Of a stretch of 52,197 bases of DNA, positions 1 to 52,197 are shown piece after piece. The position numbers were made by a program, and so were the translations under genes. Origin of the DNA: a virus (Duplodnaviria; Caudoviricetes). Position 1 is the first letter of the stretch. Each line of letters starts with the position of its first letter. Where the stretch lies: the IMG/VR virus record IMGVR_UViG_3300032322_000313, positions 1 through 52,197 of that record, one strand, 5' to 3'. The notes below the pieces were generated by a model. The model did no database searches, was not told where the DNA came from, and worked only from the letters and a program-made list of their open reading frames with translations.

Positions 1-1
1 A

Positions 2-529
2 GCGTGGGTTGATTCCATCCTTGATCGTCGCTTCATTCGCTCACGTTGGGGCGCACGCTCCGTAGAGATTAAACTAACAAACGGCTACGGCGGTGCGAAC
101 GCTTGGGGCAGTTACAAGATCACAGCCTCACGCGGTGCCCGTAACGAGTACGCGATGCTTCACGAAATCGCGCACACGCTAACGCCACGCGATGTTGGGC
201 ACGGACCCGAGTTCGCCGGGGTCCTGCTCTTCCTCGTACGCAACGTACTCGGGGCTGATGCACACAAAGCCCTGCTTACGGCTATGCGTGAACACGGCGT
301 TAAACGCAGTAATGCTGGCATCCCCAAGGTTAGGCCAGGCGATGCTGTCCCCAAGCCTGTCAAGGTGCGGGAACGTGAGGCAAAGAAGCGCGAACAGGAA
401 GAGGCGCGATTCAACATCATCCGTGAGGTTAATCGCGGCAACATTACTTGGAATCAAGTAATCGCTCTTGCGAAAGAAAAGCAGCGTCAAGCCGCCGAGT
501 TCAAGGCTGCATCACGCAGAGCCAAATAA
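2..529 (+). CDS. HEXXH metallohydrolase, TIGR04338/Rv0185-like (3' part; starts at 52157 across the circular junction)
   Basis: LHEIAH followed by HGPEF. Frame is open from base 2 and joins in frame to MRSKRDSQRSKVYA at 52157-52197, resembling the RDSQRxKVYAA N-terminus of this family. Confidence 0.75.
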   Translation, partial: AWVDSILDRRFIRSRWGARSVEIKLTNGYGGANAWGSYKITASRGARNEYAMLHEIAHTLTPRDVGHGPEFAGVLLFLVRNVLGADAHKALLTAMREHGVKRSNAGIPKVRPGDAVPKPVKVREREAKKREQEEARFNIIREVNRGNITWNQVIALAKEKQRQAAEFKAASRRAK

Positions 530-589
530 CCGAAACCCCGTGAGGGGTCCACCGGGATTCGCCACCCGGTGCTGATGAGGTAGGCGTAA
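529..589 (+). ncRNA. Type II hammerhead ribozyme HH1
   Basis: acc-GAAA-cccc(gtga)gggg-TC-caccggg(attcgcca)cccggtg-CTGATGA-ggt. Tail ggcg (583-586) pairs with loop cgcc (560-563). Predicted cleavage after C549. Confidence 0.95.
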
Positions 590-603
590 CGAAAGGGAAA
601 CCA

Positions 604-921
604 ATGCAGACAATCACGCTGCCGTCCTTCAAGAACATCACAAAGACCTACTGCGGATTGGGGGGATGCGCTTGCGGTTGCGGCGGCACCTACGTCGCTC
701 CCACGCACGCTGATGTTGATTCATACACGCCCCGCAATAACCGCACAGTCAAGATGCGGCTTACCAAGGTCATCAAGGCTTACGAGGCAAACCCTTCAAG
801 CGTTAGCGTGTTCCCCGGCTTCGGTAACGAGATGATCTGGGAGTACGTGTACGGGACGTACAGCGATCACAACGCGCTCGGACGGGTTGTCCGTATTTAC
901 GCCACGAAGGAGGAGGCGTGA
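604..921 (+). CDS. hypothetical early protein with GCACGCGG Cys motif
   Basis: ORF with CGAAAGGG RBS directly after HH1. Confidence 0.75.
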   Translation: MQTITLPSFKNITKTYCGLGGCACGCGGTYVAPTHADVDSYTPRNNRTVKMRLTKVIKAYEANPSSVSVFPGFGNEMIWEYVYGTYSDHNALGRVVRIYATKEEA

Positions 922-1223
922 ACACAATCAAGCGTCGCCGACCCGGACTCTACGACAGCGGGAACTACACGCTCGCAATCGGAAGCGACTGGCGGCACGA
1001 CGGATCACATCGACCATTCGTTATCGAAATCATTCGCAGGGTCTACACACCCGGCGCTGGCGCACCCAAGGGTGACGGCACTCATTACGACGCACTCACC
1101 TACAAGCGTTACCGCGCGGTTGTTCCTACGCTGCGTTTCGCAACCGCATTCCGCATCGGCGGTATCGCCATGATCACCTACCGCTGGCAGCAGCGGCTAC
1201 TCAACAAACTGGCAACAACATAA
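918..1223 (+). CDS. hypothetical protein
   Basis: GTG start, strong AGGAGG RBS, overlaps upstream stop. Confidence 0.65.
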   Translation: MNTIKRRRPGLYDSGNYTLAIGSDWRHDGSHRPFVIEIIRRVYTPGAGAPKGDGTHYDALTYKRYRAVVPTLRFATAFRIGGIAMITYRWQQRLLNKLATT

Positions 1224-1238
1224 CGAAAGGTAATCGTA

Positions 1239-1430
1239 ATGAACTACCTAGAGCAGCAGATCACACAGCAGCAAGCGCACCTTATGACTCTGGCTCAAAC
1301 CGCCCAAGCGTTGCACGGTGACCGTCCCGAGTTGTACGCGGCAATCATGGACGCTGATCGCGCCTTGGATAAAGCGTTCGCACTTGCCTGCGATACGGAT
1401 TACGCAACAGCCGTTGCGCTCACAGAATAG
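1239..1430 (+). CDS. hypothetical protein
   Basis: CGAAAGG RBS at 1224. Its stop codon overlaps HH2 stem II. Confidence 0.7.
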   Translation: MNYLEQQITQQQAHLMTLAQTAQALHGDRPELYAAIMDADRALDKAFALACDTDYATAVALTE

Positions 1431-1493
1431 TCGAAACCCCGCTACGGCGGGGTCGCGCAGAAATTACCTACTGCGCCTGACGAGACAGGTGAA
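1430..1493 (+). ncRNA. Type II hammerhead ribozyme HH2
   Basis: gtc-GAAA-ccccgc(tacg)gcgggg-TC-gcgcag(aaattaccta)ctgcgc-CTGACGA-gac. Tail aggt pairs with loop acct. Cleavage after C1454. Confidence 0.95.
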
Positions 1494-1507
1494 CGAAAGG
1501 GAAGCAC

Positions 1508-1756
1508 ATGGATATCAAAGAGATCGTAAAGCAGAGCGAAACATTTGTTGATAACTACCCACTGTCCTCGGACAACATGGGTGGGCGCTCCTATCGGGTA
1601 ATGCTGCACGCGGTAATGACAATGGCTCGCGAGTCAGGTGCCATTCGGACCGACGAGGATCACGACATCCTTCTCAGCCTGCTTGTGAAATCGGATATGG
1701 ATGCACAGCGCATCGGTTGGGAAACAGCCTTGAAGAATAACGAGGTTGCATCGTGA
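1508..1756 (+). CDS. hypothetical protein
   Basis: ORF with CGAAAGGGAAG RBS after HH2. Confidence 0.75.
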   Translation: MDIKEIVKQSETFVDNYPLSSDNMGGRSYRVMLHAVMTMARESGAIRTDEDHDILLSLLVKSDMDAQRIGWETALKNNEVAS

Positions 1757-1857
1757 AACTCACACGACGCGGCGAATACGCCATCGCAATCCTCGCAACA
1801 ACAATCATGCTCGCGGTCATGGGGATCGCGGGATGGATCGAAGGGGGTATGCAGTAA
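1753..1857 (+). CDS. small membrane peptide (MKLTRRGEYAIAILATTIMLAVMGIAGWIEGGMQ)
   Basis: Read manually. GTGA and TAATG overlaps with neighbours, basic N-terminus plus one hydrophobic helix. Confidence 0.65.
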   Translation: MKLTRRGEYAIAILATTIMLAVMGIAGWIEGGMQ

Positions 1858-2123
1858 TGAGTACCGCAACAGATACACAGCGCAAGACACTCACGGTCGG
1901 TGAGTTGATTAACGAGTTGTCGAAACTGGATCCGAACAAGCCGATCCTGTTCAGCGCAGCGTCAGCCGATTACTGGCAAACCCGGCTGGCGTACCGATTC
2001 ATCAACAACAACGTTCACGAAATGAACATCAAGTGGGACGAATACCACGGGGAATACTCAGTCCACGATCCTGAGGAGGACGACGATTATGACTACGACG
2101 GAACCGTCTACGTCTTTTGTTAA
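1857..2123 (+). CDS. hypothetical protein (MSTATDTQ..., LTVGELINELSKLDP)
   Basis: Translationally coupled ATG, acidic C-terminus. Confidence 0.7.
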   Translation: MSTATDTQRKTLTVGELINELSKLDPNKPILFSAASADYWQTRLAYRFINNNVHEMNIKWDEYHGEYSVHDPEEDDDYDYDGTVYVFC

Positions 2124-2234
2124 TAACGAGCCGATCAACGTGGCAACCGAAGAGGGGCGACGCCGCCTCGCAGAACTCGCGGCTAACGGACCAATCTTCA
2201 AGGTCCGCCATGCTTGCGATCAACGTACTGACTA

Positions 2235-2292
2235 GATCGAAACCCCGCGAGGGGTCCGGTACTGAATGGTGCCGCTGATGAGATCGTCAGTC
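2235..2292 (+). ncRNA. Type II hammerhead ribozyme HH3
   Basis: gatc-GAAA-cccc(gcga)gggg-TC-cggtac(tgaatg)gtgccg-CTGATGA-gatc. Tail tcag can pair with ctga at the stem I apex. Cleavage after C2256. Confidence 0.92.
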
Positions 2293-2311
2293 ACACGAAG
2301 GGGTAACGCTA

Positions 2312-3313
2312 ATGGCACACGAAATCGAAATCATGGAGGACGGCACCGCAGCGTTCTTCAGCAATCGCGAGGTTCCCTGGCACAACCTTGGCGTACTCAC
2401 CGATTCCGCGCAGACTGTGGACGATGCGCTGCGGCTCGCCATGTTGGACTGGACCGTTTACAAGAGTGAGGAACCAGTCACCACAACCGTTATCACCGAG
2501 AACGGTGTGGCTAACGTCCCGGTGCCCGACCGATTCGCCACCTACCGCGACCATCCCATCCTCGGTTTGCAGGGACTTGGCGTGGTCGGCAATCAGTACA
2601 CAGTCATCCAGAACCGTGAGGCGTTCGACTTCCTCAATCTGCTCGCTGATGAGTCCGGTGCTGTGTTCGAAACCGCTGGATCTCTGCGCGGTGGCACTCG
2701 CGTGTTCATGTCCATGAAGATGCCGCAGCACATCAGCATCGCCGATGGTACGGACACGGTAGACCTGTACCTTATTTGCACCACCAGCCACGACGGGACT
2801 CAAGCCTTCACGGTCTATCTGTCGGCGGTTCGCCCGGTTTGCGCCAACACGGTCCAGTTCGGACTTAATGGTGCCGCCCACAAGTGGCATATGAAGCACA
2901 CAAGCAGCATCAAGGGCAAGATCCAGCAGGCACGGGACACGCTCGGATTCGTTGTCGATTACGCCGATGCGTTCCAGCAGGCAGTCGATCAACTTGTTTC
3001 GCTGGAAATGACACGTTACGAGTTCCAGGGATTTACGGAGTCACTTCTTCCTACGAACAAGGATATGTCTACGCTTCAGATCTCACGCACCGAAGAGGCA
3101 CGCAGCGAAATCTTCGGACTCTGGAATGCGCCGACACAGCAGAACGTGGCTAATACGCGGTGGGCAGCGTTCAATGCCGTCACAGAGTGGGCTGATTGGT
3201 TTAAGCCTGTCAAGGCTGGTAAGCGTGACGAGGATCTTGTTCGCGCAGAGCGCGTGTTCAGCGGGGGCGTGGAGGGCATCAAGCAGAAGGCTTACGCACT
3301 CCTTTCCCGGTAA
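2312..3313 (+). CDS. DUF932 / TIGR03299 phage-plasmid family protein
   Basis: Motifs PWHNLG, VGNQYTVIQNREAF, FETAGSL, SHDG, RPVCANT, TRWAAFNAVTE. Confidence 0.9.
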   Translation: MAHEIEIMEDGTAAFFSNREVPWHNLGVLTDSAQTVDDALRLAMLDWTVYKSEEPVTTTVITENGVANVPVPDRFATYRDHPILGLQGLGVVGNQYTVIQNREAFDFLNLLADESGAVFETAGSLRGGTRVFMSMKMPQHISIADGTDTVDLYLICTTSHDGTQAFTVYLSAVRPVCANTVQFGLNGAAHKWHMKHTSSIKGKIQQARDTLGFVVDYADAFQQAVDQLVSLEMTRYEFQGFTESLLPTNKDMSTLQISRTEEARSEIFGLWNAPTQQNVANTRWAAFNAVTEWADWFKPVKAGKRDEDLVRAERVFSGGVEGIKQKAYALLSR

Positions 3314-3326
3314 CCGCCACCCAACG

Positions 3327-3367
3327 TGGGGCGGGAGGATATTCCTTCCCTTTCTCCTCCCGCCTCG
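3327..3367 (+). promoter_or_regulatory. 13-bp hairpin with pyrimidine loop complementary to the early-gene RBS
   Basis: tggggcgggagga / tcctcccgcctcg stem with loop tattccttccctttc. No U-tract follows. Confidence 0.6.
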
Positions 3368-3409
3368 CCTTGGCTTGCGGTTGCAGCCAATCATAGAAGG
3401 GTTATTCGC

Positions 3410-3814
3410 ATGGATTTCAAGCGCACATCTGAGGATTCATGGTCGTGCAGCGACGACCGCTATGGCATTCGTTTGGAGCGTGACCCGTGGATCCGCCCGG
3501 AGGGTTCCAATCCGCCCGTCTACGTCGTTTACATCGGCAAGTACGGGCCGTTCAGCCAGTCACCGCTGGCAACACTTACGGCGTTCGGTGCTGCCGTGGA
3601 TTACATCAAGCAGGATGCAGCCCTGCCCGTGTTTAACGAGGCTGGCGACTGCCGCTGGTGCGGGTTGTCGCAACTTGATTTGGCTAGTGCGCCGCGCTGG
3701 TGGTTTGGGTGCAACTTGTGCGAAACGGAAATGGAGCGCACAGCAGACAATCAGGACGAAATCGAACGCAGCATCGCGCAGCACGAACAGGAGTTCGAAC
3801 CGCTGCACGACTGA
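3410..3814 (+). CDS. hypothetical protein with CxxC...CxxC
   Basis: AGAAGGG RBS before MDFKRT, Cys pairs CRWC and CNLC. Confidence 0.65.
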   Translation: MDFKRTSEDSWSCSDDRYGIRLERDPWIRPEGSNPPVYVVYIGKYGPFSQSPLATLTAFGAAVDYIKQDAALPVFNEAGDCRWCGLSQLDLASAPRWWFGCNLCETEMERTADNQDEIERSIAQHEQEFEPLHD

Positions 3815-3879
3815 GCGGTGTGTCACACCATTCAAGGCAGCCTCAGAATGTAGGATGCCGTAACGAAAGAGGGGTTCGC

Positions 3880-4308
3880 ATGGCACGCAACATTGTTATT
3901 GACCTAGGACTGGTTTGCCCGTCCTGCCGCGAGTACGACGTATGCGGTGATGACTGCATCTGCCCGTCGTGCTGGTATCCAACACGATTCGATCCGAAAC
4001 AGCGCGACGATGCTGTTAATGCGTGGCGTTTCTTCGCCCCGGTAACCGCAGCGATGAACGAGGAGAATATCAACTGGGGATGGGCTACCGAAGAGAAGTA
4101 CCAGAACCGACTTGAGTTCAGCCTAGAGATCATAACAAAGGACGAGCGCTGGTACGAGGTCGTCAAGCACGACGGTAAGTATCTCGTTACGCATTGGCGC
4201 ATGAAGCCCGGATCGCGTGAGCGTGACGAGCCACCAGAGCCGATCCTTCTGGATGAGGTCATCGCTGATACACCGGACGAGGTTGTTAATCGCCTCGCTG
4301 ACCGTTAG
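3880..4308 (+). CDS. hypothetical zinc-ribbon protein
   Basis: CGAAAGAGGGG RBS, CPSC...CPSC. Confidence 0.65.
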   Translation: MARNIVIDLGLVCPSCREYDVCGDDCICPSCWYPTRFDPKQRDDAVNAWRFFAPVTAAMNEENINWGWATEEKYQNRLEFSLEIITKDERWYEVVKHDGKYLVTHWRMKPGSRERDEPPEPILLDEVIADTPDEVVNRLADR

Positions 4309-4315
4309 GACTTTG

Positions 4316-4525
4316 ATGCCGACCAACTATTTCACCGTCAGCGATATCGCTCGCATGTACGGCGTAACGCGCGGAACGATTACCGCGTACAAGGCGCGCG
4401 GTCATATGCCGCCGCCAGATATGCAGATCGGGCGTACTCCGGTCTGGACATTGGAAACACTCACCGCATGGCGACCAATCGCGGGTCGCAAGACACGAAA
4501 GGGTAGTACGGATGTTTCTAACTGA
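4316..4525 (+). CDS. helix-turn-helix DNA-binding protein (AlpA/excisionase-like)
   Basis: FTVSDIARMYGVTRGTITAY...MPPPDMQIGRTPVW. Confidence 0.8.
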   Translation: MPTNYFTVSDIARMYGVTRGTITAYKARGHMPPPDMQIGRTPVWTLETLTAWRPIAGRKTRKGSTDVSN

Positions 4526-5222
4526 CGAACAGTACGACCAACTACTGAAGCCAATCGCAGCGTCACGCATCGCACAGAGATCACAGTCAGGTGTAACGCT
4601 TTCGTATTTGGAGGCGTGGGACGTAAAGGCACACCTAATCCGCATCTTCGGATTCGGCAACTGGTCCGCTGATGTTCTCTCAGCCGAACTCATGTTCGAA
4701 GAGAAGGACGAGAAGGGCCGCTGGAATGTTGGGTACAAGGTAATCATGCGGCTGACGATTTACGGGGCAAGCGTCGATGACCCTGACGCCACCTACACGG
4801 AGGCTGCGGTCGGTTCAGCGACCCTAGGTAACCGTGGTGAGGCGCACGATATGGCCGTTAAGACCGCAGAGTCAGACGCCTTGAAGCGTGCAGCCATTAA
4901 CCTCGGCACACAGTTCGGCCTTAGTCTCTACGATAACGGCAACCGCAACGACGTTATCAAGAGAACGCTGAATCCCCCGGTTGGTTATGGACAGGGCGCA
5001 CCGCCACCCGACACCGCACCCAATCCTGCACTTATGCAGATGTTGGAGGCTTGGGTTGCAGAGTCAGAGGTCTGCGATGACCGCAACGATCTGAAGCAGA
5101 TTTGGGATACCGCTGACGAGGCGGGACAACTTGACACCCCGGTTAATGCGAACGGCGCAGGCACAACGCTACGCAACGTAATCCTTAACCGCCTTGACGA
5201 AATCGACAACGCTAATGAATAA
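4512..5222 (+). CDS. Rad52/Rad22-family (Sak) ssDNA-annealing recombinase
   Basis: LSYLEAWDV...IFGFGNWS and AVKTAESDALKRAAINLGTQFGLSLY. Confidence 0.9.
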   Translation: MFLTDEQYDQLLKPIAASRIAQRSQSGVTLSYLEAWDVKAHLIRIFGFGNWSADVLSAELMFEEKDEKGRWNVGYKVIMRLTIYGASVDDPDATYTEAAVGSATLGNRGEAHDMAVKTAESDALKRAAINLGTQFGLSLYDNGNRNDVIKRTLNPPVGYGQGAPPPDTAPNPALMQMLEAWVAESEVCDDRNDLKQIWDTADEAGQLDTPVNANGAGTTLRNVILNRLDEIDNANE

Positions 5223-5583
5223 GATCATCACACCAGCAGACGTAGAGGCGAAACTGATTTCGCTGAGTCGTGAATACGATGAGGCGCACGCGAGCCTGGA
5301 ACAAGCAGAACTCACCTACGCTAACGCTAAGTCGTTGTGGGAAATCAACAGCGCACGCATGAGACTGTCGATAGCCGCACGCGCACTTGATTCCGGTCGC
5401 AAGATCACCGTGCAGGAGCGTGACGATGAGGCACTACTGCGATGCCAGGATGAGTTAAGCGCACTCAATAATGCGGAGGCGGTGGTTCGCGCCTCACGCG
5501 CTAACACCCAACGGTTGCGTACACAGATTGATATTGCGCGGTCCGTAGGAACAAGCGTGCGCGCAGCGATGGATATGTCATGA
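5215..5583 (+). CDS. hypothetical coiled-coil protein
   Basis: Coupled ORF in the recombination module, helical composition. Confidence 0.7.
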   Translation: MNKIITPADVEAKLISLSREYDEAHASLEQAELTYANAKSLWEINSARMRLSIAARALDSGRKITVQERDDEALLRCQDELSALNNAEAVVRASRANTQRLRTQIDIARSVGTSVRAAMDMS

Positions 5584-5669
5584 ACTGGATCGACGTAATC
5601 GTCATTCTGATGGTATTCGCACTCGGATACTGGCTCGGAATGACCGGGGATGGAGAGGACAAGCGATGA
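5580..5669 (+). CDS. small membrane peptide
   Basis: MNWIDVIVILMVFALGYWLG..., ATGA overlaps on both sides (read manually). Confidence 0.5.
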   Translation: MNWIDVIVILMVFALGYWLGMTGDGEDKR

Positions 5670-5800
5670 GGGGATTCGTGGAACGGATGGAGTTCTTGGA
5701 GCGATTTGCGCCAGACGACACCGTTATCGGATACGACGAGGTTATCGAATCATTCCTTGACGACGCCGATGCGCGAAAGGATGCAGCGAAAGATGGATAA
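5666..5800 (+). CDS. small acidic hypothetical protein
   Basis: MRGFVERMEFLERFAPDD..., fills the gap, GGAGAGG RBS (read manually). Confidence 0.45.
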   Translation: MRGFVERMEFLERFAPDDTVIGYDEVIESFLDDADARKDAAKDG

Positions 5801-6443
5801 GGACTTCGTGATCTCGTTATTCAGTAACAAGACCAGCGCTCGGTCGATGCAGAAGGCAATCGGCCCAAGTGAGATCGGTGGGTGTAAGCGCCGAACGTGG
5901 CATCGCCTAGTGCAAACGCCACCAACAAACCCAGATACGTTGTCGATGGCAGCCTGGATGGGTACGGCGATCCATGACGCTATCGAACGCAAGATCAAGC
6001 GAACCGATAATCCCTTCGATCCGCGTTACCGCACGGAAATGGAAGTAACACACGACGGGTTGACCGGGCACGTTGATCTGTATGACACAGAGACATACGA
6101 GGTTGTCGATTGGAAGACCATCACAAAGAAGAAGATCAGTTACTTCCCGTCAAGCCAACAGCGCATGCAGGTACAAATCTACGGTTACCTGCTCACGCAG
6201 AATGGCTACCGCGTGGATAACGTGACACTCGTTGGCATCCCGCGTGACGGTAACGAACTTGATCTTGTCGTACATACGGAACCGTACGAGCCGTTGATTG
6301 CTCAGGAGGGTTTGGCGTGGGTGCGTAGCATCACCGACAACCTTGACGTTATTCCTGAGCCTGAGGAATCGCGGCGATTCTGTCAGGACTATTGCCAGTT
6401 CTTTGACCCATCGGGTGAGGTAGGTTGCCCCAGCCGAGGTTAA
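5793..6443 (+). CDS. Cas4-like PD-(D/E)XK exonuclease
   Basis: GPSEIGGC, GTAIH, GHVD...VVDWKT, QVQIY, C-terminal CxxxCxF...C. Confidence 0.85.
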   Translation: MDKDFVISLFSNKTSARSMQKAIGPSEIGGCKRRTWHRLVQTPPTNPDTLSMAAWMGTAIHDAIERKIKRTDNPFDPRYRTEMEVTHDGLTGHVDLYDTETYEVVDWKTITKKKISYFPSSQQRMQVQIYGYLLTQNGYRVDNVTLVGIPRDGNELDLVVHTEPYEPLIAQEGLAWVRSITDNLDVIPEPEESRRFCQDYCQFFDPSGEVGCPSRG

Positions 6444-6461
6444 CAGTCGAAAGGGTATTCG

Positions 6462-6899
6462 ATGAGTAACGAGGGGTTGTTCGCATTATCGGGAAGCGTT
6501 GATACGAGGCCGCACGCTTGCGGTGGTGAGGCTTGCCAAGTGTGCGCCCTTGATCGGGCACGCGGCATACCAACCGCTGAGAAACTAGCGCGGCGCACAG
6601 ATCCAGCCACTAGCAAAGAGGCTGCCGCATCCCTGCACCGTAATACGTTGTTGCGTTCGCTTCTGATTGAGTTTGGTCGCGCTGACCTAACGGCAGAAGA
6701 AGCGGGAACACGCGCAGGATTGGATGAAAGCAGCGGCTACTGGAAACGTGTTAGCGATTTGCTTAACGCGGGCTACATAGAGCCAGTTATCGTTGACGGC
6801 GAAATGCTGACGCGCATCGCGTCCTCAGGTCGCCAGCAACGTGTTCTCAGGATTACCAGTAAGGGCAGCGACCAACTATTCACAGACGGGGGTTTCTAA
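6462..6899 (+). CDS. winged-HTH DNA-binding protein (ARxTDPxTS family)
   Basis: ARRTDPATSKEAA...WKRVSDL...SSGRQQRV. Confidence 0.7.
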   Translation: MSNEGLFALSGSVDTRPHACGGEACQVCALDRARGIPTAEKLARRTDPATSKEAAASLHRNTLLRSLLIEFGRADLTAEEAGTRAGLDESSGYWKRVSDLLNAGYIEPVIVDGEMLTRIASSGRQQRVLRITSKGSDQLFTDGGF

Positions 6900-7315
6900 T
6901 GCAAACGTTTATGCCGTACGCGGACTATCGCGAGACTGCTTGGATCCTTGATCGGCAACGCCTAGGGAAGCAGCGCGTGGAGGCGTACCAAATCCTGCTC
7001 GCCCTCACGGGTAAACCCAGTCGCTGGATCAACCATCCCGCCACAAAGATGTGGGCAGGTTACGAAATCGAACTCTGCAACTATGCCATGACAATGTGCA
7101 GCGAGTGGATCAACCGAGGCTACAAGGACACGCTTCTGCCACGCTTCGATGCGTTCCGTTCTAGCGGTTGGCGCGACAACGGTAGACCCGAGTGGGTTGT
7201 TAACGACGATCTGCTTATTAGTCACCGCAGCAACCTTGTGCGTAAGATGCCCGAACACTACGCACGGATCTGGCCTACGGTGCCTAACGATTTGCCGTAC
7301 GTGTGGCCCGTGTAA
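6899..7315 (+). CDS. pyrimidine-dimer DNA glycosylase-like protein (MSMEG_6728 / T4 endonuclease V superfamily)
   Basis: MQTFMPY, LDRQRLGKQRVEAYQIL, HPATKMW, SHRSNLVRK, LPYVWP. Confidence 0.9.
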   Translation: MQTFMPYADYRETAWILDRQRLGKQRVEAYQILLALTGKPSRWINHPATKMWAGYEIELCNYAMTMCSEWINRGYKDTLLPRFDAFRSSGWRDNGRPEWVVNDDLLISHRSNLVRKMPEHYARIWPTVPNDLPYVWPV

Positions 7316-7396
7316 TTGTGTCGCTACATGCGTGTGGGCCGCTCAGTTATCGGGGGGAATACCGAGCGACCCACACGCGAACGAAAGGGTATTCGC

Positions 7397-8251
7397 ATGG
7401 ATGAACATATCACAGTCATAGCGGAACGCGGAAGATTTGAGATGTGTCCGCATTGGTTATTGCTAGCGCCGAACGTGAGCGCGTTAGCGATACGCCTTTA
7501 CCTTGTATTGCGTAAACATGCAGACAGTAACGGCGAGTGTTACCCATCGCGGCAACGATTAGCCGCACAACTCGGAGTATCGCTACCTACGTTGGATAAG
7601 GCACGCCAGCAACTCGTAATGGTTGGTGCGATACGCATTGACCAACGCAAGTCAAGTAACGATTCTTGGTCTACTTGCGGGTACGTTGTGTATTGGGAAC
7701 AGCCAGAGGGTAGGCAAGAATCTTTACAACCCCTTGGTAAGAATCTTTCCAACCCTAGTAAAGAAAGTTGGGCTCTAACTAATACCCAACTAACTAATAC
7801 CCAAGAACTAAATACTCTTGATCAACCTAGTAACGGGTTGATCGCGCAATCGACTGGCACCGCGATAGAGCGGGTAACAGAACCTACCGTGGTGGATATA
7901 CCCAAACGTGGTCGAAAGACCGTGAGAGCGCCGTACAGCCCCGATTTCGAGGAGTTCTGGCGCATCTACCCACGGCGGGTCGGCAAGCGTGCGGCGTACG
8001 ACGCCTACCGCGAAGCCATATCCACAGTTTCACCAGCAGTCATCGCAACAGCGGCACAACGCTACGCAGACGACCCGAACCGCGACCCGCAATACACAGC
8101 GCACCCGACAACCTGGCTACGGCAGGAGCGTTGGCATGATGATCCGTTACCCGCGCGCAGCGAATCAAAGGTCGGTGGCGTTAAGCGAATGGACAACTAC
8201 GCACAAATCCACGCACGCATTACAGGCGCACGAAAGGGAATCGCACAATGA
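7397..8251 (+). CDS. replication initiator protein (N-terminal wHTH)
   Basis: LYLVLRKHAD...CYPSRQRLA, C-terminal FEEFWRIYPRRVGK...HPTTWLRQERW. Confidence 0.85.
   Translation: MDEHITVIAERGRFEMCPHWLLLAPNVSALAIRLYLVLRKHADSNGECYPSRQRLAAQLGVSLPTLDKARQQLVMVGAIRIDQRKSSNDSWSTCGYVVYWEQPEGRQESLQPLGKNLSNPSKESWALTNTQLTNTQELNTLDQPSNGLIAQSTGTAIERVTEPTVVDIPKRGRKTVRAPYSPDFEEFWRIYPRRVGKRAAYDAYREAISTVSPAVIATAAQRYADDPNRDPQYTAHPTTWLRQERWHDDPLPARSESKVGGVKRMDNYAQIHARITGARKGIAQ
7716..7816 (+). repeat. iteron-like repeats, probable replication origin inside the initiator gene
   Basis: aagaatcttt(a/c)caaccc twice (7716, 7739), ctaactaatacccaa tandem twice (7775-7804) plus a degenerate copy. AT-rich island. Confidence 0.7.
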
Positions 8252-8721
8252 CAGACGAAGAGATCCTAGGTTTGCTTATTTACGCAAACGAACTGGACGG
8301 CAGACATTCGCCAAACGAGGCGAAAGTTTACGCTTGGCAAGAGGTACTAGAGGCTGGCGCACCCGGCATGGCAGTCGAATTCGCCAAGGAACAAATCAAG
8401 AAACACTACGGCAACTACGAGGTAATGCTTTCACCGTCAATGCTGGTAACGGCTTACCGCAAATCGCGTCGCATCGCAGCAGAGGCGCGAATCGCACTAG
8501 AGCAGGACGGACCCGAGCGGCATTGTCAACGCACAGGCTGCCTATGCACCCATGCCGAACCCTGTTACAAGGGTTGGATCGACAGCGACTACGCAACGTC
8601 ACCGTGCCCGATATGCCGCAGCGACCTAGCGTTTGCGCTGGATAAGGTCGCCCCGGTAGGACAGAGATCCGAACATGACTTTAGCGTTATCCGTAATCGG
8701 CATTGGAATACCGATGAGTAG
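8248..8721 (+). CDS. replication-associated hypothetical protein
   Basis: Directly follows the initiator, C-terminal Cys cluster (CLCTH...CYKGW...CPIC). Confidence 0.7.
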   Translation: MTDEEILGLLIYANELDGRHSPNEAKVYAWQEVLEAGAPGMAVEFAKEQIKKHYGNYEVMLSPSMLVTAYRKSRRIAAEARIALEQDGPERHCQRTGCLCTHAEPCYKGWIDSDYATSPCPICRSDLAFALDKVAPVGQRSEHDFSVIRNRHWNTDE

Positions 8722-8832
8722 CCTCGCAAACATTGCTAGGTGTAACGGTTGCGGATCGTGGATACACACGCACCGAGGATGCGCGACTTGCCGCATCTTG
8801 ATACGCAACACTAAGTAATGTAACGTTAAGTC

Positions 8833-9246
8833 ATGGCTGGGTCACCCGTGATATACACCTTCAAGGTTCCGGGCACCCCGATCTCGCAAGGCAGTATGAG
8901 CGTCTTTCGCGGTCGCATAGTCCACCAGAAATCGAAAGAACTAACGGCGTGGCGTAACGCGATCAACGAGGTCTGTCGTGCCACCATGGAACCGTTAGAA
9001 GGACCCGTCACGGTCCACGTAACGTTCATGCTTCAGTCACCAAGAAGTGTGCAGAGAGCAGAACCGCATGTGCGACCAGACGTAGACAAACTAGCGCGCG
9101 CAGCGTTAGATGGTTTAACTGGCGCGGCATTTGCAGACGACGCGCAAGTGGTTCACCTAACAGCGGTAAAGAAGTACGGGGCACCGGGGGCGGTGTTCGT
9201 GATAGAGGGGAAGCGCGATGAAGGAATGTTTGATCGTCCTAGTTGA
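8833..9246 (+). CDS. rusA: RusA-like Holliday junction resolvase
   Basis: VPGTPISQGS, RPDVDKLARAALDGL, DDAQVV...KKY. Confidence 0.9.
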   Translation: MAGSPVIYTFKVPGTPISQGSMSVFRGRIVHQKSKELTAWRNAINEVCRATMEPLEGPVTVHVTFMLQSPRSVQRAEPHVRPDVDKLARAALDGLTGAAFADDAQVVHLTAVKKYGAPGAVFVIEGKRDEGMFDRPS

Positions 9247-9291
9247 CAGACTGGTGTTCGTTCCTCTCTTCTGGATCCTTGATAGGGGTAA

Positions 9292-9639
9292 GTGACGGTA
9301 ATGGATCCGGTACTGAGGGGCGCTGTATTCACACGCGACCGCCACTGCGTGAAGTGCGGGAAACCGCTACGGGAACCAGTCGCCGTGCATCACAGGAAAC
9401 TGCGAAAGCACGGAGGCAAAGACGAGATCACAAACCTCATCGCGTTATGTAGCCCGTGCCACAACATCGCTCCCGGCTCCGTACATCAAAACCCTCGCAT
9501 TAGTTACGAGAACGGTTGGCTAGTGCCGTCGTGGGCTGACCCGGCTGAATGGCCCGTTACCCTCGCTAACGGCACAAAAGTCTACCTAGACACGAATGGA
9601 ACATACAGAATCATGGAGGGTACAGATAATGGCTGGTGA
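9292..9639 (+). CDS. HNH endonuclease
   Basis: RDRHCVKCG...HHRKLR...GG...NLIALCSPCH. Confidence 0.9.
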   Translation: MTVMDPVLRGAVFTRDRHCVKCGKPLREPVAVHHRKLRKHGGKDEITNLIALCSPCHNIAPGSVHQNPRISYENGWLVPSWADPAEWPVTLANGTKVYLDTNGTYRIMEGTDNGW

Positions 9640-10027
9640 AGCCTCACTCTGGTTTATCGGATACGTTCAGAAAGACCCGGAAATCCGCATCATGCCCAAC
9701 GGTGATGCGGTGTGTAACTTGACCGTCAAGGTCACGCCACGCAAGAAGCGCAACGGCGAGTGGGGCAAGGGCGAACCATCGTGGTACCGCGTTGCTCTCT
9801 GGCGTCAAGCCGCCGAAGCCGCAGCAGAACACATCAAGGCTGACGACCGCGTACTGGTAGCCGGAACACTTGAAATGACCTCTTTCGAGAAAGATGGAGT
9901 CAAGCGATCCATCCCCGAGGTCACCGCAGAAGCAATCGGTGTCATTCCAAAGCCTCTCGGAAACCCCACAAGCAGCAAGACAACATCAACCAACAAGCCG
10001 CAGATTGACGAAGGGAATCCCTGGTAA
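9629..10027 (+). CDS. ssb: single-stranded DNA-binding protein
   Basis: DPEIR, WYRVALWRQAAE, acidic C-terminal ...DEGNPW. Confidence 0.9.
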   Translation: MAGEASLWFIGYVQKDPEIRIMPNGDAVCNLTVKVTPRKKRNGEWGKGEPSWYRVALWRQAAEAAAEHIKADDRVLVAGTLEMTSFEKDGVKRSIPEVTAEAIGVIPKPLGNPTSSKTTSTNKPQIDEGNPW

Positions 10028-10311
10028 TGAGCAGCATGAGCAACGACTTCCCCACCAACGCATTCGTTACGGTTGGCGCAGCCGGATCAGAGTTTCCTGC
10101 CGCACCGCAGGTGACCGTCAGCACGCAGGTCAGCGGTAGCACAGTCGATAGCCTGGAAGCCGCAGGGATTCTCGGGATCACAGCGAACAATCTCCGCCAG
10201 ATCGTCCACAAGAAGCAACTTGTTCCTGTCGGAAAGGCTGGACGCAGGACAATCTTCAACCGTGCAGACGTTGATGCGCTCGCAGCACGCCGAAAGGGAG
10301 GCGGCGCGTGA
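10027..10311 (+). CDS. HTH DNA-binding protein (HTH_17/MerR-like)
   Basis: EAAGILGITANNLRQIV...FNRADVDAL. Confidence 0.75.
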   Translation: MSSMSNDFPTNAFVTVGAAGSEFPAAPQVTVSTQVSGSTVDSLEAAGILGITANNLRQIVHKKQLVPVGKAGRRTIFNRADVDALAARRKGGGA

Positions 10312-10904
10312 AGATCGAAAGCGTTAGCCCAGATAGTTTGGAACTAGACGAGCGTAACGCGAGACTGCACGGCAAGCGCAACATGGCAGCGATCACCGAA
10401 TCCCTCGCCAAGTTTGGGCAGCGTAAGCCAATCGTCGTCTGGAACAACACCGTCATCGCTGGTAACGGAACATTGCAGGCTGCGCGCGAACTCGGCTGGA
10501 AGAACATCGACATTACCCGCGTACCCGATGACTGGACCGAGGACAAGGCACGCGCATACGCGCTCGCTGATAACCGCTCCGGTGACCTCGCGGACTGGGA
10601 CGATTCGATGCTCAACGAACTGCTCACAGAACTAGAGCAGTCCGGTTGGGATCGCATGGATCTCGGTTTCGAAGTGCCTGCCGCACCAGTCGATCCCTAC
10701 GCAGAGTGGGAGGACATGCCGGAGTACGAGAACACGAACATGATGCCAGCCGCTCGCGTCATCGTCTCCTTTCTCACGTTGGAAGATGCGGAGGACTTCT
10801 TCAAGATGCTTGACCGTCCTCGCGCCACTTCGATCTGGTGGCCACAGGAAGAGTTGGAGCAGCGAGCATTCACCAAGTCTCATGTGTTCGTTAACGAGTC
10901 ATGA
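10308..10904 (+). CDS. ParB/Srx N-terminal-domain protein
   Basis: NARLH...SLAKFGQRKPIVV...IAGNGTLQAA...ALADNR. Confidence 0.85.
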   Translation: MKIESVSPDSLELDERNARLHGKRNMAAITESLAKFGQRKPIVVWNNTVIAGNGTLQAARELGWKNIDITRVPDDWTEDKARAYALADNRSGDLADWDDSMLNELLTELEQSGWDRMDLGFEVPAAPVDPYAEWEDMPEYENTNMMPAARVIVSFLTLEDAEDFFKMLDRPRATSIWWPQEELEQRAFTKSHVFVNES

Positions 10905-11836
10905 TCCCGCGTTTCCCGATCTACATACCATCGAAGGGCCGCGCTCAGACGGCGTTAACGCCACGCGCATTCGACAAGATGGGCGTCCCGTACTATCTGG
11001 TTGTCGAAGATCAAGAGTACGACGAGTACGCTGCGGCAAAGTTCGCTAACGCAACCATTCTCGTACTAGATAGACAGTTCCAGAAGGACTACGACCCATG
11101 CGATGAGTTTGGGGATACGAAACCGCCCGGTGCTGGTCCCGCCCGTAACTTCGGGTGGGAACACAGCATCGCTAACGGATTCGATTGGCATTGGTGCATC
11201 GACGACAACATCAGGCACTTCAGCCGATTCCACAAGAACACTCGCGTACTCGTAGGCGACGGCACCATCTTTCATGCCATGGAAACCTTCTGCATGCGTT
11301 ACACAAACGTTGGTATGGCTGGCCCACACTACGAGTTCTTCATCGTATCCCGCAGCAAGCATCCGCCGTTCATCGTCGGGTCGCGTATTTACTCATGCAA
11401 CCTAATCCGCAACGAGGTTCCGTACCGCTGGCGTGGTCGCATGAACGAGGACACCATCCTCTCGCTGGATATGTTGAAGGGCGGTTGGCAGACGATCCTC
11501 TTTAACACTTTCCTGGCTCACAAGATGCGTACCCAAACAATGACAGGAGGGTACACAAGCGAGTTCTATGCAAAGGAAGGCACGAAGGGTAAATCAGAGA
11601 TCCTTGTGCGCCTGCACCCTGACGTAGCGCGACACATGATCCGTTACGGTCGTGAGCATCACTACGTTGACTACAGCCAATTCGCAAACATGCCACTCAT
11701 CAAGCGCCCCGACTACGACCCGAGCAAGGAACCGAAATACAACATGGCGCTGAAAGAGACTGGCAAGGAGCGAAAGCGTGATGCACCGATTCCCGAGTGG
11801 ATGGAGGAGGAACTGCGTAAATCATCCAACAAATAA
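10901..11836 (+). CDS. TAGT/GREB1-like glycosyltransferase (putative DNA base glycosylation)
   Basis: PIYIPSKGRA, GPARN, DDNI, RIYSCNLIRN, WRGRMNEDT, TQTMTGG. Confidence 0.75.
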   Translation: MIPRFPIYIPSKGRAQTALTPRAFDKMGVPYYLVVEDQEYDEYAAAKFANATILVLDRQFQKDYDPCDEFGDTKPPGAGPARNFGWEHSIANGFDWHWCIDDNIRHFSRFHKNTRVLVGDGTIFHAMETFCMRYTNVGMAGPHYEFFIVSRSKHPPFIVGSRIYSCNLIRNEVPYRWRGRMNEDTILSLDMLKGGWQTILFNTFLAHKMRTQTMTGGYTSEFYAKEGTKGKSEILVRLHPDVARHMIRYGREHHYVDYSQFANMPLIKRPDYDPSKEPKYNMALKETGKERKRDAPIPEWMEEELRKSSNK

Positions 11837-11861
11837 CGCATGTAACAGATTGGATTGAATA

Positions 11862-12347
11862 ATGAGGAAACGCATTCTTGTCATCGCTTTCACACTCGGA
11901 TTCGTATTTGGCTTCGCGGTCATCGCACCAAACGTTGCCAACGCAGGGGAATGCAGGACCGTCAAGATCCTAAAGGCGGCAGGTTTCACGGGAAACAATC
12001 TCCGCACCGCATACGGCATTGTGATGCGGGAAAGCAAGGGCCAGAACCTTTCAGAAAGCAGTCCATGGTATTCAGGTGCTTTGGGTATCTGGCAGGTACA
12101 AACTTCCGCACACTCACACAACAGATGGTGGTCGCGTGCCGCCATGCTGAATCCGCTACGTCAAAGCCAAATCGTCTACCGTTACATGAGTAATAAGGGG
12201 ACTTACTGGCGACCCTGGGGGCTGACGCCTAATGGTTTGGGACTTGATACTTCGCATTACGGATCGTGGTCTGAGTGGCAAGTCCAGAACTGGATCTGGG
12301 CACCGTACTGGCGCTATCGAAATGCCTTCCCGCGAAACTGTGGCTAG
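11862..12347 (+). CDS. secreted lytic transglycosylase / lysozyme-like protein
   Basis: Signal peptide, IVMRES (catalytic Glu), GIWQV, WRPW. Confidence 0.7.
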   Translation: MRKRILVIAFTLGFVFGFAVIAPNVANAGECRTVKILKAAGFTGNNLRTAYGIVMRESKGQNLSESSPWYSGALGIWQVQTSAHSHNRWWSRAAMLNPLRQSQIVYRYMSNKGTYWRPWGLTPNGLGLDTSHYGSWSEWQVQNWIWAPYWRYRNAFPRNCG

Positions 12348-12543
12348 CAACGGCAACCCATCGCAGTACGACATTGTTCGCATGACAGCATACGCGGCAG
12401 GGCAACGAGAAACACATGAGCAGTTACTAGCAGAACTAACGGAACATGCGTTAAACTCGCCGATAACGGAACAAGTTGGTTCCTACGAGATAGCGGATTA
12501 CCTATGGCCCCTGATCATGCAGTGGAAGGAATATCGGTACTGA
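12340..12543 (+). CDS. hypothetical protein
   Basis: GTG start overlapping the upstream gene. Confidence 0.5.
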   Translation: MASNGNPSQYDIVRMTAYAAGQRETHEQLLAELTEHALNSPITEQVGSYEIADYLWPLIMQWKEYRY

Positions 12544-12687
12544 ACCGATGCTGCGATCCGGGCTGCGGTAACACAGTCAATGACACCAGCGTTACAGCAA
12601 TACGCATGACAACAGGCGCAGGCGAAATCCTAGATTTCTGCAATCGAACATGCGTACAAGAGTTCATGCGTAAAGAAAGAGGGAACC

Positions 12688-12924
12688 GTGTCTCCTGACC
12701 AAGAAATCTACAACCTAGTCGATGAGGCATACCAACGCGGCGCGATAGAAGGCTACCGCAAGGGACGCGAGGATGCCGCTAACGCAATCCATGACCTAGC
12801 CATGCGCGAAGAGTCACGCTACGTTCGCACAGATTGGCTAACGTACGTTGACGGGCAGCGTGAGCGCCCCGACCGCTGGATCTCAGCAACCTACGCGCTA
12901 TCCGTCGCGCGCGGCGACCTATAA
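12688..12924 (+). CDS. hypothetical protein
   Basis: GAAAGAGGG RBS, AYQRG...GREDAA pattern. Confidence 0.6.
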   Translation: MSPDQEIYNLVDEAYQRGAIEGYRKGREDAANAIHDLAMREESRYVRTDWLTYVDGQRERPDRWISATYALSVARGDL

Positions 12925-12970
12925 GAAACCGCGTTATGCTCAGACCGTCCACACGCAAGTAAGGAGTGTC

Positions 12971-13456
12971 ATGCCCGAGAAGCGATCATCGTTGCTTCTA
13001 ACAGATGAAATGCACGACAGAATCGTCCAAACCCTACGTCTCGGAAACTACGTCGAACATGCGGCGTCCTACGCGGGGATCTCACGGGCCACTCTCTACA
13101 ACTGGCTTAAGAAGGGCGACGCCGCACGCGCGAAGGCCGAGGCAGGCGAGCCACTAGACGACAACGAGCAGCGTTACGCTCGGTTTAGTGAGGACGTTGA
13201 TACGGCACGCGCAGCAGCAATCGTTCGCAACGTGGGAATCATTCAGCAGGCAGCCCAAACAAACTGGCAAGCCGCAGGATGGTTCCTAGAGCGCACCGCC
13301 CCGCAGCACTTCAGCCGCCAAATCCGCACCGAAGTATCCGGCCCCGACCGTGGACCCGTACAGGTGCAGGTAACCCGTGACGAGTTGATCGACGAGATCA
13401 GCAGGCTACTAGAGGTCGTCACCGATAACGGTACGGATGATGAGGATGACTCCTGA
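12971..13456 (+). CDS. terS: terminase small subunit
   Basis: AAGGAG RBS, HTH AASYAGISRATLYNWL, WQAAGWFLER, immediately upstream of TerL. Confidence 0.8.
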   Translation: MPEKRSSLLLTDEMHDRIVQTLRLGNYVEHAASYAGISRATLYNWLKKGDAARAKAEAGEPLDDNEQRYARFSEDVDTARAAAIVRNVGIIQQAAQTNWQAAGWFLERTAPQHFSRQIRTEVSGPDRGPVQVQVTRDELIDEISRLLEVVTDNGTDDEDDS

Positions 13457-14996
13457 GCAACTGCTAAGGAACGCTACGCGCCACAAGCGCGAAGCCCTGC
13501 TCGGGCAAATGAGCGAAGCATCACTCATCGCGCTCGCGAACGATCTGCGTCAGGGCGTAGATCCACGCTGGGCGCGTTACCGAAACGACCCCGTTGGATT
13601 CGTAACGGACGGTCTGGGCGAATCCGTATGGAGCAAGCAGGTAGAAATCCTCAACTCCGTACGCGATAACAAGCGCACCGCCGTTCCCGCGTGCCACGCA
13701 CCCGGAAAGTCGCACATCGCCGCACGCGCAATCGCCTGGTGGTGCACCGTACACCCCGCCGAGAAGGTCCGTGTCGTCACGACAGCGACCACATTCCGAC
13801 AGGTCAGAGGAATCCTATGGCCTCACATTCGACGGCTTCATACTGCTCACAATCTGCCCGGCGAAGTCCTCACAACCGAATGGAAGATCAACGACACACT
13901 CGTCGCGGACGGGTTCAGCCCTGCCGACCATAACGAGACAGCGGTGCAGGGTATCCACGCAGAGCATTTGTTGATTGTCGTGGATGAGGCAGGTGGCATC
14001 AGCCCCATTATCGGTAACGCAATCGAAGCCCTCATGACAGGTGGGCACACACGCTTGCTACTGCTCGGTAACCCACCCACAGATAACGTCGGATCATGGT
14101 TTGAACGCGCCTGTAACAGCGACCTTTACAACGTTATCCCTATCGACGCATTCTCCACCCCAAACTTCACCGGAGAACCAGTAGGAGATTGGGCGCGAAA
14201 CCTCGTAGACCAAACATGGGTCAATGATGTTACCCGCGAGTTCGGTGAGGACTCCGCATTCGTACAAGCCCGTGTGTACGCACGCTTCCCACGCACAACA
14301 ACAAACGTAACGCTACCGATTGACTGGCTGGAATCCGCAGTCGTACCAGAACCAACCGAAATCGGTCCCATACGGCTAGGCGTGGACGTTGCCGCAGACG
14401 GCGGTGACGAATTCGTGATTGCACGGGCCGAAGGAATGTGCACACGACTCGTACATACGTCCAGCCACAACGACAATGCGGTAACGGTAGCGGGACTTGT
14501 CCTCACAGAGATTCACAAGGCGCAGGAATACCACGCACTTCATAACATTAACCAGCGTGTCAGGGTCAAGATCGACAGCATCGGTGTTGGTTGGGGTGTT
14601 GCTGGACTCCTAAGCGAATGGGGCAAAGAATCCAGGCATGACGCGGAAATCGTCGCCGTTAACGTAGCCGAACGTGCGTACGACAACAACAAGTTCGCTA
14701 ACCAGCGAGCCGAAATGTGGTGGAACATGCGCACCCTCATCCAACCGGACGAGGAAGGCCGACAGGAACTATCCCTATGCGTGGGCAAGAAAGAGATCGC
14801 ACAACTCACAGCACCGACATATCGCCCAAACAGCAGCGGTCGCATCCAAATCGAATCGAAAGCAGATATGAAACGCCGTGGCATTAGCAGTCCCGACCGT
14901 GCGGAAGCGATACTGTTGGCGTTATTCGAACCGCCTAGCAAGGAACCGATGCTCGCGCCCCCGCTGAGCATTACTCAGACGAGTGGATGGATCTAA
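13437..14996 (+). CDS. terL: terminase large subunit
   Basis: Walker A variant HAPGKS, Walker B IVVDEA, LLGNP, nuclease GVDVAADGGD and SPDRAEA. Confidence 0.92.
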   Translation: MMRMTPEQLLRNATRHKREALLGQMSEASLIALANDLRQGVDPRWARYRNDPVGFVTDGLGESVWSKQVEILNSVRDNKRTAVPACHAPGKSHIAARAIAWWCTVHPAEKVRVVTTATTFRQVRGILWPHIRRLHTAHNLPGEVLTTEWKINDTLVADGFSPADHNETAVQGIHAEHLLIVVDEAGGISPIIGNAIEALMTGGHTRLLLLGNPPTDNVGSWFERACNSDLYNVIPIDAFSTPNFTGEPVGDWARNLVDQTWVNDVTREFGEDSAFVQARVYARFPRTTTNVTLPIDWLESAVVPEPTEIGPIRLGVDVAADGGDEFVIARAEGMCTRLVHTSSHNDNAVTVAGLVLTEIHKAQEYHALHNINQRVRVKIDSIGVGWGVAGLLSEWGKESRHDAEIVAVNVAERAYDNNKFANQRAEMWWNMRTLIQPDEEGRQELSLCVGKKEIAQLTAPTYRPNSSGRIQIESKADMKRRGISSPDRAEAILLALFEPPSKEPMLAPPLSITQTSGWI

Positions 14997-16012
14997 CCGT
15001 GACCAAACGTGTCCTCCTCACAGGAGCAAGCGGCTTCGTTGGCTCCCACGTTCTCCGCCACCTACTCACCACGACAGACTACGAGGTAGTCTGCCTCGTG
15101 AGTTTCCGCCACCGTGGTCTGACGGACCGGATTCGGCTGGCGGTCGGTGGCGTGGATGAGTCCTACACGCGGACGCGTGTTATTACTCACGACTTGGTTG
15201 CTCCCGTATCCCCTGTCCTGGCATCGGAGATAGGCGATATCGACTACATCCTTAATGTGGCATCTGAGTCGCACGTAGATCGAAGTATCTTGGAACCGGG
15301 GCCATTCATTATGAATAACGTGGCTCTGATGACGAACATGCTGGACTACGCCAGGGCTTACCCGGTGGAGCGGTTCCTGCATGTATCCACGGATGAGGTT
15401 TATGGGCCTGCGATGCCTAACCAGGCGCACCGGGAATGGCAGGATCAATACTTCCCGTCAAATCCGTACAGCGCGTCGAAGGCTGCACAGGAATCCATCG
15501 CGTTCTCGTACTGGCGAACCTATGACATTCCCGTCATCGTCACTAACACAATGAACATCATTGGCGAATCGCAGGACCCTGAGAAGTTCGTGCCTATGGT
15601 GATCAAGCGTGTCCTTGCCGGGCAGGTTGTTCCCATTCACGCATCCCCCGGTGGCGTTATCGGATCACGGTTCTACCTTCACGCACGCAACCAGGCTGAT
15701 GCGCTCTTGTTCGCTATTGCACAGGACGCCCCGTTGTATCGGGATCGCTCGTTCCCTGCCAAGTGGCATGTTGTTGGGGAGCGCGAGGTCGATAACCTTG
15801 AAATGGCTGAAATGATTGCCGGGTACATCGGTAAGCCGCTGCGTTATGAACTCATTGACTTCCATTCCTCCCGTCCAGGCCATGACCTGCGTTACGCACT
15901 TGATGGGGGAAAGATCGCGGATGCCGGATGGAAGGCCCCGCTCTCCTTGGAGGAATCCTTGGAGCGCACTATCAAATGGACGCTAGACCACCCCGAGTGG
16001 CTAGCACTTTAG
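14987..16012 (+). CDS. rmlB: dTDP-glucose 4,6-dehydratase-like NDP-sugar dehydratase
   Basis: TGASGFVG, ASESHVDRSI, VSTDEVYG, YSASK, RPGHDLRY. Confidence 0.88.
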   Translation: MDLTVTKRVLLTGASGFVGSHVLRHLLTTTDYEVVCLVSFRHRGLTDRIRLAVGGVDESYTRTRVITHDLVAPVSPVLASEIGDIDYILNVASESHVDRSILEPGPFIMNNVALMTNMLDYARAYPVERFLHVSTDEVYGPAMPNQAHREWQDQYFPSNPYSASKAAQESIAFSYWRTYDIPVIVTNTMNIIGESQDPEKFVPMVIKRVLAGQVVPIHASPGGVIGSRFYLHARNQADALLFAIAQDAPLYRDRSFPAKWHVVGEREVDNLEMAEMIAGYIGKPLRYELIDFHSSRPGHDLRYALDGGKIADAGWKAPLSLEESLERTIKWTLDHPEWLAL

Positions 16013-16025
16013 AACGGAGAGGGTA

Positions 16026-16406
16026 ATGAGCAAGATCATTCTCGCGGTCGCTGCGGCCCTAGCAGTCGCCGGGTGCGCGTCACCACAGGCAGCACCGGAA
16101 GCGACCGTCACGGTCACCCAGAAAGCCCCAGAGCCGCGCTCTAAGCCAACCGAGGCAGCCCCGATGCAGGGCGATGACGAAACCTACCTGTCGTTTCTGC
16201 GGTCAAAGGGAATCTACGCCAGCGCAGAGACAAGCATCGAAGTTGGCAAGACAGTCTGTAACACACTCGATGACGGATACGACGTAACGCTTATCATGGC
16301 GTTGGCTATCGACGCCGGATTCACGACCGATGAGGCTGCCGCAATCATCGCTGCCGCTATCGTCACCTACTGCCCTTGGAATGAGTCCAAAGTTTCCGGC
16401 TACTAG
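16026..16406 (+). CDS. lipoprotein, DUF732-like
   Basis: Lipobox VAGC, DETYLSFL...GKTVC...AAIVTYCP. Confidence 0.75.
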   Translation: MSKIILAVAAALAVAGCASPQAAPEATVTVTQKAPEPRSKPTEAAPMQGDDETYLSFLRSKGIYASAETSIEVGKTVCNTLDDGYDVTLIMALAIDAGFTTDEAAAIIAAAIVTYCPWNESKVSGY

Positions 16407-16942
16407 TCAGTAGGGTCAACCGGGTCGATCAGTCGATACACGGCGGGATCGTTCTCCGACCAACCCAGATTCATGTGGCATACGGTGCCCTGGTTCGATA
16501 CGTTCACGAACCTCATGGCATAGGTGGTGTTGTCCTTCAGGGTATGGATCTTGCGTGACGATATTTCGCCACCAGTCTTTGATGTTGTGCCAACCAACTC
16601 TGAGGCGATAATGGTTCCGCCTGTTACAGCGCTCGCTGCAGATAGGGAAGCGCTCGCGTTATCGGGAAACTTGCGATTCAGATTTCGTGGCGTAATGTAG
16701 TTGAACGGCGTGATGGTCGCAGGACTTTCGATAAGGGACGCGCGAACCTCAGACTGATCGCTGCTGATGTCGTAGAACTGAAACTCAATCTCTTTCCCGT
16801 TTGTGGCTAACCCGAAATACACGGAGGCACCAGCGGTGACGGTGAAGAACTCGGACATCAGATAGACGAGTCCACGCTTCGCGAGCCCGTCAGGATCGGT
16901 TGCTGATTCCTGATAGACACGCTTCCGCCAATAGTTCGCCAC
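16403..16942 (-). CDS. hypothetical protein
   Basis: Last ORF of the minus-strand operon, convergent with the lipoprotein. Confidence 0.65.
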   Translation of the reverse strand: MANYWRKRVYQESATDPDGLAKRGLVYLMSEFFTVTAGASVYFGLATNGKEIEFQFYDISSDQSEVRASLIESPATITPFNYITPRNLNRKFPDNASASLSAASAVTGGTIIASELVGTTSKTGGEISSRKIHTLKDNTTYAMRFVNVSNQGTVCHMNLGWSENDPAVYRLIDPVDPTD

Positions 16943-16951
16943 GTTCCTAGT

Positions 16952-17557
16952 TTACGCGGGAATAACGCGCTTCGCTCCCGCCTTGATGTAGTCCGTTTCG
17001 GGAATAATGTCGCAGAAGTTCCCGGTTATAACATCCAGATAAGGAACAACCCTAGGGTTACGCTTCTCAATGACCGCGCAGGATTGGTAAATATCCACGC
17101 GCATGACCTCTTCGATGGGCAGCCACGAATCATCCTCTAATGCGAGGTCGCGCACTAGCATCATTATCATTTCTGGATTGTAAGTTTCGTAGATGAGAAG
17201 TCCACCTGGGCGCAGGAACGGCCACGCATAGGGTTGCATTGTCCCGGTGCTGTCAATGACTACATCAAACCATTGACCTTTAAGCGTGTTACGCAGGGCG
17301 ATACGGTCTTTCGTATCACATTCGATAACGCCTAGGTTGGGTAGTTCGCTTGCTCGCGGATCTGCGTCGATTGCGGTAACCGTTGACCCTTCGATGAGTG
17401 TGTTACGCCAAATCTCAACAACGCCACCGTTACCAACACCAATCAGCAGAAGCGATAACGCCCTTGGATGCACGATGCGCTCAACGGCGTGCAGCGTTGC
17501 CTCGCTCTGTACAGCGATACAGCCTGCATGGTTCAGGAAGTGATCGCGGTAGCCCAT
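16952..17557 (-). CDS. SAM-dependent methyltransferase-like protein (degenerate)
   Basis: LLLIGVGNGG, AID, FDVVIDS, LRPGGLLIYE. Confidence 0.65.
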   Translation of the reverse strand: MGYRDHFLNHAGCIAVQSEATLHAVERIVHPRALSLLLIGVGNGGVVEIWRNTLIEGSTVTAIDADPRASELPNLGVIECDTKDRIALRNTLKGQWFDVVIDSTGTMQPYAWPFLRPGGLLIYETYNPEMIMMLVRDLALEDDSWLPIEEVMRVDIYQSCAVIEKRNPRVVPYLDVITGNFCDIIPETDYIKAGAKRVIPA

Positions 17558-18591
17558 GATTCCCCCATTCCTGAGATATCGAAATGTTCCCGCACGATCT
17601 CCCGGTTCCGCTTCGCCTCAGCGATACGCGTAGACGGGTCTAGGAGTGCCGTAGCGTGGTCAAACCACTCATCCGGTGTAGCCGCCAGCCTTCCCACTCC
17701 CGCAGCCGCTAGGACCCTGTATTCCTCTGTCGGTGTTGCGATAAACGGGATCCCAGCAGCCGCATACTCCAACCCCTTCAAGTAACTCTTGGCCTCATTG
17801 AATGGGCCAGGAGTGAGTGGAACAAGGCCAACGTTGAATGCGTGCATCATTTCTGGAACCTTGCTGATTGTGCGCATCGGTGACGTCTGAACGCGTTTAA
17901 CACCGCAACGCACACCGAAGTGCTTAGGGTCACCCGGAATATGTCCCGCATGATGAACGCGGATACCGTGTTGTTTCACAAATGCGGGTAGCCAGTCCCG
18001 CAATAACTCGATATCGCCGGAACGCCATAGCGTGCCACCAAGCCAACCAAACGTGGGATTCTCCGATTGTGTTACCGGCGTGAACCTATCCGTTTCGACA
18101 GCGTTGCGGACAAGACGAACATCGCGGCACCGACGACCGTAGAAATCAGCCAAGAATGCGGTAGATACCGTTATGAAATCGGCTTGTCGAATGCCTATCT
18201 CGTACCACATTCGATTGTTGGTTGGGTTAGTGTGCGGATTGGTTGCCGCGTGAGCGATATTCTCCTGGTGCATATCGAAATGGAAGTCGTCAATATCCAC
18301 CACGACGGTTTGCCCTTTGGATTGCATGGTCTGGAAGAGTTGCGGCACGCTGGCGTGCATCATCAACTTATAGACGTTGATATCGAAACCAAATAGAGCG
18401 CCATCGTCTTTGGCTAATCCGATGCCCATAGGGTCGTGCGGTCGCGGTTGCCCGACCATAGCGTCGTAACCCATATCGGTAAGCAGTCGGCAGGGAAGAA
18501 CCTGGCGGTAGTAAGCACACCCGTTAGCCTCGGGTGGATCGGTTTGATTATTCCAATCCCCGCTTATGAAAGCGATACTAAGATCGGACAT
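17533..18591 (-). CDS. glycosyltransferase, GT4/GT-B-like
   Basis: GCAYYR, VDIDD, GLVPL...FNEAKSYLKGLEYAAAGIPFIATP. Confidence 0.85.
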   Translation of the reverse strand: MSDLSIAFISGDWNNQTDPPEANGCAYYRQVLPCRLLTDMGYDAMVGQPRPHDPMGIGLAKDDGALFGFDINVYKLMMHASVPQLFQTMQSKGQTVVVDIDDFHFDMHQENIAHAATNPHTNPTNNRMWYEIGIRQADFITVSTAFLADFYGRRCRDVRLVRNAVETDRFTPVTQSENPTFGWLGGTLWRSGDIELLRDWLPAFVKQHGIRVHHAGHIPGDPKHFGVRCGVKRVQTSPMRTISKVPEMMHAFNVGLVPLTPGPFNEAKSYLKGLEYAAAGIPFIATPTEEYRVLAAAGVGRLAATPDEWFDHATALLDPSTRIAEAKRNREIVREHFDISGMGESWATAITS

Positions 18592-18727
18592 ATCCGTTAT
18601 CGCCTACCGCGTGCTGGCAGAAGCACCCGCCGTTCACCCATTGACACTTCGCGTGATACTTAATGGCGAGTTCAGCGTTGCCGTCTCGGTTGATTTCTCC
18701 TCCGAGTTTGCACGATGGGCAGATCAC
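18578..18727 (-). CDS. small Cys/His-rich protein
   Basis: MICPSC...HAKC...GCFCQH (read manually), overlaps both neighbours. Confidence 0.55.
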   Translation of the reverse strand: MICPSCKLGGEINRDGNAELAIKYHAKCQWVNGGCFCQHAVGDNGYVRS

Positions 18728-19005
18728 AGCAGCGTATCCTTCCTGCGGTGCGCGATCATCTTTAACTTCTCGTGGAAGCGTAGCCGTTCCGCAATCTCAA
18801 CGTAACCATGCCCATCCTCATAGTTATCCATGTTGCCAGGGTCATTCTTTGATCGGCTTGCCTTCAGCATGACCATCATCCAGGCAACATCGTGCGCGTA
18901 AATCTCAACGCCAAGATAAGCGGACCACAACGCGGCGATTCGCGCGATGTTCTCAGCAGGATCGCCGTAACTCTTCGCTCGCTCTTCAACAATGTCCACG
19001 TTCAC
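18724..19005 (-). CDS. DUF6378-like protein
   Basis: ERAKSYGDP...IAALWSAYL...MVMLKASR...DNYEDGHGY. Confidence 0.75.
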   Translation of the reverse strand: MNVDIVEERAKSYGDPAENIARIAALWSAYLGVEIYAHDVAWMMVMLKASRSKNDPGNMDNYEDGHGYVEIAERLRFHEKLKMIAHRRKDTLL

Positions 19006-19008
19006 CCC

Positions 19009-20175
19009 TCACAGGACAGCGATATCTCCCACGCGCTGCGATTCCGTCATAACAAACGTGAGCATACCCGGTTCTGACACTTCCCCAGCGTACGCCTTCC
19101 ACCAATCACTACCACCATCAAGCGCAGGCGACTGCATCCAAACACACCCACCCCAGTCGGCCATGCGCAAATGATGATAATGACCCGATACGAGTACGTC
19201 AGCATCCCCGATCGGTTGCCTACCCGCTGCCTGCTTCTCCCACCACGACCGCAGTTTCGCTTCAGCATTGGCACCGCTGCGTGGAATATGACCATGCGTA
19301 ATGCCTAGTATCCAGCCTGCTGATGGGATAGTGCAGGTCAAGGAATCCCGTGCGATAACGAAACGAACATGCCCGTATGCGGCCTCGTTAGCGGCTAGGA
19401 TTTCGGACACCTGTTCGACGATTGCTAGATCATCGTTGTCGTCGATGCCCGTGAACATCTTTCCGCCAGCGTTACGGTTCTCGCCGTGGTTTCCACCAAC
19501 AGCCGCAACCGTTACTGTTTCGAAGTGTGGTGCCCATGATTGCAGCGAATCCGTGAGCAACCTGCGCGTAATCTTTACTTGATCGCGGCGGTTGATTTCG
19601 ACGCTGAATGTTTGTGACCCGTAATGCCCGAGGCAGCCTTCGATACTGTCGCCAGTCCAGAGGACGTTTAGGTGCGCGATTGGTCGCCCGATCTTGCGTA
19701 ACTCTTTCGCTCGTTCGATAACCGCATCACGACAGTCGATTACTCGCTGGATTGTGCCTTCTAGTCCGTCCCCGTCTGCCTTGCCGATCTGCCAGTCAGC
19801 AAGCACAACGTTCATTGTTGCGGTGCCGTCGTAGGTGCGCTTCTTGGGCTTATGCTTCATCGCCTCAGCGATCAGCGGCTCAATATCGACGTAACTGTGG
19901 ACGCGGCGGATAACCTTCGCCTTGAACTGGCGATTTGTCAGACCGTCCTCGCCACCCCAAGAGTTAAACAGTACGGGTTCGACGATCTGAAATTCGTTGG
20001 GGTCAAGATCCCACGCGCGCAGAATGGATTCCCACTCCGGTTCTCCCTGCACCGCGTCAGTCGTTACGGTGCCCTCAGACCCCAGCCATTCGACGCCGGG
20101 TATCCACTTGCGCTTGCGTGCGATTAACTCTTCTGCTGCCTGGATTTGTCTTGTGAACTCGTCCTTTAGGCCCAC
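19009..20175 (-). CDS. calcineurin-like metallophosphoesterase
   Basis: ADWQIGK, GDSIEG, GNHGE, THGH, GHYHH. Confidence 0.85.
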   Translation of the reverse strand: MGLKDEFTRQIQAAEELIARKRKWIPGVEWLGSEGTVTTDAVQGEPEWESILRAWDLDPNEFQIVEPVLFNSWGGEDGLTNRQFKAKVIRRVHSYVDIEPLIAEAMKHKPKKRTYDGTATMNVVLADWQIGKADGDGLEGTIQRVIDCRDAVIERAKELRKIGRPIAHLNVLWTGDSIEGCLGHYGSQTFSVEINRRDQVKITRRLLTDSLQSWAPHFETVTVAAVGGNHGENRNAGGKMFTGIDDNDDLAIVEQVSEILAANEAAYGHVRFVIARDSLTCTIPSAGWILGITHGHIPRSGANAEAKLRSWWEKQAAGRQPIGDADVLVSGHYHHLRMADWGGCVWMQSPALDGGSDWWKAYAGEVSEPGMLTFVMTESQRVGDIAVL

Positions 20176-20177
20176 AT

Positions 20178-20315
20178 CTACTCCTGCTGATTCGCAGCCT
20201 TACACCGGGGACAAGTTATCCGCCACGGTGCGGTCACCAGTTCTGCAAGTAGTTTGTTGCAGCGCCAGCAACGCGGCCTCTCGGTGGTCAGCGTTCCTTT
20301 CCCGTAAGCATCCAT
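20178..20315 (-). CDS. Mu Com-like zinc-finger protein
   Basis: MDAYGKGTLTTERPRCWRCNKLLA...ITCPRCKAAN (read manually), TAATG coupling. Confidence 0.7.
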   Translation of the reverse strand: MDAYGKGTLTTERPRCWRCNKLLAELVTAPWRITCPRCKAANQQE

Positions 20316-20710
20316 TACCGCTCCACGACGGTCATCAGAGACAGCGTGAACAACGGCCTGTCGTTCTCATCAGTCCCAACCGCGTTAATGGAAGAGTTCT
20401 GATTCACACGCAGAAATGTAACACCACTGACCTCTTCATTCACAATCTCCGTTAGCGTGTCACGGACATTTTCAACAAGAGCACGAGCGGTGGGATAGTC
20501 GTTACGCGTTGCGCGAACCATAACCTGCACGCTTGGACGCTCCAAAGTCTCATCGTTATTCACAAAGACTTCCAGCGGTGCCGACCCAGCGTACTCGTAC
20601 AGCGCAACGCAAACATCAGGCGAGTTAGGCATAAGCCCAATGAACAGATTCGTGCCCACTGTTGCCACAGACGCGCTTGTGAGCCTGTCGGCAAGTGCTT
20701 CAAGGATCAT
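20315..20710 (-). CDS. tail terminator / head-tail completion protein
   Basis: NLFIGLMP...PSVQVMVRA...GTDENDRP, position in neck module. Confidence 0.75.
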   Translation of the reverse strand: MILEALADRLTSASVATVGTNLFIGLMPNSPDVCVALYEYAGSAPLEVFVNNDETLERPSVQVMVRATRNDYPTARALVENVRDTLTEIVNEEVSGVTFLRVNQNSSINAVGTDENDRPLFTLSLMTVVER

Positions 20711-21126
20711 CGCTGGCTCCTAAGGTATGCAACGATCCGCTCTTTAACGTTACGCACGAACTTGTCGCGGTGCGCATTCGCGGGGATCTCTAGGAACTTG
20801 TAGGTCTTGCCCGGCTTATGCGTGTTTCCGGTGCCCCAGCGTCCACCGCTGTTAGGCGGAATCTCATGGACGTAAAGCGCGTAGGGTGCGGCAGCCCCAC
20901 CGTACGTGATTTCCACCGTTGTGCGCGTCCCCATCGACTGCGGGTCCTCAACCTTGCCGGACGCTCGCAGGTTACCCGTGGCGACAGGCACAATCTTCTT
21001 CGATTCGTTAAGGACCGTGTTCGCTTCAGCAACAACCGCGCGCTCAATAACGGGTCGCAGGCCAGGGCCGGAATCCGCAAGTTGCAGAACCTTATCCAGA
21101 CCGATGAGTCGCACACCAAACGCCAT
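20707..21126 (-). CDS. HK97 gp10-like neck protein
   Basis: VPVATGNLRAS, YALYVHE, KFLE. Confidence 0.8.
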   Translation of the reverse strand: MAFGVRLIGLDKVLQLADSGPGLRPVIERAVVAEANTVLNESKKIVPVATGNLRASGKVEDPQSMGTRTTVEITYGGAAAPYALYVHEIPPNSGGRWGTGNTHKPGKTYKFLEIPANAHRDKFVRNVKERIVAYLRSQR

Positions 21127-21128
21127 GG

Positions 21129-21461
21129 CTACATCTGCCCCACGTGGACAACGGTGTGATGCGCACCGTTCTGGTCAAACGGAGTATCGACAGCGACAAT
21201 GATCGGCTCGCTACCGTCCTCCAAACGGATCTTGTAATCCGTCGTTACGGGAAACACGCCGTACAGGTAGAAGCGCCCGTCCTCAACGACTTCGCGCCCA
21301 TCCGGTGTGCGACGCAACACCGTTTCGCTAACGTAATGTGCGCAGGCTGACACGCTTCCTGAAGCGCTGAACGTGCGCTTCCCATACTTGTCGATTGACG
21401 CTGATGGGTAAAGAGTCACGGTTTGCGAGAACATCTCGCGGAAGTTCTTCTCTAGGCTCAT
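21129..21461 (-). CDS. head-tail stopper/closure protein
   Basis: QTVT...DKYG, size and synteny. Confidence 0.65.
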   Translation of the reverse strand: MSLEKNFREMFSQTVTLYPSASIDKYGKRTFSASGSVSACAHYVSETVLRRTPDGREVVEDGRFYLYGVFPVTTDYKIRLEDGSEPIIVAVDTPFDQNGAHHTVVHVGQM

Positions 21462-21871
21462 GTTCGGTTATCCATCTGCCCGACTACGAAGTCTGTGGAT
21501 TCGTCCTCCTCGACCCGTTCGACAGTTGGCACGATAGCGTTCAGGTTGATGACAGGAGCAGCGGGAGCGTAACGGAAGCGCTCGGCCTTCAGGTACTTCA
21601 GTAGCGCTTCCCATTGTGAAACAAGAGCGCCGGACTTCACGGACAGAGACAGGTCACCGACCGTCTTAGACTCCTCCGCCACACGCGAACCCTTAGCGAT
21701 CAGCGTCGTCACCGCAGCGATCGCCGCAGAGTAGGCATCCCCGTACTGGTTGAACAGGAATGTCAGTTCCTCGTTGCTGAACAGTTGCTCTGTCGTGTCC
21801 GTATCCTGGATAAGAAACCTGATGTGATCGAGGTTCGATGCGCCAGGGTTACCGGAATAACTCCAAGTCAT
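21458..21871 (-). CDS. head-tail adaptor
   Basis: TWSYSGNP...IRFLIQDTD...FSNEEL, directly after MCP. Confidence 0.75.
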   Translation of the reverse strand: MTWSYSGNPGASNLDHIRFLIQDTDTTEQLFSNEELTFLFNQYGDAYSAAIAAVTTLIAKGSRVAEESKTVGDLSLSVKSGALVSQWEALLKYLKAERFRYAPAAPVINLNAIVPTVERVEEDESTDFVVGQMDNRT

Positions 21872-21921
21872 GAGGCAACCTCCTGTTCCCTAGTGTAATC
21901 GCAATCCGGCAGCAGATAGCC

Positions 21922-21956
21922 GAAAGCGGGACCACCCATTGTGTAGGTGATCCCGC
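21922..21956 (-). terminator. probable intrinsic terminator after the major capsid gene
   Basis: Minus strand gcgggatcacc(tacacaatg)ggtggtcccgc-tttc. Confidence 0.6.
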
Positions 21957-21985
21957 TCCCGCGCTATTCAGTTATGGATACCGGA

Positions 21986-22963
21986 TCAGGCGACGATGGT
22001 GTTCCAGAAGTAGCCGAGATCCGACGCGACGACCTTGTTGTCGAACGCCAACTCAGCCTCCACGCGGGTCGCGCGAAGCGACTCAAGGCGGAACGAGGAC
22101 GTACCGATCGTCAGGCCCATTCCCTGCGACACGCCAGTCCACGAGAACGTGTAGCCAGCGGAAGGCGTAAGGATGCCCGGGTTCGGGGCAACGTGCGCGA
22201 GGAGCGCAGTCTTGCCCGTGGTGAACGAGTAGGCCGCAGTAGCGCCCTCAGCGTTCGTGGCCTTGACTGACTTCGACACAAGCACGCGCTCGATGTCGAA
22301 CATGCGGGCAAGCATGTCCTCCGTGATCGTCTGGCTGCTCGTGTACTTGATGCGGTCAACGAGATCCGGGTGGTTCTTCAGGCGACGGAAGACGTCGTAT
22401 CCGAGAACGAGGGTGTTAGCCTCAAGACCGGTCGTGCTCAGGATCTTAGCCTTGCCAGCCTCAATGTCCTCGATCGGATCGGAGTTGGTGTAGTCCGACC
22501 ACTGCACGGTCTGGCCCGTGGTGGGTGAGGCCGCAACGCCAGTAACGTCGGTCGCCCACTTGCTCGTGGTCATGAAGTCGTTCACGAACTGGATCTCACG
22601 GCGCGTCAGGAGACGATGCGTAACGAACTCCGCAGCCTCACGGTCCACGTTGATCGGGGCATCCGCATTGGCGCGGGTCTGGTCGCCGATATCCTTGTGG
22701 ATCGCGAAGACGTCTGCGTAGTAGTTATCCGTCGTGATGTTGTAACCGGAACCGACAGACTCCGTGCCATCCGTACGAACGCGAGCCTCATCACGAAGCC
22801 AATCATTCTTGGAGTAGACGAAGTACTTGTCCGACTGCTTGTCCACGGGGACAACCGGGAACACCTTGTCAGCGATGAAAGACTCCGCACGCTGAAGGTA
22901 AGCGACAGAGATGTTAGTCAGGATTGCGTCAACATGGACCTGACTGCTAGTGGGCTGTGGCAT
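21986..22963 (-). CDS. major capsid protein
   Basis: VHVDAILTNISVAY...IADKVFPVVPV, strong codon bias, follows scaffold and decoration genes. Confidence 0.85.
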   Translation of the reverse strand: MPQPTSSQVHVDAILTNISVAYLQRAESFIADKVFPVVPVDKQSDKYFVYSKNDWLRDEARVRTDGTESVGSGYNITTDNYYADVFAIHKDIGDQTRANADAPINVDREAAEFVTHRLLTRREIQFVNDFMTTSKWATDVTGVAASPTTGQTVQWSDYTNSDPIEDIEAGKAKILSTTGLEANTLVLGYDVFRRLKNHPDLVDRIKYTSSQTITEDMLARMFDIERVLVSKSVKATNAEGATAAYSFTTGKTALLAHVAPNPGILTPSAGYTFSWTGVSQGMGLTIGTSSFRLESLRATRVEAELAFDNKVVASDLGYFWNTIVA

Positions 22964-22976
22964 TGTTCAACTCTCC

Positions 22977-23375
22977 TTAGAGTCCACGCGCAGCGTTGGC
23001 GCAGTCGATGACGGCAGCAGCGACAGCACCGGCAGCAGCGTTCTCAATGAACGTGCCGACGCTGAACGCGGCTGAAGCGGTCGTGCCGAACGTAAGCGTA
23101 ACGGCGGTAGCGGAAGCCGAAGCGAAGAGGGGCTGCCCGAACGAAGCGGAGCCGCCGCACTCAACCTTGGTGCCGCCGACGATGGTGACCTCAGCAGCCT
23201 GACCAGCGGTCGGAGCGTTCTGAAGGACACCGATGGGACGGTCGGTAGCGCCGCTGACGGCAACGACCTCGCCATCTCCATTGTCGATCTTGACGAAGTG
23301 GTACTGCTTAGCCGACAGATCCTCACCAGCGACGAACGTGGTCTTTACTGCGGCGTTAGAGAACTCGAAAGCCAT
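22977..23375 (-). CDS. capsid decoration/cement protein
   Basis: AGEDLSAKQYHFVK...IGVLQNAP, upstream of MCP. Confidence 0.7.
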   Translation of the reverse strand: MAFEFSNAAVKTTFVAGEDLSAKQYHFVKIDNGDGEVVAVSGATDRPIGVLQNAPTAGQAAEVTIVGGTKVECGGSASFGQPLFASASATAVTLTFGTTASAAFSVGTFIENAAAGAVAAAVIDCANAARGL

Positions 23376-23377
23376 TC

Positions 23378-24208
23378 TCAGGCTCCTCTCTCACTCAGGT
23401 AATCGTTGTATAGGGCAGGGTTGTCGATTGCTACCTGAGCCATTGCCTGCTCCACGGTCGCGGCCTTACCCTCGGCTACCGCTGCCTTAGCCAAGGAAGT
23501 CATCTTGTTGATCGCGTCACCCGCAGGAACAAAGCCCTTGCCGACCTCCGTGAAGATGTCAGCCGACTCGTTCTGCGCGTCCGCCGAGGCGAGAGCATCC
23601 TCAACGCTCTTCGCAAGATCGGCGTCGATAGCCGCGAGACGGCGGAGCGCAGGCCCAACCTTCTCCGGGTCGAGCGTGAGGTGCTTGAAGGTGTCGCGTG
23701 CCTTGACGATGGCGTCGGCGTCAGCGCGATCCTCCCGCTCCTTCGCGAGAGCATTCTCAGCCTCGGCCTTCGCCTTAGCCAACTGCTCCATAGCCTTGCG
23801 GATCGGCTCAGGTGCGGACTTCGCGAGAGCAACGACATCGTCGGCTGCCTCCTCCATCGGCATCTCATCCTCAGAACCCTCAAGTTCCGAGATGCGAGCC
23901 TCCAACTCAGCGATACGCGCCTGCGCCATCGCCAGTTCCTCTTCCATCTGCTTCGACTCGTAGTCCATGCCGTCCATCTTCTCCTCATCGACGGCAAGAG
24001 TTACGTCATCGTCAGCAGCCGTGACCTCTGTGGCCTCATCCGACATGCTCTCTCCTAACGGTTCGGGCAGAGCGGCGAGCACATCTGCCACAGATTCAGT
24101 ATTTGACGCCTTGATGACGAGCCAGCCCTCATGCAAGTGCGCCGGATGGTCAACACCAGACGTTTCCTCAATGACCAGTTCGGTCATCTTGGGGGCTTTG
24201 CGCGCCAA
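23378..24208 (-). CDS. capsid scaffolding protein
   Basis: Acidic coiled coil, N-terminal ETSGVDHPAH, synteny. Confidence 0.7.
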   Translation of the reverse strand: MARKAPKMTELVIEETSGVDHPAHLHEGWLVIKASNTESVADVLAALPEPLGESMSDEATEVTAADDDVTLAVDEEKMDGMDYESKQMEEELAMAQARIAELEARISELEGSEDEMPMEEAADDVVALAKSAPEPIRKAMEQLAKAKAEAENALAKEREDRADADAIVKARDTFKHLTLDPEKVGPALRRLAAIDADLAKSVEDALASADAQNESADIFTEVGKGFVPAGDAINKMTSLAKAAVAEGKAATVEQAMAQVAIDNPALYNDYLSERGA

Positions 24209-24265
24209 ACCGCACCTCCTACATCAACGTTTATGATACAGCAGAATGTTAGACCCGTGAGAGCG

Positions 24266-25198
24266 TCATTCCTTCATGCAGTCAACAATGTCCATGAGGC
24301 CAAAACGTGAACGCCAACCGAGTTCATTACGAATGCGGCTGACGTTAGCGACTGTTGATGCGGCGTCGCCTGGTCGCCTCGGTCGCAGAATTGGTGTAAT
24401 CGGTTGGCCGATGGCGGAACCGCACGCGTTAATGATCTCGCGCACGCTTGTCCCATGCCCGGTCCCAATGTTGTAAACGTTATGGCGTAGTTGCTCTATG
24501 TTCACCGCGACTAACGCGTGAGCGTCAGCGATATCCGAAACATGTACATAATCCCGTACAGGTGTGCCGTCAGGTGTCGGGTAATCATCGCCAAATATCT
24601 CTGGTGTTACGCCATCGCGTAGGGCTCGCGTCAATCGAGGGAACAGGTTGTCACGTGAATCGTCACGCAGTTGCGGTTCAGCGGCTCCCGCAACATTAAA
24701 GTAACGCAGTACCGCTGCTTTGCAGTCGTAAACCTTGGCGAAGTCAAGGATGCAGCGTTCCGCCATGAGTTTGCTTGCCGCATACGGTGATAGCGGCAAC
24801 GTTGTTGATTCCTCGTCGATGGGGCTAAGCCGCTCCGCGTATAGGGATGCGGTGCTAGAGAGGATAATGCGTCGCACATTTCTGTAACGCATCGCGCGTA
24901 GGATACTGAGGGTGCCGGAAACGTTTGTGTCGTAATACGCCAGCGGGTTATCGACCGATTCCGCGACACTCTTTCTTCCCGCCAGGTGGATTACGCCATC
25001 AATGTCGGTCATCGCGTCAAGGATCGCGTCACCATCAAGTATGTCGCCGTGCACAAATGCGACCCCGGCTGGGATTCGTGATCGAACGCCTGTCGATAGG
25101 TCGTCAATGACGACTGGTGTTTCTCCGGCAGCGAGCAGAGCGCGGATAACGTGTGAACCTATGTATCCCGCACCGCCAGTAACAAGCCACCGGGACAT
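24266..25198 (-). CDS. galE: UDP-glucose 4-epimerase
   Basis: TGGAGYIGSH, KSVAESV, YAASK, LRYFNVAGA, DYPTPDGTPVRDYVHV, RRPGD. Confidence 0.9.
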   Translation of the reverse strand: MSRWLVTGGAGYIGSHVIRALLAAGETPVVIDDLSTGVRSRIPAGVAFVHGDILDGDAILDAMTDIDGVIHLAGRKSVAESVDNPLAYYDTNVSGTLSILRAMRYRNVRRIILSSTASLYAERLSPIDEESTTLPLSPYAASKLMAERCILDFAKVYDCKAAVLRYFNVAGAAEPQLRDDSRDNLFPRLTRALRDGVTPEIFGDDYPTPDGTPVRDYVHVSDIADAHALVAVNIEQLRHNVYNIGTGHGTSVREIINACGSAIGQPITPILRPRRPGDAASTVANVSRIRNELGWRSRFGLMDIVDCMKE

Positions 25199-25401
25199 TA
25201 ATCCTCTTCGAAGATTGTTCCGCGCGTAATCGTTGATGCTACGCGGTCAGCATCGAACGCGACTGATGCGCTGGTCTTGGGTGTGCCGAGTCGGACCGTG
25301 ATGTTGTCCTGATCTGTTACTGCGGTTACTCGGGCGTGGCGAATACGGCCTGCGTCCGTTTCGACAGGAACGTAGGTGCCCGGTCTGATGATCTTCGCCA
25401 T
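25198..25401 (-). CDS. hypothetical protein
   Basis: Coupled to galE (TAATG). Confidence 0.55.
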   Translation of the reverse strand: MAKIIRPGTYVPVETDAGRIRHARVTAVTDQDNITVRLGTPKTSASVAFDADRVASTITRGTIFEED

Positions 25402-25410
25402 GCGTCTATG

Positions 25411-26652
25411 TTAGAGGATGCCGAGAAGTTGCAGAACTTCCATATCATCATCTTCACGGATACGGGCAAGACCATTACATGATCCAAGCGATCGGATCTG
25501 GTCAGTTACATCGCCGCGATATCCGACTGTGCCAGCGGCTTGTGCAACTGATCGTGTAAGGCCGTCAATGAATCCGTTAACGTCAATGATTGCGGTTGTG
25601 TCGCCTGAGAAAGACCACGCGTAGCCGCCACTTGCAGGCAAATCCGATGGCGCTGGTGGCGATACCGGAGTGATACCGCCCGTGCTACCGCTTGTGCCAC
25701 CACTCGCGCCTGTAAACGAGGGCGATCCGGTGATATTCCCACTAGATAGCGACGTTCCCACAACGAACCCGATGAAGTTATCGGTAGATGCGGTGCCCGT
25801 AACTACACCTGCGCTGCCGTTAACGCCTGTGATCGTGCCGCTGACGCCCGGTGTGCCTACCGCTGCGCTCTGTGTAGCCGTGTTACCTGTAACGCTGCCT
25901 TTGTAGCCTGCTGATCCGGTGACTGATGCTGCCGCCGTGTTAGCGTTTCCGATAACACCCGTGAGGGAAGGGCTACCTGTGACCGTTCCGATGACCTGTG
26001 TTGTTGCCTGAATAATCCCGGCGCTTCCCTCAGACCCCGCAACCGTCCCGCTGCCTGCGCCCGCGCCTGTAACCGATCCTGTGAGCGCGGGTGATCCTGT
26101 TGCCGTGCCTGCCGCCGACGATGAACCGCCTGTAAGCCCCGTGAAGCCCACGGAACCAGCGACTACCCCAATACCCTGAGCCGCACCCGTTACCGCCCCT
26201 GCGAGTCCCGCAGACCCGCCAGCCGCGCCCTGTGCAGCAACCGTGCCGGTGATTGTGCCATTTAGCGCAGGCAAACCGCCGACACTTCCGTCGCTGACCG
26301 CGACCGCCGACACAACCCCCGCGAACCCGGCAACCGCCGACAACGAACCAGCAGTAGAGACAGACCCCGATACCGAACCCGCGTAACCGACTTCACCCGT
26401 GATCGGATCGCTGTTAATCTGCGTGCCTACACCAGTCGGCCCAACATCCGGTCCCTTAACGGCAACGACACGACTGCTGCCCCAACTGCTTTCACCGATA
26501 ACGAACCCGTGACCGAAACCCGCCAGTTGATCATCGTCCAACTCTCCACGCAGAGAATCACCCAACGTGAAGTACGGAGAAACGAAACCAAGTTCGTGAA
26601 CGTTAAGCAGACCGCGATAATCGCTGTCTAGCGTGAACCGTGCAGGCATCAC
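25411..26652 (-). CDS. Gly/Ser/Thr/Ala-rich repetitive putative virion protein
   Basis: Quasi-periodic GxVxG...GxVxG repeats, N-terminal FTL(D/G)xxxxGxL motifs. Confidence 0.7.
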   Translation of the reverse strand: MMPARFTLDSDYRGLLNVHELGFVSPYFTLGDSLRGELDDDQLAGFGHGFVIGESSWGSSRVVAVKGPDVGPTGVGTQINSDPITGEVGYAGSVSGSVSTAGSLSAVAGFAGVVSAVAVSDGSVGGLPALNGTITGTVAAQGAAGGSAGLAGAVTGAAQGIGVVAGSVGFTGLTGGSSSAAGTATGSPALTGSVTGAGAGSGTVAGSEGSAGIIQATTQVIGTVTGSPSLTGVIGNANTAAASVTGSAGYKGSVTGNTATQSAAVGTPGVSGTITGVNGSAGVVTGTASTDNFIGFVVGTSLSSGNITGSPSFTGASGGTSGSTGGITPVSPPAPSDLPASGGYAWSFSGDTTAIIDVNGFIDGLTRSVAQAAGTVGYRGDVTDQIRSLGSCNGLARIREDDDMEVLQLLGIL

Positions 26653-26664
26653 CCGCGCCTAGCG

Positions 26665-27021
26665 TCAGGTGATGGATTCGGTGATCAGGTTAGCACCGAT
26701 CGTGTAAGTACCTGGCGTGGCGAACGTTTGCGACGTATCCAACTGGCGCGACCCATAGAACGTGCCGGAAGTGGACGCCGACCAGTAGCCCAGATGGGTA
26801 ATCGTCGTGGAACCCGGAACATCAAACACAACCTGCGCATTATTCTGTAGCGATCCACTAGCGGCAGTAGCCCACGACACGGCCTCACGAGTGTACGGCG
26901 ACGCCGACACCTCACTCGCGCCATTCGTCGAAGGGTCAGCAGTATGCAGAGACACGAACGCTACCGAGCCTGCGAACCCATTAAGCATTAGGTTCTTGCC
27001 CGCATCAACAAGACCAGCCAT
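26665..27021 (-). CDS. virion structural protein
   Basis: SLHTADP...GASEVS...YTR...ITHLGYWSASTSGTF pattern. Confidence 0.7.
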   Translation of the reverse strand: MAGLVDAGKNLMLNGFAGSVAFVSLHTADPSTNGASEVSASPYTREAVSWATAASGSLQNNAQVVFDVPGSTTITHLGYWSASTSGTFYGSRQLDTSQTFATPGTYTIGANLITESIT

Positions 27022-29111
27022 TACTCATCCTCTTCGATAATGCGAGCGATGTTGCCATGCTCGTCCCGTTCGATTCTACGAACCTTAGCCTTACCCGGCT
27101 CAGGCATGACAACGTTAACGACAGGCTGAGATTGTCTCATCGCCTCCGCAACCGCATCAGCAATCGACTTCGCTAGAGAGGGCTCCTGCGAAAGTTCGAT
27201 ACCGTCGCGTGCAGCCTCCTCAGGCAGATCGGCAAGCACTCGGTCAGAGAAACCGCCGATGCTGTAACCGCGCAGTTCACCGTTAAGGATTTGCCGCCAC
27301 GGACCCTCATCCCAAATAACGCCAAGGAATACGGTGCCCTTCGGGTAAGTGATCTTTCCAATCGACTCCCCCTTGCCGTTAAGCATATCCACGGTCCACG
27401 GCTGCGGCATCGTCATAACCTCGACCCACTCGCCTGCACGAACCGTGCGATCGTGCTGCAAGTAGATAGTGCGGTCGCCAGACTGCACCCACTTCCACAC
27501 CGCCTGCTGCAACTCTTCGCTATCAGTCCATTCGCCATGCGCGTCCATAAAATCAGGCACGTACAGGGGTCCGAGTGTGAAACGGCTCGCAGCCTGCTTA
27601 CGAAGGAAACGGTCGTCACGCGAGAGCGCCTTCGTCGTTTCCTTAACCTGCTCCTCGGGAATGATCCAGAGTTTGCACGCGCCCTCAGGCTCAACGGCTT
27701 GCGTCAGGATCTCGCAACCGCCACCGCCCTCAAAGAACACACAGTTAGCGCACTTGATACCAGACTCAGCGAACAGGTTATCTGCTGCGGGAATGTAGTG
27801 CGCGCCGGACCCGCTGATGCCGCCATCCCACGGCCCAAACATTTCAGCGATCCACTCGTACTTCTCGTACATCATCTTTTGGCGCGGCGTCAACACAACG
27901 TCAGGGTCATACTGCTTCTCGTCCGTGATACGACCCATGATGCCTTCGACCCAGGACACGGCAGGGTCGCCACCCCATGCATCCCAAGCCACACGCCCCG
28001 GTGACGGAAACCCATCCTCGCCAGCGTTAAAGCCCTCAGCCTGCGAATCGTTACGGTGCCGAGCAAGATACGAGTTTATGCGACGGATCGTGGTTTCGCT
28101 AACGGCATCGCCACGCGCCAACTGTGCGGCACGCGCACGCCCAACATCTGTGAAACCAGACCCAGCATGACCTTCAGCGATCCAGTCAAGGGCACGCTGC
28201 GCCGCCTCCTGCACACCCTTCGGCGGCACAAAGGTCTCTTCCTTCAGTACCTCAGGGATCTCGGCGTCAGCCTCATGGACGGTCCGCCATGCAGCAAGGA
28301 TCTTGCGGCGCACCGCAGGAAGGTCCGCAGCCGGAATCTCCACACGATTCCCCCGGAACCCACCCGGTCCCAGCGCAGCAAGCGCACGACCCACCTGAGC
28401 AGCGGTTACCTTCTCTTCCAGCGAGTCCCATAGTCTCAACTTCCAAGTAGACGGGCGCTCAGGGTCTGGAACATAGGCAAAGGCTTCGGCAGGAAAGTCC
28501 TCGTCATCCTCACGCTTCGTCGCCTGCTTCGAAAGAGGCTCGATCGAAGTGAGCGTAGACATCTTGTGACCGACAAGAGTTTCCGTTCCTTTCCACCCAT
28601 CAGCGAATTCACGCCAAATACGAATAAGCACCGCTGGATCATCCGGCTCAGCGTTAATCTCGAAACTGCTGCCAGGGATACCCAGCACACCCTCACGCAT
28701 GATGTGTTCGATCTGACCTCGCGCGCGACCACCTGACGAGTTCCACGAAACGAACGAGCCTTCGCGCAACGCTGCACGGAAGATGTGGATTTGGCGCAGC
28801 CGTTCCTCAGCCTGCTCCACCGACGGGTAACAACCAAACGAACGCGACCCGTCCTCGGAATACACGCAGTATTCACCGGACTCTTCACGGATTACCTTGC
28901 TGACCGCTTCGATAGGCAACTTGTGGATCTGTCCAGCCTGCGCGACAATAACGTAACCATCTCCGAGGATTGCAGCCTCACGGTCGGGGTATGGGAGTCC
29001 GCGCAACTCTGCGAGGCGGTATGCGGCTAGGACACCTGAGGCGTCGTCGCGTTCCGCGACCATGCGTAGTTGGTCATCGGTCAACGCGTTAATGCGGTCA
29101 AGGAGATCCAT
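27021..29111 (-). CDS. multidomain prohead protease (XkdF-like C-terminus)
   Basis: LGPLYVPDFMDAHGE...YLQH...GYSIGG. Upstream DUF2945-like (VSWNSSGGRARGQI) and CANCVFF...C...CKLW modules. Confidence 0.8.
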   Translation of the reverse strand: MDLLDRINALTDDQLRMVAERDDASGVLAAYRLAELRGLPYPDREAAILGDGYVIVAQAGQIHKLPIEAVSKVIREESGEYCVYSEDGSRSFGCYPSVEQAEERLRQIHIFRAALREGSFVSWNSSGGRARGQIEHIMREGVLGIPGSSFEINAEPDDPAVLIRIWREFADGWKGTETLVGHKMSTLTSIEPLSKQATKREDDEDFPAEAFAYVPDPERPSTWKLRLWDSLEEKVTAAQVGRALAALGPGGFRGNRVEIPAADLPAVRRKILAAWRTVHEADAEIPEVLKEETFVPPKGVQEAAQRALDWIAEGHAGSGFTDVGRARAAQLARGDAVSETTIRRINSYLARHRNDSQAEGFNAGEDGFPSPGRVAWDAWGGDPAVSWVEGIMGRITDEKQYDPDVVLTPRQKMMYEKYEWIAEMFGPWDGGISGSGAHYIPAADNLFAESGIKCANCVFFEGGGGCEILTQAVEPEGACKLWIIPEEQVKETTKALSRDDRFLRKQAASRFTLGPLYVPDFMDAHGEWTDSEELQQAVWKWVQSGDRTIYLQHDRTVRAGEWVEVMTMPQPWTVDMLNGKGESIGKITYPKGTVFLGVIWDEGPWRQILNGELRGYSIGGFSDRVLADLPEEAARDGIELSQEPSLAKSIADAVAEAMRQSQPVVNVVMPEPGKAKVRRIERDEHGNIARIIEEDE

Positions 29112-29197
29112 AACACACCATTCTAGTTGTTAAGTCATACTGCGGAGAAGTTCAAGAGCCTCCTCCGGTGGGATAACCTTCCCCTTTAGTTCGTCCT

Positions 29198-30835
29198 TCA
29201 TCCGATCAGCAAGAGACGCACTAGCCACCGACCCGCCTCCGTCCGTGTTGGCTTATCAAGAACGATAAAGGACGCGCCCTTATCCAGAAGTATCTCGTAC
29301 TCGCGTGTTCCCGAATATGTTACCGCGTCAACGTTTAGTGCCCTGCTGTATTTGGGCACCAGAATCTCAAAGTCAACATCGCCACTAATGCCGCCGAGCC
29401 TGATCTGGTCAAGCGACTGCATCGTTGTCGCCATGTAGCCGTCTGACTGGAATACCGCTCCCGGCTCAGCCTCGATGAGTTCACGAATGGACTGGTATTG
29501 GCTGCTCGTGGTGCGCTGCACAACAATGTCATCGTAACGGTTCGGTGACATATTGAACGCTTCATCCATCTTGTCCACAAACTCTGAAACGGTCATGCGT
29601 GACTGCCGCAGTTCGTCGGACATACTGCCGTCACCCGACAAAGCACGGTTAATGGTTCGGTAGTCATCTGAGCCCCACGCCATGGCAGCGTCAAGCGGGT
29701 CGCGCATATCTTGATCTACGAGGTCTTCCCAATCACGCACCTGTGCTTGGTAATCGTCGATGTACGCCTGCTTGCCGGTCTTTGCCTGAGCGAAGCGAGT
29801 CTGCACATCTTCCGGCGTGAAGTTACGAGTGCCTAGCGAATCTCGTAGCGATTGCGGGAACGGATCCTGCGTAACGGGTGCTGGTTGCGGTGACAGCAGC
29901 CGCTCCAACTCTGCGTCCAACTCAGCGTCAGTCATCTGCTGGATATCCTTTGGAATCTCATCCACAAGCAGAACATCGCAACGACAGTTCGGGTGCGCTG
30001 GCGGCTCACCGATAGCGAACTGCTCCTTGATTCCAATGCGTGTGCCGTTAAACGGTGCACAAATTTCGCAGGCGTCAGCCTCAGCGATCCATTCCTTCTT
30101 CGCGGTAGGGCTGATCCATCCCCCTGCGAGCCCTTGATTCCATGCTTGCTGCCTGCCCTCGCTATTGGCGCGCATGATCTCTGTACGTGCAATCGTCGTC
30201 GCGCGGTAACGGTGAATCTGCTTCTGATACCTGTCTGTTGCGGATTGCGCCCTACGGGTAGCGTCGGTCATCGACATACCGCCGCTAATGTTCGCTGCTA
30301 GCGTGCGGTTGTAGAAGTTATCCACCCACCCAGCCTGCGTGGTCGTCAACCCGATACCGTTACGGATCTGTCGTGCAACCTCGGTCGGTGACAAACCAGA
30401 CGCTTGCGCTTGCGAAACGATATCCCGCACCATCGTCCGCTGCCCATCCATAACCTCAACGATCAGCGACCCAGCCTGACTCTGCGCCCATGCAGCAGAC
30501 TCCGGGCGCGAGCGGTCGAACGAGAACGCTAACGTAGCCTTCTGAATCGCAGGCAACTTAACCCGCGACCCGGCATCAAGCAGTTCACCGTACAACTCCT
30601 GCTGCAACCCGACCTGCGCATCCAACCAAGGATCAACCGGGATCATGTTAATAACGTGATTCACGCTGCGGTGCGCCACCGCGTCAGCAAGCCGCATCAT
30701 CGTGCGGTCAACGTCATTACGCAACTGCTGCATCGCCGCATCCATTAAACGGATAACGCGACGCTCGCTTGCGGTCAACTCACCTTGTGGCTTCAACGCA
30801 GGCGATTGTCTACGCGCCGCCTTAAACCGCAGCAT
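29198..30835 (-). CDS. MuF-like minor head protein with C-terminal ADP-ribosyltransferase domain
   Basis: RATTIARTE...CEIC...PPAHPNCRC, then YRTINRAL, VVQRTT, GYMATT, REYEILL. Confidence 0.8.
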   Translation of the reverse strand: MLRFKAARRQSPALKPQGELTASERRVIRLMDAAMQQLRNDVDRTMMRLADAVAHRSVNHVINMIPVDPWLDAQVGLQQELYGELLDAGSRVKLPAIQKATLAFSFDRSRPESAAWAQSQAGSLIVEVMDGQRTMVRDIVSQAQASGLSPTEVARQIRNGIGLTTTQAGWVDNFYNRTLAANISGGMSMTDATRRAQSATDRYQKQIHRYRATTIARTEIMRANSEGRQQAWNQGLAGGWISPTAKKEWIAEADACEICAPFNGTRIGIKEQFAIGEPPAHPNCRCDVLLVDEIPKDIQQMTDAELDAELERLLSPQPAPVTQDPFPQSLRDSLGTRNFTPEDVQTRFAQAKTGKQAYIDDYQAQVRDWEDLVDQDMRDPLDAAMAWGSDDYRTINRALSGDGSMSDELRQSRMTVSEFVDKMDEAFNMSPNRYDDIVVQRTTSSQYQSIRELIEAEPGAVFQSDGYMATTMQSLDQIRLGGISGDVDFEILVPKYSRALNVDAVTYSGTREYEILLDKGASFIVLDKPTRTEAGRWLVRLLLIG

Positions 30836-32109
30836 CAGACCAGCGGTTCACTATCCGGCAGGTCACCCAGCGAACGCAGATGATCCTCCAACGCCGGGTC
30901 AGGCATGATCGCGCCAACGCCAACCAACTTGGAAACATAATCCGCGACCTGCCCAAGTTCCACGCTGGACACCTGACCGTAGGTGAGTTCCGGCATCTTG
31001 TCGGTCCGCATCGCGTTTAGTTTCAGCAGGCGCGGGATCGCGTACTGGTTAACAACCTCCGCGATTGTCTTTGCGATCGAATCAACCGCCAGCGTCCACA
31101 AATCCACCTTAGCGGTACCCAGCGCAAACGAACCAACACGATCCGAGCCGAGCAGTAGGAAGTCTGAGAGCAGGGACATAGCGATCCGCTGGTCGTAACG
31201 TTGGATCACTGCACCCGTATCGAACTGGCGCGCACCACTAGCCGACAGCAACGTCAAATCAAACACTCGATTGCCCTGGTCGTCGTATGCGGCAGGGAAC
31301 ACGATGCCTTCCTGCTCGTTCCGCTTAACGTTCTGCACAATCTCGGTAACGGTTTGCAGTACGGCTTTCTGTGCAGGGTTAGCGGTGTTCATCAGGTACT
31401 CAGGCGGCACGTACGCCATCGGCAAGCCAGCGAGGTCACGTTCGATACCTACGGCTTCGATCTCTTCGATGCGGCGCTTGTAGAACCAAGGACGGTATGC
31501 GTTACGCAGGAGTGAGTAGCCCTCAGGGTTGTTGCGGTTCGTTGTGGTGCGGAACAGCAGAGCCTTCTCAATCGGGATCCTGTGCAGACCGCCACCGCTG
31601 GGATCCATCTGGATCATGCCCTGGATGCCGCCGCGCTCATCAAGCATCCACTCCTGAAGAGTCTCTTGTGCGCGCACGGGCCACTTACGCCAACCAATAC
31701 GGTGATCCTTGAAACGCGAGTTAGTCTTAGCATCATTCGTCATGCCACCACGGATCTTGTACACGATCTCGTGAAACGACCAACCGTAAACGAGCATTGA
31801 CAGAATGTTCTGCAACGTGGCATCCCACGAATCGGACATATCATCCAGGCATTCCTGCACGAATGTCGCGGTGCGCTCGTCGTCGCCCTCCACCTTCCAT
31901 TCAAGGCGGGTAATAACCTTGTCGATCGCGTACAGCATCGCGCCGATAACGGGATCGTTGTCCCGCATCTCGCGGTAAACCTTGAATCCCTTAACGCCCT
32001 GAAGGTTCGGCAGAAACTCTTCGTTAATAATGCCACCGGAGCGGCGAAGTCCTGAGGACCCTAGTTCAATGAACTCGTCCCGACCCGAACCTGACTCATC
32101 GTTTGGCAT
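30835..32109 (-). CDS. portal protein
   Basis: VYREMRDNDP, LSMLVYGWSFHE, NPEGYSLLRNAY, ERDLAG, GSFALG. Confidence 0.88.
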   Translation of the reverse strand: MPNDESGSGRDEFIELGSSGLRRSGGIINEEFLPNLQGVKGFKVYREMRDNDPVIGAMLYAIDKVITRLEWKVEGDDERTATFVQECLDDMSDSWDATLQNILSMLVYGWSFHEIVYKIRGGMTNDAKTNSRFKDHRIGWRKWPVRAQETLQEWMLDERGGIQGMIQMDPSGGGLHRIPIEKALLFRTTTNRNNPEGYSLLRNAYRPWFYKRRIEEIEAVGIERDLAGLPMAYVPPEYLMNTANPAQKAVLQTVTEIVQNVKRNEQEGIVFPAAYDDQGNRVFDLTLLSASGARQFDTGAVIQRYDQRIAMSLLSDFLLLGSDRVGSFALGTAKVDLWTLAVDSIAKTIAEVVNQYAIPRLLKLNAMRTDKMPELTYGQVSSVELGQVADYVSKLVGVGAIMPDPALEDHLRSLGDLPDSEPLV

Positions 32110-32242
32110 CTACGTTCATCCTCTGCGCCGTAAGAAAGATCGCCTGCGCCTCCGTGAAACCCGCCTCACGAAACGCCAAGAATAACTCGTGCAGAGACAC
32201 GGCAAATGTTCCCAGGGGCGTCAACGCGTGCTGCTGCTTCAT
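32096..32242 (-). CDS. small hypothetical protein (LHELFLAFREAGFTEAQA)
   Basis: Read manually, TAAACT 6 nt before the ATG. Confidence 0.6.
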   Translation of the reverse strand: MKQQHALTPLGTFAVSLHELFLAFREAGFTEAQAIFLTAQRMNVDAKR

Positions 32243-32246
32243 CACG

Positions 32247-32501
32247 TTAGTTTACCGCGTCCCAAAGGGTATCTTGTGCAGCATCCACAACCCTGCCGTT
32301 ACGCCACAAGCGCCCCGCGACAACGCCGTCATACAAGGATCGGCGCGGCTTAACGAACGTGTCACATTCGGTGACGACTGTGCATCTGCGGCAATAGTCC
32401 AGCGCGTAGTGGACAAGTGGCCCATCGACAACATCGAACAACCCCGGGTCAGCGTTACGGCACGCGGCGTTCTCTGCGAGCAAGCCAATCCAGGCTTTCA
32501 T
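32247..32501 (-). CDS. whiB: WhiB-family transcription factor
   Basis: AACRNADPGLF...YCRRCTVVTEC...GVVAG (four Cys plus G[V/I]xGG-like turn). Confidence 0.8.
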   Translation of the reverse strand: MKAWIGLLAENAACRNADPGLFDVVDGPLVHYALDYCRRCTVVTECDTFVKPRRSLYDGVVAGRLWRNGRVVDAAQDTLWDAVN

Positions 32502-33259
32502 CGGTGCCGCACCCTTTCAGCCTGAGCCTGCGCGAATGTTCTTCCACCGAGACGCTTCTTGAAGTGCTTGATGTTGTTCTGTGGGATTCCGACCCGTGTG
32601 GTGGGAAGAAGAACGGCCAGTAGGTCGGACCTGTGTTGCGACATATACCCAGCGGCGTTAATCGCCTCCTCGTCTGGGAATACGTCAGCGTGGCGGTCTA
32701 CGTCTGGGTCGATCAAGTGATCTTGCTTGCCGCCCATACTGAAGATCACAAGGAAGTTATCCGGTAAATCAACCGACTTAAGTAGCGTTACTTCTTTGGT
32801 ATATGCGTAGAACAAGATGTGCGGGTGCAGGTTCGCGATCCCCACCCAGCCCAACATGTAGTCGCGTGAGAAGAAATCACCGGAATCGTGGATGCGTACC
32901 GCTTGACCGCCCTCACGGATCCATGTTTGCACACGCGGCGACAAATGCGTTACGTCATCAAGGCCCGGTATCACTCTTGGTATCCCGGTGGGCAGAAACT
33001 TGCGTGACGTTAACTCTTCCGCGATTGCTGCGGTCCACAACGGGTCATCACGCACCAACTCTAGGTTCGATAGGTGCTTACCGCGAACCTTCGGGAACAA
33101 GTAGGTCCCATTCCTTGCGTAACAGAACTTCGCGCACGCCCCAGCGTTCGGGCAAACATTGAAATGACTACCGTCCGGTAACTCAACAACCCACGCGGGA
33201 AGCGTGAAATTCCAAACCCCGTCCGCTTTCATCTCGCGGTTCTGCGTGAGATACGCCAT
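32498..33259 (-). CDS. GP88-family (radical-SAM-like) protein
   Basis: CPNAGACAKFCYA, VRIHDSGDFFS, FYAYTK. Confidence 0.75.
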   Translation of the reverse strand: MAYLTQNREMKADGVWNFTLPAWVVELPDGSHFNVCPNAGACAKFCYARNGTYLFPKVRGKHLSNLELVRDDPLWTAAIAEELTSRKFLPTGIPRVIPGLDDVTHLSPRVQTWIREGGQAVRIHDSGDFFSRDYMLGWVGIANLHPHILFYAYTKEVTLLKSVDLPDNFLVIFSMGGKQDHLIDPDVDRHADVFPDEEAINAAGYMSQHRSDLLAVLLPTTRVGIPQNNIKHFKKRLGGRTFAQAQAERVRHR

Positions 33260-33278
33260 GACCGCATACTGTCACGGG

Positions 33279-33446
33279 CTACACAGCCTTCAGGTGCGAC
33301 ACGCTGGCATTGACACGCAACTGCTGCTCAACAAGCATATGAATAAGTGCGCGTTCGATCACCAGCGAAACATCCATTAACTCTTCATCGGTCATTTCAC
33401 CGACACGGTTGATCTGCTTATCAAGGAATTTGGAGAGATCCTTCAC
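33279..33446 (-). CDS. hypothetical protein
   Basis: MKDLSKFLDKQ..., GTGA overlap (read manually). Confidence 0.5.
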   Translation of the reverse strand: MKDLSKFLDKQINRVGEMTDEELMDVSLVIERALIHMLVEQQLRVNASVSHLKAV

Positions 33447-33691
33447 AGATCCTCATCCTCATCCTCGTACGCGTACTCCATCTCGTTCGGTGCCGCATCC
33501 AACATGCCGTTAATCTTCCAGTACGGCATACCCGCCGCAGCGAACGCGGTGATATCCGGTGTGCCCTCAGTCGTCATGAACTCCGCGACAACAATCCACC
33601 CCGTAACCAACGCGGCATTCTCGTAATCAGCGTGCAAATACTGAGTGATCGCAGCGTTCACCGCATCCTCAGGAGAAACCTCGTCAGCCAT
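33443..33691 (-). CDS. hypothetical protein
   Basis: MADEVSPED...LVTGWIVVAE...PYWKINGML. Confidence 0.65.
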   Translation of the reverse strand: MADEVSPEDAVNAAITQYLHADYENAALVTGWIVVAEFMTTEGTPDITAFAAAGMPYWKINGMLDAAPNEMEYAYEDEDEDL

Positions 33692-33727
33692 TCCACACCG
33701 CCCTTCCCGCAACACCAAGGATATCCG

Positions 33728-33838
33728 TTACTGGGGTTCGCCTTCGCAGCACGACTCCTTATGACCACAGTTAACGCAACGCCAGCGTGTACGGACAGGA
33801 TCGAATCTGTGACCGCATGAACCGCACTCGATTCCCAC
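33728..33838 (-). CDS. small zinc-finger protein
   Basis: MGIECGSCGH...WRCVNCGHKESCCEG (read manually), AAAGGA RBS. Confidence 0.55.
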   Translation of the reverse strand: MGIECGSCGHRFDPVRTRWRCVNCGHKESCCEGEPQ

Positions 33839-33881
33839 AGTAACGTTCCTTTATTAGTGTCTAACTTGTTGACTTAGCGTT

Positions 33882-33932
33882 ACGGTGGTAGGGAGGGGTA
33901 ACGAGAGGGGGATCGCTGCCCCTCCCCACCGT
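33882..33932 (-). promoter_or_regulatory. long intergenic hairpin with C-rich loop
   Basis: Minus strand acggtggggaggggcagcga(tccccctc)tcgttacccctccctaccaccgt. Confidence 0.55.
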
Positions 33933-33943
33933 GTAGGGAGCGC

Positions 33944-34198
33944 TCAACCTACATTTCGCTGGCGGGAACATTCACCGCGACGATGCCTGCGCACGGTGCT
34001 GATGGATGCGTCCTTGCCAAACTCTTGTAACGCTTTGACGATCATGGTTCCTGTGACGCGCGGGTTAGCGAAGGCCGCGGTGAGTGCCTTGGCGTCCTCT
34101 GCGTCCAGTTCTGCCATGAGATCGCAGATCCCGCAGGATGGTCCCCCGTAACGCGGCTGCTGATTCGCTAACGCTTCGGCGAGACTAGGCTTCGGCAT
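33944..34198 (-). CDS. small Zn/HTH-like protein
   Basis: CGIC...STVRRHRRGECS. Confidence 0.7.
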   Translation of the reverse strand: MPKPSLAEALANQQPRYGGPSCGICDLMAELDAEDAKALTAAFANPRVTGTMIVKALQEFGKDASISTVRRHRRGECSRQRNVG

Positions 34199-34955
34199 TG
34201 GCGCGACCGAACAGCCTACGAAGGATTCTCCCGGCTCCGGGACGCTTACCCATGGCTGCCTCGGTATCCACGGTCTTAGGGTCCTCAGATGCCGCGAGAG
34301 CCGCCATGATGCGCTTCACACGCTGGCGCTCGTCCGCGAGATCCAGTCCGTCGATATCATTCTTGCGACCATATGTTACGAACTTGCCGTTACCGTCGAT
34401 CAGTCCATTGGTCCAATCGAGGTGCCGAAGGAGTCCAGGCTTCGGGTTAATCCCATACTTCAGCATGATCGCTGCGGTTCCCCTGCGCAGACTGTTCAAC
34501 TGCGCCTGCTTCTTTGCGCCAGTCCAACGCTCGCCGTACGTATGATCAGTTTCGATACCGAGTGCGACCGCGTTCATGCCATCGACAGGAACACCCCAAG
34601 TGTTACCGCGCCGCTTCGGGTCGTTGCCTCCGGTGCCTGCATGGTTCGACAAGCCAGCCGCGATCAGATGCCAGGTGCCGGATGCGTGCTTGCCGTTGCA
34701 GCCTGAGCAGACCCAGATAGCGCCAGCCGGGGCGATCTCCATGTATTTCATCCACTCTAACGCTCCCGGCGAGTCGCCGCTTGGGGAGGCGTCGTGATGC
34801 CAGAGGATGAAATCAAAGGCACGGTATCCCTGCCCATTGAAGCCCACAGTCTTCCAAGTCTTGCCGTTGTATGGGCCGCGCGTGTATTTCTCTTGGATAA
34901 CAGGGACGCCTGCTTTACGCAGAACCTTGTCCAGATCTTTCAGCCAAACACTCAC
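34185..34955 (-). CDS. endolysin, N-acetylmuramoyl-L-alanine amidase
   Basis: WHHDAS, SNHAG, LGIE, RH..W...RKND, next to holin. Confidence 0.85.
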   Translation of the reverse strand: MSVWLKDLDKVLRKAGVPVIQEKYTRGPYNGKTWKTVGFNGQGYRAFDFILWHHDASPSGDSPGALEWMKYMEIAPAGAIWVCSGCNGKHASGTWHLIAAGLSNHAGTGGNDPKRRGNTWGVPVDGMNAVALGIETDHTYGERWTGAKKQAQLNSLRRGTAAIMLKYGINPKPGLLRHLDWTNGLIDGNGKFVTYGRKNDIDGLDLADERQRVKRIMAALAASEDPKTVDTEAAMGKRPGAGRILRRLFGRANAEA

Positions 34956-35251
34956 TTGTTCTCCCTCAGTAGGCTGTTCACAATCGTCTCAACCGTGTCC
35001 AGTTTCCCCTTCATGAGTCTCTGCTCACTTTCGACACGAGTGATCTTGTCGCTCAGGCTAGCCCCGCCGTTCGGGAACAACTGGTGTTCGACACGCTGCA
35101 AGCGGTCACTAATGGTTCGTCCCTCTTTGTCAACGCCGAGTGTGTCGTCGATGCGTCGCGCGATCTTGTACACGCGGTACGTGAAGATAGCGATAGCGGT
35201 AACGGCAGCGACCAACGCTGCGATGCTTACTGCCTGCTCCTGCAAGTTCAC
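34952..35251 (-). CDS. membrane protein of the lysis cassette
   Basis: N-terminal TM helix, PNGGASLSD motif. Confidence 0.7.
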   Translation of the reverse strand: MNLQEQAVSIAALVAAVTAIAIFTYRVYKIARRIDDTLGVDKEGRTISDRLQRVEHQLFPNGGASLSDKITRVESEQRLMKGKLDTVETIVNSLLRENK

Positions 35252-35286
35252 GCGCGCCCCTAACGGTATTCAGTTATTGGTAAGTG

Positions 35287-35514
35287 TTACTCGGGCTTGA
35301 CAAGGCTGGCGGTTGATGACTTGCGGATCTCTGCCGTAGCGATAGACGACGCGTACGACAGCAGCACCGCGCCGAGGCCAATACCGAGGACGGTTATCCA
35401 GTCAACGGCGAAAGCGTTAAGCGCCCCAGCGACACCGAGCGCGAGGATTACCTGCGCGAATGTCTTGATGGCTCGCTCGGTTGCATCCATCCAGAACTCT
35501 TTCGTCCAGATCAT
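35287..35514 (-). CDS. holin (r1t-like)
   Basis: WTKEFWMDATERAIKTFAQ, two TM segments. Confidence 0.85.
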   Translation of the reverse strand: MIWTKEFWMDATERAIKTFAQVILALGVAGALNAFAVDWITVLGIGLGAVLLSYASSIATAEIRKSSTASLVKPE

Positions 35515-35801
35515 GACCCCTCCTGGTATCCGTTTGGTTCCAGTGAATAATCCTCGCTGGTGTTAGTCGTATTGTAGAAGAGTTGCTGGTCTGAGCGCAG
35601 GCGAACATCTTCATAGGCAGCCCCACCTATGTATGCCGCAACAACGGCACCAATCAAACCAAAGCCGCTTAACGCGAGTGTTTGCGCAAGACTCGTATCA
35701 TCCCAACGGACCGCAACATAGATAACGATTGCGGCTCCGAAGAGCATGGACCCAAATACAGCGCGGCGACGCAACTTCCAAGAGGGTTTCGCGTTAGCCA
35801 A
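35511..35801 (-). CDS. two-TM membrane protein
   Basis: TTG start with GGAG RBS, PSWKLRRRAVF...AYIGGAAYED. Confidence 0.7.
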   Translation of the reverse strand: MANAKPSWKLRRRAVFGSMLFGAAIVIYVAVRWDDTSLAQTLALSGFGLIGAVVAAYIGGAAYEDVRLRSDQQLFYNTTNTSEDYSLEPNGYQEGS

Positions 35802-35858
35802 TGAAACTCCTGAATGTCGCACCACGGAACAAGTCTTTAGTCCTCTAGGATACCGGAT

Positions 35859-36131
35859 ATGGAAGGAGCGAAACGTAAGAAGATGGAGCGAATCGAAGAG
35901 GGGACAAGCGATATCGCTGATCGCTTTCCATTCCGACACTCATTGGATACAGGTGATCGCGGCGCACTTGTTCTGTGGGCGCAAAGCAAACTTGCCGAAC
36001 GTGGGTATTACACGGGACCGCTTGATGGTCGCTACGACCTAGAAGTTTCCAAAGCGGTAAGAGGATTCCAAGCGAACGAGGGGCTTAACGTGACTGGTGT
36101 TATTGACCGCAAGACTTGGAACGCGCTGTGA
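35859..36131 (+). CDS. stand-alone peptidoglycan-binding domain protein
   Basis: GDRGALV...QSKL..RGYY.GPLDG.Y...AVRGFQ...GLNVTGVIDRKTW.AL. Confidence 0.85.
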   Translation: MEGAKRKKMERIEEGTSDIADRFPFRHSLDTGDRGALVLWAQSKLAERGYYTGPLDGRYDLEVSKAVRGFQANEGLNVTGVIDRKTWNAL

Positions 36132-36763
36132 GCGTGAGCATCGTCGCAGTAGCCTATGGTAAGACATACCGCGCCTTCCTGCCAAGATGGGCAAGAGCCG
36201 TTAGCGCACTAGAGGAAACGCCAGCGAAGATCGTTGTCGTTACCGACGACATACCGGATTGCGTGAAGCGCCTAGGCGCTGCGGCATTACGCCCCATCAC
36301 ATTCGTTCCAGCACAGGGCACATTCAGCCGCCACCCTCAGTACCTCATCAACGAGGCAATAGCGGTAACGGATAGCGAATGGGTGTGCAAGATGGATATC
36401 GACGACCTAATCTTTCCTCATGCGCTTAACGGACTGAAGTATGTTGATGCTGACGTATTCATGTTCGGGCTGCAACTGCATGAACGTAAGATGCCAGCCC
36501 ATCACGTTACCCGAGCCGACATACTTAAATCAGAACACAATCTTGTATTCTCAGGGTCACCGTTCCGGCGATGGGTATGGGAAGCGTCACCGTACCGAGA
36601 TATGATCTGCGAGGACTGGGCGTTCTGGGTTGATGCAGCCAAGAACGGTGCCCGATTTATCGCTTCACCAAACATCGACTACGAATACGTTATTCATGGG
36701 GATAACATCACGCTACACACGGATATGGAAGTTGCCGAGAACAACGTTAGGGGAATGAAGTGA
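36128..36763 (+). CDS. glycosyltransferase, GT2/GT-A-like
   Basis: WVCKMDIDD, CEDWAFW. Confidence 0.75.
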   Translation: MSVSIVAVAYGKTYRAFLPRWARAVSALEETPAKIVVVTDDIPDCVKRLGAAALRPITFVPAQGTFSRHPQYLINEAIAVTDSEWVCKMDIDDLIFPHALNGLKYVDADVFMFGLQLHERKMPAHHVTRADILKSEHNLVFSGSPFRRWVWEASPYRDMICEDWAFWVDAAKNGARFIASPNIDYEYVIHGDNITLHTDMEVAENNVRGMK

Positions 36764-37776
36764 AGATCGGAGTCACAGGCGGCGGTGGATTTATCGGCGG
36801 ATACATTGTCGAAGAGATCCAGGCACGCGGTCACGACGCGCTTGTGCTTGACCACAAGGGGCGCGGCGATAACTCTATGCTCGGTGATGTGCGTGATGCG
36901 ACCATCGTGCAGGAACTCGCGGCACACGTTGATGGAATCATTCACATGGCTGCCGTCCTCGGCACCGTAGAAACAATCGACAATCCGCTTCCCGCAGCAG
37001 AAACGAACATCATCGGAACGCTTAACGTATTCGAGTCTGCCGCGCGTTATGACCTGCCTGTTGTATTTGCTGCGGTCGGTAACGCGAACATCGCTCGCGG
37101 AACCTATTGCATTACGAAGTCGGCGGCAGAGGCATTCGTGAATATGTACCGCGAGGACCGTGGCCTCAGAGTGACCAGTGTGCGCCCTATGAATGCTTAT
37201 GGCCCTCGCCAGTCAACGCCAGCCCCATACGGAAGCAGCAAGGTCCGCAAGATTGTGCCCTCGTTCGTATGCTCTGCGCTTGCTGGTGACCCCATGCGCC
37301 TCTATGGTGGCGGGACACAGATCAGCGATAGCGTATTTGTTGCTGACGTTGCCAAGGTGTTCGTGCAGGCACTAGAGAAGGCTAACGAGGGAATCGTTCC
37401 CAACCATCCCGTCGATGTCGGTAATGCTGAGCCAACTACCGTTATCCGGGTTGCTGAAGAAGTGCAGCGTAATGTTTACGGTGCAGTGATTGAAGCGGTG
37501 CCTATGCGTAAAGGCGAGCCGCACGGTGGTCCCATCGCAACGGAGTACGACCTGCGCAAGATTATTGACGCGGTAATGATCGCTAATCCTGGTTTGCGAC
37601 CTGTCGATGTGCGCCGAACGGTTCGCCAGTTGGGTACCGTCGTATCCGCTGATGTTACAACCCTGCACGCTATCGGCATGAATCACACGGATTTCGTACC
37701 GCTCTCCGAAGGCATCACTCGGACAGTTGATTGGTACCGCGAGAACGAGGGCGTGGTGTGGCGACGCCCCAACTGA
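36760..37776 (+). CDS. NAD-dependent NDP-sugar epimerase/dehydratase
   Basis: TGGGGFIG, YCITK, NAYGPRQ. Confidence 0.85.
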   Translation: MKIGVTGGGGFIGGYIVEEIQARGHDALVLDHKGRGDNSMLGDVRDATIVQELAAHVDGIIHMAAVLGTVETIDNPLPAAETNIIGTLNVFESAARYDLPVVFAAVGNANIARGTYCITKSAAEAFVNMYREDRGLRVTSVRPMNAYGPRQSTPAPYGSSKVRKIVPSFVCSALAGDPMRLYGGGTQISDSVFVADVAKVFVQALEKANEGIVPNHPVDVGNAEPTTVIRVAEEVQRNVYGAVIEAVPMRKGEPHGGPIATEYDLRKIIDAVMIANPGLRPVDVRRTVRQLGTVVSADVTTLHAIGMNHTDFVPLSEGITRTVDWYRENEGVVWRRPN

Positions 37777-38411
37777 TCCATCGAATATGGTTTGGTCCTC
37801 GCGAAATGCCTCAGGCATACCGCGAATACGGTAATGCCTGGCGCGACTTGAATCCGGGCTGGAAGGTCATTGAGTGGGATTACAGCAATCGTCCTCCGCT
37901 TATCAACGAGTCATTATTTCTTAACTGCGGAACGGAATGGACTCCCATCGCGGGTGCCGCTAAGACAACCAGCATCACCCAAGTGGCGCAAGCAGACTTG
38001 TTGGGTTACGAACTGCTGTATCGTTACGGCGGTTTGTATGTGAATACCGATATGGAACCGTTGCGCCCGATCCCTGACGAGTTCACGCAGATGGATGTTC
38101 TGCTTGCGAATGAGATTGACGATTGGCTGATCTCTAACGCGTGGATGATGAGTGCCCCACAGCACCCGCTTATTCGTGCGGTGATTGACGCGATCCCCGG
38201 CAACATCGCGACGGAGACACGTTCGATTGACTGGCAGACCGGGCCAAAGTTGCTGACGCGGATTAAGGAACAGCAGTACCCGGATACGCCTGTGCTGCCT
38301 GCCCGGTTCTGTAATCCGTGGACGGATACGCCGTGGGGCGAACCGCACCCCGACTCTATTTGCGCGCATCATTGGGGGCATAAGCACCCCGATCATTTAC
38401 TGTGGGGCTGA
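37758..38411 (+). CDS. glycosyltransferase, GT32 (DXD sugar-binding) family
   Basis: PQLIHRIWFG, ADLLGYELLYRYGGLYVNTDME, TGP, HHWG. Confidence 0.85.
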   Translation: MATPQLIHRIWFGPREMPQAYREYGNAWRDLNPGWKVIEWDYSNRPPLINESLFLNCGTEWTPIAGAAKTTSITQVAQADLLGYELLYRYGGLYVNTDMEPLRPIPDEFTQMDVLLANEIDDWLISNAWMMSAPQHPLIRAVIDAIPGNIATETRSIDWQTGPKLLTRIKEQQYPDTPVLPARFCNPWTDTPWGEPHPDSICAHHWGHKHPDHLLWG

Positions 38412-39068
38412 AGGTCCATTACCTATCGGGCGACGATCCCACCTGATCCTGATGTGCTGGTTTTGGTACTGGTTAGCAGGCCAGATACCGAACGCCTTAC
38501 CCTCACGCCACAACAAATACGGCAACGAGACTTGATCTTGGCAGCCCCACGCATACTGCTCGCTTAGCCACGCATCCCCGAACGCACGCGCCCCATCCGT
38601 GAACCGCCAGCCAATCATCCCGCACGCGAACAACCCCCACCCCGCAGGCATCCCATCGGCTTCATATGCTGCGACCTGACCGCGCAAGTCATACCGTGCG
38701 TACTTAGGCCAGTCCCAACAGATCGCAGCCTCATCCCGGTAACACGTTCTGCCTTCCGGGTGCGACCAGACCATAAGATCGTTAGCGGCTAGTTGTGGCT
38801 CTACCCACGCGCGGAGATCGGGGGACGTTACTTCGATGGAGGCGTCAAGGTAGATTGCGGCGTCGCAGTCCGTGTAGCGCCAGGGCTGCATCTTCGCCGT
38901 CTTACTGTCTAGGCGTGGATCATCTGTGCCCTCTTGCGTGATGACGCGCCACCCGTCAGGGGCACCATCCGGCGAATCAGTCACGCACACGGCGTCATCG
39001 AACCCCGCAGGCGGTGAACCTAGCGGATCGTAATCCCCAAACAGGGAAGTAACCAGCGCGATACGCAC
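38397..39068 (-). CDS. DUF616 (TOD1/MUCI70-like) glycosyltransferase-like protein
   Basis: TSLFGDYD, VCVTD, IYLDAS, HP..R.C...E, DQVSLPY. Confidence 0.75.
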   Translation of the reverse strand: MRIALVTSLFGDYDPLGSPPAGFDDAVCVTDSPDGAPDGWRVITQEGTDDPRLDSKTAKMQPWRYTDCDAAIYLDASIEVTSPDLRAWVEPQLAANDLMVWSHPEGRTCYRDEAAICWDWPKYARYDLRGQVAAYEADGMPAGWGLFACGMIGWRFTDGARAFGDAWLSEQYAWGCQDQVSLPYLLWREGKAFGIWPANQYQNQHIRIRWDRRPIGNGPSAPQ

Positions 39069-39074
39069 CAGTAG

Positions 39075-39473
39075 TTACTCTCCACCGTCCACGAGAACCC
39101 ACGACTCCGTAGCCTCATCCCATGTGTATGTGCCACCGTCAGTCGGGTAAGGAACCGGGGCTTCCCACAGACAAGTCTCCTCGTCCAGAATCCACGACGG
39201 GTACGGCTGCGGAGGAACGAACGCCCCATCCGGCACGTTCAGATCATCACGGAACGAGTAGCCGATACCAGCGTAGTTCTTGCGGAACGAGTGCGACTGA
39301 TCCTCTGACGGCTCACCCGTAGCGGGATCGTAGTGAACGCCGCCGCGAGTGTTGTAGGACGTGCGCTTCGCGCCGTAATAGGTTTCCCAGTTGCCGGGTG
39401 CCTCGTCCTCATCCTTGCCGACGATAACGTCCGTCACGATGTTGTCATCGTCTAGGTATGCGTAGTGAGCCAT
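39075..39473 (-). CDS. tail-fibre-associated protein
   Basis: MAHYAYLD..NIVT.VIVG, TSYNT, FRKNYAGIG, PYPSW.L, YTWDE. Follows the Gly-rich fibre. Confidence 0.75.
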   Translation of the reverse strand: MAHYAYLDDDNIVTDVIVGKDEDEAPGNWETYYGAKRTSYNTRGGVHYDPATGEPSEDQSHSFRKNYAGIGYSFRDDLNVPDGAFVPPQPYPSWILDEETCLWEAPVPYPTDGGTYTWDEATESWVLVDGGE

Positions 39474-39488
39474 GATCTGTGTTCCCTC

Positions 39489-42131
39489 CTAAGAGAACGT
39501 TACCGTATCGGACACGCCAGCAGCGGTAACCGTGTAGATGTTAAAGCCACCTGATGTTGCGGAAGATGATGTTACGCCGCCAGAGAACGTCGCCGTGCGG
39601 GTGCTTGGAATCTTAATAACGACGATGCCGGAACCACCAGCAGGGGCAACAGCGACACGGTTAGTGCCTCCACCACCACCGCCCGTATTCGTGCCTCCCG
39701 CGCCACCCGTTCCATCTGAGTTTGTAGAACCTGATACTCCGTTATTAAGCGCAGAGGCACCGCCAGCGCCGCCCGATCCTGAGCCGCCTTGCGTTGACTT
39801 ACCGCCACCGCCGCCACCGCCGATACCGCCAGCACCACCATTACTACCATTGTTGTATGCGGAACCGCCGCCACCACCAGCCCAATAGAGCGAGGTGCCG
39901 CGAATAGAGTTCTCAATACCCGCACCACCTGCGCTGCCGTTGCCATCTGTGGCATTAGCGCCAGCGGCACCAGCGCCGCCACCGCCAGCACCAGAGTTCG
40001 TAAAGTTAGCGTTAGTCTCGTCGCCGCCCTTGTTCCCTTGACCGCTTGTTCCCGCACCACCAAGGTTTGTGCCGATGTTTTGATTAGAGCCAGCGCCACC
40101 GCCAGAGCCGCCAGAGTTACCGTCCGTGCTGGCACCAGTCGAACCGCCTCCACCACCGCCACCGCCGACAGGGATAAACGTCCTAAACTTACTAGTAGAT
40201 CCGTTGCTCCCTTGATCGTCTGATGTGGCTCCCGCTCCACCAGCGCCGACAGTGATCGCGTAGGGAAAAGACGGGAAACTTTGCACGCTGCCGGAAAGAA
40301 CTCCACCGCCGCCGCCGCCGCCAGCGTTATGAGCGCCGCCACCGCCGCCACCCGCGACGACAAGATACTCAGCAGTAAACAGATCAGCGTCAGCGAACAC
40401 ATACATGCGGTCATTCGCACCAGCAGCCGTCACCGTGTAAACACGATCAGACCCCGTAGTCGCAGACGATGAAGTCACACCATCCGTGAACAGAGCCGTG
40501 TGAGTGTTAGGGATACGGATGATGACAACACCAGAACCACCAGTACCGCCAGCCTGACCAGAACCAGACGAGGCATTACCAGCGCCGCCACCGCCACCAG
40601 TATTCGCCGTGCCAGCCGTACCAGGGGCAGCGGAGGAACCGCCTCCACCCGTGCCACCAGCACCCGGATTCGCGCCATTATCGCCAGCGCCACCGCCACC
40701 GCCACCGCCACGAGTAACGCTCGATCCCGTGATGGAAGATGCTAGTCCGTTACCGCCAGCGCCACCCGTGTTAATGCCGGGTGAATCTGCGCCGACTGCG
40801 CCAGCGCCACCGCCGCCGCCGCCAGCACCAGAACCAGTACCAGAACCGTCACCACCGTTAAAGCCTTGTGCGGTTGTGCCTACTCCGATTGCGCCGCTAG
40901 AACCAGCACCGCCACCGCCTCCAGCACCACCCGTGCCGCCAGTCAGGTTGTATCCGGCACCGCGCCCACCGCCGATAGAAGTGAACCCGGCTAGAGTGGA
41001 ATCGCTACCATTCACACCGCTGTTATTGCCGTTATCGGCAGCGCCACCAGCGCCACCAGCGCCCACCGTGACTTTGTAGGCGGTCCCTGTTCGCAGATAG
41101 AACGCGGGTTCAGCGGAGGTATTCCGTCCAGATGTAGCGCCGACAACGTTCGTTCGATAGCCGCCTGCGCCGCCGCCGCCTGCGTGCCAGCGTGCGCCAC
41201 CTCCACCGCCGCCGCCAACGATCAGGTAAGACGCCAGCACCAGCGCAGAGTTAGCGAAGAACGAAACCGTATCCGACACACCAGCAGCAGTAACCGTGTA
41301 AACCTTATCCGTGCCAGTAGTTGTCTCTGTGTAGGTTACGCCGCTAGTGAATACAGCCGTGAACGTGTTAGGGATACGGAGGATGACAAGACCGGAACCA
41401 CCAAGACCGCCGTTACTGTTGCCGACACCAGACGTAGAGCCGCCGCCACCACCGCCACCGCCCGTGTTCGCATCGCCTGCCTCACCAGGGGTTGCGTTAG
41501 ATGTTCGACCATCGCCACCGCCGCCAGAGCCACCGACCGAAGGCGTGCCGCCCTGACGACCACCGCCGCCACCACCCGCATAAGTAACTGACGTTCCGGT
41601 GATGCTACTTGCCGCGCCGTTGCCCCCATTACCAGAGCCAGAGCCAGCCACTCCGACCGCGCCAGCGCCACCGCCGCCACCGCCGCCGTAGTTACCTGTC
41701 GTTCCACCTACCCCACCGTTGTTGCCTTGACCGCTCGTGGCTGTGCCCCCGGCACCGCCAGTCCCGCCTACGTTGCCGCCACCGCCGCCGCCTGATCCAC
41801 CGTTGCCGCCAGTCGGGGTGCCGTCGAAAGCAAAGCGACCACCGCCGCCACCGCCAACCGCAGACGCACTAGAGCCAAAGGATGACGTGCTTCCTTGTCC
41901 TCCTGCGGCTGCCCCGGTGCCAGCAGAACCACCGCCACCAACAGTCACCGTGTAGGCACTCGCGGTTACTGCGCTAAAAGCGGAAGCCGATAGCAAACCG
42001 CCTGCGCCGCCGCCGCCACCGAAAGAGCCACCGCCGCCACCGCCAGCAACCACAAGGTATTGCAACGACAACGCGCTAGGCGCGATAGCACCCTGCGACG
42101 CAAGCGCCCCTAGAATCCGCAGAAGAGACAT
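39489..42131 (-). CDS. glycine-rich tail fibre/spike protein with three tandem modules
   Basis: Three YL(V/I)V(A/G)GGGGGG ... GGSGxVxxxIP...YTVTAAG units. Confidence 0.8.
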   Translation of the reverse strand: MSLLRILGALASQGAIAPSALSLQYLVVAGGGGGGSFGGGGGAGGLLSASAFSAVTASAYTVTVGGGGSAGTGAAAGGQGSTSSFGSSASAVGGGGGGRFAFDGTPTGGNGGSGGGGGGNVGGTGGAGGTATSGQGNNGGVGGTTGNYGGGGGGGAGAVGVAGSGSGNGGNGAASSITGTSVTYAGGGGGGRQGGTPSVGGSGGGGDGRTSNATPGEAGDANTGGGGGGGGSTSGVGNSNGGLGGSGLVILRIPNTFTAVFTSGVTYTETTTGTDKVYTVTAAGVSDTVSFFANSALVLASYLIVGGGGGGGARWHAGGGGAGGYRTNVVGATSGRNTSAEPAFYLRTGTAYKVTVGAGGAGGAADNGNNSGVNGSDSTLAGFTSIGGGRGAGYNLTGGTGGAGGGGGAGSSGAIGVGTTAQGFNGGDGSGTGSGAGGGGGGAGAVGADSPGINTGGAGGNGLASSITGSSVTRGGGGGGGAGDNGANPGAGGTGGGGSSAAPGTAGTANTGGGGGAGNASSGSGQAGGTGGSGVVIIRIPNTHTALFTDGVTSSSATTGSDRVYTVTAAGANDRMYVFADADLFTAEYLVVAGGGGGGAHNAGGGGGGGVLSGSVQSFPSFPYAITVGAGGAGATSDDQGSNGSTSKFRTFIPVGGGGGGGGSTGASTDGNSGGSGGGAGSNQNIGTNLGGAGTSGQGNKGGDETNANFTNSGAGGGGAGAAGANATDGNGSAGGAGIENSIRGTSLYWAGGGGGSAYNNGSNGGAGGIGGGGGGGKSTQGGSGSGGAGGASALNNGVSGSTNSDGTGGAGGTNTGGGGGGTNRVAVAPAGGSGIVVIKIPSTRTATFSGGVTSSSATSGGFNIYTVTAAGVSDTVTFS

Positions 42132-42134
42132 AAC

Positions 42135-42512
42135 TCAGTCAATGCTCCCAATGGCGATCCAAGTATTCGACGCCGACTTAAACAACTGCGCCGCCGTATA
42201 CGCGCCAGTCAGGGAAACCGCGCTACCCGAACCCACCGTAGAGTTCAGCGTCACCAGTGAAGCGCCTTGGATCGTGACGGAGGCGTTACCTCCTGAGAGG
42301 ACGCCGATAGTTGTCCCGGTAACGAACGACGCGGAGGACTCAGCCGGGATCGTGACCGTCTGCGCGACGCTACCGGACAGCAGCACAACCTTCCCCGCAT
42401 CCGTCAGCGCGAGCGTGTATGCGGAGGCAGTCTGCTGGTTCACAGTAGGCGCGTTAATAGCGTTATTGAGGTTCGCGGCGGTGAGAACTTCACCGGGAAC
42501 AAACTGAGCCAT
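42135..42512 (-). CDS. minor tail / fibre-associated protein
   Basis: GEVLTAANLN, YTLALTDAGK, NTWIAIG. Confidence 0.7.
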   Translation of the reverse strand: MAQFVPGEVLTAANLNNAINAPTVNQQTASAYTLALTDAGKVVLLSGSVAQTVTIPAESSASFVTGTTIGVLSGGNASVTIQGASLVTLNSTVGSGSAVSLTGAYTAAQLFKSASNTWIAIGSID

Positions 42513-42528
42513 GAGGACTTTCCTTCCG

Positions 42529-44442
42529 TCAGAATCCGAGTTTACTAGAGTTCAGCACACCGAACGCAGGACTATCCAGAACGAATCCTGGGGAGGCGTC
42601 CGACAGGTCAAGCGTCATCCGATGATCGCTTGGAGTAATAGAGTGCTCTAACGCATCCACCGTCAGGTAACGGTCGATAGGTAGCCCCACCCCTTGTGGC
42701 GTGAACGTCACCCGCACAACGTCACCCAAGTCCAGCGAGAACACCTCTGACCTTTGGCTGATCGTCAACATGCCTACGTCTACCGTGATCCGGTCAATGC
42801 GAATCTTAGGCTCCGCGTACTCCTGCACGATCCACGTTGCCAGAGTCTCTGCCTGTTCGTCGCTAGATAGCAGACTGTCCTGCAACTGGTAGGCGATAAC
42901 GCCGTACTCGTCCACGCTATCCTGACTCGTTACCGTGATAAGCGACCCACCCACCCGGTTAATCGTCACCTGATTCCTGACGTTATCCACCCCGTAGTCA
43001 ATGGACACATCCACGAACGGGATATCCCCCGTATCAGAGAACGTCACGCCCGTCAGCGTTTGCGCCGTCGCGCGTGAACGGAACCTCAGAACCCCCGCCC
43101 CGTCAATGAACAACGCGCCCGGCTCCGCAGACTCCACCTGTTGCAAGTATTGGAGCGTGTTCACGGGCTGCGGATCAGTAGTTCCCCCAATGTCCTGCGC
43201 CCCCAACGTCGCCGCGCCCGTGTCAATCGCACGCGAACCCGCAGGCCACCCCACTTCTGTCAAGTCCAGAACCCGCTCTACGCGCTCACCGCTAGTTTCG
43301 GCAGGCACACTCACCGGGTTAATGAGCGTTTGGGCTAGGCGAGTGAAACCGTCAGCCCCGCGAACCGTCGCCGTCGAATCGTTATTGAGTGAGAACTGGT
43401 AATCCCAATCCTCCACAAGCCCCGTGAACACCGCGCCACCGTCAAGCGTGATCTGCATCTCCTTGCGCGGCTTAACGCTAGGGAAGTACGGGGAACCCGT
43501 CCCCGGAATCCCGTACACAAGATTAGACGTACTGTTATTGGGGGTGCCGTTCCATGACGTAGACGCTGACAGGATCGTGCCGTCAGCAGCCCCACCATCA
43601 AAGTACGGCAACACGGTACTACCTGTCTCGCACAACACCGCGTCCACACGGAACTGAGAACTCGTGCCGCCTGCGAGCGACGCGCTCCCCAACTGCCCCA
43701 ACACCGGATCATCCAACGTGAACCGTTGCGGAGTCTCGTCAGCGCCGAACGCCACAACAATATCTGCGACGCTCGCGCCCGTAGTGATGACGGATGAGAT
43801 GCGTTCCCAATCCGCGATAGTTGCCTGAGCGGGAGGGATAAGACCGGACGGCGACGCACTGAAACCGACAGTACCCGCCACGCCATTAGTCGTGTCTTTC
43901 GTTGCCAGGAATACGCCAGCACCCGACACCGGATACACATAGCCACTAACGATAAGCGTCGTATTCGCCGGAAGTCCGGTCAGGATCGTGTGGAAACCTT
44001 GACTGGCAGACGTATCACCCGTCGTCACAAGCGCAGCAGCAGCCCCAAACGCAGACACCGCAGTAGTTCCAAGCGACGCACCCGCCGTAGTGAAGTCAGT
44101 AGCCGACGCAGACCAGCCCGTAGTGTCCACTTCGAACGACGGATTAGGTACATAGTTAAGGCGAGTCGCAGTCTCAATCGCGTTACTAGGATCGTACTGG
44201 CGTTCCCTATTCGCCAGCACCACGTTAGCCGTTCCAGTCTCAAACTTATCCAACTGCCATGAACGACCACGCCGCACCTGGACAGACCGAACATCCTCAG
44301 TAACATCCGTCAGAACATCGCCAGCGAGAACATACGTCGTGTTATCTAACTCGCCTTTCACGGCATCGTTGAGAGTGAAGAAGTTTCCCTGCCCTGATAC
44401 GGATAGATCGAATGCAATGAAGACTTTCGTGTCGGCTCTCAT
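42529..44442 (-). CDS. minor tail (hub/baseplate) protein with inserted carbohydrate-binding-like segment
   Basis: Follows TMP. VRRGRS, NPSFEVDTTGW...YFDG insert, GALFIDGAG. Confidence 0.75.
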   Translation of the reverse strand: MRADTKVFIAFDLSVSGQGNFFTLNDAVKGELDNTTYVLAGDVLTDVTEDVRSVQVRRGRSWQLDKFETGTANVVLANRERQYDPSNAIETATRLNYVPNPSFEVDTTGWSASATDFTTAGASLGTTAVSAFGAAAALVTTGDTSASQGFHTILTGLPANTTLIVSGYVYPVSGAGVFLATKDTTNGVAGTVGFSASPSGLIPPAQATIADWERISSVITTGASVADIVVAFGADETPQRFTLDDPVLGQLGSASLAGGTSSQFRVDAVLCETGSTVLPYFDGGAADGTILSASTSWNGTPNNSTSNLVYGIPGTGSPYFPSVKPRKEMQITLDGGAVFTGLVEDWDYQFSLNNDSTATVRGADGFTRLAQTLINPVSVPAETSGERVERVLDLTEVGWPAGSRAIDTGAATLGAQDIGGTTDPQPVNTLQYLQQVESAEPGALFIDGAGVLRFRSRATAQTLTGVTFSDTGDIPFVDVSIDYGVDNVRNQVTINRVGGSLITVTSQDSVDEYGVIAYQLQDSLLSSDEQAETLATWIVQEYAEPKIRIDRITVDVGMLTISQRSEVFSLDLGDVVRVTFTPQGVGLPIDRYLTVDALEHSITPSDHRMTLDLSDASPGFVLDSPAFGVLNSSKLGF

Positions 44443-47400
44443 CCCGTGACCTTCACCGGAATGGGACCGTTACGCCTTTCGTATCTGCGCAGGGAGTCCA
44501 CGATCTGGCGTCCAACATCATCACCGTTCGTGCCCATGCCAGCGTTTACGGTCACGTTGATTACTGTCCCTGCCGCGCCACCGCCACGCGCACCCATCGC
44601 AGGCACGGTACCCAACTGGTTATTCGGGATGATATTGCCGTTGAACCCTGGCACGAACAGTTCCGGTCCACGCTCACCCACGAGATACGCGGTACGCGCA
44701 GCCACGGGTCCACCCATAGCACGCTTAGGGATCTTCGCCGCAGGAGGCGGAGTCACAGGCATCACAGCCTGATACACCGTCTGCACCGTTACGGTCGCGG
44801 TGCGTGTAAGTGACGCAGCCAACTGATCCATGAGGGTGTTTAGTTTCTTGTACACCGCAGGATACTTCTTCTGGAACCCTTCCAGCAGTTTCTCTCCGGC
44901 CTTCACTCCCGCTTCCGCGCTCCTCGTGGCGGTCGTGTTCAGCATCGTGAGGATCTTCTCCTCAATCTGTGCTGCCACCGCATCCATCTGCGCCTGCAAG
45001 TCAGCGGCCTTCGTCTCCAACTCAGACTTCTTCTTGTTGTATTCCGTGTCAATTAGCGTGAGTGCAGCCTGCCGCTCAGTACGCAACTTATCCAGTTGTG
45101 CGCGAGCAGCCGCTAGTTCCTTATCCCGCAGAGCGTTAGCGTCATCTAGCGCCTTCTGTGCGGCGTCACGCGCAACCTCCAGCGGGGTGACGATGGCCTG
45201 CTGCTGTGCGATAGCGGCATCGTGCCACTGGGCGGAGGCATACTTCCCGAAGTTCTCAGCCTCCGACAGCAACTGAGTCTGGACAGAGTTGATCGCCGTG
45301 ATGTCCTCTTGTGAACCAGCAGCGAGAGCAGCAGCGGCTTCACCAGCGCCGGACACACCAGCAGATACGAAGTCCTGAACCAGCGACGGATCCAGGCCAC
45401 GCTGCATCAGCGTCTTGATGTTACGGGAGAAGTCACGGACCGCCGCGAGGCGCTCCTCCAGCGTCTGCCGGATAGCGGCAGGACCGCCACCAACTTCCAG
45501 TTCACGCTCCAGGGTTACCGTGATGCCGTCAGCAAGGCGCTTCGTTTCCCGCACGATCTGCTTGGATGCGGAACGCGACTGGAACGTCAGGCTGTTCACG
45601 AACGAGCGGAACCCGGACTTGATCTGCCCGACGAACTCGTCACGCTGCGTGATGAGCCGCTGAAGTACCGCGTTCTCCTTATCGAACGCTGCCGTTGCGT
45701 TCTTTAGCGCAGCCTCCAGGCCAGGGATCGCCGCAGCCCAACGATCCTCAATCGCCTTGATGTTCTCCTCTGCCTTCTTCTCGGCAGCATCATAGAAAGC
45801 GTTAGTATCAGCGATGGACTTCTGGTAATCCTGCTCCAGAGTCTCCAACTCCTGCATAACCGTGTCGTACTGCTCGCGCAGTTGCACCGCCTGCTGAGTG
45901 AGTTTCCGCAGTTCACCGATGGTGGCCTGCATCTCCTTACGGTTACGGGCAGCAGCCTTTGCCCCCACGATAGACGCGTCCGTGAGAACGGAGTATGCCT
46001 GCTTCACTTGCGACTGTAGGGTTAGGAACCCGTCAATCACGCTATCTATGTCGGCTTCACTACCGAACATCTCAGAGATCTGGGACTGGCGACCGAACGG
46101 GCGAGCGACCAGTGCACCCAGGGAAGTGAATGCCTCACCCGCATACTGCACTTTCTCGTTAATGCGGTCAATCGCTTGCCCGAGTTCTAGCAGTGCAGCG
46201 AGCGCCTGCTTATTATCCTTGATGAACTTTTCGGCACCCTTAACACCGAGTTGCGCTTCCAGCGGTGTCTTGGTGGGAATGGATCCGAAGATCTCGTTGA
46301 TCGCAGCAGCGACAGAACCACCACTCTCGCGCAGCGAAGTGGCGAAAGCCTCTGCCATACCCTTCGCCAGTTTCCTGCTCTCACCCTTCGCCTTCGGGAT
46401 GATGCTCGTAATAGCACGGATTAGGGTTGGTGACATGCGTAGCCACCCCATCGCGACACCGCGCACCATATCGTCGCCCGTCCTGGCGAACAGGCGCGAC
46501 GGCGACTGTGACTCTGCTGCTGCATCGGCAGCAGCCTTCGCCTGAGCGATAACCCTAGCGACGGCAGCCTGAACGATCGGGCTGGAAGCCTGGATACCGT
46601 TAGCGAGGCCGGATCCGATGGACTTACCCGTCAGTTGTCCGTTGTTGAAAGCGGTCGGGCGGAGCGCCGTCGTGCCGCTCTTGATGATGCCTGCCAGTTG
46701 CGGTTCCAGCGTAAGCCCCAACTGCTCCTTCGCTGCATTACTCGCGCCAGTAGCCAGACGCTCCATAGCGTCGGCGGTCATCGGTGCGCCAGCCTTCACC
46801 GACTTATCGAACGCTTTCTCAACCTCAGTCTTGAAATTAGTGTCACCGACAGCCTTAGCCGCACTACGCATGATGTCGGAAACGCTGGCAGGCAAATCCT
46901 CCATGGAGCCGAGGAACGCCTCAATATCCTTGGGCTTAATGCCGCTTGCGCGTAGTGACGCGACAATCTTAATAAGTTCGCCAGTAAAGATTGCGCGCTG
47001 CGTGGGGATATCATCCGAAAGCGACTGCGCGGCTTGTGCTGACTGTTCGAAAGCATCGACGACAGCGGCACGGAAATCACGGGCCTTAGGTGTTTGGCCC
47101 ATGAGATTACTACCGAACTCAACGGATGCCGCTCCCAGATTGTCGATAGCCTCCGCTGCCGCATCAACCGCGCTGATCTGCCCGGTCGTGACAAGCCACG
47201 AATCATATTCCTGCTTCATGAAATCAAGTTGGGTGACTGCGTTACCCGCAGCATCCGTAACAGTATTGACCGCTCCCGCGAGTGCCTGAGTCGGACCGAT
47301 AGCGTTACCTGCTGCGATAGCAGACTGCACAGTTGCAGAGGTCATCGCGGACTCTGCCGTTGCAGCACGATTCGCTGAGATCTCACGAGCGGCTGCGGCC

Positions 47401-49274
47401 TGATTACCCGCCTCAATCGTCTGCGAGACCGCGTTGCGCGTGATATCCAACTGAGCGATAAGGTCGCTCGCGCCCATACGGTGCGTGTACCACCAGTCAG
47501 AGTTGCGGAACTCCACCATGCGTGAGCGAATATCGTCGAAGGCTTGCCCACCCGAGACAACACCATCGACAAGTTCTGCCATGCTGATGCCGTAATCTTC
47601 CAGAGCAGCGATATTCTCGGGGCCGAATGCCTCCATGAGTTGTGCGGCAACCGCCTCGACACCCATATCTGTTAGCGACTGGCGTGTGAGATCAACTTGA
47701 TCTTTAAGTTCCCCAACGATCTGCTCTGTAGCACGCGATGATGCGCCGAATGCTTCGAACGCGATGGCTGCACCAGCGAGAGCCCAACCGATAGGCCCGA
47801 TGGATGCGAGGAATCCCTTGGCTGCGGCACCCATTGTGCGGAATGCCCCGGCTACGCCAGCGCCAGCGACACGCGCCCCGGCAGCCATACCGCCCATCGT
47901 TGTCGTTGATGCAGCCATAGCCGCGCGGACCTGAGCCGCCATCGTGGTTGCAGAGGTGCCGATCTGACGGAACGACGCGACCATGCGGGTACGTGTACCT
48001 TCGGTGCGCGTGGCAAGCATCGTGAACGATGCCATAACCTTGCCGCTAACCCACAGAATCGGTCCGAGTGCCGCCGCGATAGCACCAGCACCAACGATCA
48101 ACTGCTGCATCGGCTTCGGCAAAGTCAAGAAAGCATCAGTAATAGTCTTGATCGCGTTAGCGAGCACCTGGAATGTTGGTGCCAGATTCTCACCCACGAC
48201 AAGCGCGGCGGTTTCCAGCGACCCCTTCAACTGCTCCAACGTGCCAGCCGTACCCGACATACGGGCATTCGCTAGTTCCTGCGCGGCTCCGAGTTGATTA
48301 GTCCCATCAATGTATGTCTGGATCCCATTGGCACCCTCGTTCATCAGAACGGTTGCAGCGCGAGTCGCATCGGCACCGAACACGGTCGTGAGCGCCTGCA
48401 CCTTCTGAGCCTCGGTCAAGCCGCCGAGTTGCCGTTGCAGGATCGCAGCGATCTCAGTAATGCTCTTGAATGATCCGTCAGCGTTCGTGAAGTTTAGGCC
48501 GAGTTCCTGCATTGCAGTTGCAGCCTCGTTCGTGCTAGGAACAAGTCGCATAAGCATCGTCTTAAGCGATGTGCCAGCGTCAGATCCCTTAATGCCAGCG
48601 GCATCGAACGCGGCAAGCGTGGCGACAGTTTCCTGCAACGACAGGCCAGCGTTAACGGCACCCGGTCCGACCTGTCTGAGCGCAGAGGTCAACGATTCGA
48701 CTGACGCGGTTGATGCGTTTGCGCCACCAGCCAACGCATCAGCGATGAGGGATGCTTGATCTGCCTCTAGTCCGAAGGTTGCCATAGCGTTAGCGACTGT
48801 TACTGCGGCATCGCTGAGTGCCATACCTTCTGTGGCTGCGAGCGCCATTGTCGCAGCGAGTCCACCACCCGTAATCTGTGCAGGGGTGAAGCCTGACTTG
48901 GCGAGATCCACCATCGCGTTAGCGGCTTCGCCTGCCGAGTAAACCGTGTCAGCGCCCATCTGCATCGCATACGCGCCGAGTTGCTGAACCTCGTTAGCGG
49001 CAGCCCCAGAAACCACGCCAAGCGTGTTCATGGAAACTTCGAAATCCTTCTGAGTGTTAATCGCAACAACACCCAAGGCCGCGAGAGGAGCGGTAATACC
49101 CAACGTCATCTTCTTGCCAACATCGGAAACCGTGTTGCCAAGCATTACCATGCGCTGCGAAAGCGCTTCGGTGGAATCCCCTGCCTGCTGGAACGACTGC
49201 TTTAGCGCAGCCATCTTCGCCTGGACGTCGCTAATGTCCGCTGTAAACTTCGCGACAACATTAGCGGCAGCCAC
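44439..49274 (-). CDS. tape measure protein (TP901-like core)
   Basis: 1611 aa, Ala-rich, GIKGSDAGTSLKTML, C-terminal RAMGGPV...LVGERGPELFVP. Confidence 0.92.
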   Translation of the reverse strand: MAAANVVAKFTADISDVQAKMAALKQSFQQAGDSTEALSQRMVMLGNTVSDVGKKMTLGITAPLAALGVVAINTQKDFEVSMNTLGVVSGAAANEVQQLGAYAMQMGADTVYSAGEAANAMVDLAKSGFTPAQITGGGLAATMALAATEGMALSDAAVTVANAMATFGLEADQASLIADALAGGANASTASVESLTSALRQVGPGAVNAGLSLQETVATLAAFDAAGIKGSDAGTSLKTMLMRLVPSTNEAATAMQELGLNFTNADGSFKSITEIAAILQRQLGGLTEAQKVQALTTVFGADATRAATVLMNEGANGIQTYIDGTNQLGAAQELANARMSGTAGTLEQLKGSLETAALVVGENLAPTFQVLANAIKTITDAFLTLPKPMQQLIVGAGAIAAALGPILWVSGKVMASFTMLATRTEGTRTRMVASFRQIGTSATTMAAQVRAAMAASTTTMGGMAAGARVAGAGVAGAFRTMGAAAKGFLASIGPIGWALAGAAIAFEAFGASSRATEQIVGELKDQVDLTRQSLTDMGVEAVAAQLMEAFGPENIAALEDYGISMAELVDGVVSGGQAFDDIRSRMVEFRNSDWWYTHRMGASDLIAQLDITRNAVSQTIEAGNQAAAAREISANRAATAESAMTSATVQSAIAAGNAIGPTQALAGAVNTVTDAAGNAVTQLDFMKQEYDSWLVTTGQISAVDAAAEAIDNLGAASVEFGSNLMGQTPKARDFRAAVVDAFEQSAQAAQSLSDDIPTQRAIFTGELIKIVASLRASGIKPKDIEAFLGSMEDLPASVSDIMRSAAKAVGDTNFKTEVEKAFDKSVKAGAPMTADAMERLATGASNAAKEQLGLTLEPQLAGIIKSGTTALRPTAFNNGQLTGKSIGSGLANGIQASSPIVQAAVARVIAQAKAAADAAAESQSPSRLFARTGDDMVRGVAMGWLRMSPTLIRAITSIIPKAKGESRKLAKGMAEAFATSLRESGGSVAAAINEIFGSIPTKTPLEAQLGVKGAEKFIKDNKQALAALLELGQAIDRINEKVQYAGEAFTSLGALVARPFGRQSQISEMFGSEADIDSVIDGFLTLQSQVKQAYSVLTDASIVGAKAAARNRKEMQATIGELRKLTQQAVQLREQYDTVMQELETLEQDYQKSIADTNAFYDAAEKKAEENIKAIEDRWAAAIPGLEAALKNATAAFDKENAVLQRLITQRDEFVGQIKSGFRSFVNSLTFQSRSASKQIVRETKRLADGITVTLERELEVGGGPAAIRQTLEERLAAVRDFSRNIKTLMQRGLDPSLVQDFVSAGVSGAGEAAAALAAGSQEDITAINSVQTQLLSEAENFGKYASAQWHDAAIAQQQAIVTPLEVARDAAQKALDDANALRDKELAAARAQLDKLRTERQAALTLIDTEYNKKKSELETKAADLQAQMDAVAAQIEEKILTMLNTTATRSAEAGVKAGEKLLEGFQKKYPAVYKKLNTLMDQLAASLTRTATVTVQTVYQAVMPVTPPPAAKIPKRAMGGPVAARTAYLVGERGPELFVPGFNGNIIPNNQLGTVPAMGARGGGAAGTVINVTVNAGMGTNGDDVGRQIVDSLRRYERRNGPIPVKVTG

Positions 49275-49277
49275 AGG

Positions 49278-49822
49278 TTACCTACCCTTCTTTGCCTTCT
49301 TCGCGGCTTGCTCTTGCTCCCAAACCCGAAGATGCTCCAACGCGATCCATTCCGTTAACTCTGCGGAAGTGAGAGGACGGTGGCCTGGACTGCCGTAAAG
49401 GAGTTCATCCACCGTCCTCCCCAACCTCTGCGCTAGTTCGAAGATGAATCGTCTTTCTGCGACTTGGAGGAATCTTTTCCCGCCGCATCCTGCTCGTCCT
49501 TGCCGATACCGGAGAGGCGAAGCCCCACGTTCGCCAGTCGCTCAACTGCCGCGCTGGACTTAGCGAGGATCGCGTCCTTGTCAGCGGTGGTGAACACGGG
49601 CTCGTTGCTGTCGGGGTCGTAGGTGCATGACACGACAACGTCGGGGTACACGATGCTCATATTGACCTGCTGTGTGGTCTGGTCGAAAGCGTTCTGCATC
49701 AGAGTGATGCGGTCGCCTGCGCTCATTCCACGAACGAGAACATCAACGCCCCACTCAGGGATATTCACAACCTCGGTCGGGATATCCTGTGCGGCGAAGA
49801 TCTTGTCACGCAGATTAGCCAT
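49278..49822 (-). CDS. tail assembly chaperone G-T (-1 frameshift product)
   Basis: GGGAAAA at 49481-49475. The -1 frame continues RFLQVAERRFIFELAQRLGRTVDELL...EWIALE...KKGR* up to the TMP start. Confidence 0.8.
49433..49822 (-). CDS. tail assembly chaperone G
   Basis: LRDKIFAAQD...IPEWGVDVLVRGMS, between tail tube and TMP. Confidence 0.85.
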   Translation of the reverse strand: MANLRDKIFAAQDIPTEVVNIPEWGVDVLVRGMSAGDRITLMQNAFDQTTQQVNMSIVYPDVVVSCTYDPDSNEPVFTTADKDAILAKSSAAVERLANVGLRLSGIGKDEQDAAGKDSSKSQKDDSSSN

Positions 49823-49879
49823 TACCGTTACTCCTTTGATTGGTCCACATGGGAACGTGGAAAGTTACTGAACCGTTTG

Positions 49880-50308
49880 TCAGAACGTTGTTCCGGTAAC
49901 GCCACCCGTGACCTGCAACTCAAGCGAGTAGGTGACAACATCACCAACGGGGCTGGAAACCTCGTAGGAAGTGATGAGCGCCTCACCCGTGAACTTGGGT
50001 TGAGCGGAAGCGGAACCAGCGGGGCCGTACTCGAAAGAGAGCGACGACACGGAACCGGACTTCAGGTTCGTGATGTTACCCGCGATCTGGGAATCGACGG
50101 TCGCGTCGAACATGCCAGAGAGCGAGATCGTGGCGTCACCGAGTCCGGTGATGTACGTCTTGTCGTTCTGCCCGAACGCGGTGGTCTCCGCAGTCTCAAT
50201 CTCGCGCGGCATCGAAATCTCGTTCAGCGTATTGCTAATGTTAACGAGTGATGCGGCGGTGCCGTCGAGGGCGAAGTACGCGTTCTTGCCATGCTTGAAG
50301 GTAGGCAC
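49880..50308 (-). CDS. major tail (tube) protein
   Basis: MPTFKHGK...ETAETTAFG..DKTYITGL...YEVSSPVGDVV. Confidence 0.85.
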   Translation of the reverse strand: MPTFKHGKNAYFALDGTAASLVNISNTLNEISMPREIETAETTAFGQNDKTYITGLGDATISLSGMFDATVDSQIAGNITNLKSGSVSSLSFEYGPAGSASAQPKFTGEALITSYEVSSPVGDVVTYSLELQVTGGVTGTTF

Positions 50309-50310
50309 AG

Positions 50311-51030
50311 TTATCTCCTTGCTGCCGAAACGTGGTAGGTGATGGAGCCGGACGATCCGGCGAGGGAATGCGTCGCACGGAGATACTGATTCACCGTGCC
50401 CGTGCTGGTGATGCTTTCCCCAACCGTCGTGCTTGCACTAACGGCGGAGAACGTGACGAGATCAACCCACGTTGCGTTATCAGCGGAGTGCTGAACCTTA
50501 ACCGTGGATGCGCCGTCACGAGTATTGGCAGTAACGTGCAGGTTGAATAGTCCACCGTTACTGGTTGCGGAGCCATCGTTGATCCCGGTGAGGGATGCCG
50601 ACGTTCCGGTGTTTGTCAGAGGGTTAAGGGCGCGGCCCGAGTAAAGGCCACCATCAGCCTGCACCTCGGCGCTAATGGCAACAACGTCACCGACAGGGGA
50701 GGAAACCTCGTACGAGGTCAACTGTCCGTTAGCGATAATGCTGCGTGCGCCAGCGGTGGCACCCTCAGGAAGCACCGTGAAAGTGTTATCCTCCTGGCCG
50801 ATAGCCCCGGTCAGCACATCATTCGATGCGTTAGCGGTGCCGTCGAAGAGGCCGCTCGTTGAGATCGTGCCATCACCCAGACCCGTAATGTATGTCTTGT
50901 CGTCATCCGCGAACGTTGTCGTCTCTGCGGTTTCGATTTCCTGCGTCTGTGTGGCCTCGTTAAGGAACGGGGACATATCGGTGCCGTTCATGAGAACGAC
51001 CGTGCGCTTACCGTGACGGAATGTGGGCAT
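50311..51030 (-). CDS. tail tube paralog with C-terminal extension
   Basis: MPTFRHGK...ETAETTTF..DKTYITGL...YEVSSPVGDVV plus ~100 aa (VKVQHSADNATWVDL). Confidence 0.8.
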   Translation of the reverse strand: MPTFRHGKRTVVLMNGTDMSPFLNEATQTQEIETAETTTFADDDKTYITGLGDGTISTSGLFDGTANASNDVLTGAIGQEDNTFTVLPEGATAGARSIIANGQLTSYEVSSPVGDVVAISAEVQADGGLYSGRALNPLTNTGTSASLTGINDGSATSNGGLFNLHVTANTRDGASTVKVQHSADNATWVDLVTFSAVSASTTVGESITSTGTVNQYLRATHSLAGSSGSITYHVSAARR

Positions 51031-51239
51031 CACTTGCCTCCCTTGCCAGGAGACTTAGGCTCACGCGCAGCAGTTGTCTGTGGCGTTACCGCATCGGCGG
51101 TAGCGTTATCGGTGGGTTCGATGATGTTCTGCGCAAGAAGCCACGACACGCTCTTGCTTGGAAGATCGTTAACGATTGCGCCAGCCTCGGCACGCTTCCC
51201 CTCGTATTCGATACCGACGAGGATCTTGTATGAAGCCAT
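51030..51239 (-). CDS. small hypothetical virion-module protein
   Basis: AAGGAG RBS, first ORF of the minus-strand operon. Confidence 0.65.
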   Translation of the reverse strand: MASYKILVGIEYEGKRAEAGAIVNDLPSKSVSWLLAQNIIEPTDNATADAVTPQTTAAREPKSPGKGGK

Positions 51240-51557
51240 TCCGCTCCTTGGACGCGCGGCAACCCCGGCATCCCTGGGGCCACGCGAGCCACGGCGAGAG
51301 CGGGGTCACGGGTGGACACGTTGCTGAGATCATCATACCGGATAGACAGACTCTCAGGCGGTGGGATTTCCGCTGGTATTTCCCTATGGGGTTCGCCCTA
51401 AAGCTCGTTCTACGTCTGTCTATCTGCCGTCATCTTGGATCGTGGTGGTCGGCGCGGTCGGCATCTCAGCCATAGATTAACGCTTTGTAACAACTCGATA
51501 ACACAACGCCGAAATGCAGCCTCAGGATGCGGGTCGCTGTAGATTCATCTACATAAC

Positions 51558-51775
51558 TTCACAGCGGATCGGGGCACCGCCCCGGGCGAAGGCGGGGGAC
51601 GATCCCCCCGCGCGCGACCCGGCAAGCCTGTGAACCAGCCCGATCCGAACCGCTTTGGGCCACCCGGAAGGGACCTACCGCGAGACTAACCAGCCGACGG
51701 CGATCACCGCATTCTGCGCCAGAACCGTTGGAGGGGACAATGCGCGGCAAGACGAGCCGCAGTAACCCAAGGTGC
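51558..51775 (+). ncRNA. candidate structured ncRNA / early-operon leader
   Basis: No convincing ORF. Multiple complementary segments, including crossing helices ttcacag/ctgtgaa and cggatcggg/cccgatccg. Confidence 0.5.
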
Positions 51776-51788
51776 AACAAACTTCCCA

Positions 51789-51866
51789 GTCGAAACCCTG
51801 CCGTTATTTAACGTGTAACGGTAGGGTCCGCAGGAATCGCCGTCCTGCGCTGATGAGACAGGCGTA
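51789..51866 (+). ncRNA. Type II hammerhead ribozyme HH4
   Basis: gtc-GAAA-ccctgccgtta(9 nt)taacggtaggg-TC-cgcagga(atcgccg)tcctgcg-CTGATGA-gac. Tail ggcg pairs with loop cgcc. Cleavage after C51828. Confidence 0.95.
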
Positions 51867-51883
51867 CGAAAGGGGAGCCAATC

Positions 51884-52078
51884 ATGAAGTACCGAGTGAC
51901 ATTTACTGCCGAAGGTTGGAAGCGGAACATTCAGCGCGACATTCTGTGCAGCGATCCTCGCACAGCGCGCGACACCGTTACTGGCCTTAATCCTGGCTGC
52001 ATCATCGTGAGCGTCCGCAAGATCAAGGAGCGCGGCATTCCTCGTGAGCATCTTGCCGAGGCTGCCGCCAACTGGTAA
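51884..52078 (+). CDS. hypothetical early protein
   Basis: CGAAAGGGGAG RBS, flanked by HH4 and HH5. Confidence 0.7.
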   Translation: MKYRVTFTAEGWKRNIQRDILCSDPRTARDTVTGLNPGCIIVSVRKIKERGIPREHLAEAAANW

Positions 52079-52081
52079 CGA

Positions 52082-52142
52082 GTCGAAACCCCGCGATGGG
52101 GTCGCACGGACATAGCCGCCCGTGCCTGATGAGACAGGCTAA
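52082..52142 (+). ncRNA. Type II hammerhead ribozyme HH5
   Basis: gtc-GAAA-cccc(gcgat)gggg-TC-gcacgg(acatagccgc)ccgtgc-CTGATGA-gac. Tail ggcta pairs with loop tagcc. Cleavage after C52103. Confidence 0.95.
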
Positions 52143-52156
52143 CGAAAGGGAAGAAC

Positions 52157-52197
52157 ATGCGATCAAAGCGAGACAGCCAACGCAGCAAGGTGTACGC
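52157..52197 (+). CDS. 5' end of the TIGR04338-like metallohydrolase (continues at base 1)
   Basis: MRSKRDSQRSKVYA with CGAAAGGGAAG RBS. Confidence 0.75.
   Translation, partial: MRSKRDSQRSKVY

Follow-up and report, generated by a model that had tools for sequence, protein, structure and literature searches.

In phage T7, the early polycistronic mRNA is cut between its cistrons by the host's RNase III, which leaves 5'-phosphate and 3'-OH termini and hairpin-capped 3' ends. Self-cleaving RNAs are also found among phage genes: according to the available text of Perreault et al. 2011 (PMC3088659), prophages carry multiple hammerhead ribozymes on either side of single genes or of short blocks of genes, with arrays in Agrobacterium tumefaciens (flanking ardA, by a tail gene), Azorhizobium caulinodans and Clostridium scindens, and the processing of long transcripts was proposed as their role. 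Polycistronic fragments of about 2 kb from three prophage arrays were cleaved completely in vitro, and one was cleaved in E. coli; mutants of the pseudoknot were inactive, and compensatory changes restored activity (excerpts of PMC3088659). The same text describes a hammerhead variant only a few nucleotides ahead of the gene that opens the early polycistron in the haloviruses HF1 and HF2, where a mapped transcript 5' end lies within 3 nt of the cleavage site. The synthetic insulator RiboJ is described, in the text available, as raising and standardising the expression of downstream genes (PMC6206723), and a review, in its available part, calls the role of bacterial and phage hammerheads still largely elusive (PMC6765202).

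The window analysed here, a whole stretch of 52,197 nucleotides from a Caudoviricetes virus record, carries five hammerheads on the + strand (a to e in operon order), which form an array of about 2.7 kb across the record ends and all lie in gaps between + strand open reading frames (ORFs). We show, from structure, covariation, placement and conservation within the clade, that these are genuine type II hammerheads, and it is likely that they are of the active type, lie in one + strand polycistron and cut it into insulated units with standard leaders. The original prediction had suggested that dense arrays of this kind were uncharacterised; that suggestion is not supported, as prophage arrays were published in 2011 (PMC3088659) and arrays are common in viral contigs, with up to 8 hammerheads within 4 kb in contigs unrelated to the window. 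Since clustered prophage hammerheads were already published, the window is a further, and a well-documented, instance of a published arrangement.

As far as the available text describes the prophage arrays, they resemble the window in having several same-strand type II hammerheads with a pseudoknot between loop I and the 3' tail, flanking variable phage genes. They differ in number, the tested arrays having had three copies whereas the window has five and its close relatives 7-8, and in layout: the window's array, in which cleavage is predicted, is preceded by a conserved, apparently non-coding leader, and a DUF932 gene always marks its end. The halovirus element, on the same text, is a variant of unusual structure that occurs singly in an archaeal virus and belongs to no array. 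With T7 the window would share a phage polycistron, presumably early, that is cut between cistrons and left with hairpin-capped 3' ends, but a host enzyme does the cutting in T7, whereas the window's RNA is predicted to cut itself and to leave 5'-OH and cyclic-phosphate ends. The likeness to RiboJ, as far as the source describes it, is one of working and not of family, in that a self-cleaving ribozyme just upstream of a ribosome-binding site removes variable RNA; RiboJ is engineered, single and placed behind promoters, whereas the window's elements are natural, repeated within an operon and would shape the upstream 3' end too. In the literature open to search without subscription, no paper joins a hammerhead with DUF932, and 13 papers that mention DUF932 seemed uninformative, judged by title and the start of the abstract. 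Functional studies of phage hammerhead arrays after 2011 did not turn up there either, the matches being the 2011 paper and reviews.

The hammerhead array and its structure

The features of the array and its surroundings, in operon order, are as follows (bit scores are those of the Rfam model and of our own clade-specific model; cuts are predicted).

51553..51788, + strand: conserved, apparently non-coding stretch of ~235 nt that separates hammerhead a from the divergent structural operon
51788..51871, + strand: hammerhead a, first of the operon (minimal 51789-51859; cut after 51828; Rfam 36.2, own model 50.5-59.1 bits; stem III extended, 12-13 bp; leader 55 nt to ATG 51884)
51884..52078, + strand: first cistron, 64 aa (ORF list)
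52081..52147, + strand: hammerhead b (minimal 52082-52135; cut after 52103; Rfam 35.9, own model 69.0 bits; leader 53 nt to ATG 52157)
52157..52197, continuing at 1-529, + strand: 5' end of a gene for an HExxH-motif protein (in-frame join, L139 homologue)
1..529, + strand: 3' part of the HExxH-motif gene (stop TAA 527-529)
528..593, + strand: hammerhead c (minimal 529-581; cut after 549; Rfam 44.1, own model 88.3 bits; pseudoknot 560-563 with 583-586; leader 54 nt to ATG 604)
604..1430, + strand: three-gene unit (604-921, 918-1223, 1239-1430; ORF list)
1429..1498, + strand: hammerhead d (minimal 1430-1486; cut after 1454; Rfam 37.4, own model 67.9 bits; core CUGACGA; leader 53 nt to ATG 1508)
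1508..2235, + strand: four-gene unit (1508-1756, 1753-1857, 1857-2123, 2089-2235; ORF list)
2235..2293, + strand: hammerhead e (minimal 2235-2285; cut after 2256; own model 38.3 bits; stem II 4 bp; pseudoknot of loop I ACUGA with tail UCAGU; leader 55 nt to ATG 2312)
2312..3313, + strand: DUF932 / phrog_1221 gene (Pfam PF06067, E=7.5e-60; PHROGs, E=9.2e-94)

The five + strand intergenic elements had been noted in the original prediction, and a pattern search and a stem scanner both return them at the same positions. The pattern CGAAAC..GTC..CTGANGA has five matches in the window, all on the + strand, where 0.14 are expected and none of 100 shuffles reaches five. The scanner, which requires at least 4 bp in stem I, 3 in stem II and 4 in stem III, finds these five sites only and nothing in 200 shuffles; the cleavage positions it gives, after 51828, 52103, 549, 1454 and 2256, are exactly those predicted beforehand.

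The comparison with Rfam Hammerhead_II (RF02276, gathering score 37 bits), which had been proposed as a check, bore the prediction out in part. Two copies exceed the threshold (528-589 at 44.1 and 1429-1494 at 37.4 bits), two fall about 1 bit under it (51788-51867 at 36.2 and 52081-52143 at 35.9 bits), and the element at 2235 goes unreported even at E<=10, so that only 2/5 copies reach the gathering score, which weighs against the favoured reading; the core, helices and pseudoknot tail of four copies nevertheless align across the full model (positions 1-66). With filters switched off, a covariance model built for the clade gives the copies 88.3 (c), 69.0 (b), 67.9 (d), 50.5 (a) and 38.3 bits (e), the next-best site in the window reaching 17.1 bits and having no stems. 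Our own model (38-88 bits) describes the clade's copies better than RF02276 does.

The claim that all five elements lie together once the genome is circularised is very nearly right, although the record itself is classed as linear. Positions 52157-52197 and 1-529 join in frame to give 189 aa, and a 207-aa L139 homologue that bridges both record ends aligns across the junction with 20 extra residues exactly there. Because the record ends lie inside one gene, the five hammerheads form a single array of ~2.7 kb, and since at most ~60 nt are missing at the junction, there is no room for a further ribozyme.

A type II core and compensatory stems had been claimed, and both are borne out. A core was accepted on CUGANGA, GAA, an A15.1-U16.1 pair and a cleavage-site nucleotide other than G; the sequences CUGAUGA or CUGACGA, GAAA and GUC are present in 5/5 copies. 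All five have canonical pairs next to the core, namely G-C at 10.1-11.1, C-G or G-C at 1.1-2.1 and A-U at 15.1-16.1, positions at which a non-canonical pair was a ground for rejection in the available text of PMC3088659. The window's copies follow the type II order, with loop-capped stems I (6-7 bp) and III (5-13 bp) and an open stem II (3-4 bp), and four or five bases of each copy are complementary between loop I and the 3' tail. Covariation across the clade extends to all three stems and to the pseudoknot of loop I with the 3' tail. In an alignment of 47 distinct clade copies, itself fitted to the structure in the model, the paired fraction of cells is 95.9% (94.6% in the pseudoknot, helix 4), and 15/20 pairs show double changes, including changes on both sides in 7/7 stem I pairs and 3/5 pseudoknot pairs. 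Covariation scores 0.474 there, whereas shuffles score 0.140 (0/500 as high) and slid controls no more than 0.059.

The stretch at 51553-51788, ahead of the first ribozyme, is conserved among the relatives L136-L144, with indels whose lengths are not divisible by three and with one hairpin replaced between relatives. It folds with z=-1.80 on the + strand (10/200 shuffles as good) and z=+0.73 on the - strand; its consensus fold has 68 pairs and a covariation term of +2.4, which is no support, only 4 sequence types being available. It matches no Rfam family, and a motif scan finds it at 11 loci, in the same clade only. Were the operon's transcript to include this stretch, cleavage by the first ribozyme would detach it. 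A leader peptide (a 23-codon ORF at 51741-51812 with a GGAGG site) was considered and rejected, as its start codon is absent in relatives.

Leaders, stop codons and predicted processing

As had been proposed for units of one to four genes, the array divides the + strand operon into 1, 1, 3 and 4 genes and then a long, ribozyme-free remainder opened by the DUF932 gene, with recombinase, exonuclease, replication and terminase genes following on the same strand; that the operon is early we infer from gene order only. None of the cassette proteins could be assigned through Pfam, PHROGs, PADLOC or PDB, the HExxH protein's metallopeptidase matches in Pfam all being sub-threshold, and a tRNA/tmRNA search found none. 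Between the ribozymes there is no sigma-70-like promoter and no + strand terminator, terminator-like sites on that strand occurring only downstream of the DUF932 gene; a wider scan of 51000-52197 and 1-4000 likewise gave no sigma-70-like promoter, though sigma-70 may not be the host's type.

Each of the window's ribozymes begins at or just past the upstream stop codon, the TAA of the HExxH gene (527-529) sharing one base with stem II of hammerhead c, and predicted cleavage leaves leaders of 53-55 nt with a 5' hairpin and a ribosome-binding site. Across six genomes the processed leader measures 52-57 nt at 42/42 ribozymes, and the upstream stop codon starts 2-9 nt ahead of stem II in 36/42. This leader geometry is general across phage contigs: in unrelated viral contigs, 88/120 type II hammerheads leave 45-70 nt to the ORF start (median 54), compared with 146/600 random positions. 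The predicted probability that the binding site is unpaired, from a folding program that leaves out the pseudoknot, is 0.63-0.84 after cleavage vs 0.32-0.72 before; accessibility rises in 3/5 leaders and is unchanged in 2, which weighs against the favoured reading.

A search for RNA runs containing window positions 1-3400 listed none, the two runs labelled RNA-Seq being probably DNA. What we infer for the cell, namely cleavage and its consequences for mRNA stability and translation, runs as follows. Transcribed within a single + strand polycistron, each of the five type II hammerheads, with its loop I/3'-tail pseudoknot, would fold soon after transcription and cut after its GUC triplet, and since the products are joined by the 3-4-bp stem II alone, they would separate. 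The upstream product would keep its stop codon and end two bases past the G+C-rich stem III hairpin in a 2',3'-cyclic phosphate; the downstream product would start with a 5'-OH set immediately on the hairpin of stem I and would have a 53-55-nt leader, its ribosome-binding site 6-9 nt ahead of the start codon. The end chemistry given in the original prediction, 5'-OH followed by the stem I hairpin and 2',3'-cyclic phosphate after the stem III hairpin, follows from the established chemistry of hammerheads; the original prediction adds that the products may be protected from decay in this way. In this way, with no need of a host nuclease, cleavage would part the conserved ~235-nt leader and four small accessory-gene units from one another as well as from the DUF932/recombination/replication block, and would give each unit an identical 5' leader, independent of context, and a 3' end capped by a hairpin. 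The whole would work as a natural ribozyme insulator and processing site combined. What the 5'-OH end does to stability depends on host nucleases; in Bacillus, RNase J reportedly degrades the 5'-OH product of the glmS ribozyme, which weighs against the insulated-unit reading.

Relatives, cassette exchange and alternative readings

Relatives were identified through the major tail protein, a pattern-based scan of viral contigs having yielded no DUF932 relatives. The search among related phages that had been called for turned up the same architecture, with 7-8 copies at the same place in close relatives, namely those with a major tail protein at least 94% identical and enough upstream DNA; at 93% identity there are 1-2 copies, and more distant relatives have none. 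From these few or absent copies it follows that the array is dispensable for such phages, which weighs against the favoured reading. An ortholog of hammerhead e stands directly upstream of the DUF932 gene in 5/5 relatives analysed. In four actinophages with DUF932 (Mufasa8, Jace, LuckyBarnes and Warren), Rfam at E<=0.1 detects no ribozyme close to that gene, so that DUF932 does not always go with hammerheads, and these cultured phages offer no ready laboratory system. A megablast of window positions 1-6000 against cultured phages gave no match; the nearest cultured tail proteins are those of Arthrobacter phages (38% identity), and a host search of the genome collection gave one weak partial match, to an Acidobacteriota MAG.

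The genes between the ribozymes vary strongly. Among six phages with major tail proteins at least 90% identical, the 42 first cistrons belong to 20 different families, one gene family occurs behind three different hammerheads and one hammerhead stands before different genes; homologues of the 604-921 gene lie behind three different hammerheads in relatives. Cassette indels between L138 and L139 have 4/4 breakpoints inside hammerheads, contigs of relatives part from the window at 599, 1431 and 1477/1510, and one relative's contig skips 2107-2228. In six genome pairs, 37/58 array-internal alignment ends, which are not independent of one another, lie within 15 nt of a hammerhead vs 22% expected. 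Gene cassettes are, on these comparisons, apparently exchanged at the ribozymes.

This exchange raises the possibility, which we regard as real though not probable, that the ribozymes are kept mainly as recombination linkers, their conserved ends serving as short homologies for the swap, insertion and loss of cassettes. The varied first cistrons, the breakpoints, the alignment ends and the points of divergence just listed speak for it, as do the recombinase and exonuclease genes just downstream in the phage; but alignment ends are partly expected at hammerheads because conserved RNA adjoins fast-evolving genes there, the shared segments are just ~12-25 nt long, and covarying stems with a pseudoknot show selection on an RNA fold beyond mere DNA homology. 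Linkers would be compatible with insulated units, cleavage then mattering chiefly by making a new cassette expressible. A related and rather more tentative proposal joins the two, as an integron-like, ribozyme-bounded cassette region in which hammerhead ends are the crossover points, the leader is standard and the first ribozyme may also free a functional RNA of ~235 nt; an incoming cassette, possibly with genes for host takeover or anti-defence, would obtain a ready-made leader by self-cleavage and so be expressed whatever its neighbours.

That cleavage is regulated, the ratio of cut to uncut RNA setting the relative or temporal expression of the units, seems unlikely. The regulator might be magnesium, temperature or a ribosome terminating at the stop that overlaps stem II: in 23/42 ribozymes the stop codon starts 2 nt ahead of stem II, so that a ribosome terminating there would sit over stem II together with half of stem III (the 5' half), and regulation was raised for phage hammerheads in the available text of PMC3088659. 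Yet genome compaction explains the tight spacing equally well, no conserved alternative pairing that competes with the ribozyme fold was seen, and 5/5 copies carry the consensus core and the pseudoknot, which are associated with rapid cleavage at low magnesium (excerpts of PMC3088659). It is very improbable that pairs of ribozymes free segments which a host RtcB-type ligase turns into circular or spliced RNAs. RNAs with 5'-OH and 2',3'-cyclic phosphate ends are the substrates of RtcB, so the ends predicted here would suit it, and the possibility is named in the available text of PMC3088659; the same text states that such products were sought and none found (data not shown), the segments here are ordinary coding units with their own ribosome-binding sites, and there is no ligase gene among the 22 neighbouring proteins scanned. 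Hardly credible, finally, is the idea that the five are chance matches or decayed, non-cleaving relics. Simple hammerhead cores can arise randomly in large databases, three of the five copies are under or absent at the Rfam threshold, and 4/18 consensus-conforming hammerheads were inactive when tested in vitro (available text of PMC3088659), a result that weighs against cleavage in the favoured reading too; but the five pattern matches against 0.14 expected and the 200 shuffles of which none passes the stem scanner stand opposed to chance, as do the compensatory changes across the clade and the fixed position relative to stop and start codons.

Implications

The reading as self-cutting, insulated units, likely in our judgement, can be set against a natural comparative series, since the clade has near-identical structural genes with 8, 7, 5, 4, 2, 1 or 0 ribozymes at the same position. 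The fixed leader geometry, the stop codons embedded in ribozymes and the exchange of cassettes at the ribozymes constrain what role the ribozymes can have. If units are both insulated and exchanged as cassettes, the arrangement would supply natural, pre-tested parts for polycistronic constructs, and it would explain why ribozymes cluster in the variable accessory regions of phages.

Five hammerheads in one array across the record ends

Five type II hammerhead ribozymes, here lettered a to e in operon order, lie on the + strand of the window, and their occurrence is well beyond chance. A core pattern based on sequence only (CGAAAC, GTC and CTGANGA with free spacers) has five matches in the window, all on the + strand, where dinucleotide-preserving shuffles give an expectation of 0.14 and none of 100 reaches five; a scanner demanding all three helices returns the same five only, and none in 200 shuffles. 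The original prediction of five such elements is therefore correct, and its cleavage sites are all identical to those placed by the scanner (after 51828, 52103, 549, 1454 and 2256). The Rfam Hammerhead_II search that it had proposed succeeds in part: four of the five copies are reported, at 44.1, 37.4, 36.2 and 35.9 bits, of which the first two reach the threshold of 37, and the copy at 2235 is missed. A clade covariance model, trained on 13 gap-free copies from the phage clade and run on the window without filters, scores the five at 88.3, 69.0, 67.9, 50.5 and 38.3 bits; the next-best window site reaches 17.1 bits and lacks stems, and we therefore count five copies and no hidden sixth.

The record (52,197 bases) is classed as linear, with an estimated completeness of 91%, and the ends had been joined in the original prediction. 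From an ATG at 52157, positions 52157-52197 and 1-529 (+) join in frame to encode a single protein of 189 residues that carries an HExxH motif (HEIAH), and the same gene is unbroken in L139, a locus on a related viral contig (5183-5803, − strand; 207 residues); the record ends therefore do adjoin within one gene. Because the 20 extra residues of L139 fall exactly at the junction, the record may lack about 60 nt there; judged from this alignment, the gap is at most about 60 nt, in which a further hidden ribozyme would be impossible. The HEIAH-motif protein (~190-207 aa) has only sub-threshold Pfam metallopeptidase matches, and no PDB relative was found. The resulting layout is as follows.

Features of the window, in operon order down to the ribozyme-free block
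51553-51788, +: conserved stretch, apparently non-coding (first in operon order)
After the conserved stretch, +: hammerhead a (second in operon order)
Between hammerheads a and b, +: 64-aa gene
Between the 64-aa and HExxH genes, +: hammerhead b
52157-52197 joined to 1-529, +: HExxH gene, between hammerheads b and c
Between the HExxH gene and three small genes, +: hammerhead c
Between hammerheads c and d, +: three small genes
Between the three-gene and four-gene units, +: hammerhead d
Between hammerheads d and e, +: four small genes
Between the four-gene unit and the DUF932 gene, +: hammerhead e
2312-3313, +: DUF932 gene (PF06067, E=7.5e-60), directly after hammerhead e
After DUF932: ribozyme-free block with recombinase, exonuclease, replication initiator, RusA, SSB, ParB-like, glycosyltransferase and terminase genes
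10901-11836, +: beta-glucosyl-HMC alpha-glucosyltransferase-like gene
14987-16012, +: nucleotide-sugar epimerase-like gene
17533-18591, −: further glycosyltransferase-like gene

The opposite strand carries tail genes and others matching structural families. Neither a sigma-70-like promoter nor a + strand terminator was found between the ribozymes, a negative that carries little weight. The three sugar-related genes hint that the phage modifies its own DNA or another glycan.

Structure, leader geometry and proposed mechanism

All five copies share the core (consensus CUGAUGA or CUGACGA, plus GAAA and GUC); stems I (6-7 bp) and III (5-13 bp) are capped and stem II (3-4 bp) is open, and in all five the core-adjacent pairs are canonical by the criteria of Perreault et al. 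2011 (PMC3088659). Across the window and its relatives the clade covariance model detects 65 copies, 47 of them distinct; in the alignment of these, which is fitted to the model and so favours nested helices, 95.9% of cells are paired and all seven stem I pairs show both-side changes, as do three of the five pairs of the loop I/tail pseudoknot (the tail following stem II), whose columns lie outside the model. The covariation score is 0.474, compared with 0.140 in shuffles (0/500 reach the observed value) and at most 0.059 when the structure is slid by 1-3 columns. The 2011 paper describes this pseudoknot as a tertiary contact in most type II hammerheads; mutation and rescue showed there that rapid cleavage depends on it when magnesium is low (PMC3088659).

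Each ribozyme starts at or just past the upstream gene's stop codon: at copies c, d and e the stop shares one base with stem II, and at copy b its end lies three bases ahead of stem II. From predicted cut to next start codon is 53-55 nt, with a ribosome-binding site (GAAAGGG or GAAGGGG) ending 6-9 nt before the start. In six clade genomes the leader measures 52-57 nt in 42/42 ribozymes, and in 36 of them the stop codon of the preceding gene starts 2-9 nt ahead of stem II. The fixed-leader rule is general across viral contigs: among 166 distinct type II hammerheads found by sequence pattern on unrelated contigs, 120 were evaluable, and 88 of these have a 45-70-nt leader to an ORF start (ORFs of >=40 codons; median 54 nt), as do 146 of 600 random positions. 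Each ribozyme therefore behaves like a 5' element belonging to the gene that follows. The gap at 1223-1241 (+), before the gene at 1239, has the ribosome-binding context of the post-ribozyme leaders (ACGAAAGG) without a ribozyme, and may be a former hammerhead site, since lost.

By established hammerhead chemistry, the upstream product of cleavage ends in a 2',3'-cyclic phosphate and the downstream product begins with a 5'-OH. Because stem II (3-4 bp) is the sole helix the pieces share in the type II layout, they would be expected to separate immediately. The upstream mRNA would end two bases past a G+C-rich hairpin with its stop codon retained, so that translation would terminate normally, and the first base of the downstream mRNA would already lie within the stem I hairpin. 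By inference, neither end should be readily attacked by exonucleases or 5'-end-dependent endonucleases. Every unit would gain the same leader irrespective of the preceding sequence, the working principle of the synthetic insulator RiboJ (PMC6206723). Predicted folding, a weak test of this idea, gives binding sites an unpaired probability of 0.63-0.84 after cleavage and 0.32-0.72 before; three leaders become more open and the other two show no change.

Hammerhead a has no gene ahead of it and must therefore do something besides separating cistrons; it would cut away the upstream leader. The conserved stretch abutting it (51553-51788, +; ~235 nt) is possibly structured, with a long-range helix of 9 bp and a hairpin swapped between relatives; the stretch has no Rfam match and was seen in this clade only. 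It could be a separate RNA freed by the first predicted cut.

Relatives and cassette turnover

Relatives were sought by the major tail protein, independently of the ribozymes, and 58 loci were returned. The same architecture, which the original prediction proposed to look for in related phages, is present among the closest: loci with a 94-95% identical tail protein and at least 3.4 kb of upstream DNA carry arrays at the same position, of 8, 8, 8, 8 and 7 ribozymes. Four phages at 93% identity carry one or two each, and one at 90% carries five by model and four by scanner. The 41 loci L152-L192 have no ribozyme at E<=0.001 (40 are at most 86% identical; L190 lacks upstream DNA), and in seven of the distant relatives no Rfam ribozyme class reaches its gathering score.

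The last ribozyme is the same copy in every clade array, immediately 5' of DUF932, and DUF932 homologues also follow hammerhead arrays on unrelated contigs (five ribozymes in L037, five in L027/L028, and also L017). In L017, L037, L027/L028, L114 and the window (2312-3313), a DUF932 gene comes first behind a hammerhead or an array. Four cultured actinophages carrying DUF932 have no ribozymes near the gene, and no literature link between such arrays and DUF932 was found in a search of mainly open-access papers.

The genes between ribozymes turn over rapidly: 42 first cistrons in six genomes fall into 20 families, one gene family lies behind three different hammerheads, and one hammerhead lies ahead of different genes. 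Perreault et al. remark of the flanked genes that they "are not constant" (PMC3088659), which fits this turnover. Two relatives, L138 and L139, differ by whole-cassette insertions with 4/4 breakpoints inside hammerheads. Inside arrays, 37 of 58 alignment ends from six genome pairs fall within 15 nt of a hammerhead, where 22% are expected; these ends are not independent, and a boundary between conserved RNA and rapidly evolving genes would produce part of the excess by itself. Relatives' contigs from other samples diverge from the window at 599, 1431 and 1477/1510, and one skips 2107-2228. Taken from sequence comparison, the pattern suggests a second role for the ribozymes, as crossover points for cassettes. 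Recombinase and PD-(D/E)XK-type exonuclease genes lie shortly downstream of the array (4512-6443, +); they could drive recombination at short homologies, for example ribozyme ends.

Precedent and contribution

Perreault et al. describe type II hammerheads, their pseudoknot and frequent location near prophage genes, and propose that they process long phage transcripts; ~2-kb polycistronic fragments of three arrays cleaved completely, and the Agrobacterium array among them, flanking ardA beside a tail gene, was also cleaved in E. coli (PMC3088659). A 2019 review repeats the processing idea and calls the roles of bacterial self-cleaving ribozymes still largely elusive (PMC6765202). No later functional work on such arrays was found in a search of mainly open-access papers.

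In the viral collection, 17 of 130 pattern-selected loci (some overlapping on one contig) have at least three ribozymes, with a maximum of eight within 4 kb. Still denser same-strand arrays than that of the window occur on unrelated contigs, namely L071 (8 within 4 kb), L057 (7), L029/L030 (6 each; 7 distinct, on a shared contig), and L037 and L027/L028 (5); in these a ribosome-binding site and start codon follow each type II hammerhead.

The suggestion that the array is an uncharacterised system is thus not supported, clustered phage hammerheads having been published in 2011 (PMC3088659) and dense arrays being common in the viral collection: the system is already known in kind, and the window array belongs to it. 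The proposed self-cleavage into gene units draws good support from structure and placement, and the mechanism would be the one already published there rather than a new idea. What the window array adds is the general fixed-leader geometry, putative cassette exchange at ribozymes, and a conserved leader before the first ribozyme.

Follow-up and report, generated by a model that had tools for sequence, protein, structure and literature searches.

What does a self-cleaving ribozyme do between the stop codon of one phage gene and the start codon of the next, and why does its predicted cut lie at an almost constant distance from that start codon? The question arises in the window, the whole stretch of 52,197 nucleotides of viral DNA analysed here, where five type II hammerhead ribozymes lie within 2.7 kb between early genes of the phage. 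The arrangement of the sequence suggests that these ribozymes probably cut the early polycistronic plus-strand RNA at gene borders, and that the cut-to-start distance of 53-55 nt is a by-product of packing.

Anatomy and identity of the ribozymes

All five ribozymes lie on the plus strand. HHa and HHb are the elements that the original prediction called HH4 and HH5.

51788-51866, + strand: HHa, ribozyme of the early-operon leader; cleavage after C51828; Rfam RF02276, 36.2 bits, E 0.0009
51829-51866, + strand: parts of HHa; stem I hairpin 51829-51849, core 51850-51856, tail including the pseudoknot strand 51857-51866
52081-52142, + strand: HHb; cleavage after C52103; Rfam 35.9 bits; covariation
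52104-52142, + strand: parts of HHb; stem I 52104-52125, core 52126-52132, tail 52133-52142
528-589, + strand: HH1; cleavage after C549; Rfam 44.1 bits, above the gathering score; covariation
550-589, + strand: parts of HH1; stem I 550-571, core 572-578, tail 579-589
1429-1493, + strand: HH2; cleavage after C1454; Rfam 37.4 bits; covariation
1455-1493, + strand: parts of HH2; stem I 1455-1476, core CUGACGA 1477-1483, tail 1484-1493
2234-2295, + strand: HH3; cleavage after C2256; full core and stems by the core-and-stem scan; covariation
2257-2295, + strand: parts of HH3; stem I hairpin 2257-2274, short at 18 nt; core 2275-2281; tail 2282-2295, long at 14 nt

The catalytic core is intact in all five elements, with CUGAUGA or CUGACGA, CGAAAC and GUC in the correct order, and the Rfam alignments show a three-way junction in which loops cap both stem I and stem III and stem II is open. 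Stem III of HHa is long, with 29 nt from CGAAAC to GUC. Two of the five elements score above the 37-bit gathering score of Rfam Hammerhead_II (44.1 and 37.4 bits) and two slightly below it (36.2 and 35.9 bits), with Rfam spans of 528-589, 1429-1494, 51788-51867 and 52081-52143. HH3 is missing from the Hammerhead_II matches even at E<=10. No other hammerhead was found in the window by Rfam at E<=10 or, on both strands, by the core-and-stem scan, which itself overlooked HHa.

Covariation was analysed in 23 cassettes, four from the window and 19 from four related viral contigs. The helices are paired in 94.7% of the cells vs. 69.8% in shuffles, a level reached by none of 500 shuffles, and slid controls are paired in 33-44%. 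Changes on both sides of a pair were observed in 14 of the 19 pairs. By helix, stem II is paired in 98.6% (both-sides changes in 2 of 3 pairs), stem III in 100% (3 of 5), stem I in 91.3% (7 of 7) and the pseudoknot between loop I and the tail in 90.4% (2 of 4). This pseudoknot has 4-5 bp in each of the five ribozymes (CGCC/GGCG, UAGCC/GGCUA, CGCC/GGCG, ACCU/AGGU and ACUGA/UCAGU); in HH3, UCAGU of the tail pairs with ACUGA of loop I. Among 149 hammerheads of the matches listed, a pseudoknot of at least 5 bp forms in 32% with cognate tails vs. 6% with non-cognate tails.

The ribozymes have counterparts in five related viral contigs (G001-G005), with four to eight Rfam matches each in G001, G002, G003 and G005 and two in G004, and the core-and-stem scan gives three to seven hammerheads per contig. 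The order of stop codon, ribozyme, Shine-Dalgarno (SD) and ATG is constant in all of them. HH3 orthologues precede the DUF932 gene in G001, G003 and G004. That the five elements are chance matches or decayed, inactive relics is hardly credible: although three of them do not reach the Rfam gathering score, all cores are intact, all four helices covary, the elements are kept in the five related contigs, and the motif CGAAACCCC..GGGGTC occurs four times vs. 0.00 expected by chance.

Searches of GenBank phages returned no DNA match to positions 1-4000 or 51300-52197. An 87-nt cassette query against the same phages gave only short hairpin-like matches at E<=10, and the best of them, in Enterobacter phage Arya, was rejected because the gap that holds it, at 58 nt, cannot accommodate a hammerhead. 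A related-locus search with the DUF932 protein yielded zero loci. The DUF932 homologues in cultured actinophages have at most 41% identity, and hammerheads are absent at E<=0.1 from the DUF932 loci of Mufasa8, LuckyBarnes and Warren. Thus, the ribozyme is not tied to DUF932 in general. A search of genome contigs returned two MAG contigs only, which gave no host call; an actinobacterial host is only hinted at. Sequencing runs labelled RNA-Seq were flagged 'probably DNA'; their contigs cover the stretch only in pieces of relatives and show no pile-ups of begins or ends, and contigs of this kind carry no signal on RNA ends.

On the upstream side, the stop codon shares one base with stem II at HH1 (TAA 527-529, A529), at HH2 (TAG 1428-1430, G1430) and, provided that ORF 2089-2235 is real, at HH3 (TAG 2233-2235, G2235), and at HHb it lies 3 nt 5' of stem II (TAA 52076-52078), exactly as had been predicted. 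HHa has no conserved upstream gene. A mini-ORF in its leader (51740-51811), which reads into HHa, was treated as chance because its ATG is missing in G001 and G005. The stop-to-start unit of ~77 nt acts as a cassette, and its ribozymes are real, in agreement with the modular cassette of the original prediction.

The distance from cut to start

The tails were also predicted to run straight into CGAA(A)GGG. They do so in all five cases, as CGAAAGGG, CGAAAGGGG or CGAAGGGG; the ATG comes after a further 6-8 nt.

51867-51886, + strand: SD CGAAAGGGG, 8-nt spacer and ATG 51884 of a 64-aa ORF (51884-52078), 3' of HHa
52143-52197, + strand: SD CGAAAGGG, 6-nt spacer and ATG 52157, 3' of HHb; this ORF extends past the window end and shares its frame with ORF 2-529
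590-606, + strand: SD CGAAAGGG, 6-nt spacer and ATG 604 of a 105-aa ORF (604-921), 3' of HH1
1494-1510, + strand: SD CGAAAGGG, 6-nt spacer and ATG 1508 of an 82-aa ORF (1508-1756), 3' of HH2
2296-3313, + strand: SD CGAAGGGG, 8-nt spacer and ATG 2312 of the DUF932 / TIGR03299 gene (2312-3313), 3' of HH3

The product of ORF 2-529 matches the TIGR04338 HEXXH metallohydrolase with an E of 6e-10, under the family cut-off. The 604-921 ORF has a homologue in G001 that is likewise preceded by a hammerhead.

A recount of the cut-to-ATG distances returned the predicted numbers, with 54 nt for HH1 (C549 to ATG604), 53 nt for HH2 (C1454 to ATG1508), 55 nt for HH3 (C2256 to ATG2312), 55 nt for HHa (C51828 to ATG51884) and 53 nt for HHb (C52103 to ATG52157). 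The distance comprises the stem I hairpin (18-22 nt), the core (7 nt), the tail (10-14 nt), the SD (8-9 nt) and the spacer (6-8 nt), and the cleavage site is 38-40 nt 5' of CGAA(A)GGG in all five. In HH3 the stem I is shorter and the tail is longer, and the sum is the common total; similarly, G001_1868 has a short tail and a longer spacer, yet the same total as the others. The SD itself is not confined to the ribozyme cassettes, a point on which the original prediction is not supported: it also serves at least six other plus-strand genes. CGAAAGG occurs 11 times on the plus strand and once on the minus strand of the window, and it stands 5' of the ribozyme-free genes at 1239, 4512, 6462, 7397, 8248 and 10308. 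CGAAAGGG is the general early-gene SD of the phage and is not ribozyme-specific.

For a wider comparison, hammerheads were fetched from IMG/VR by a pattern blind to their flanks, and all figures hold among the matches listed. Starts and stops were called with ORFs of at least 40 codons and a 4-nt match to the anti-SD complement; these rules err sometimes, with 11 of 134 hammerheads left without a call and a few values under 40 probably wrong. The median cut-to-start distance is 54 nt (IQR 49-59) in 108 distinct viral hammerheads among the matches listed, each distinct stem I being counted once. Of these 108, 89 have a stop codon that ends 1-7 nt before CGAAAC and 62 one that ends 1-3 nt before it, and no upstream frame enters the core in the hammerheads among the matches listed. 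The stop codon of a frame of at least 40 codons lies 1-7 nt before CGAAAC at 66 of 76 IMG/VR matches listed vs. 29 of 760 pseudo-sites, and an SD-preceded start lies 45-62 nt 3' of the cut at 56 of the 76 vs. 87 of the 760.

The distance was predicted to be fixed, and this holds in all five ribozymes of the window. However, the distance is an additive sum: stem I length and the remainder show no compensation (r=-0.08, p=0.41, n=116 hammerheads among the matches listed). The comparison with homologous phages gave a similarly divided result, in which 22 of 24 cassettes of the lineage have 52-57 nt, whereas the 10th-90th percentile range of the family is 43-66 nt among the IMG/VR matches listed. 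Most likely, the 53-55 nt are not separately tuned and are the additive result of tight packing against the standard early SD.

The leader ribozyme is preceded by a further element.

51782-51787, + strand: CUUCCC, anti-Shine-Dalgarno-like hexamer, 1 nt 5' of HHa stem II

In the uncleaved RNA, CUUCCC is predicted to pair with GGGGAG at 51872-51877 (MFE -44.4, z -4.7). For G001 this helix is predicted as well, and the window, G001 and G005 share an identical 17 nt 5' of the leader ribozyme. In folds that leave out the pseudoknot, the predicted unpaired probability of the SD at HHa increases from 0.29 in the uncleaved RNA to 0.81 in the cleaved RNA. The predicted SD accessibility at HH2 increases from 0.48 to 0.82 on cleavage, and it is about equal in the cleaved and the uncleaved RNA at HH1 (0.72 and 0.72), HH3 (0.62 and 0.59) and HHb (0.64 and 0.59). 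There is no family-wide enrichment of helices that join the 5' flank to the SD (cognate mean 3.58 vs. non-cognate mean 3.68, 98 hammerheads among the matches listed). In these models, the anti-Shine-Dalgarno is peculiar to the leader copy, where CUUCCC is predicted to mask the SD until cleavage. HHa would thus be RiboJ-like in the strict sense. The likeness to RiboJ in the original prediction is retained in this predicted unmasking at HHa, but at the other four ribozymes the predicted change in accessibility is small or inconsistent.

It is conceivable, though we consider it rather doubtful, that the total distance and the leader were themselves selected, as the original prediction held, making the unit a natural insulator with a standardised 5' UTR, in which stem I and the pseudoknot keep a set distance to the start codon, and with downstream expression independent of the upstream context. 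The narrow ranges in the window and its lineage are consistent with such selection, as is the arrival of HH3 and G001_1868 at the totals of the others. Five independent draws from the family would span <=2 nt with P ~0.0009; however, the five are paralogous cassettes rather than independent draws, and their likeness may be inherited. Unrelated genes are preceded by stop-to-start units with 99-100% identity over their whole length in three of 19 contigs that hold several hammerheads. The predicted removal of the conserved anti-Shine-Dalgarno by the leader ribozyme would also fit, whereas the unenriched pairing of flank and SD in the family does not. The missing compensation and the broad family-wide range argue against selection of the total, G003 deviates with 49 and 44 nt, and ribozyme-free genes have the same SD and spacer. 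Given the trade-off in HH3 and the 2-nt range in the window, selection on total length may still have acted in this lineage.

Probable transcript cutting at gene borders

In the preferred reading, in which the ribozymes cut the early transcript at gene borders, the type II topology would place the cut between the hairpins of stems III and I, so that each message would receive a hairpin end. For the upstream message, the 3' end would lie ~20 nt past the stop codon, in a hairpin rich in GC that carries a 2',3'-cyclic phosphate. The downstream message would carry a 5'-hydroxyl and open with the hairpin of stem I, which the pseudoknot of tail and loop I would lock; the SD and the start codon would come directly after it. 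The standard leader of the original prediction follows from geometry, as type II ribozymes, by their topology, must leave stem I and the SD as the 5' leader of downstream messages. The hairpin energies are -7.5 to -20.4 kcal/mol for stem III and -8.0 to -12.2 kcal/mol for stem I, and of 117 family members among the matches listed, 76 have a GNRA or UNCG loop on stem III. The spacing would then be made up, with no spare nucleotides, of the 38-40 nt of ribozyme between the cut and CGAA, a constant length, then the SD of 8-9 nt and the spacer of 6-8 nt. Uncoupled cistrons and uniform leaders would be an insulator-like consequence, and at the leader ribozyme the cut would also strip the conserved anti-Shine-Dalgarno hexamer. 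Judged from the sequence, an insulator effect is plausible; from the same arrangement we infer self-cleavage in the cell, a protective role of the terminal hairpins and insulation. A scan for sigma-70-type sites only found no sigma-70-like promoter in 1-4000 or 51000-52197, and no terminator-like site was found between the genes of the ribozyme-bearing stretch.

Less probably, the ~77-nt cassette is chiefly a recombination linker through which early accessory genes are swapped while the ribozyme secures expression of the newcomer, a reading that we consider unlikely. In the stretch of small genes, DNA homology between the window and its relatives mostly consists of 75-90-nt cassettes reaching from stem II to the ATG, and most genes flanking the cassettes have no detectable similarity between the window and the relatives. 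The same ribozyme type is found at different positions, with unrelated genes downstream, in the window and in G001, and metagenome contigs of relatives diverge from the window at two cassette edges, 599 and 1431. Identical cassettes stand before unrelated genes in L026, L068 and L071, and among the products of the phage are a Rad52-like annealing protein as well as a PD-(D/E)XK exonuclease. However, with an element at every border, any replacement of an operon gene would show borders there, and the cassettes of the window lineage are just 64-80% alike, a poor substrate for homologous exchange. Moreover, a linker needs neither a conserved catalytic core nor a covarying pseudoknot. By extension, the stop-to-start unit could be a portable 'plug-and-play' linker that gives each inserted gene its own hairpin-capped message and marks a site of gene exchange between phages, with type II favoured as the sole topology that gives each product one protective hairpin; we regard this as a speculation with a small chance of being correct.

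Regulation of cleavage by upstream translation appears quite improbable. On this view, a ribosome terminating at a stop codon inside or adjacent to stem II would open up the ribozyme's 5' half, and the cut would report translation of the upstream ORF. The bases shared by stop codon and stem II at HH1, HH2 and HH3, the closeness of the stop codons to CGAAAC in the 108 hammerheads among the matches listed and the absence of upstream frames from the core are in line with such control. However, maximal packing alone yields the same geometry, and the stop codon has to precede the cut anyway.

Comparison with known systems

Cutting of the transcript at gene borders, the reading preferred here, calls for no new class of element; the kind has been known since the clustered prophage hammerheads of 2011. 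Cleavage of these elements, which flank single genes, was observed both in vitro and in E. coli, and processing of phage transcripts into single-gene mRNAs by clustered hammerheads has already been proposed (Perreault et al. 2011, PMC3088659). The prophage hammerheads of the Agrobacterium tumefaciens ardA locus, Azorhizobium caulinodans and Clostridium scindens belong to the same class, with a pseudoknot between loop I and the 3' tail, and as here, several copies surround single phage genes or short blocks, one example adjoining an anti-restriction gene, which is an early accessory gene (PMC3088659). In comparison with those clusters, the array here holds five copies in 2.7 kb, and relatives have up to eight Rfam matches. 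The main text of that paper mentions neither stop codons nor ribosome-binding sites (PMC3088659), and the packing is quantified here. Three type II hammerheads of Desulfovibrio vulgaris, near phage-derived genes, cleave in vivo, where 2',3'-cyclic phosphate and 5'-OH ends were captured; they are single chromosomal loci and not an array as here (Olzog et al. 2021, PMC8782182). HHa, the leader ribozyme, has its analogue in HHphage of the haloviruses HF1/HF2, which lies in the early region on a polycistronic transcript, 13 nt 5' of the start of the first gene, with a mapped 5' end <=3 nt from the cleavage site (PMC3088659). HHphage differs in belonging to an archaeal virus, in its variant, salt-dependent core and in its single copy (PMC3088659).

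The role of bacterial and phage hammerheads is still called an open question in a review (PMC6765202). In a search of openly readable main texts, no paper turned up that deals with the spacing of stop codon, ribozyme and RBS or with RiboJ-like cassettes occurring naturally in phages. The window and its relatives offer a clean natural case, in which nearly every small gene of the early operon is bracketed by a ribozyme. The stop codon lies inside stem II and the SD follows right after the pseudoknot, a packing common to ~100 distinct viral hammerheads among the matches listed. The vague idea of polycistronic processing is thereby turned into specific predictions on message ends, decoupling of cistrons and SD unmasking at the leader copy.

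By geometry alone, all five ribozymes resemble RiboJ, as a self-cleaving hammerhead just 5' of the RBS whose cleavage would fix the 5' end of the message. RiboJ, reportedly described by Lou et al. in 2012, is said to be an engineered type III hammerhead of satellite RNA, placed as a synthetic insulator just 5' of the RBS. It reportedly strips off upstream RNA so that the leader stays constant, with nearly the whole ribozyme staying on the message and a 23-nt hairpin exposing the RBS. Unlike RiboJ, the type II hammerheads here would give one hairpin to each product, and they have no added hairpin, as the tail enters the SD within 2-4 nt of the pseudoknot strand. The cassettes may serve as compact natural parts for operon design. 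In phage T7, RNase III cuts the early polycistronic RNA between cistrons and leaves hairpin ends on the messages. T7 depends on this host enzyme, whereas here the RNA itself would cut, independent of host RNases.

Hammerheads between the early genes of the window

Five type II hammerheads, HHa, HHb and HH1 to HH3, lie on the + strand of the window. HH1 and HH2 score above the Rfam Hammerhead_II gathering score of 37 and HHa and HHb slightly below it. HH3 has a complete core and all three stems, with no Rfam report even at E<=10. The motif CGAAACCCC..GGGGTC occurs 4 times, compared with 0.00 occurrences expected by chance.

Type II hammerheads of the window. Each line gives the coordinates and strand, the Rfam Hammerhead_II score, the predicted cleavage C, the lengths of the stem I hairpin, core, tail to CGAA, CGAA(A)GGG(G) and spacer, and the number of nucleotides that separate the cleavage C from the ATG.
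HHa: 51788-51867, +; 36.2 bits; C 51828; 21, 7, 10, 9 and 8 nt; 55 nt
HHb: 52081-52143, +; 35.9 bits; C 52103; 22, 7, 10, 8 and 6 nt; 53 nt
HH1: 528-589, +; 44.1 bits; C 549; 22, 7, 11, 8 and 6 nt; 54 nt
HH2: 1429-1494, +; 37.4 bits; C 1454; 22, 7, 10, 8 and 6 nt; 53 nt
HH3: 2234-2295, +; no report; C 2256; 18, 7, 14, 8 and 8 nt; 55 nt

A recount of the distances between the cleavage sites and the ATGs gave numbers identical to the 53-55 nt of the original prediction. The overlap of stop codons with stem II noted there was also recovered, as TAA 527-529, TAG 1428-1430 and TAG 2233-2235 each share the last base with stem II, and the TAA at 52076-52078 stops 3 nt short of stem II of HHb, as stated. 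The 48-aa ORF (2089-2235) is doubtful because it lies mostly inside a stretch of ~110 nt (about 2124-2232), between the 88-aa gene and HH3, that is absent from the related viral contigs G001 and G004 and from one contig of the sequencing run X4. The HH3-type copies (window 2226-2238 and 2282-2291; IMG/VR contigs L142, L144 and L145) have a conserved UGACUAG ahead, with stops in two frames. The tail GUCAG(U) of this type can pair with either the loop I ACUGA or a CUGAC just upstream of the stop, and these two possible partners suggest an alternative, extended stem II. The HH3-type copy at 4231-4303 of L144 (the related contig G003) is without any pseudoknot tail; its Shine-Dalgarno directly follows stem II and the cut is 44 nt before the ATG.

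Pairing was assessed in stems II, III and I and in the pseudoknot between loop I and the tail, using an alignment of 4 window cassettes (the units from stop to start, comprising hammerhead and Shine-Dalgarno) with 19 more from four viral contigs related to the window. In these 23 cassettes, 94.7% of the cells are paired, compared with 69.8% in shuffles (0 of 500 as high) and 33-44% with the partners slid. Both-sided changes are found at 14 of the 19 pairs, stem I covaries at every pair, and the pseudoknot helix is paired in 90.4%. A cruder test of 149 hammerheads showed a helix of at least 5 bp in 32% of the cognate loop/tail pairs vs. 6% of the non-cognate ones. Thus, the pairing and covariation statistics show that the hammerhead structures are under selection.

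The window is an entire IMG/VR virus record of 52,197 bases (linear class, CheckV completeness estimate of 91%, G+C of 57%) and has long - strand ORFs at ~16.4-51.2 kb, one of 1611 aa, that we take to be structural genes. The + strand operon begins past a 550-nt non-coding stretch (51240-51790), exits the window end and resumes at position 1 to ~16.4 kb. The two record ends are probably adjacent, and the genome probably circular or permuted, since the ORF from ATG 52157 exits the window exactly in the frame of the open ORF 2-529. The product of the joined ORF (52157-52197 plus 2-529) matches the TIGR04338 HEXXH metallohydrolase from profile position 52 only (E 6e-10, under the family cut-off), reflecting either a short N-terminal part or sequence absent at the junction. 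According to rule-based gene calls, the + strand stretch opens with small proteins without a family match, followed by DUF932/TIGR03299 (homologues mostly from actinophages, identity <=41%), a Rad52-like annealing protein, a PD-(D/E)XK exonuclease and a pyrimidine-dimer glycosylase, as well as a replication initiator, RusA, a ParB-like protein and a TET-associated glycosyltransferase. The ribozymes bound blocks of overlapping or closely coupled genes at 604-1430 and 1508-2235. The divergent non-coding region that separates the two gene blocks on opposite strands holds a perfect 11-nt inverted repeat (51341-51351 and 51414-51424, arms 62 nt apart), which looks operator-like.

Packing and spacing of the hammerhead family

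An IMG/VR pattern scan, covering only CGAAAC..stem III..GUC..stem I..CUGAYGAG, returned at least 137 stretches that yielded at least 134 non-identical hammerheads. Among the matches listed, 76 hammerheads with at least 300 nt on each side were compared with pseudo-sites of the same loci. The end of an upstream stop (frame of at least 40 codons) lies 1-7 nt ahead of CGAAAC in 66 of the 76 hammerheads vs. 29 of 760 pseudo-sites, and a start lies 45-62 nt past the cut in 56 of 76 vs. 87 of 760. When each stem I is represented once, again among the matches listed, the stop fits in 89 of 108, with a distance of 1-3 nt in 62 of 108, and no upstream frame among the matches listed enters the hammerhead core. 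These stop and start statistics show that the type II hammerhead occupies the entire gap between two genes in many unrelated phages. In such phages the stop codon contains or adjoins the beginning of stem II, and a few nucleotides separate the pseudoknot strand from the Shine-Dalgarno. This packing, unlike the total spacing, is not trivial.

Three results say that the total from cleavage site to ATG is the sum of its parts and not a tuned length. A start (preceded by a Shine-Dalgarno, ORF of at least 40 codons) was callable in 123 of 134 hammerheads among the matches listed, with a median cut-to-start distance of 54 nt, an interquartile range of 49-58.5 nt and a 10th-90th percentile range of 43-66 nt; one representative per distinct stem I (108 among the matches listed) gave a median of 54 and an interquartile range of 49-59. 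There is no correlation between the length of stem I and the rest of the distance (r=-0.08, p=0.41, n=116 among the matches listed), and in the same sample their variances are additive (64.2 expected vs. 61.0 observed). Five independent draws from the family would span 2 nt or less with a P of about 0.0009, and the tight 2-nt range of the window is best explained by five paralogous copies with one architecture and one Shine-Dalgarno.

The third result is that CGAAAGGG is no part of the ribozyme, as the motif precedes ribozyme-free genes too. It is the Shine-Dalgarno of those at 1239, 4512, 6462, 7397, 8248 and 10308, and the form CGAAGGGG serves the ribozyme-free gene at 1857. The window holds 11 copies of CGAAAGG on the + strand and a single one on the - strand; none of the 30 - strand starts has a site of the CGAAAGGG type, and those starts carry AGGAG-type sites. 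The extended motif (A)CGAAAGGG(T/A)A is found before 10 of the 24 listed + strand starts (up to ~10.3 kb) and before 51884 and 52157, compared with 0 of 30 - strand starts; a translational regulator of the early messages might use it as a common site.

The predicted conservation of the spacing in homologous phages was borne out, with 52-57 nt in 22 of the 24 cassettes of four related contigs and the window. The distances are 54, 57, 57, 55, 54, 54 and 56 nt in G001, 55, 57, 53 and 52 nt in G004, 54, 57 and 55 nt in G005, and 49, 57, 55, 54 and 44 nt in G003, in which one value was set by hand from 49 to 54 using the ATG opening the DUF932 frame. The contig G002, nearly identical to G001, was omitted from this count.

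Cassettes in relatives and the leader copy

Rfam matches at E<=1 number 8 in G001, 8 in G002, 6 in G003, 4 in G005 and only 2 in G004, the HH3 type being missed by Rfam. A core-and-stem scan of the fetched stretches found 7 ribozymes in 2.8 kb of G001, 6 in G002, 5 in G003, 4 in G004 and 3 in G005, and G001 has a ribozyme on either side of most small early genes. DNA similarity between the window and its relatives in the ribozyme stretch is largely limited to the cassettes, the matches running from the 5' strand of stem II to the ATG. Homologues in these relatives exist for just the 105-aa gene, the 88-aa gene and DUF932, and contigs of relatives from other metagenomes diverge from the window at 599 and 1431. 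Comparison of at least 32 hammerhead pairs within 19 contigs showed cassettes 99-100% identical in 3 of 32 pairs (L026, L068 and L071), with unrelated genes downstream, and 91% identical in 2 more. The flanks of these near-identical pairs show 53-64% identity, equal to background similarity. The L026, L068 and L071 cassettes suggest that the whole cassette was recently duplicated or underwent gene conversion. In some phages, the stop-to-start unit thus appears to be duplicated or converted in one piece, which supports the term cassette; the unit might also serve as an exchange point.

No conserved gene precedes the leader copy HHa. A 23-codon ORF (51740-51811, Shine-Dalgarno GGAGGGG) reads into HHa and terminates within the loop of the long HHa stem III; this candidate was rejected, its ATG being missing in G001 and G005. 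One nucleotide ahead of HHa stem II is a CUUCCC (51782-51787). The window, G001 and G005 share all 17 nt directly ahead of the ribozyme, the whole leader being ~70% alike. In the predicted uncleaved fold (MFE -44.4 kcal/mol, z -4.7; pseudoknots not taken into account), CUUCCC pairs with the Shine-Dalgarno GGGGAG (51872-51877), a helix also predicted in G001. The predicted unpaired probability of this Shine-Dalgarno rises from 0.29 to 0.81 after removal of the upstream part, so that cleavage of HHa would unmask the ribosome-binding site. Pairing of flank and Shine-Dalgarno shows no excess in 98 sampled hammerheads, and the predicted accessibility is unaltered by cleavage at HH1, HH3 and HHb. 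Thus, such unmasking is predicted not to be general among hammerheads.

Proposed processing of the early transcript

The window hammerheads belong to a known kind, the clustered phage hammerheads. In 2011, clustered hammerheads were described flanking single prophage genes and cleaving in vitro and in E. coli, and processing into single-gene mRNAs was already put forward (PMC3088659); 'stop codon' and 'ribosome binding' are absent from the accessible portion of the text of this first description. Type II copies were reported to cleave in vivo in 2021 (PMC8782182), and a 2019 review describes the purpose of hammerheads as still undefined (PMC6765202). Outside subscription papers and PDF supplements, we found no published description of the quantified stop/ribozyme/Shine-Dalgarno packing, of arrays as dense as those of the relatives (up to seven ribozymes within 2.8 kb), of cassette-level duplication or of the anti-Shine-Dalgarno at HHa.

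The early transcript would be produced as a single RNA, and scans of limited reach found neither a sigma-70-like promoter in 1-4000 or 51000-52197 nor a terminator-like site between the genes of the ribozyme-bearing stretch. Every ribozyme would fold during synthesis and then cut itself. Owing to the type II topology, stem III would be retained by the upstream product (-7.5 to -20.4 kcal/mol; loops GNRA or UNCG in 76 of 117 sampled family members) at the extreme 3' end of that product, ~20 nt beyond the stop codon, and therefore termination should stay normal. The downstream product would have a 5'-hydroxyl end with stem I (-8.0 to -12.2 kcal/mol) and the pseudoknot, immediately followed by the Shine-Dalgarno. 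Ends of these two kinds slow exonucleases and 5'-end-dependent RNases in bacterial mRNA decay in general, and presumably do so in the present phage. As messages separated by a cut cannot be translationally coupled, each block would be initiated on its own. Such cutting would act in the manner of the RNase III sites that separate the early genes of T7 and of synthetic ribozyme insulators; the hammerheads of the window differ from both in being a self-contained RNA part.
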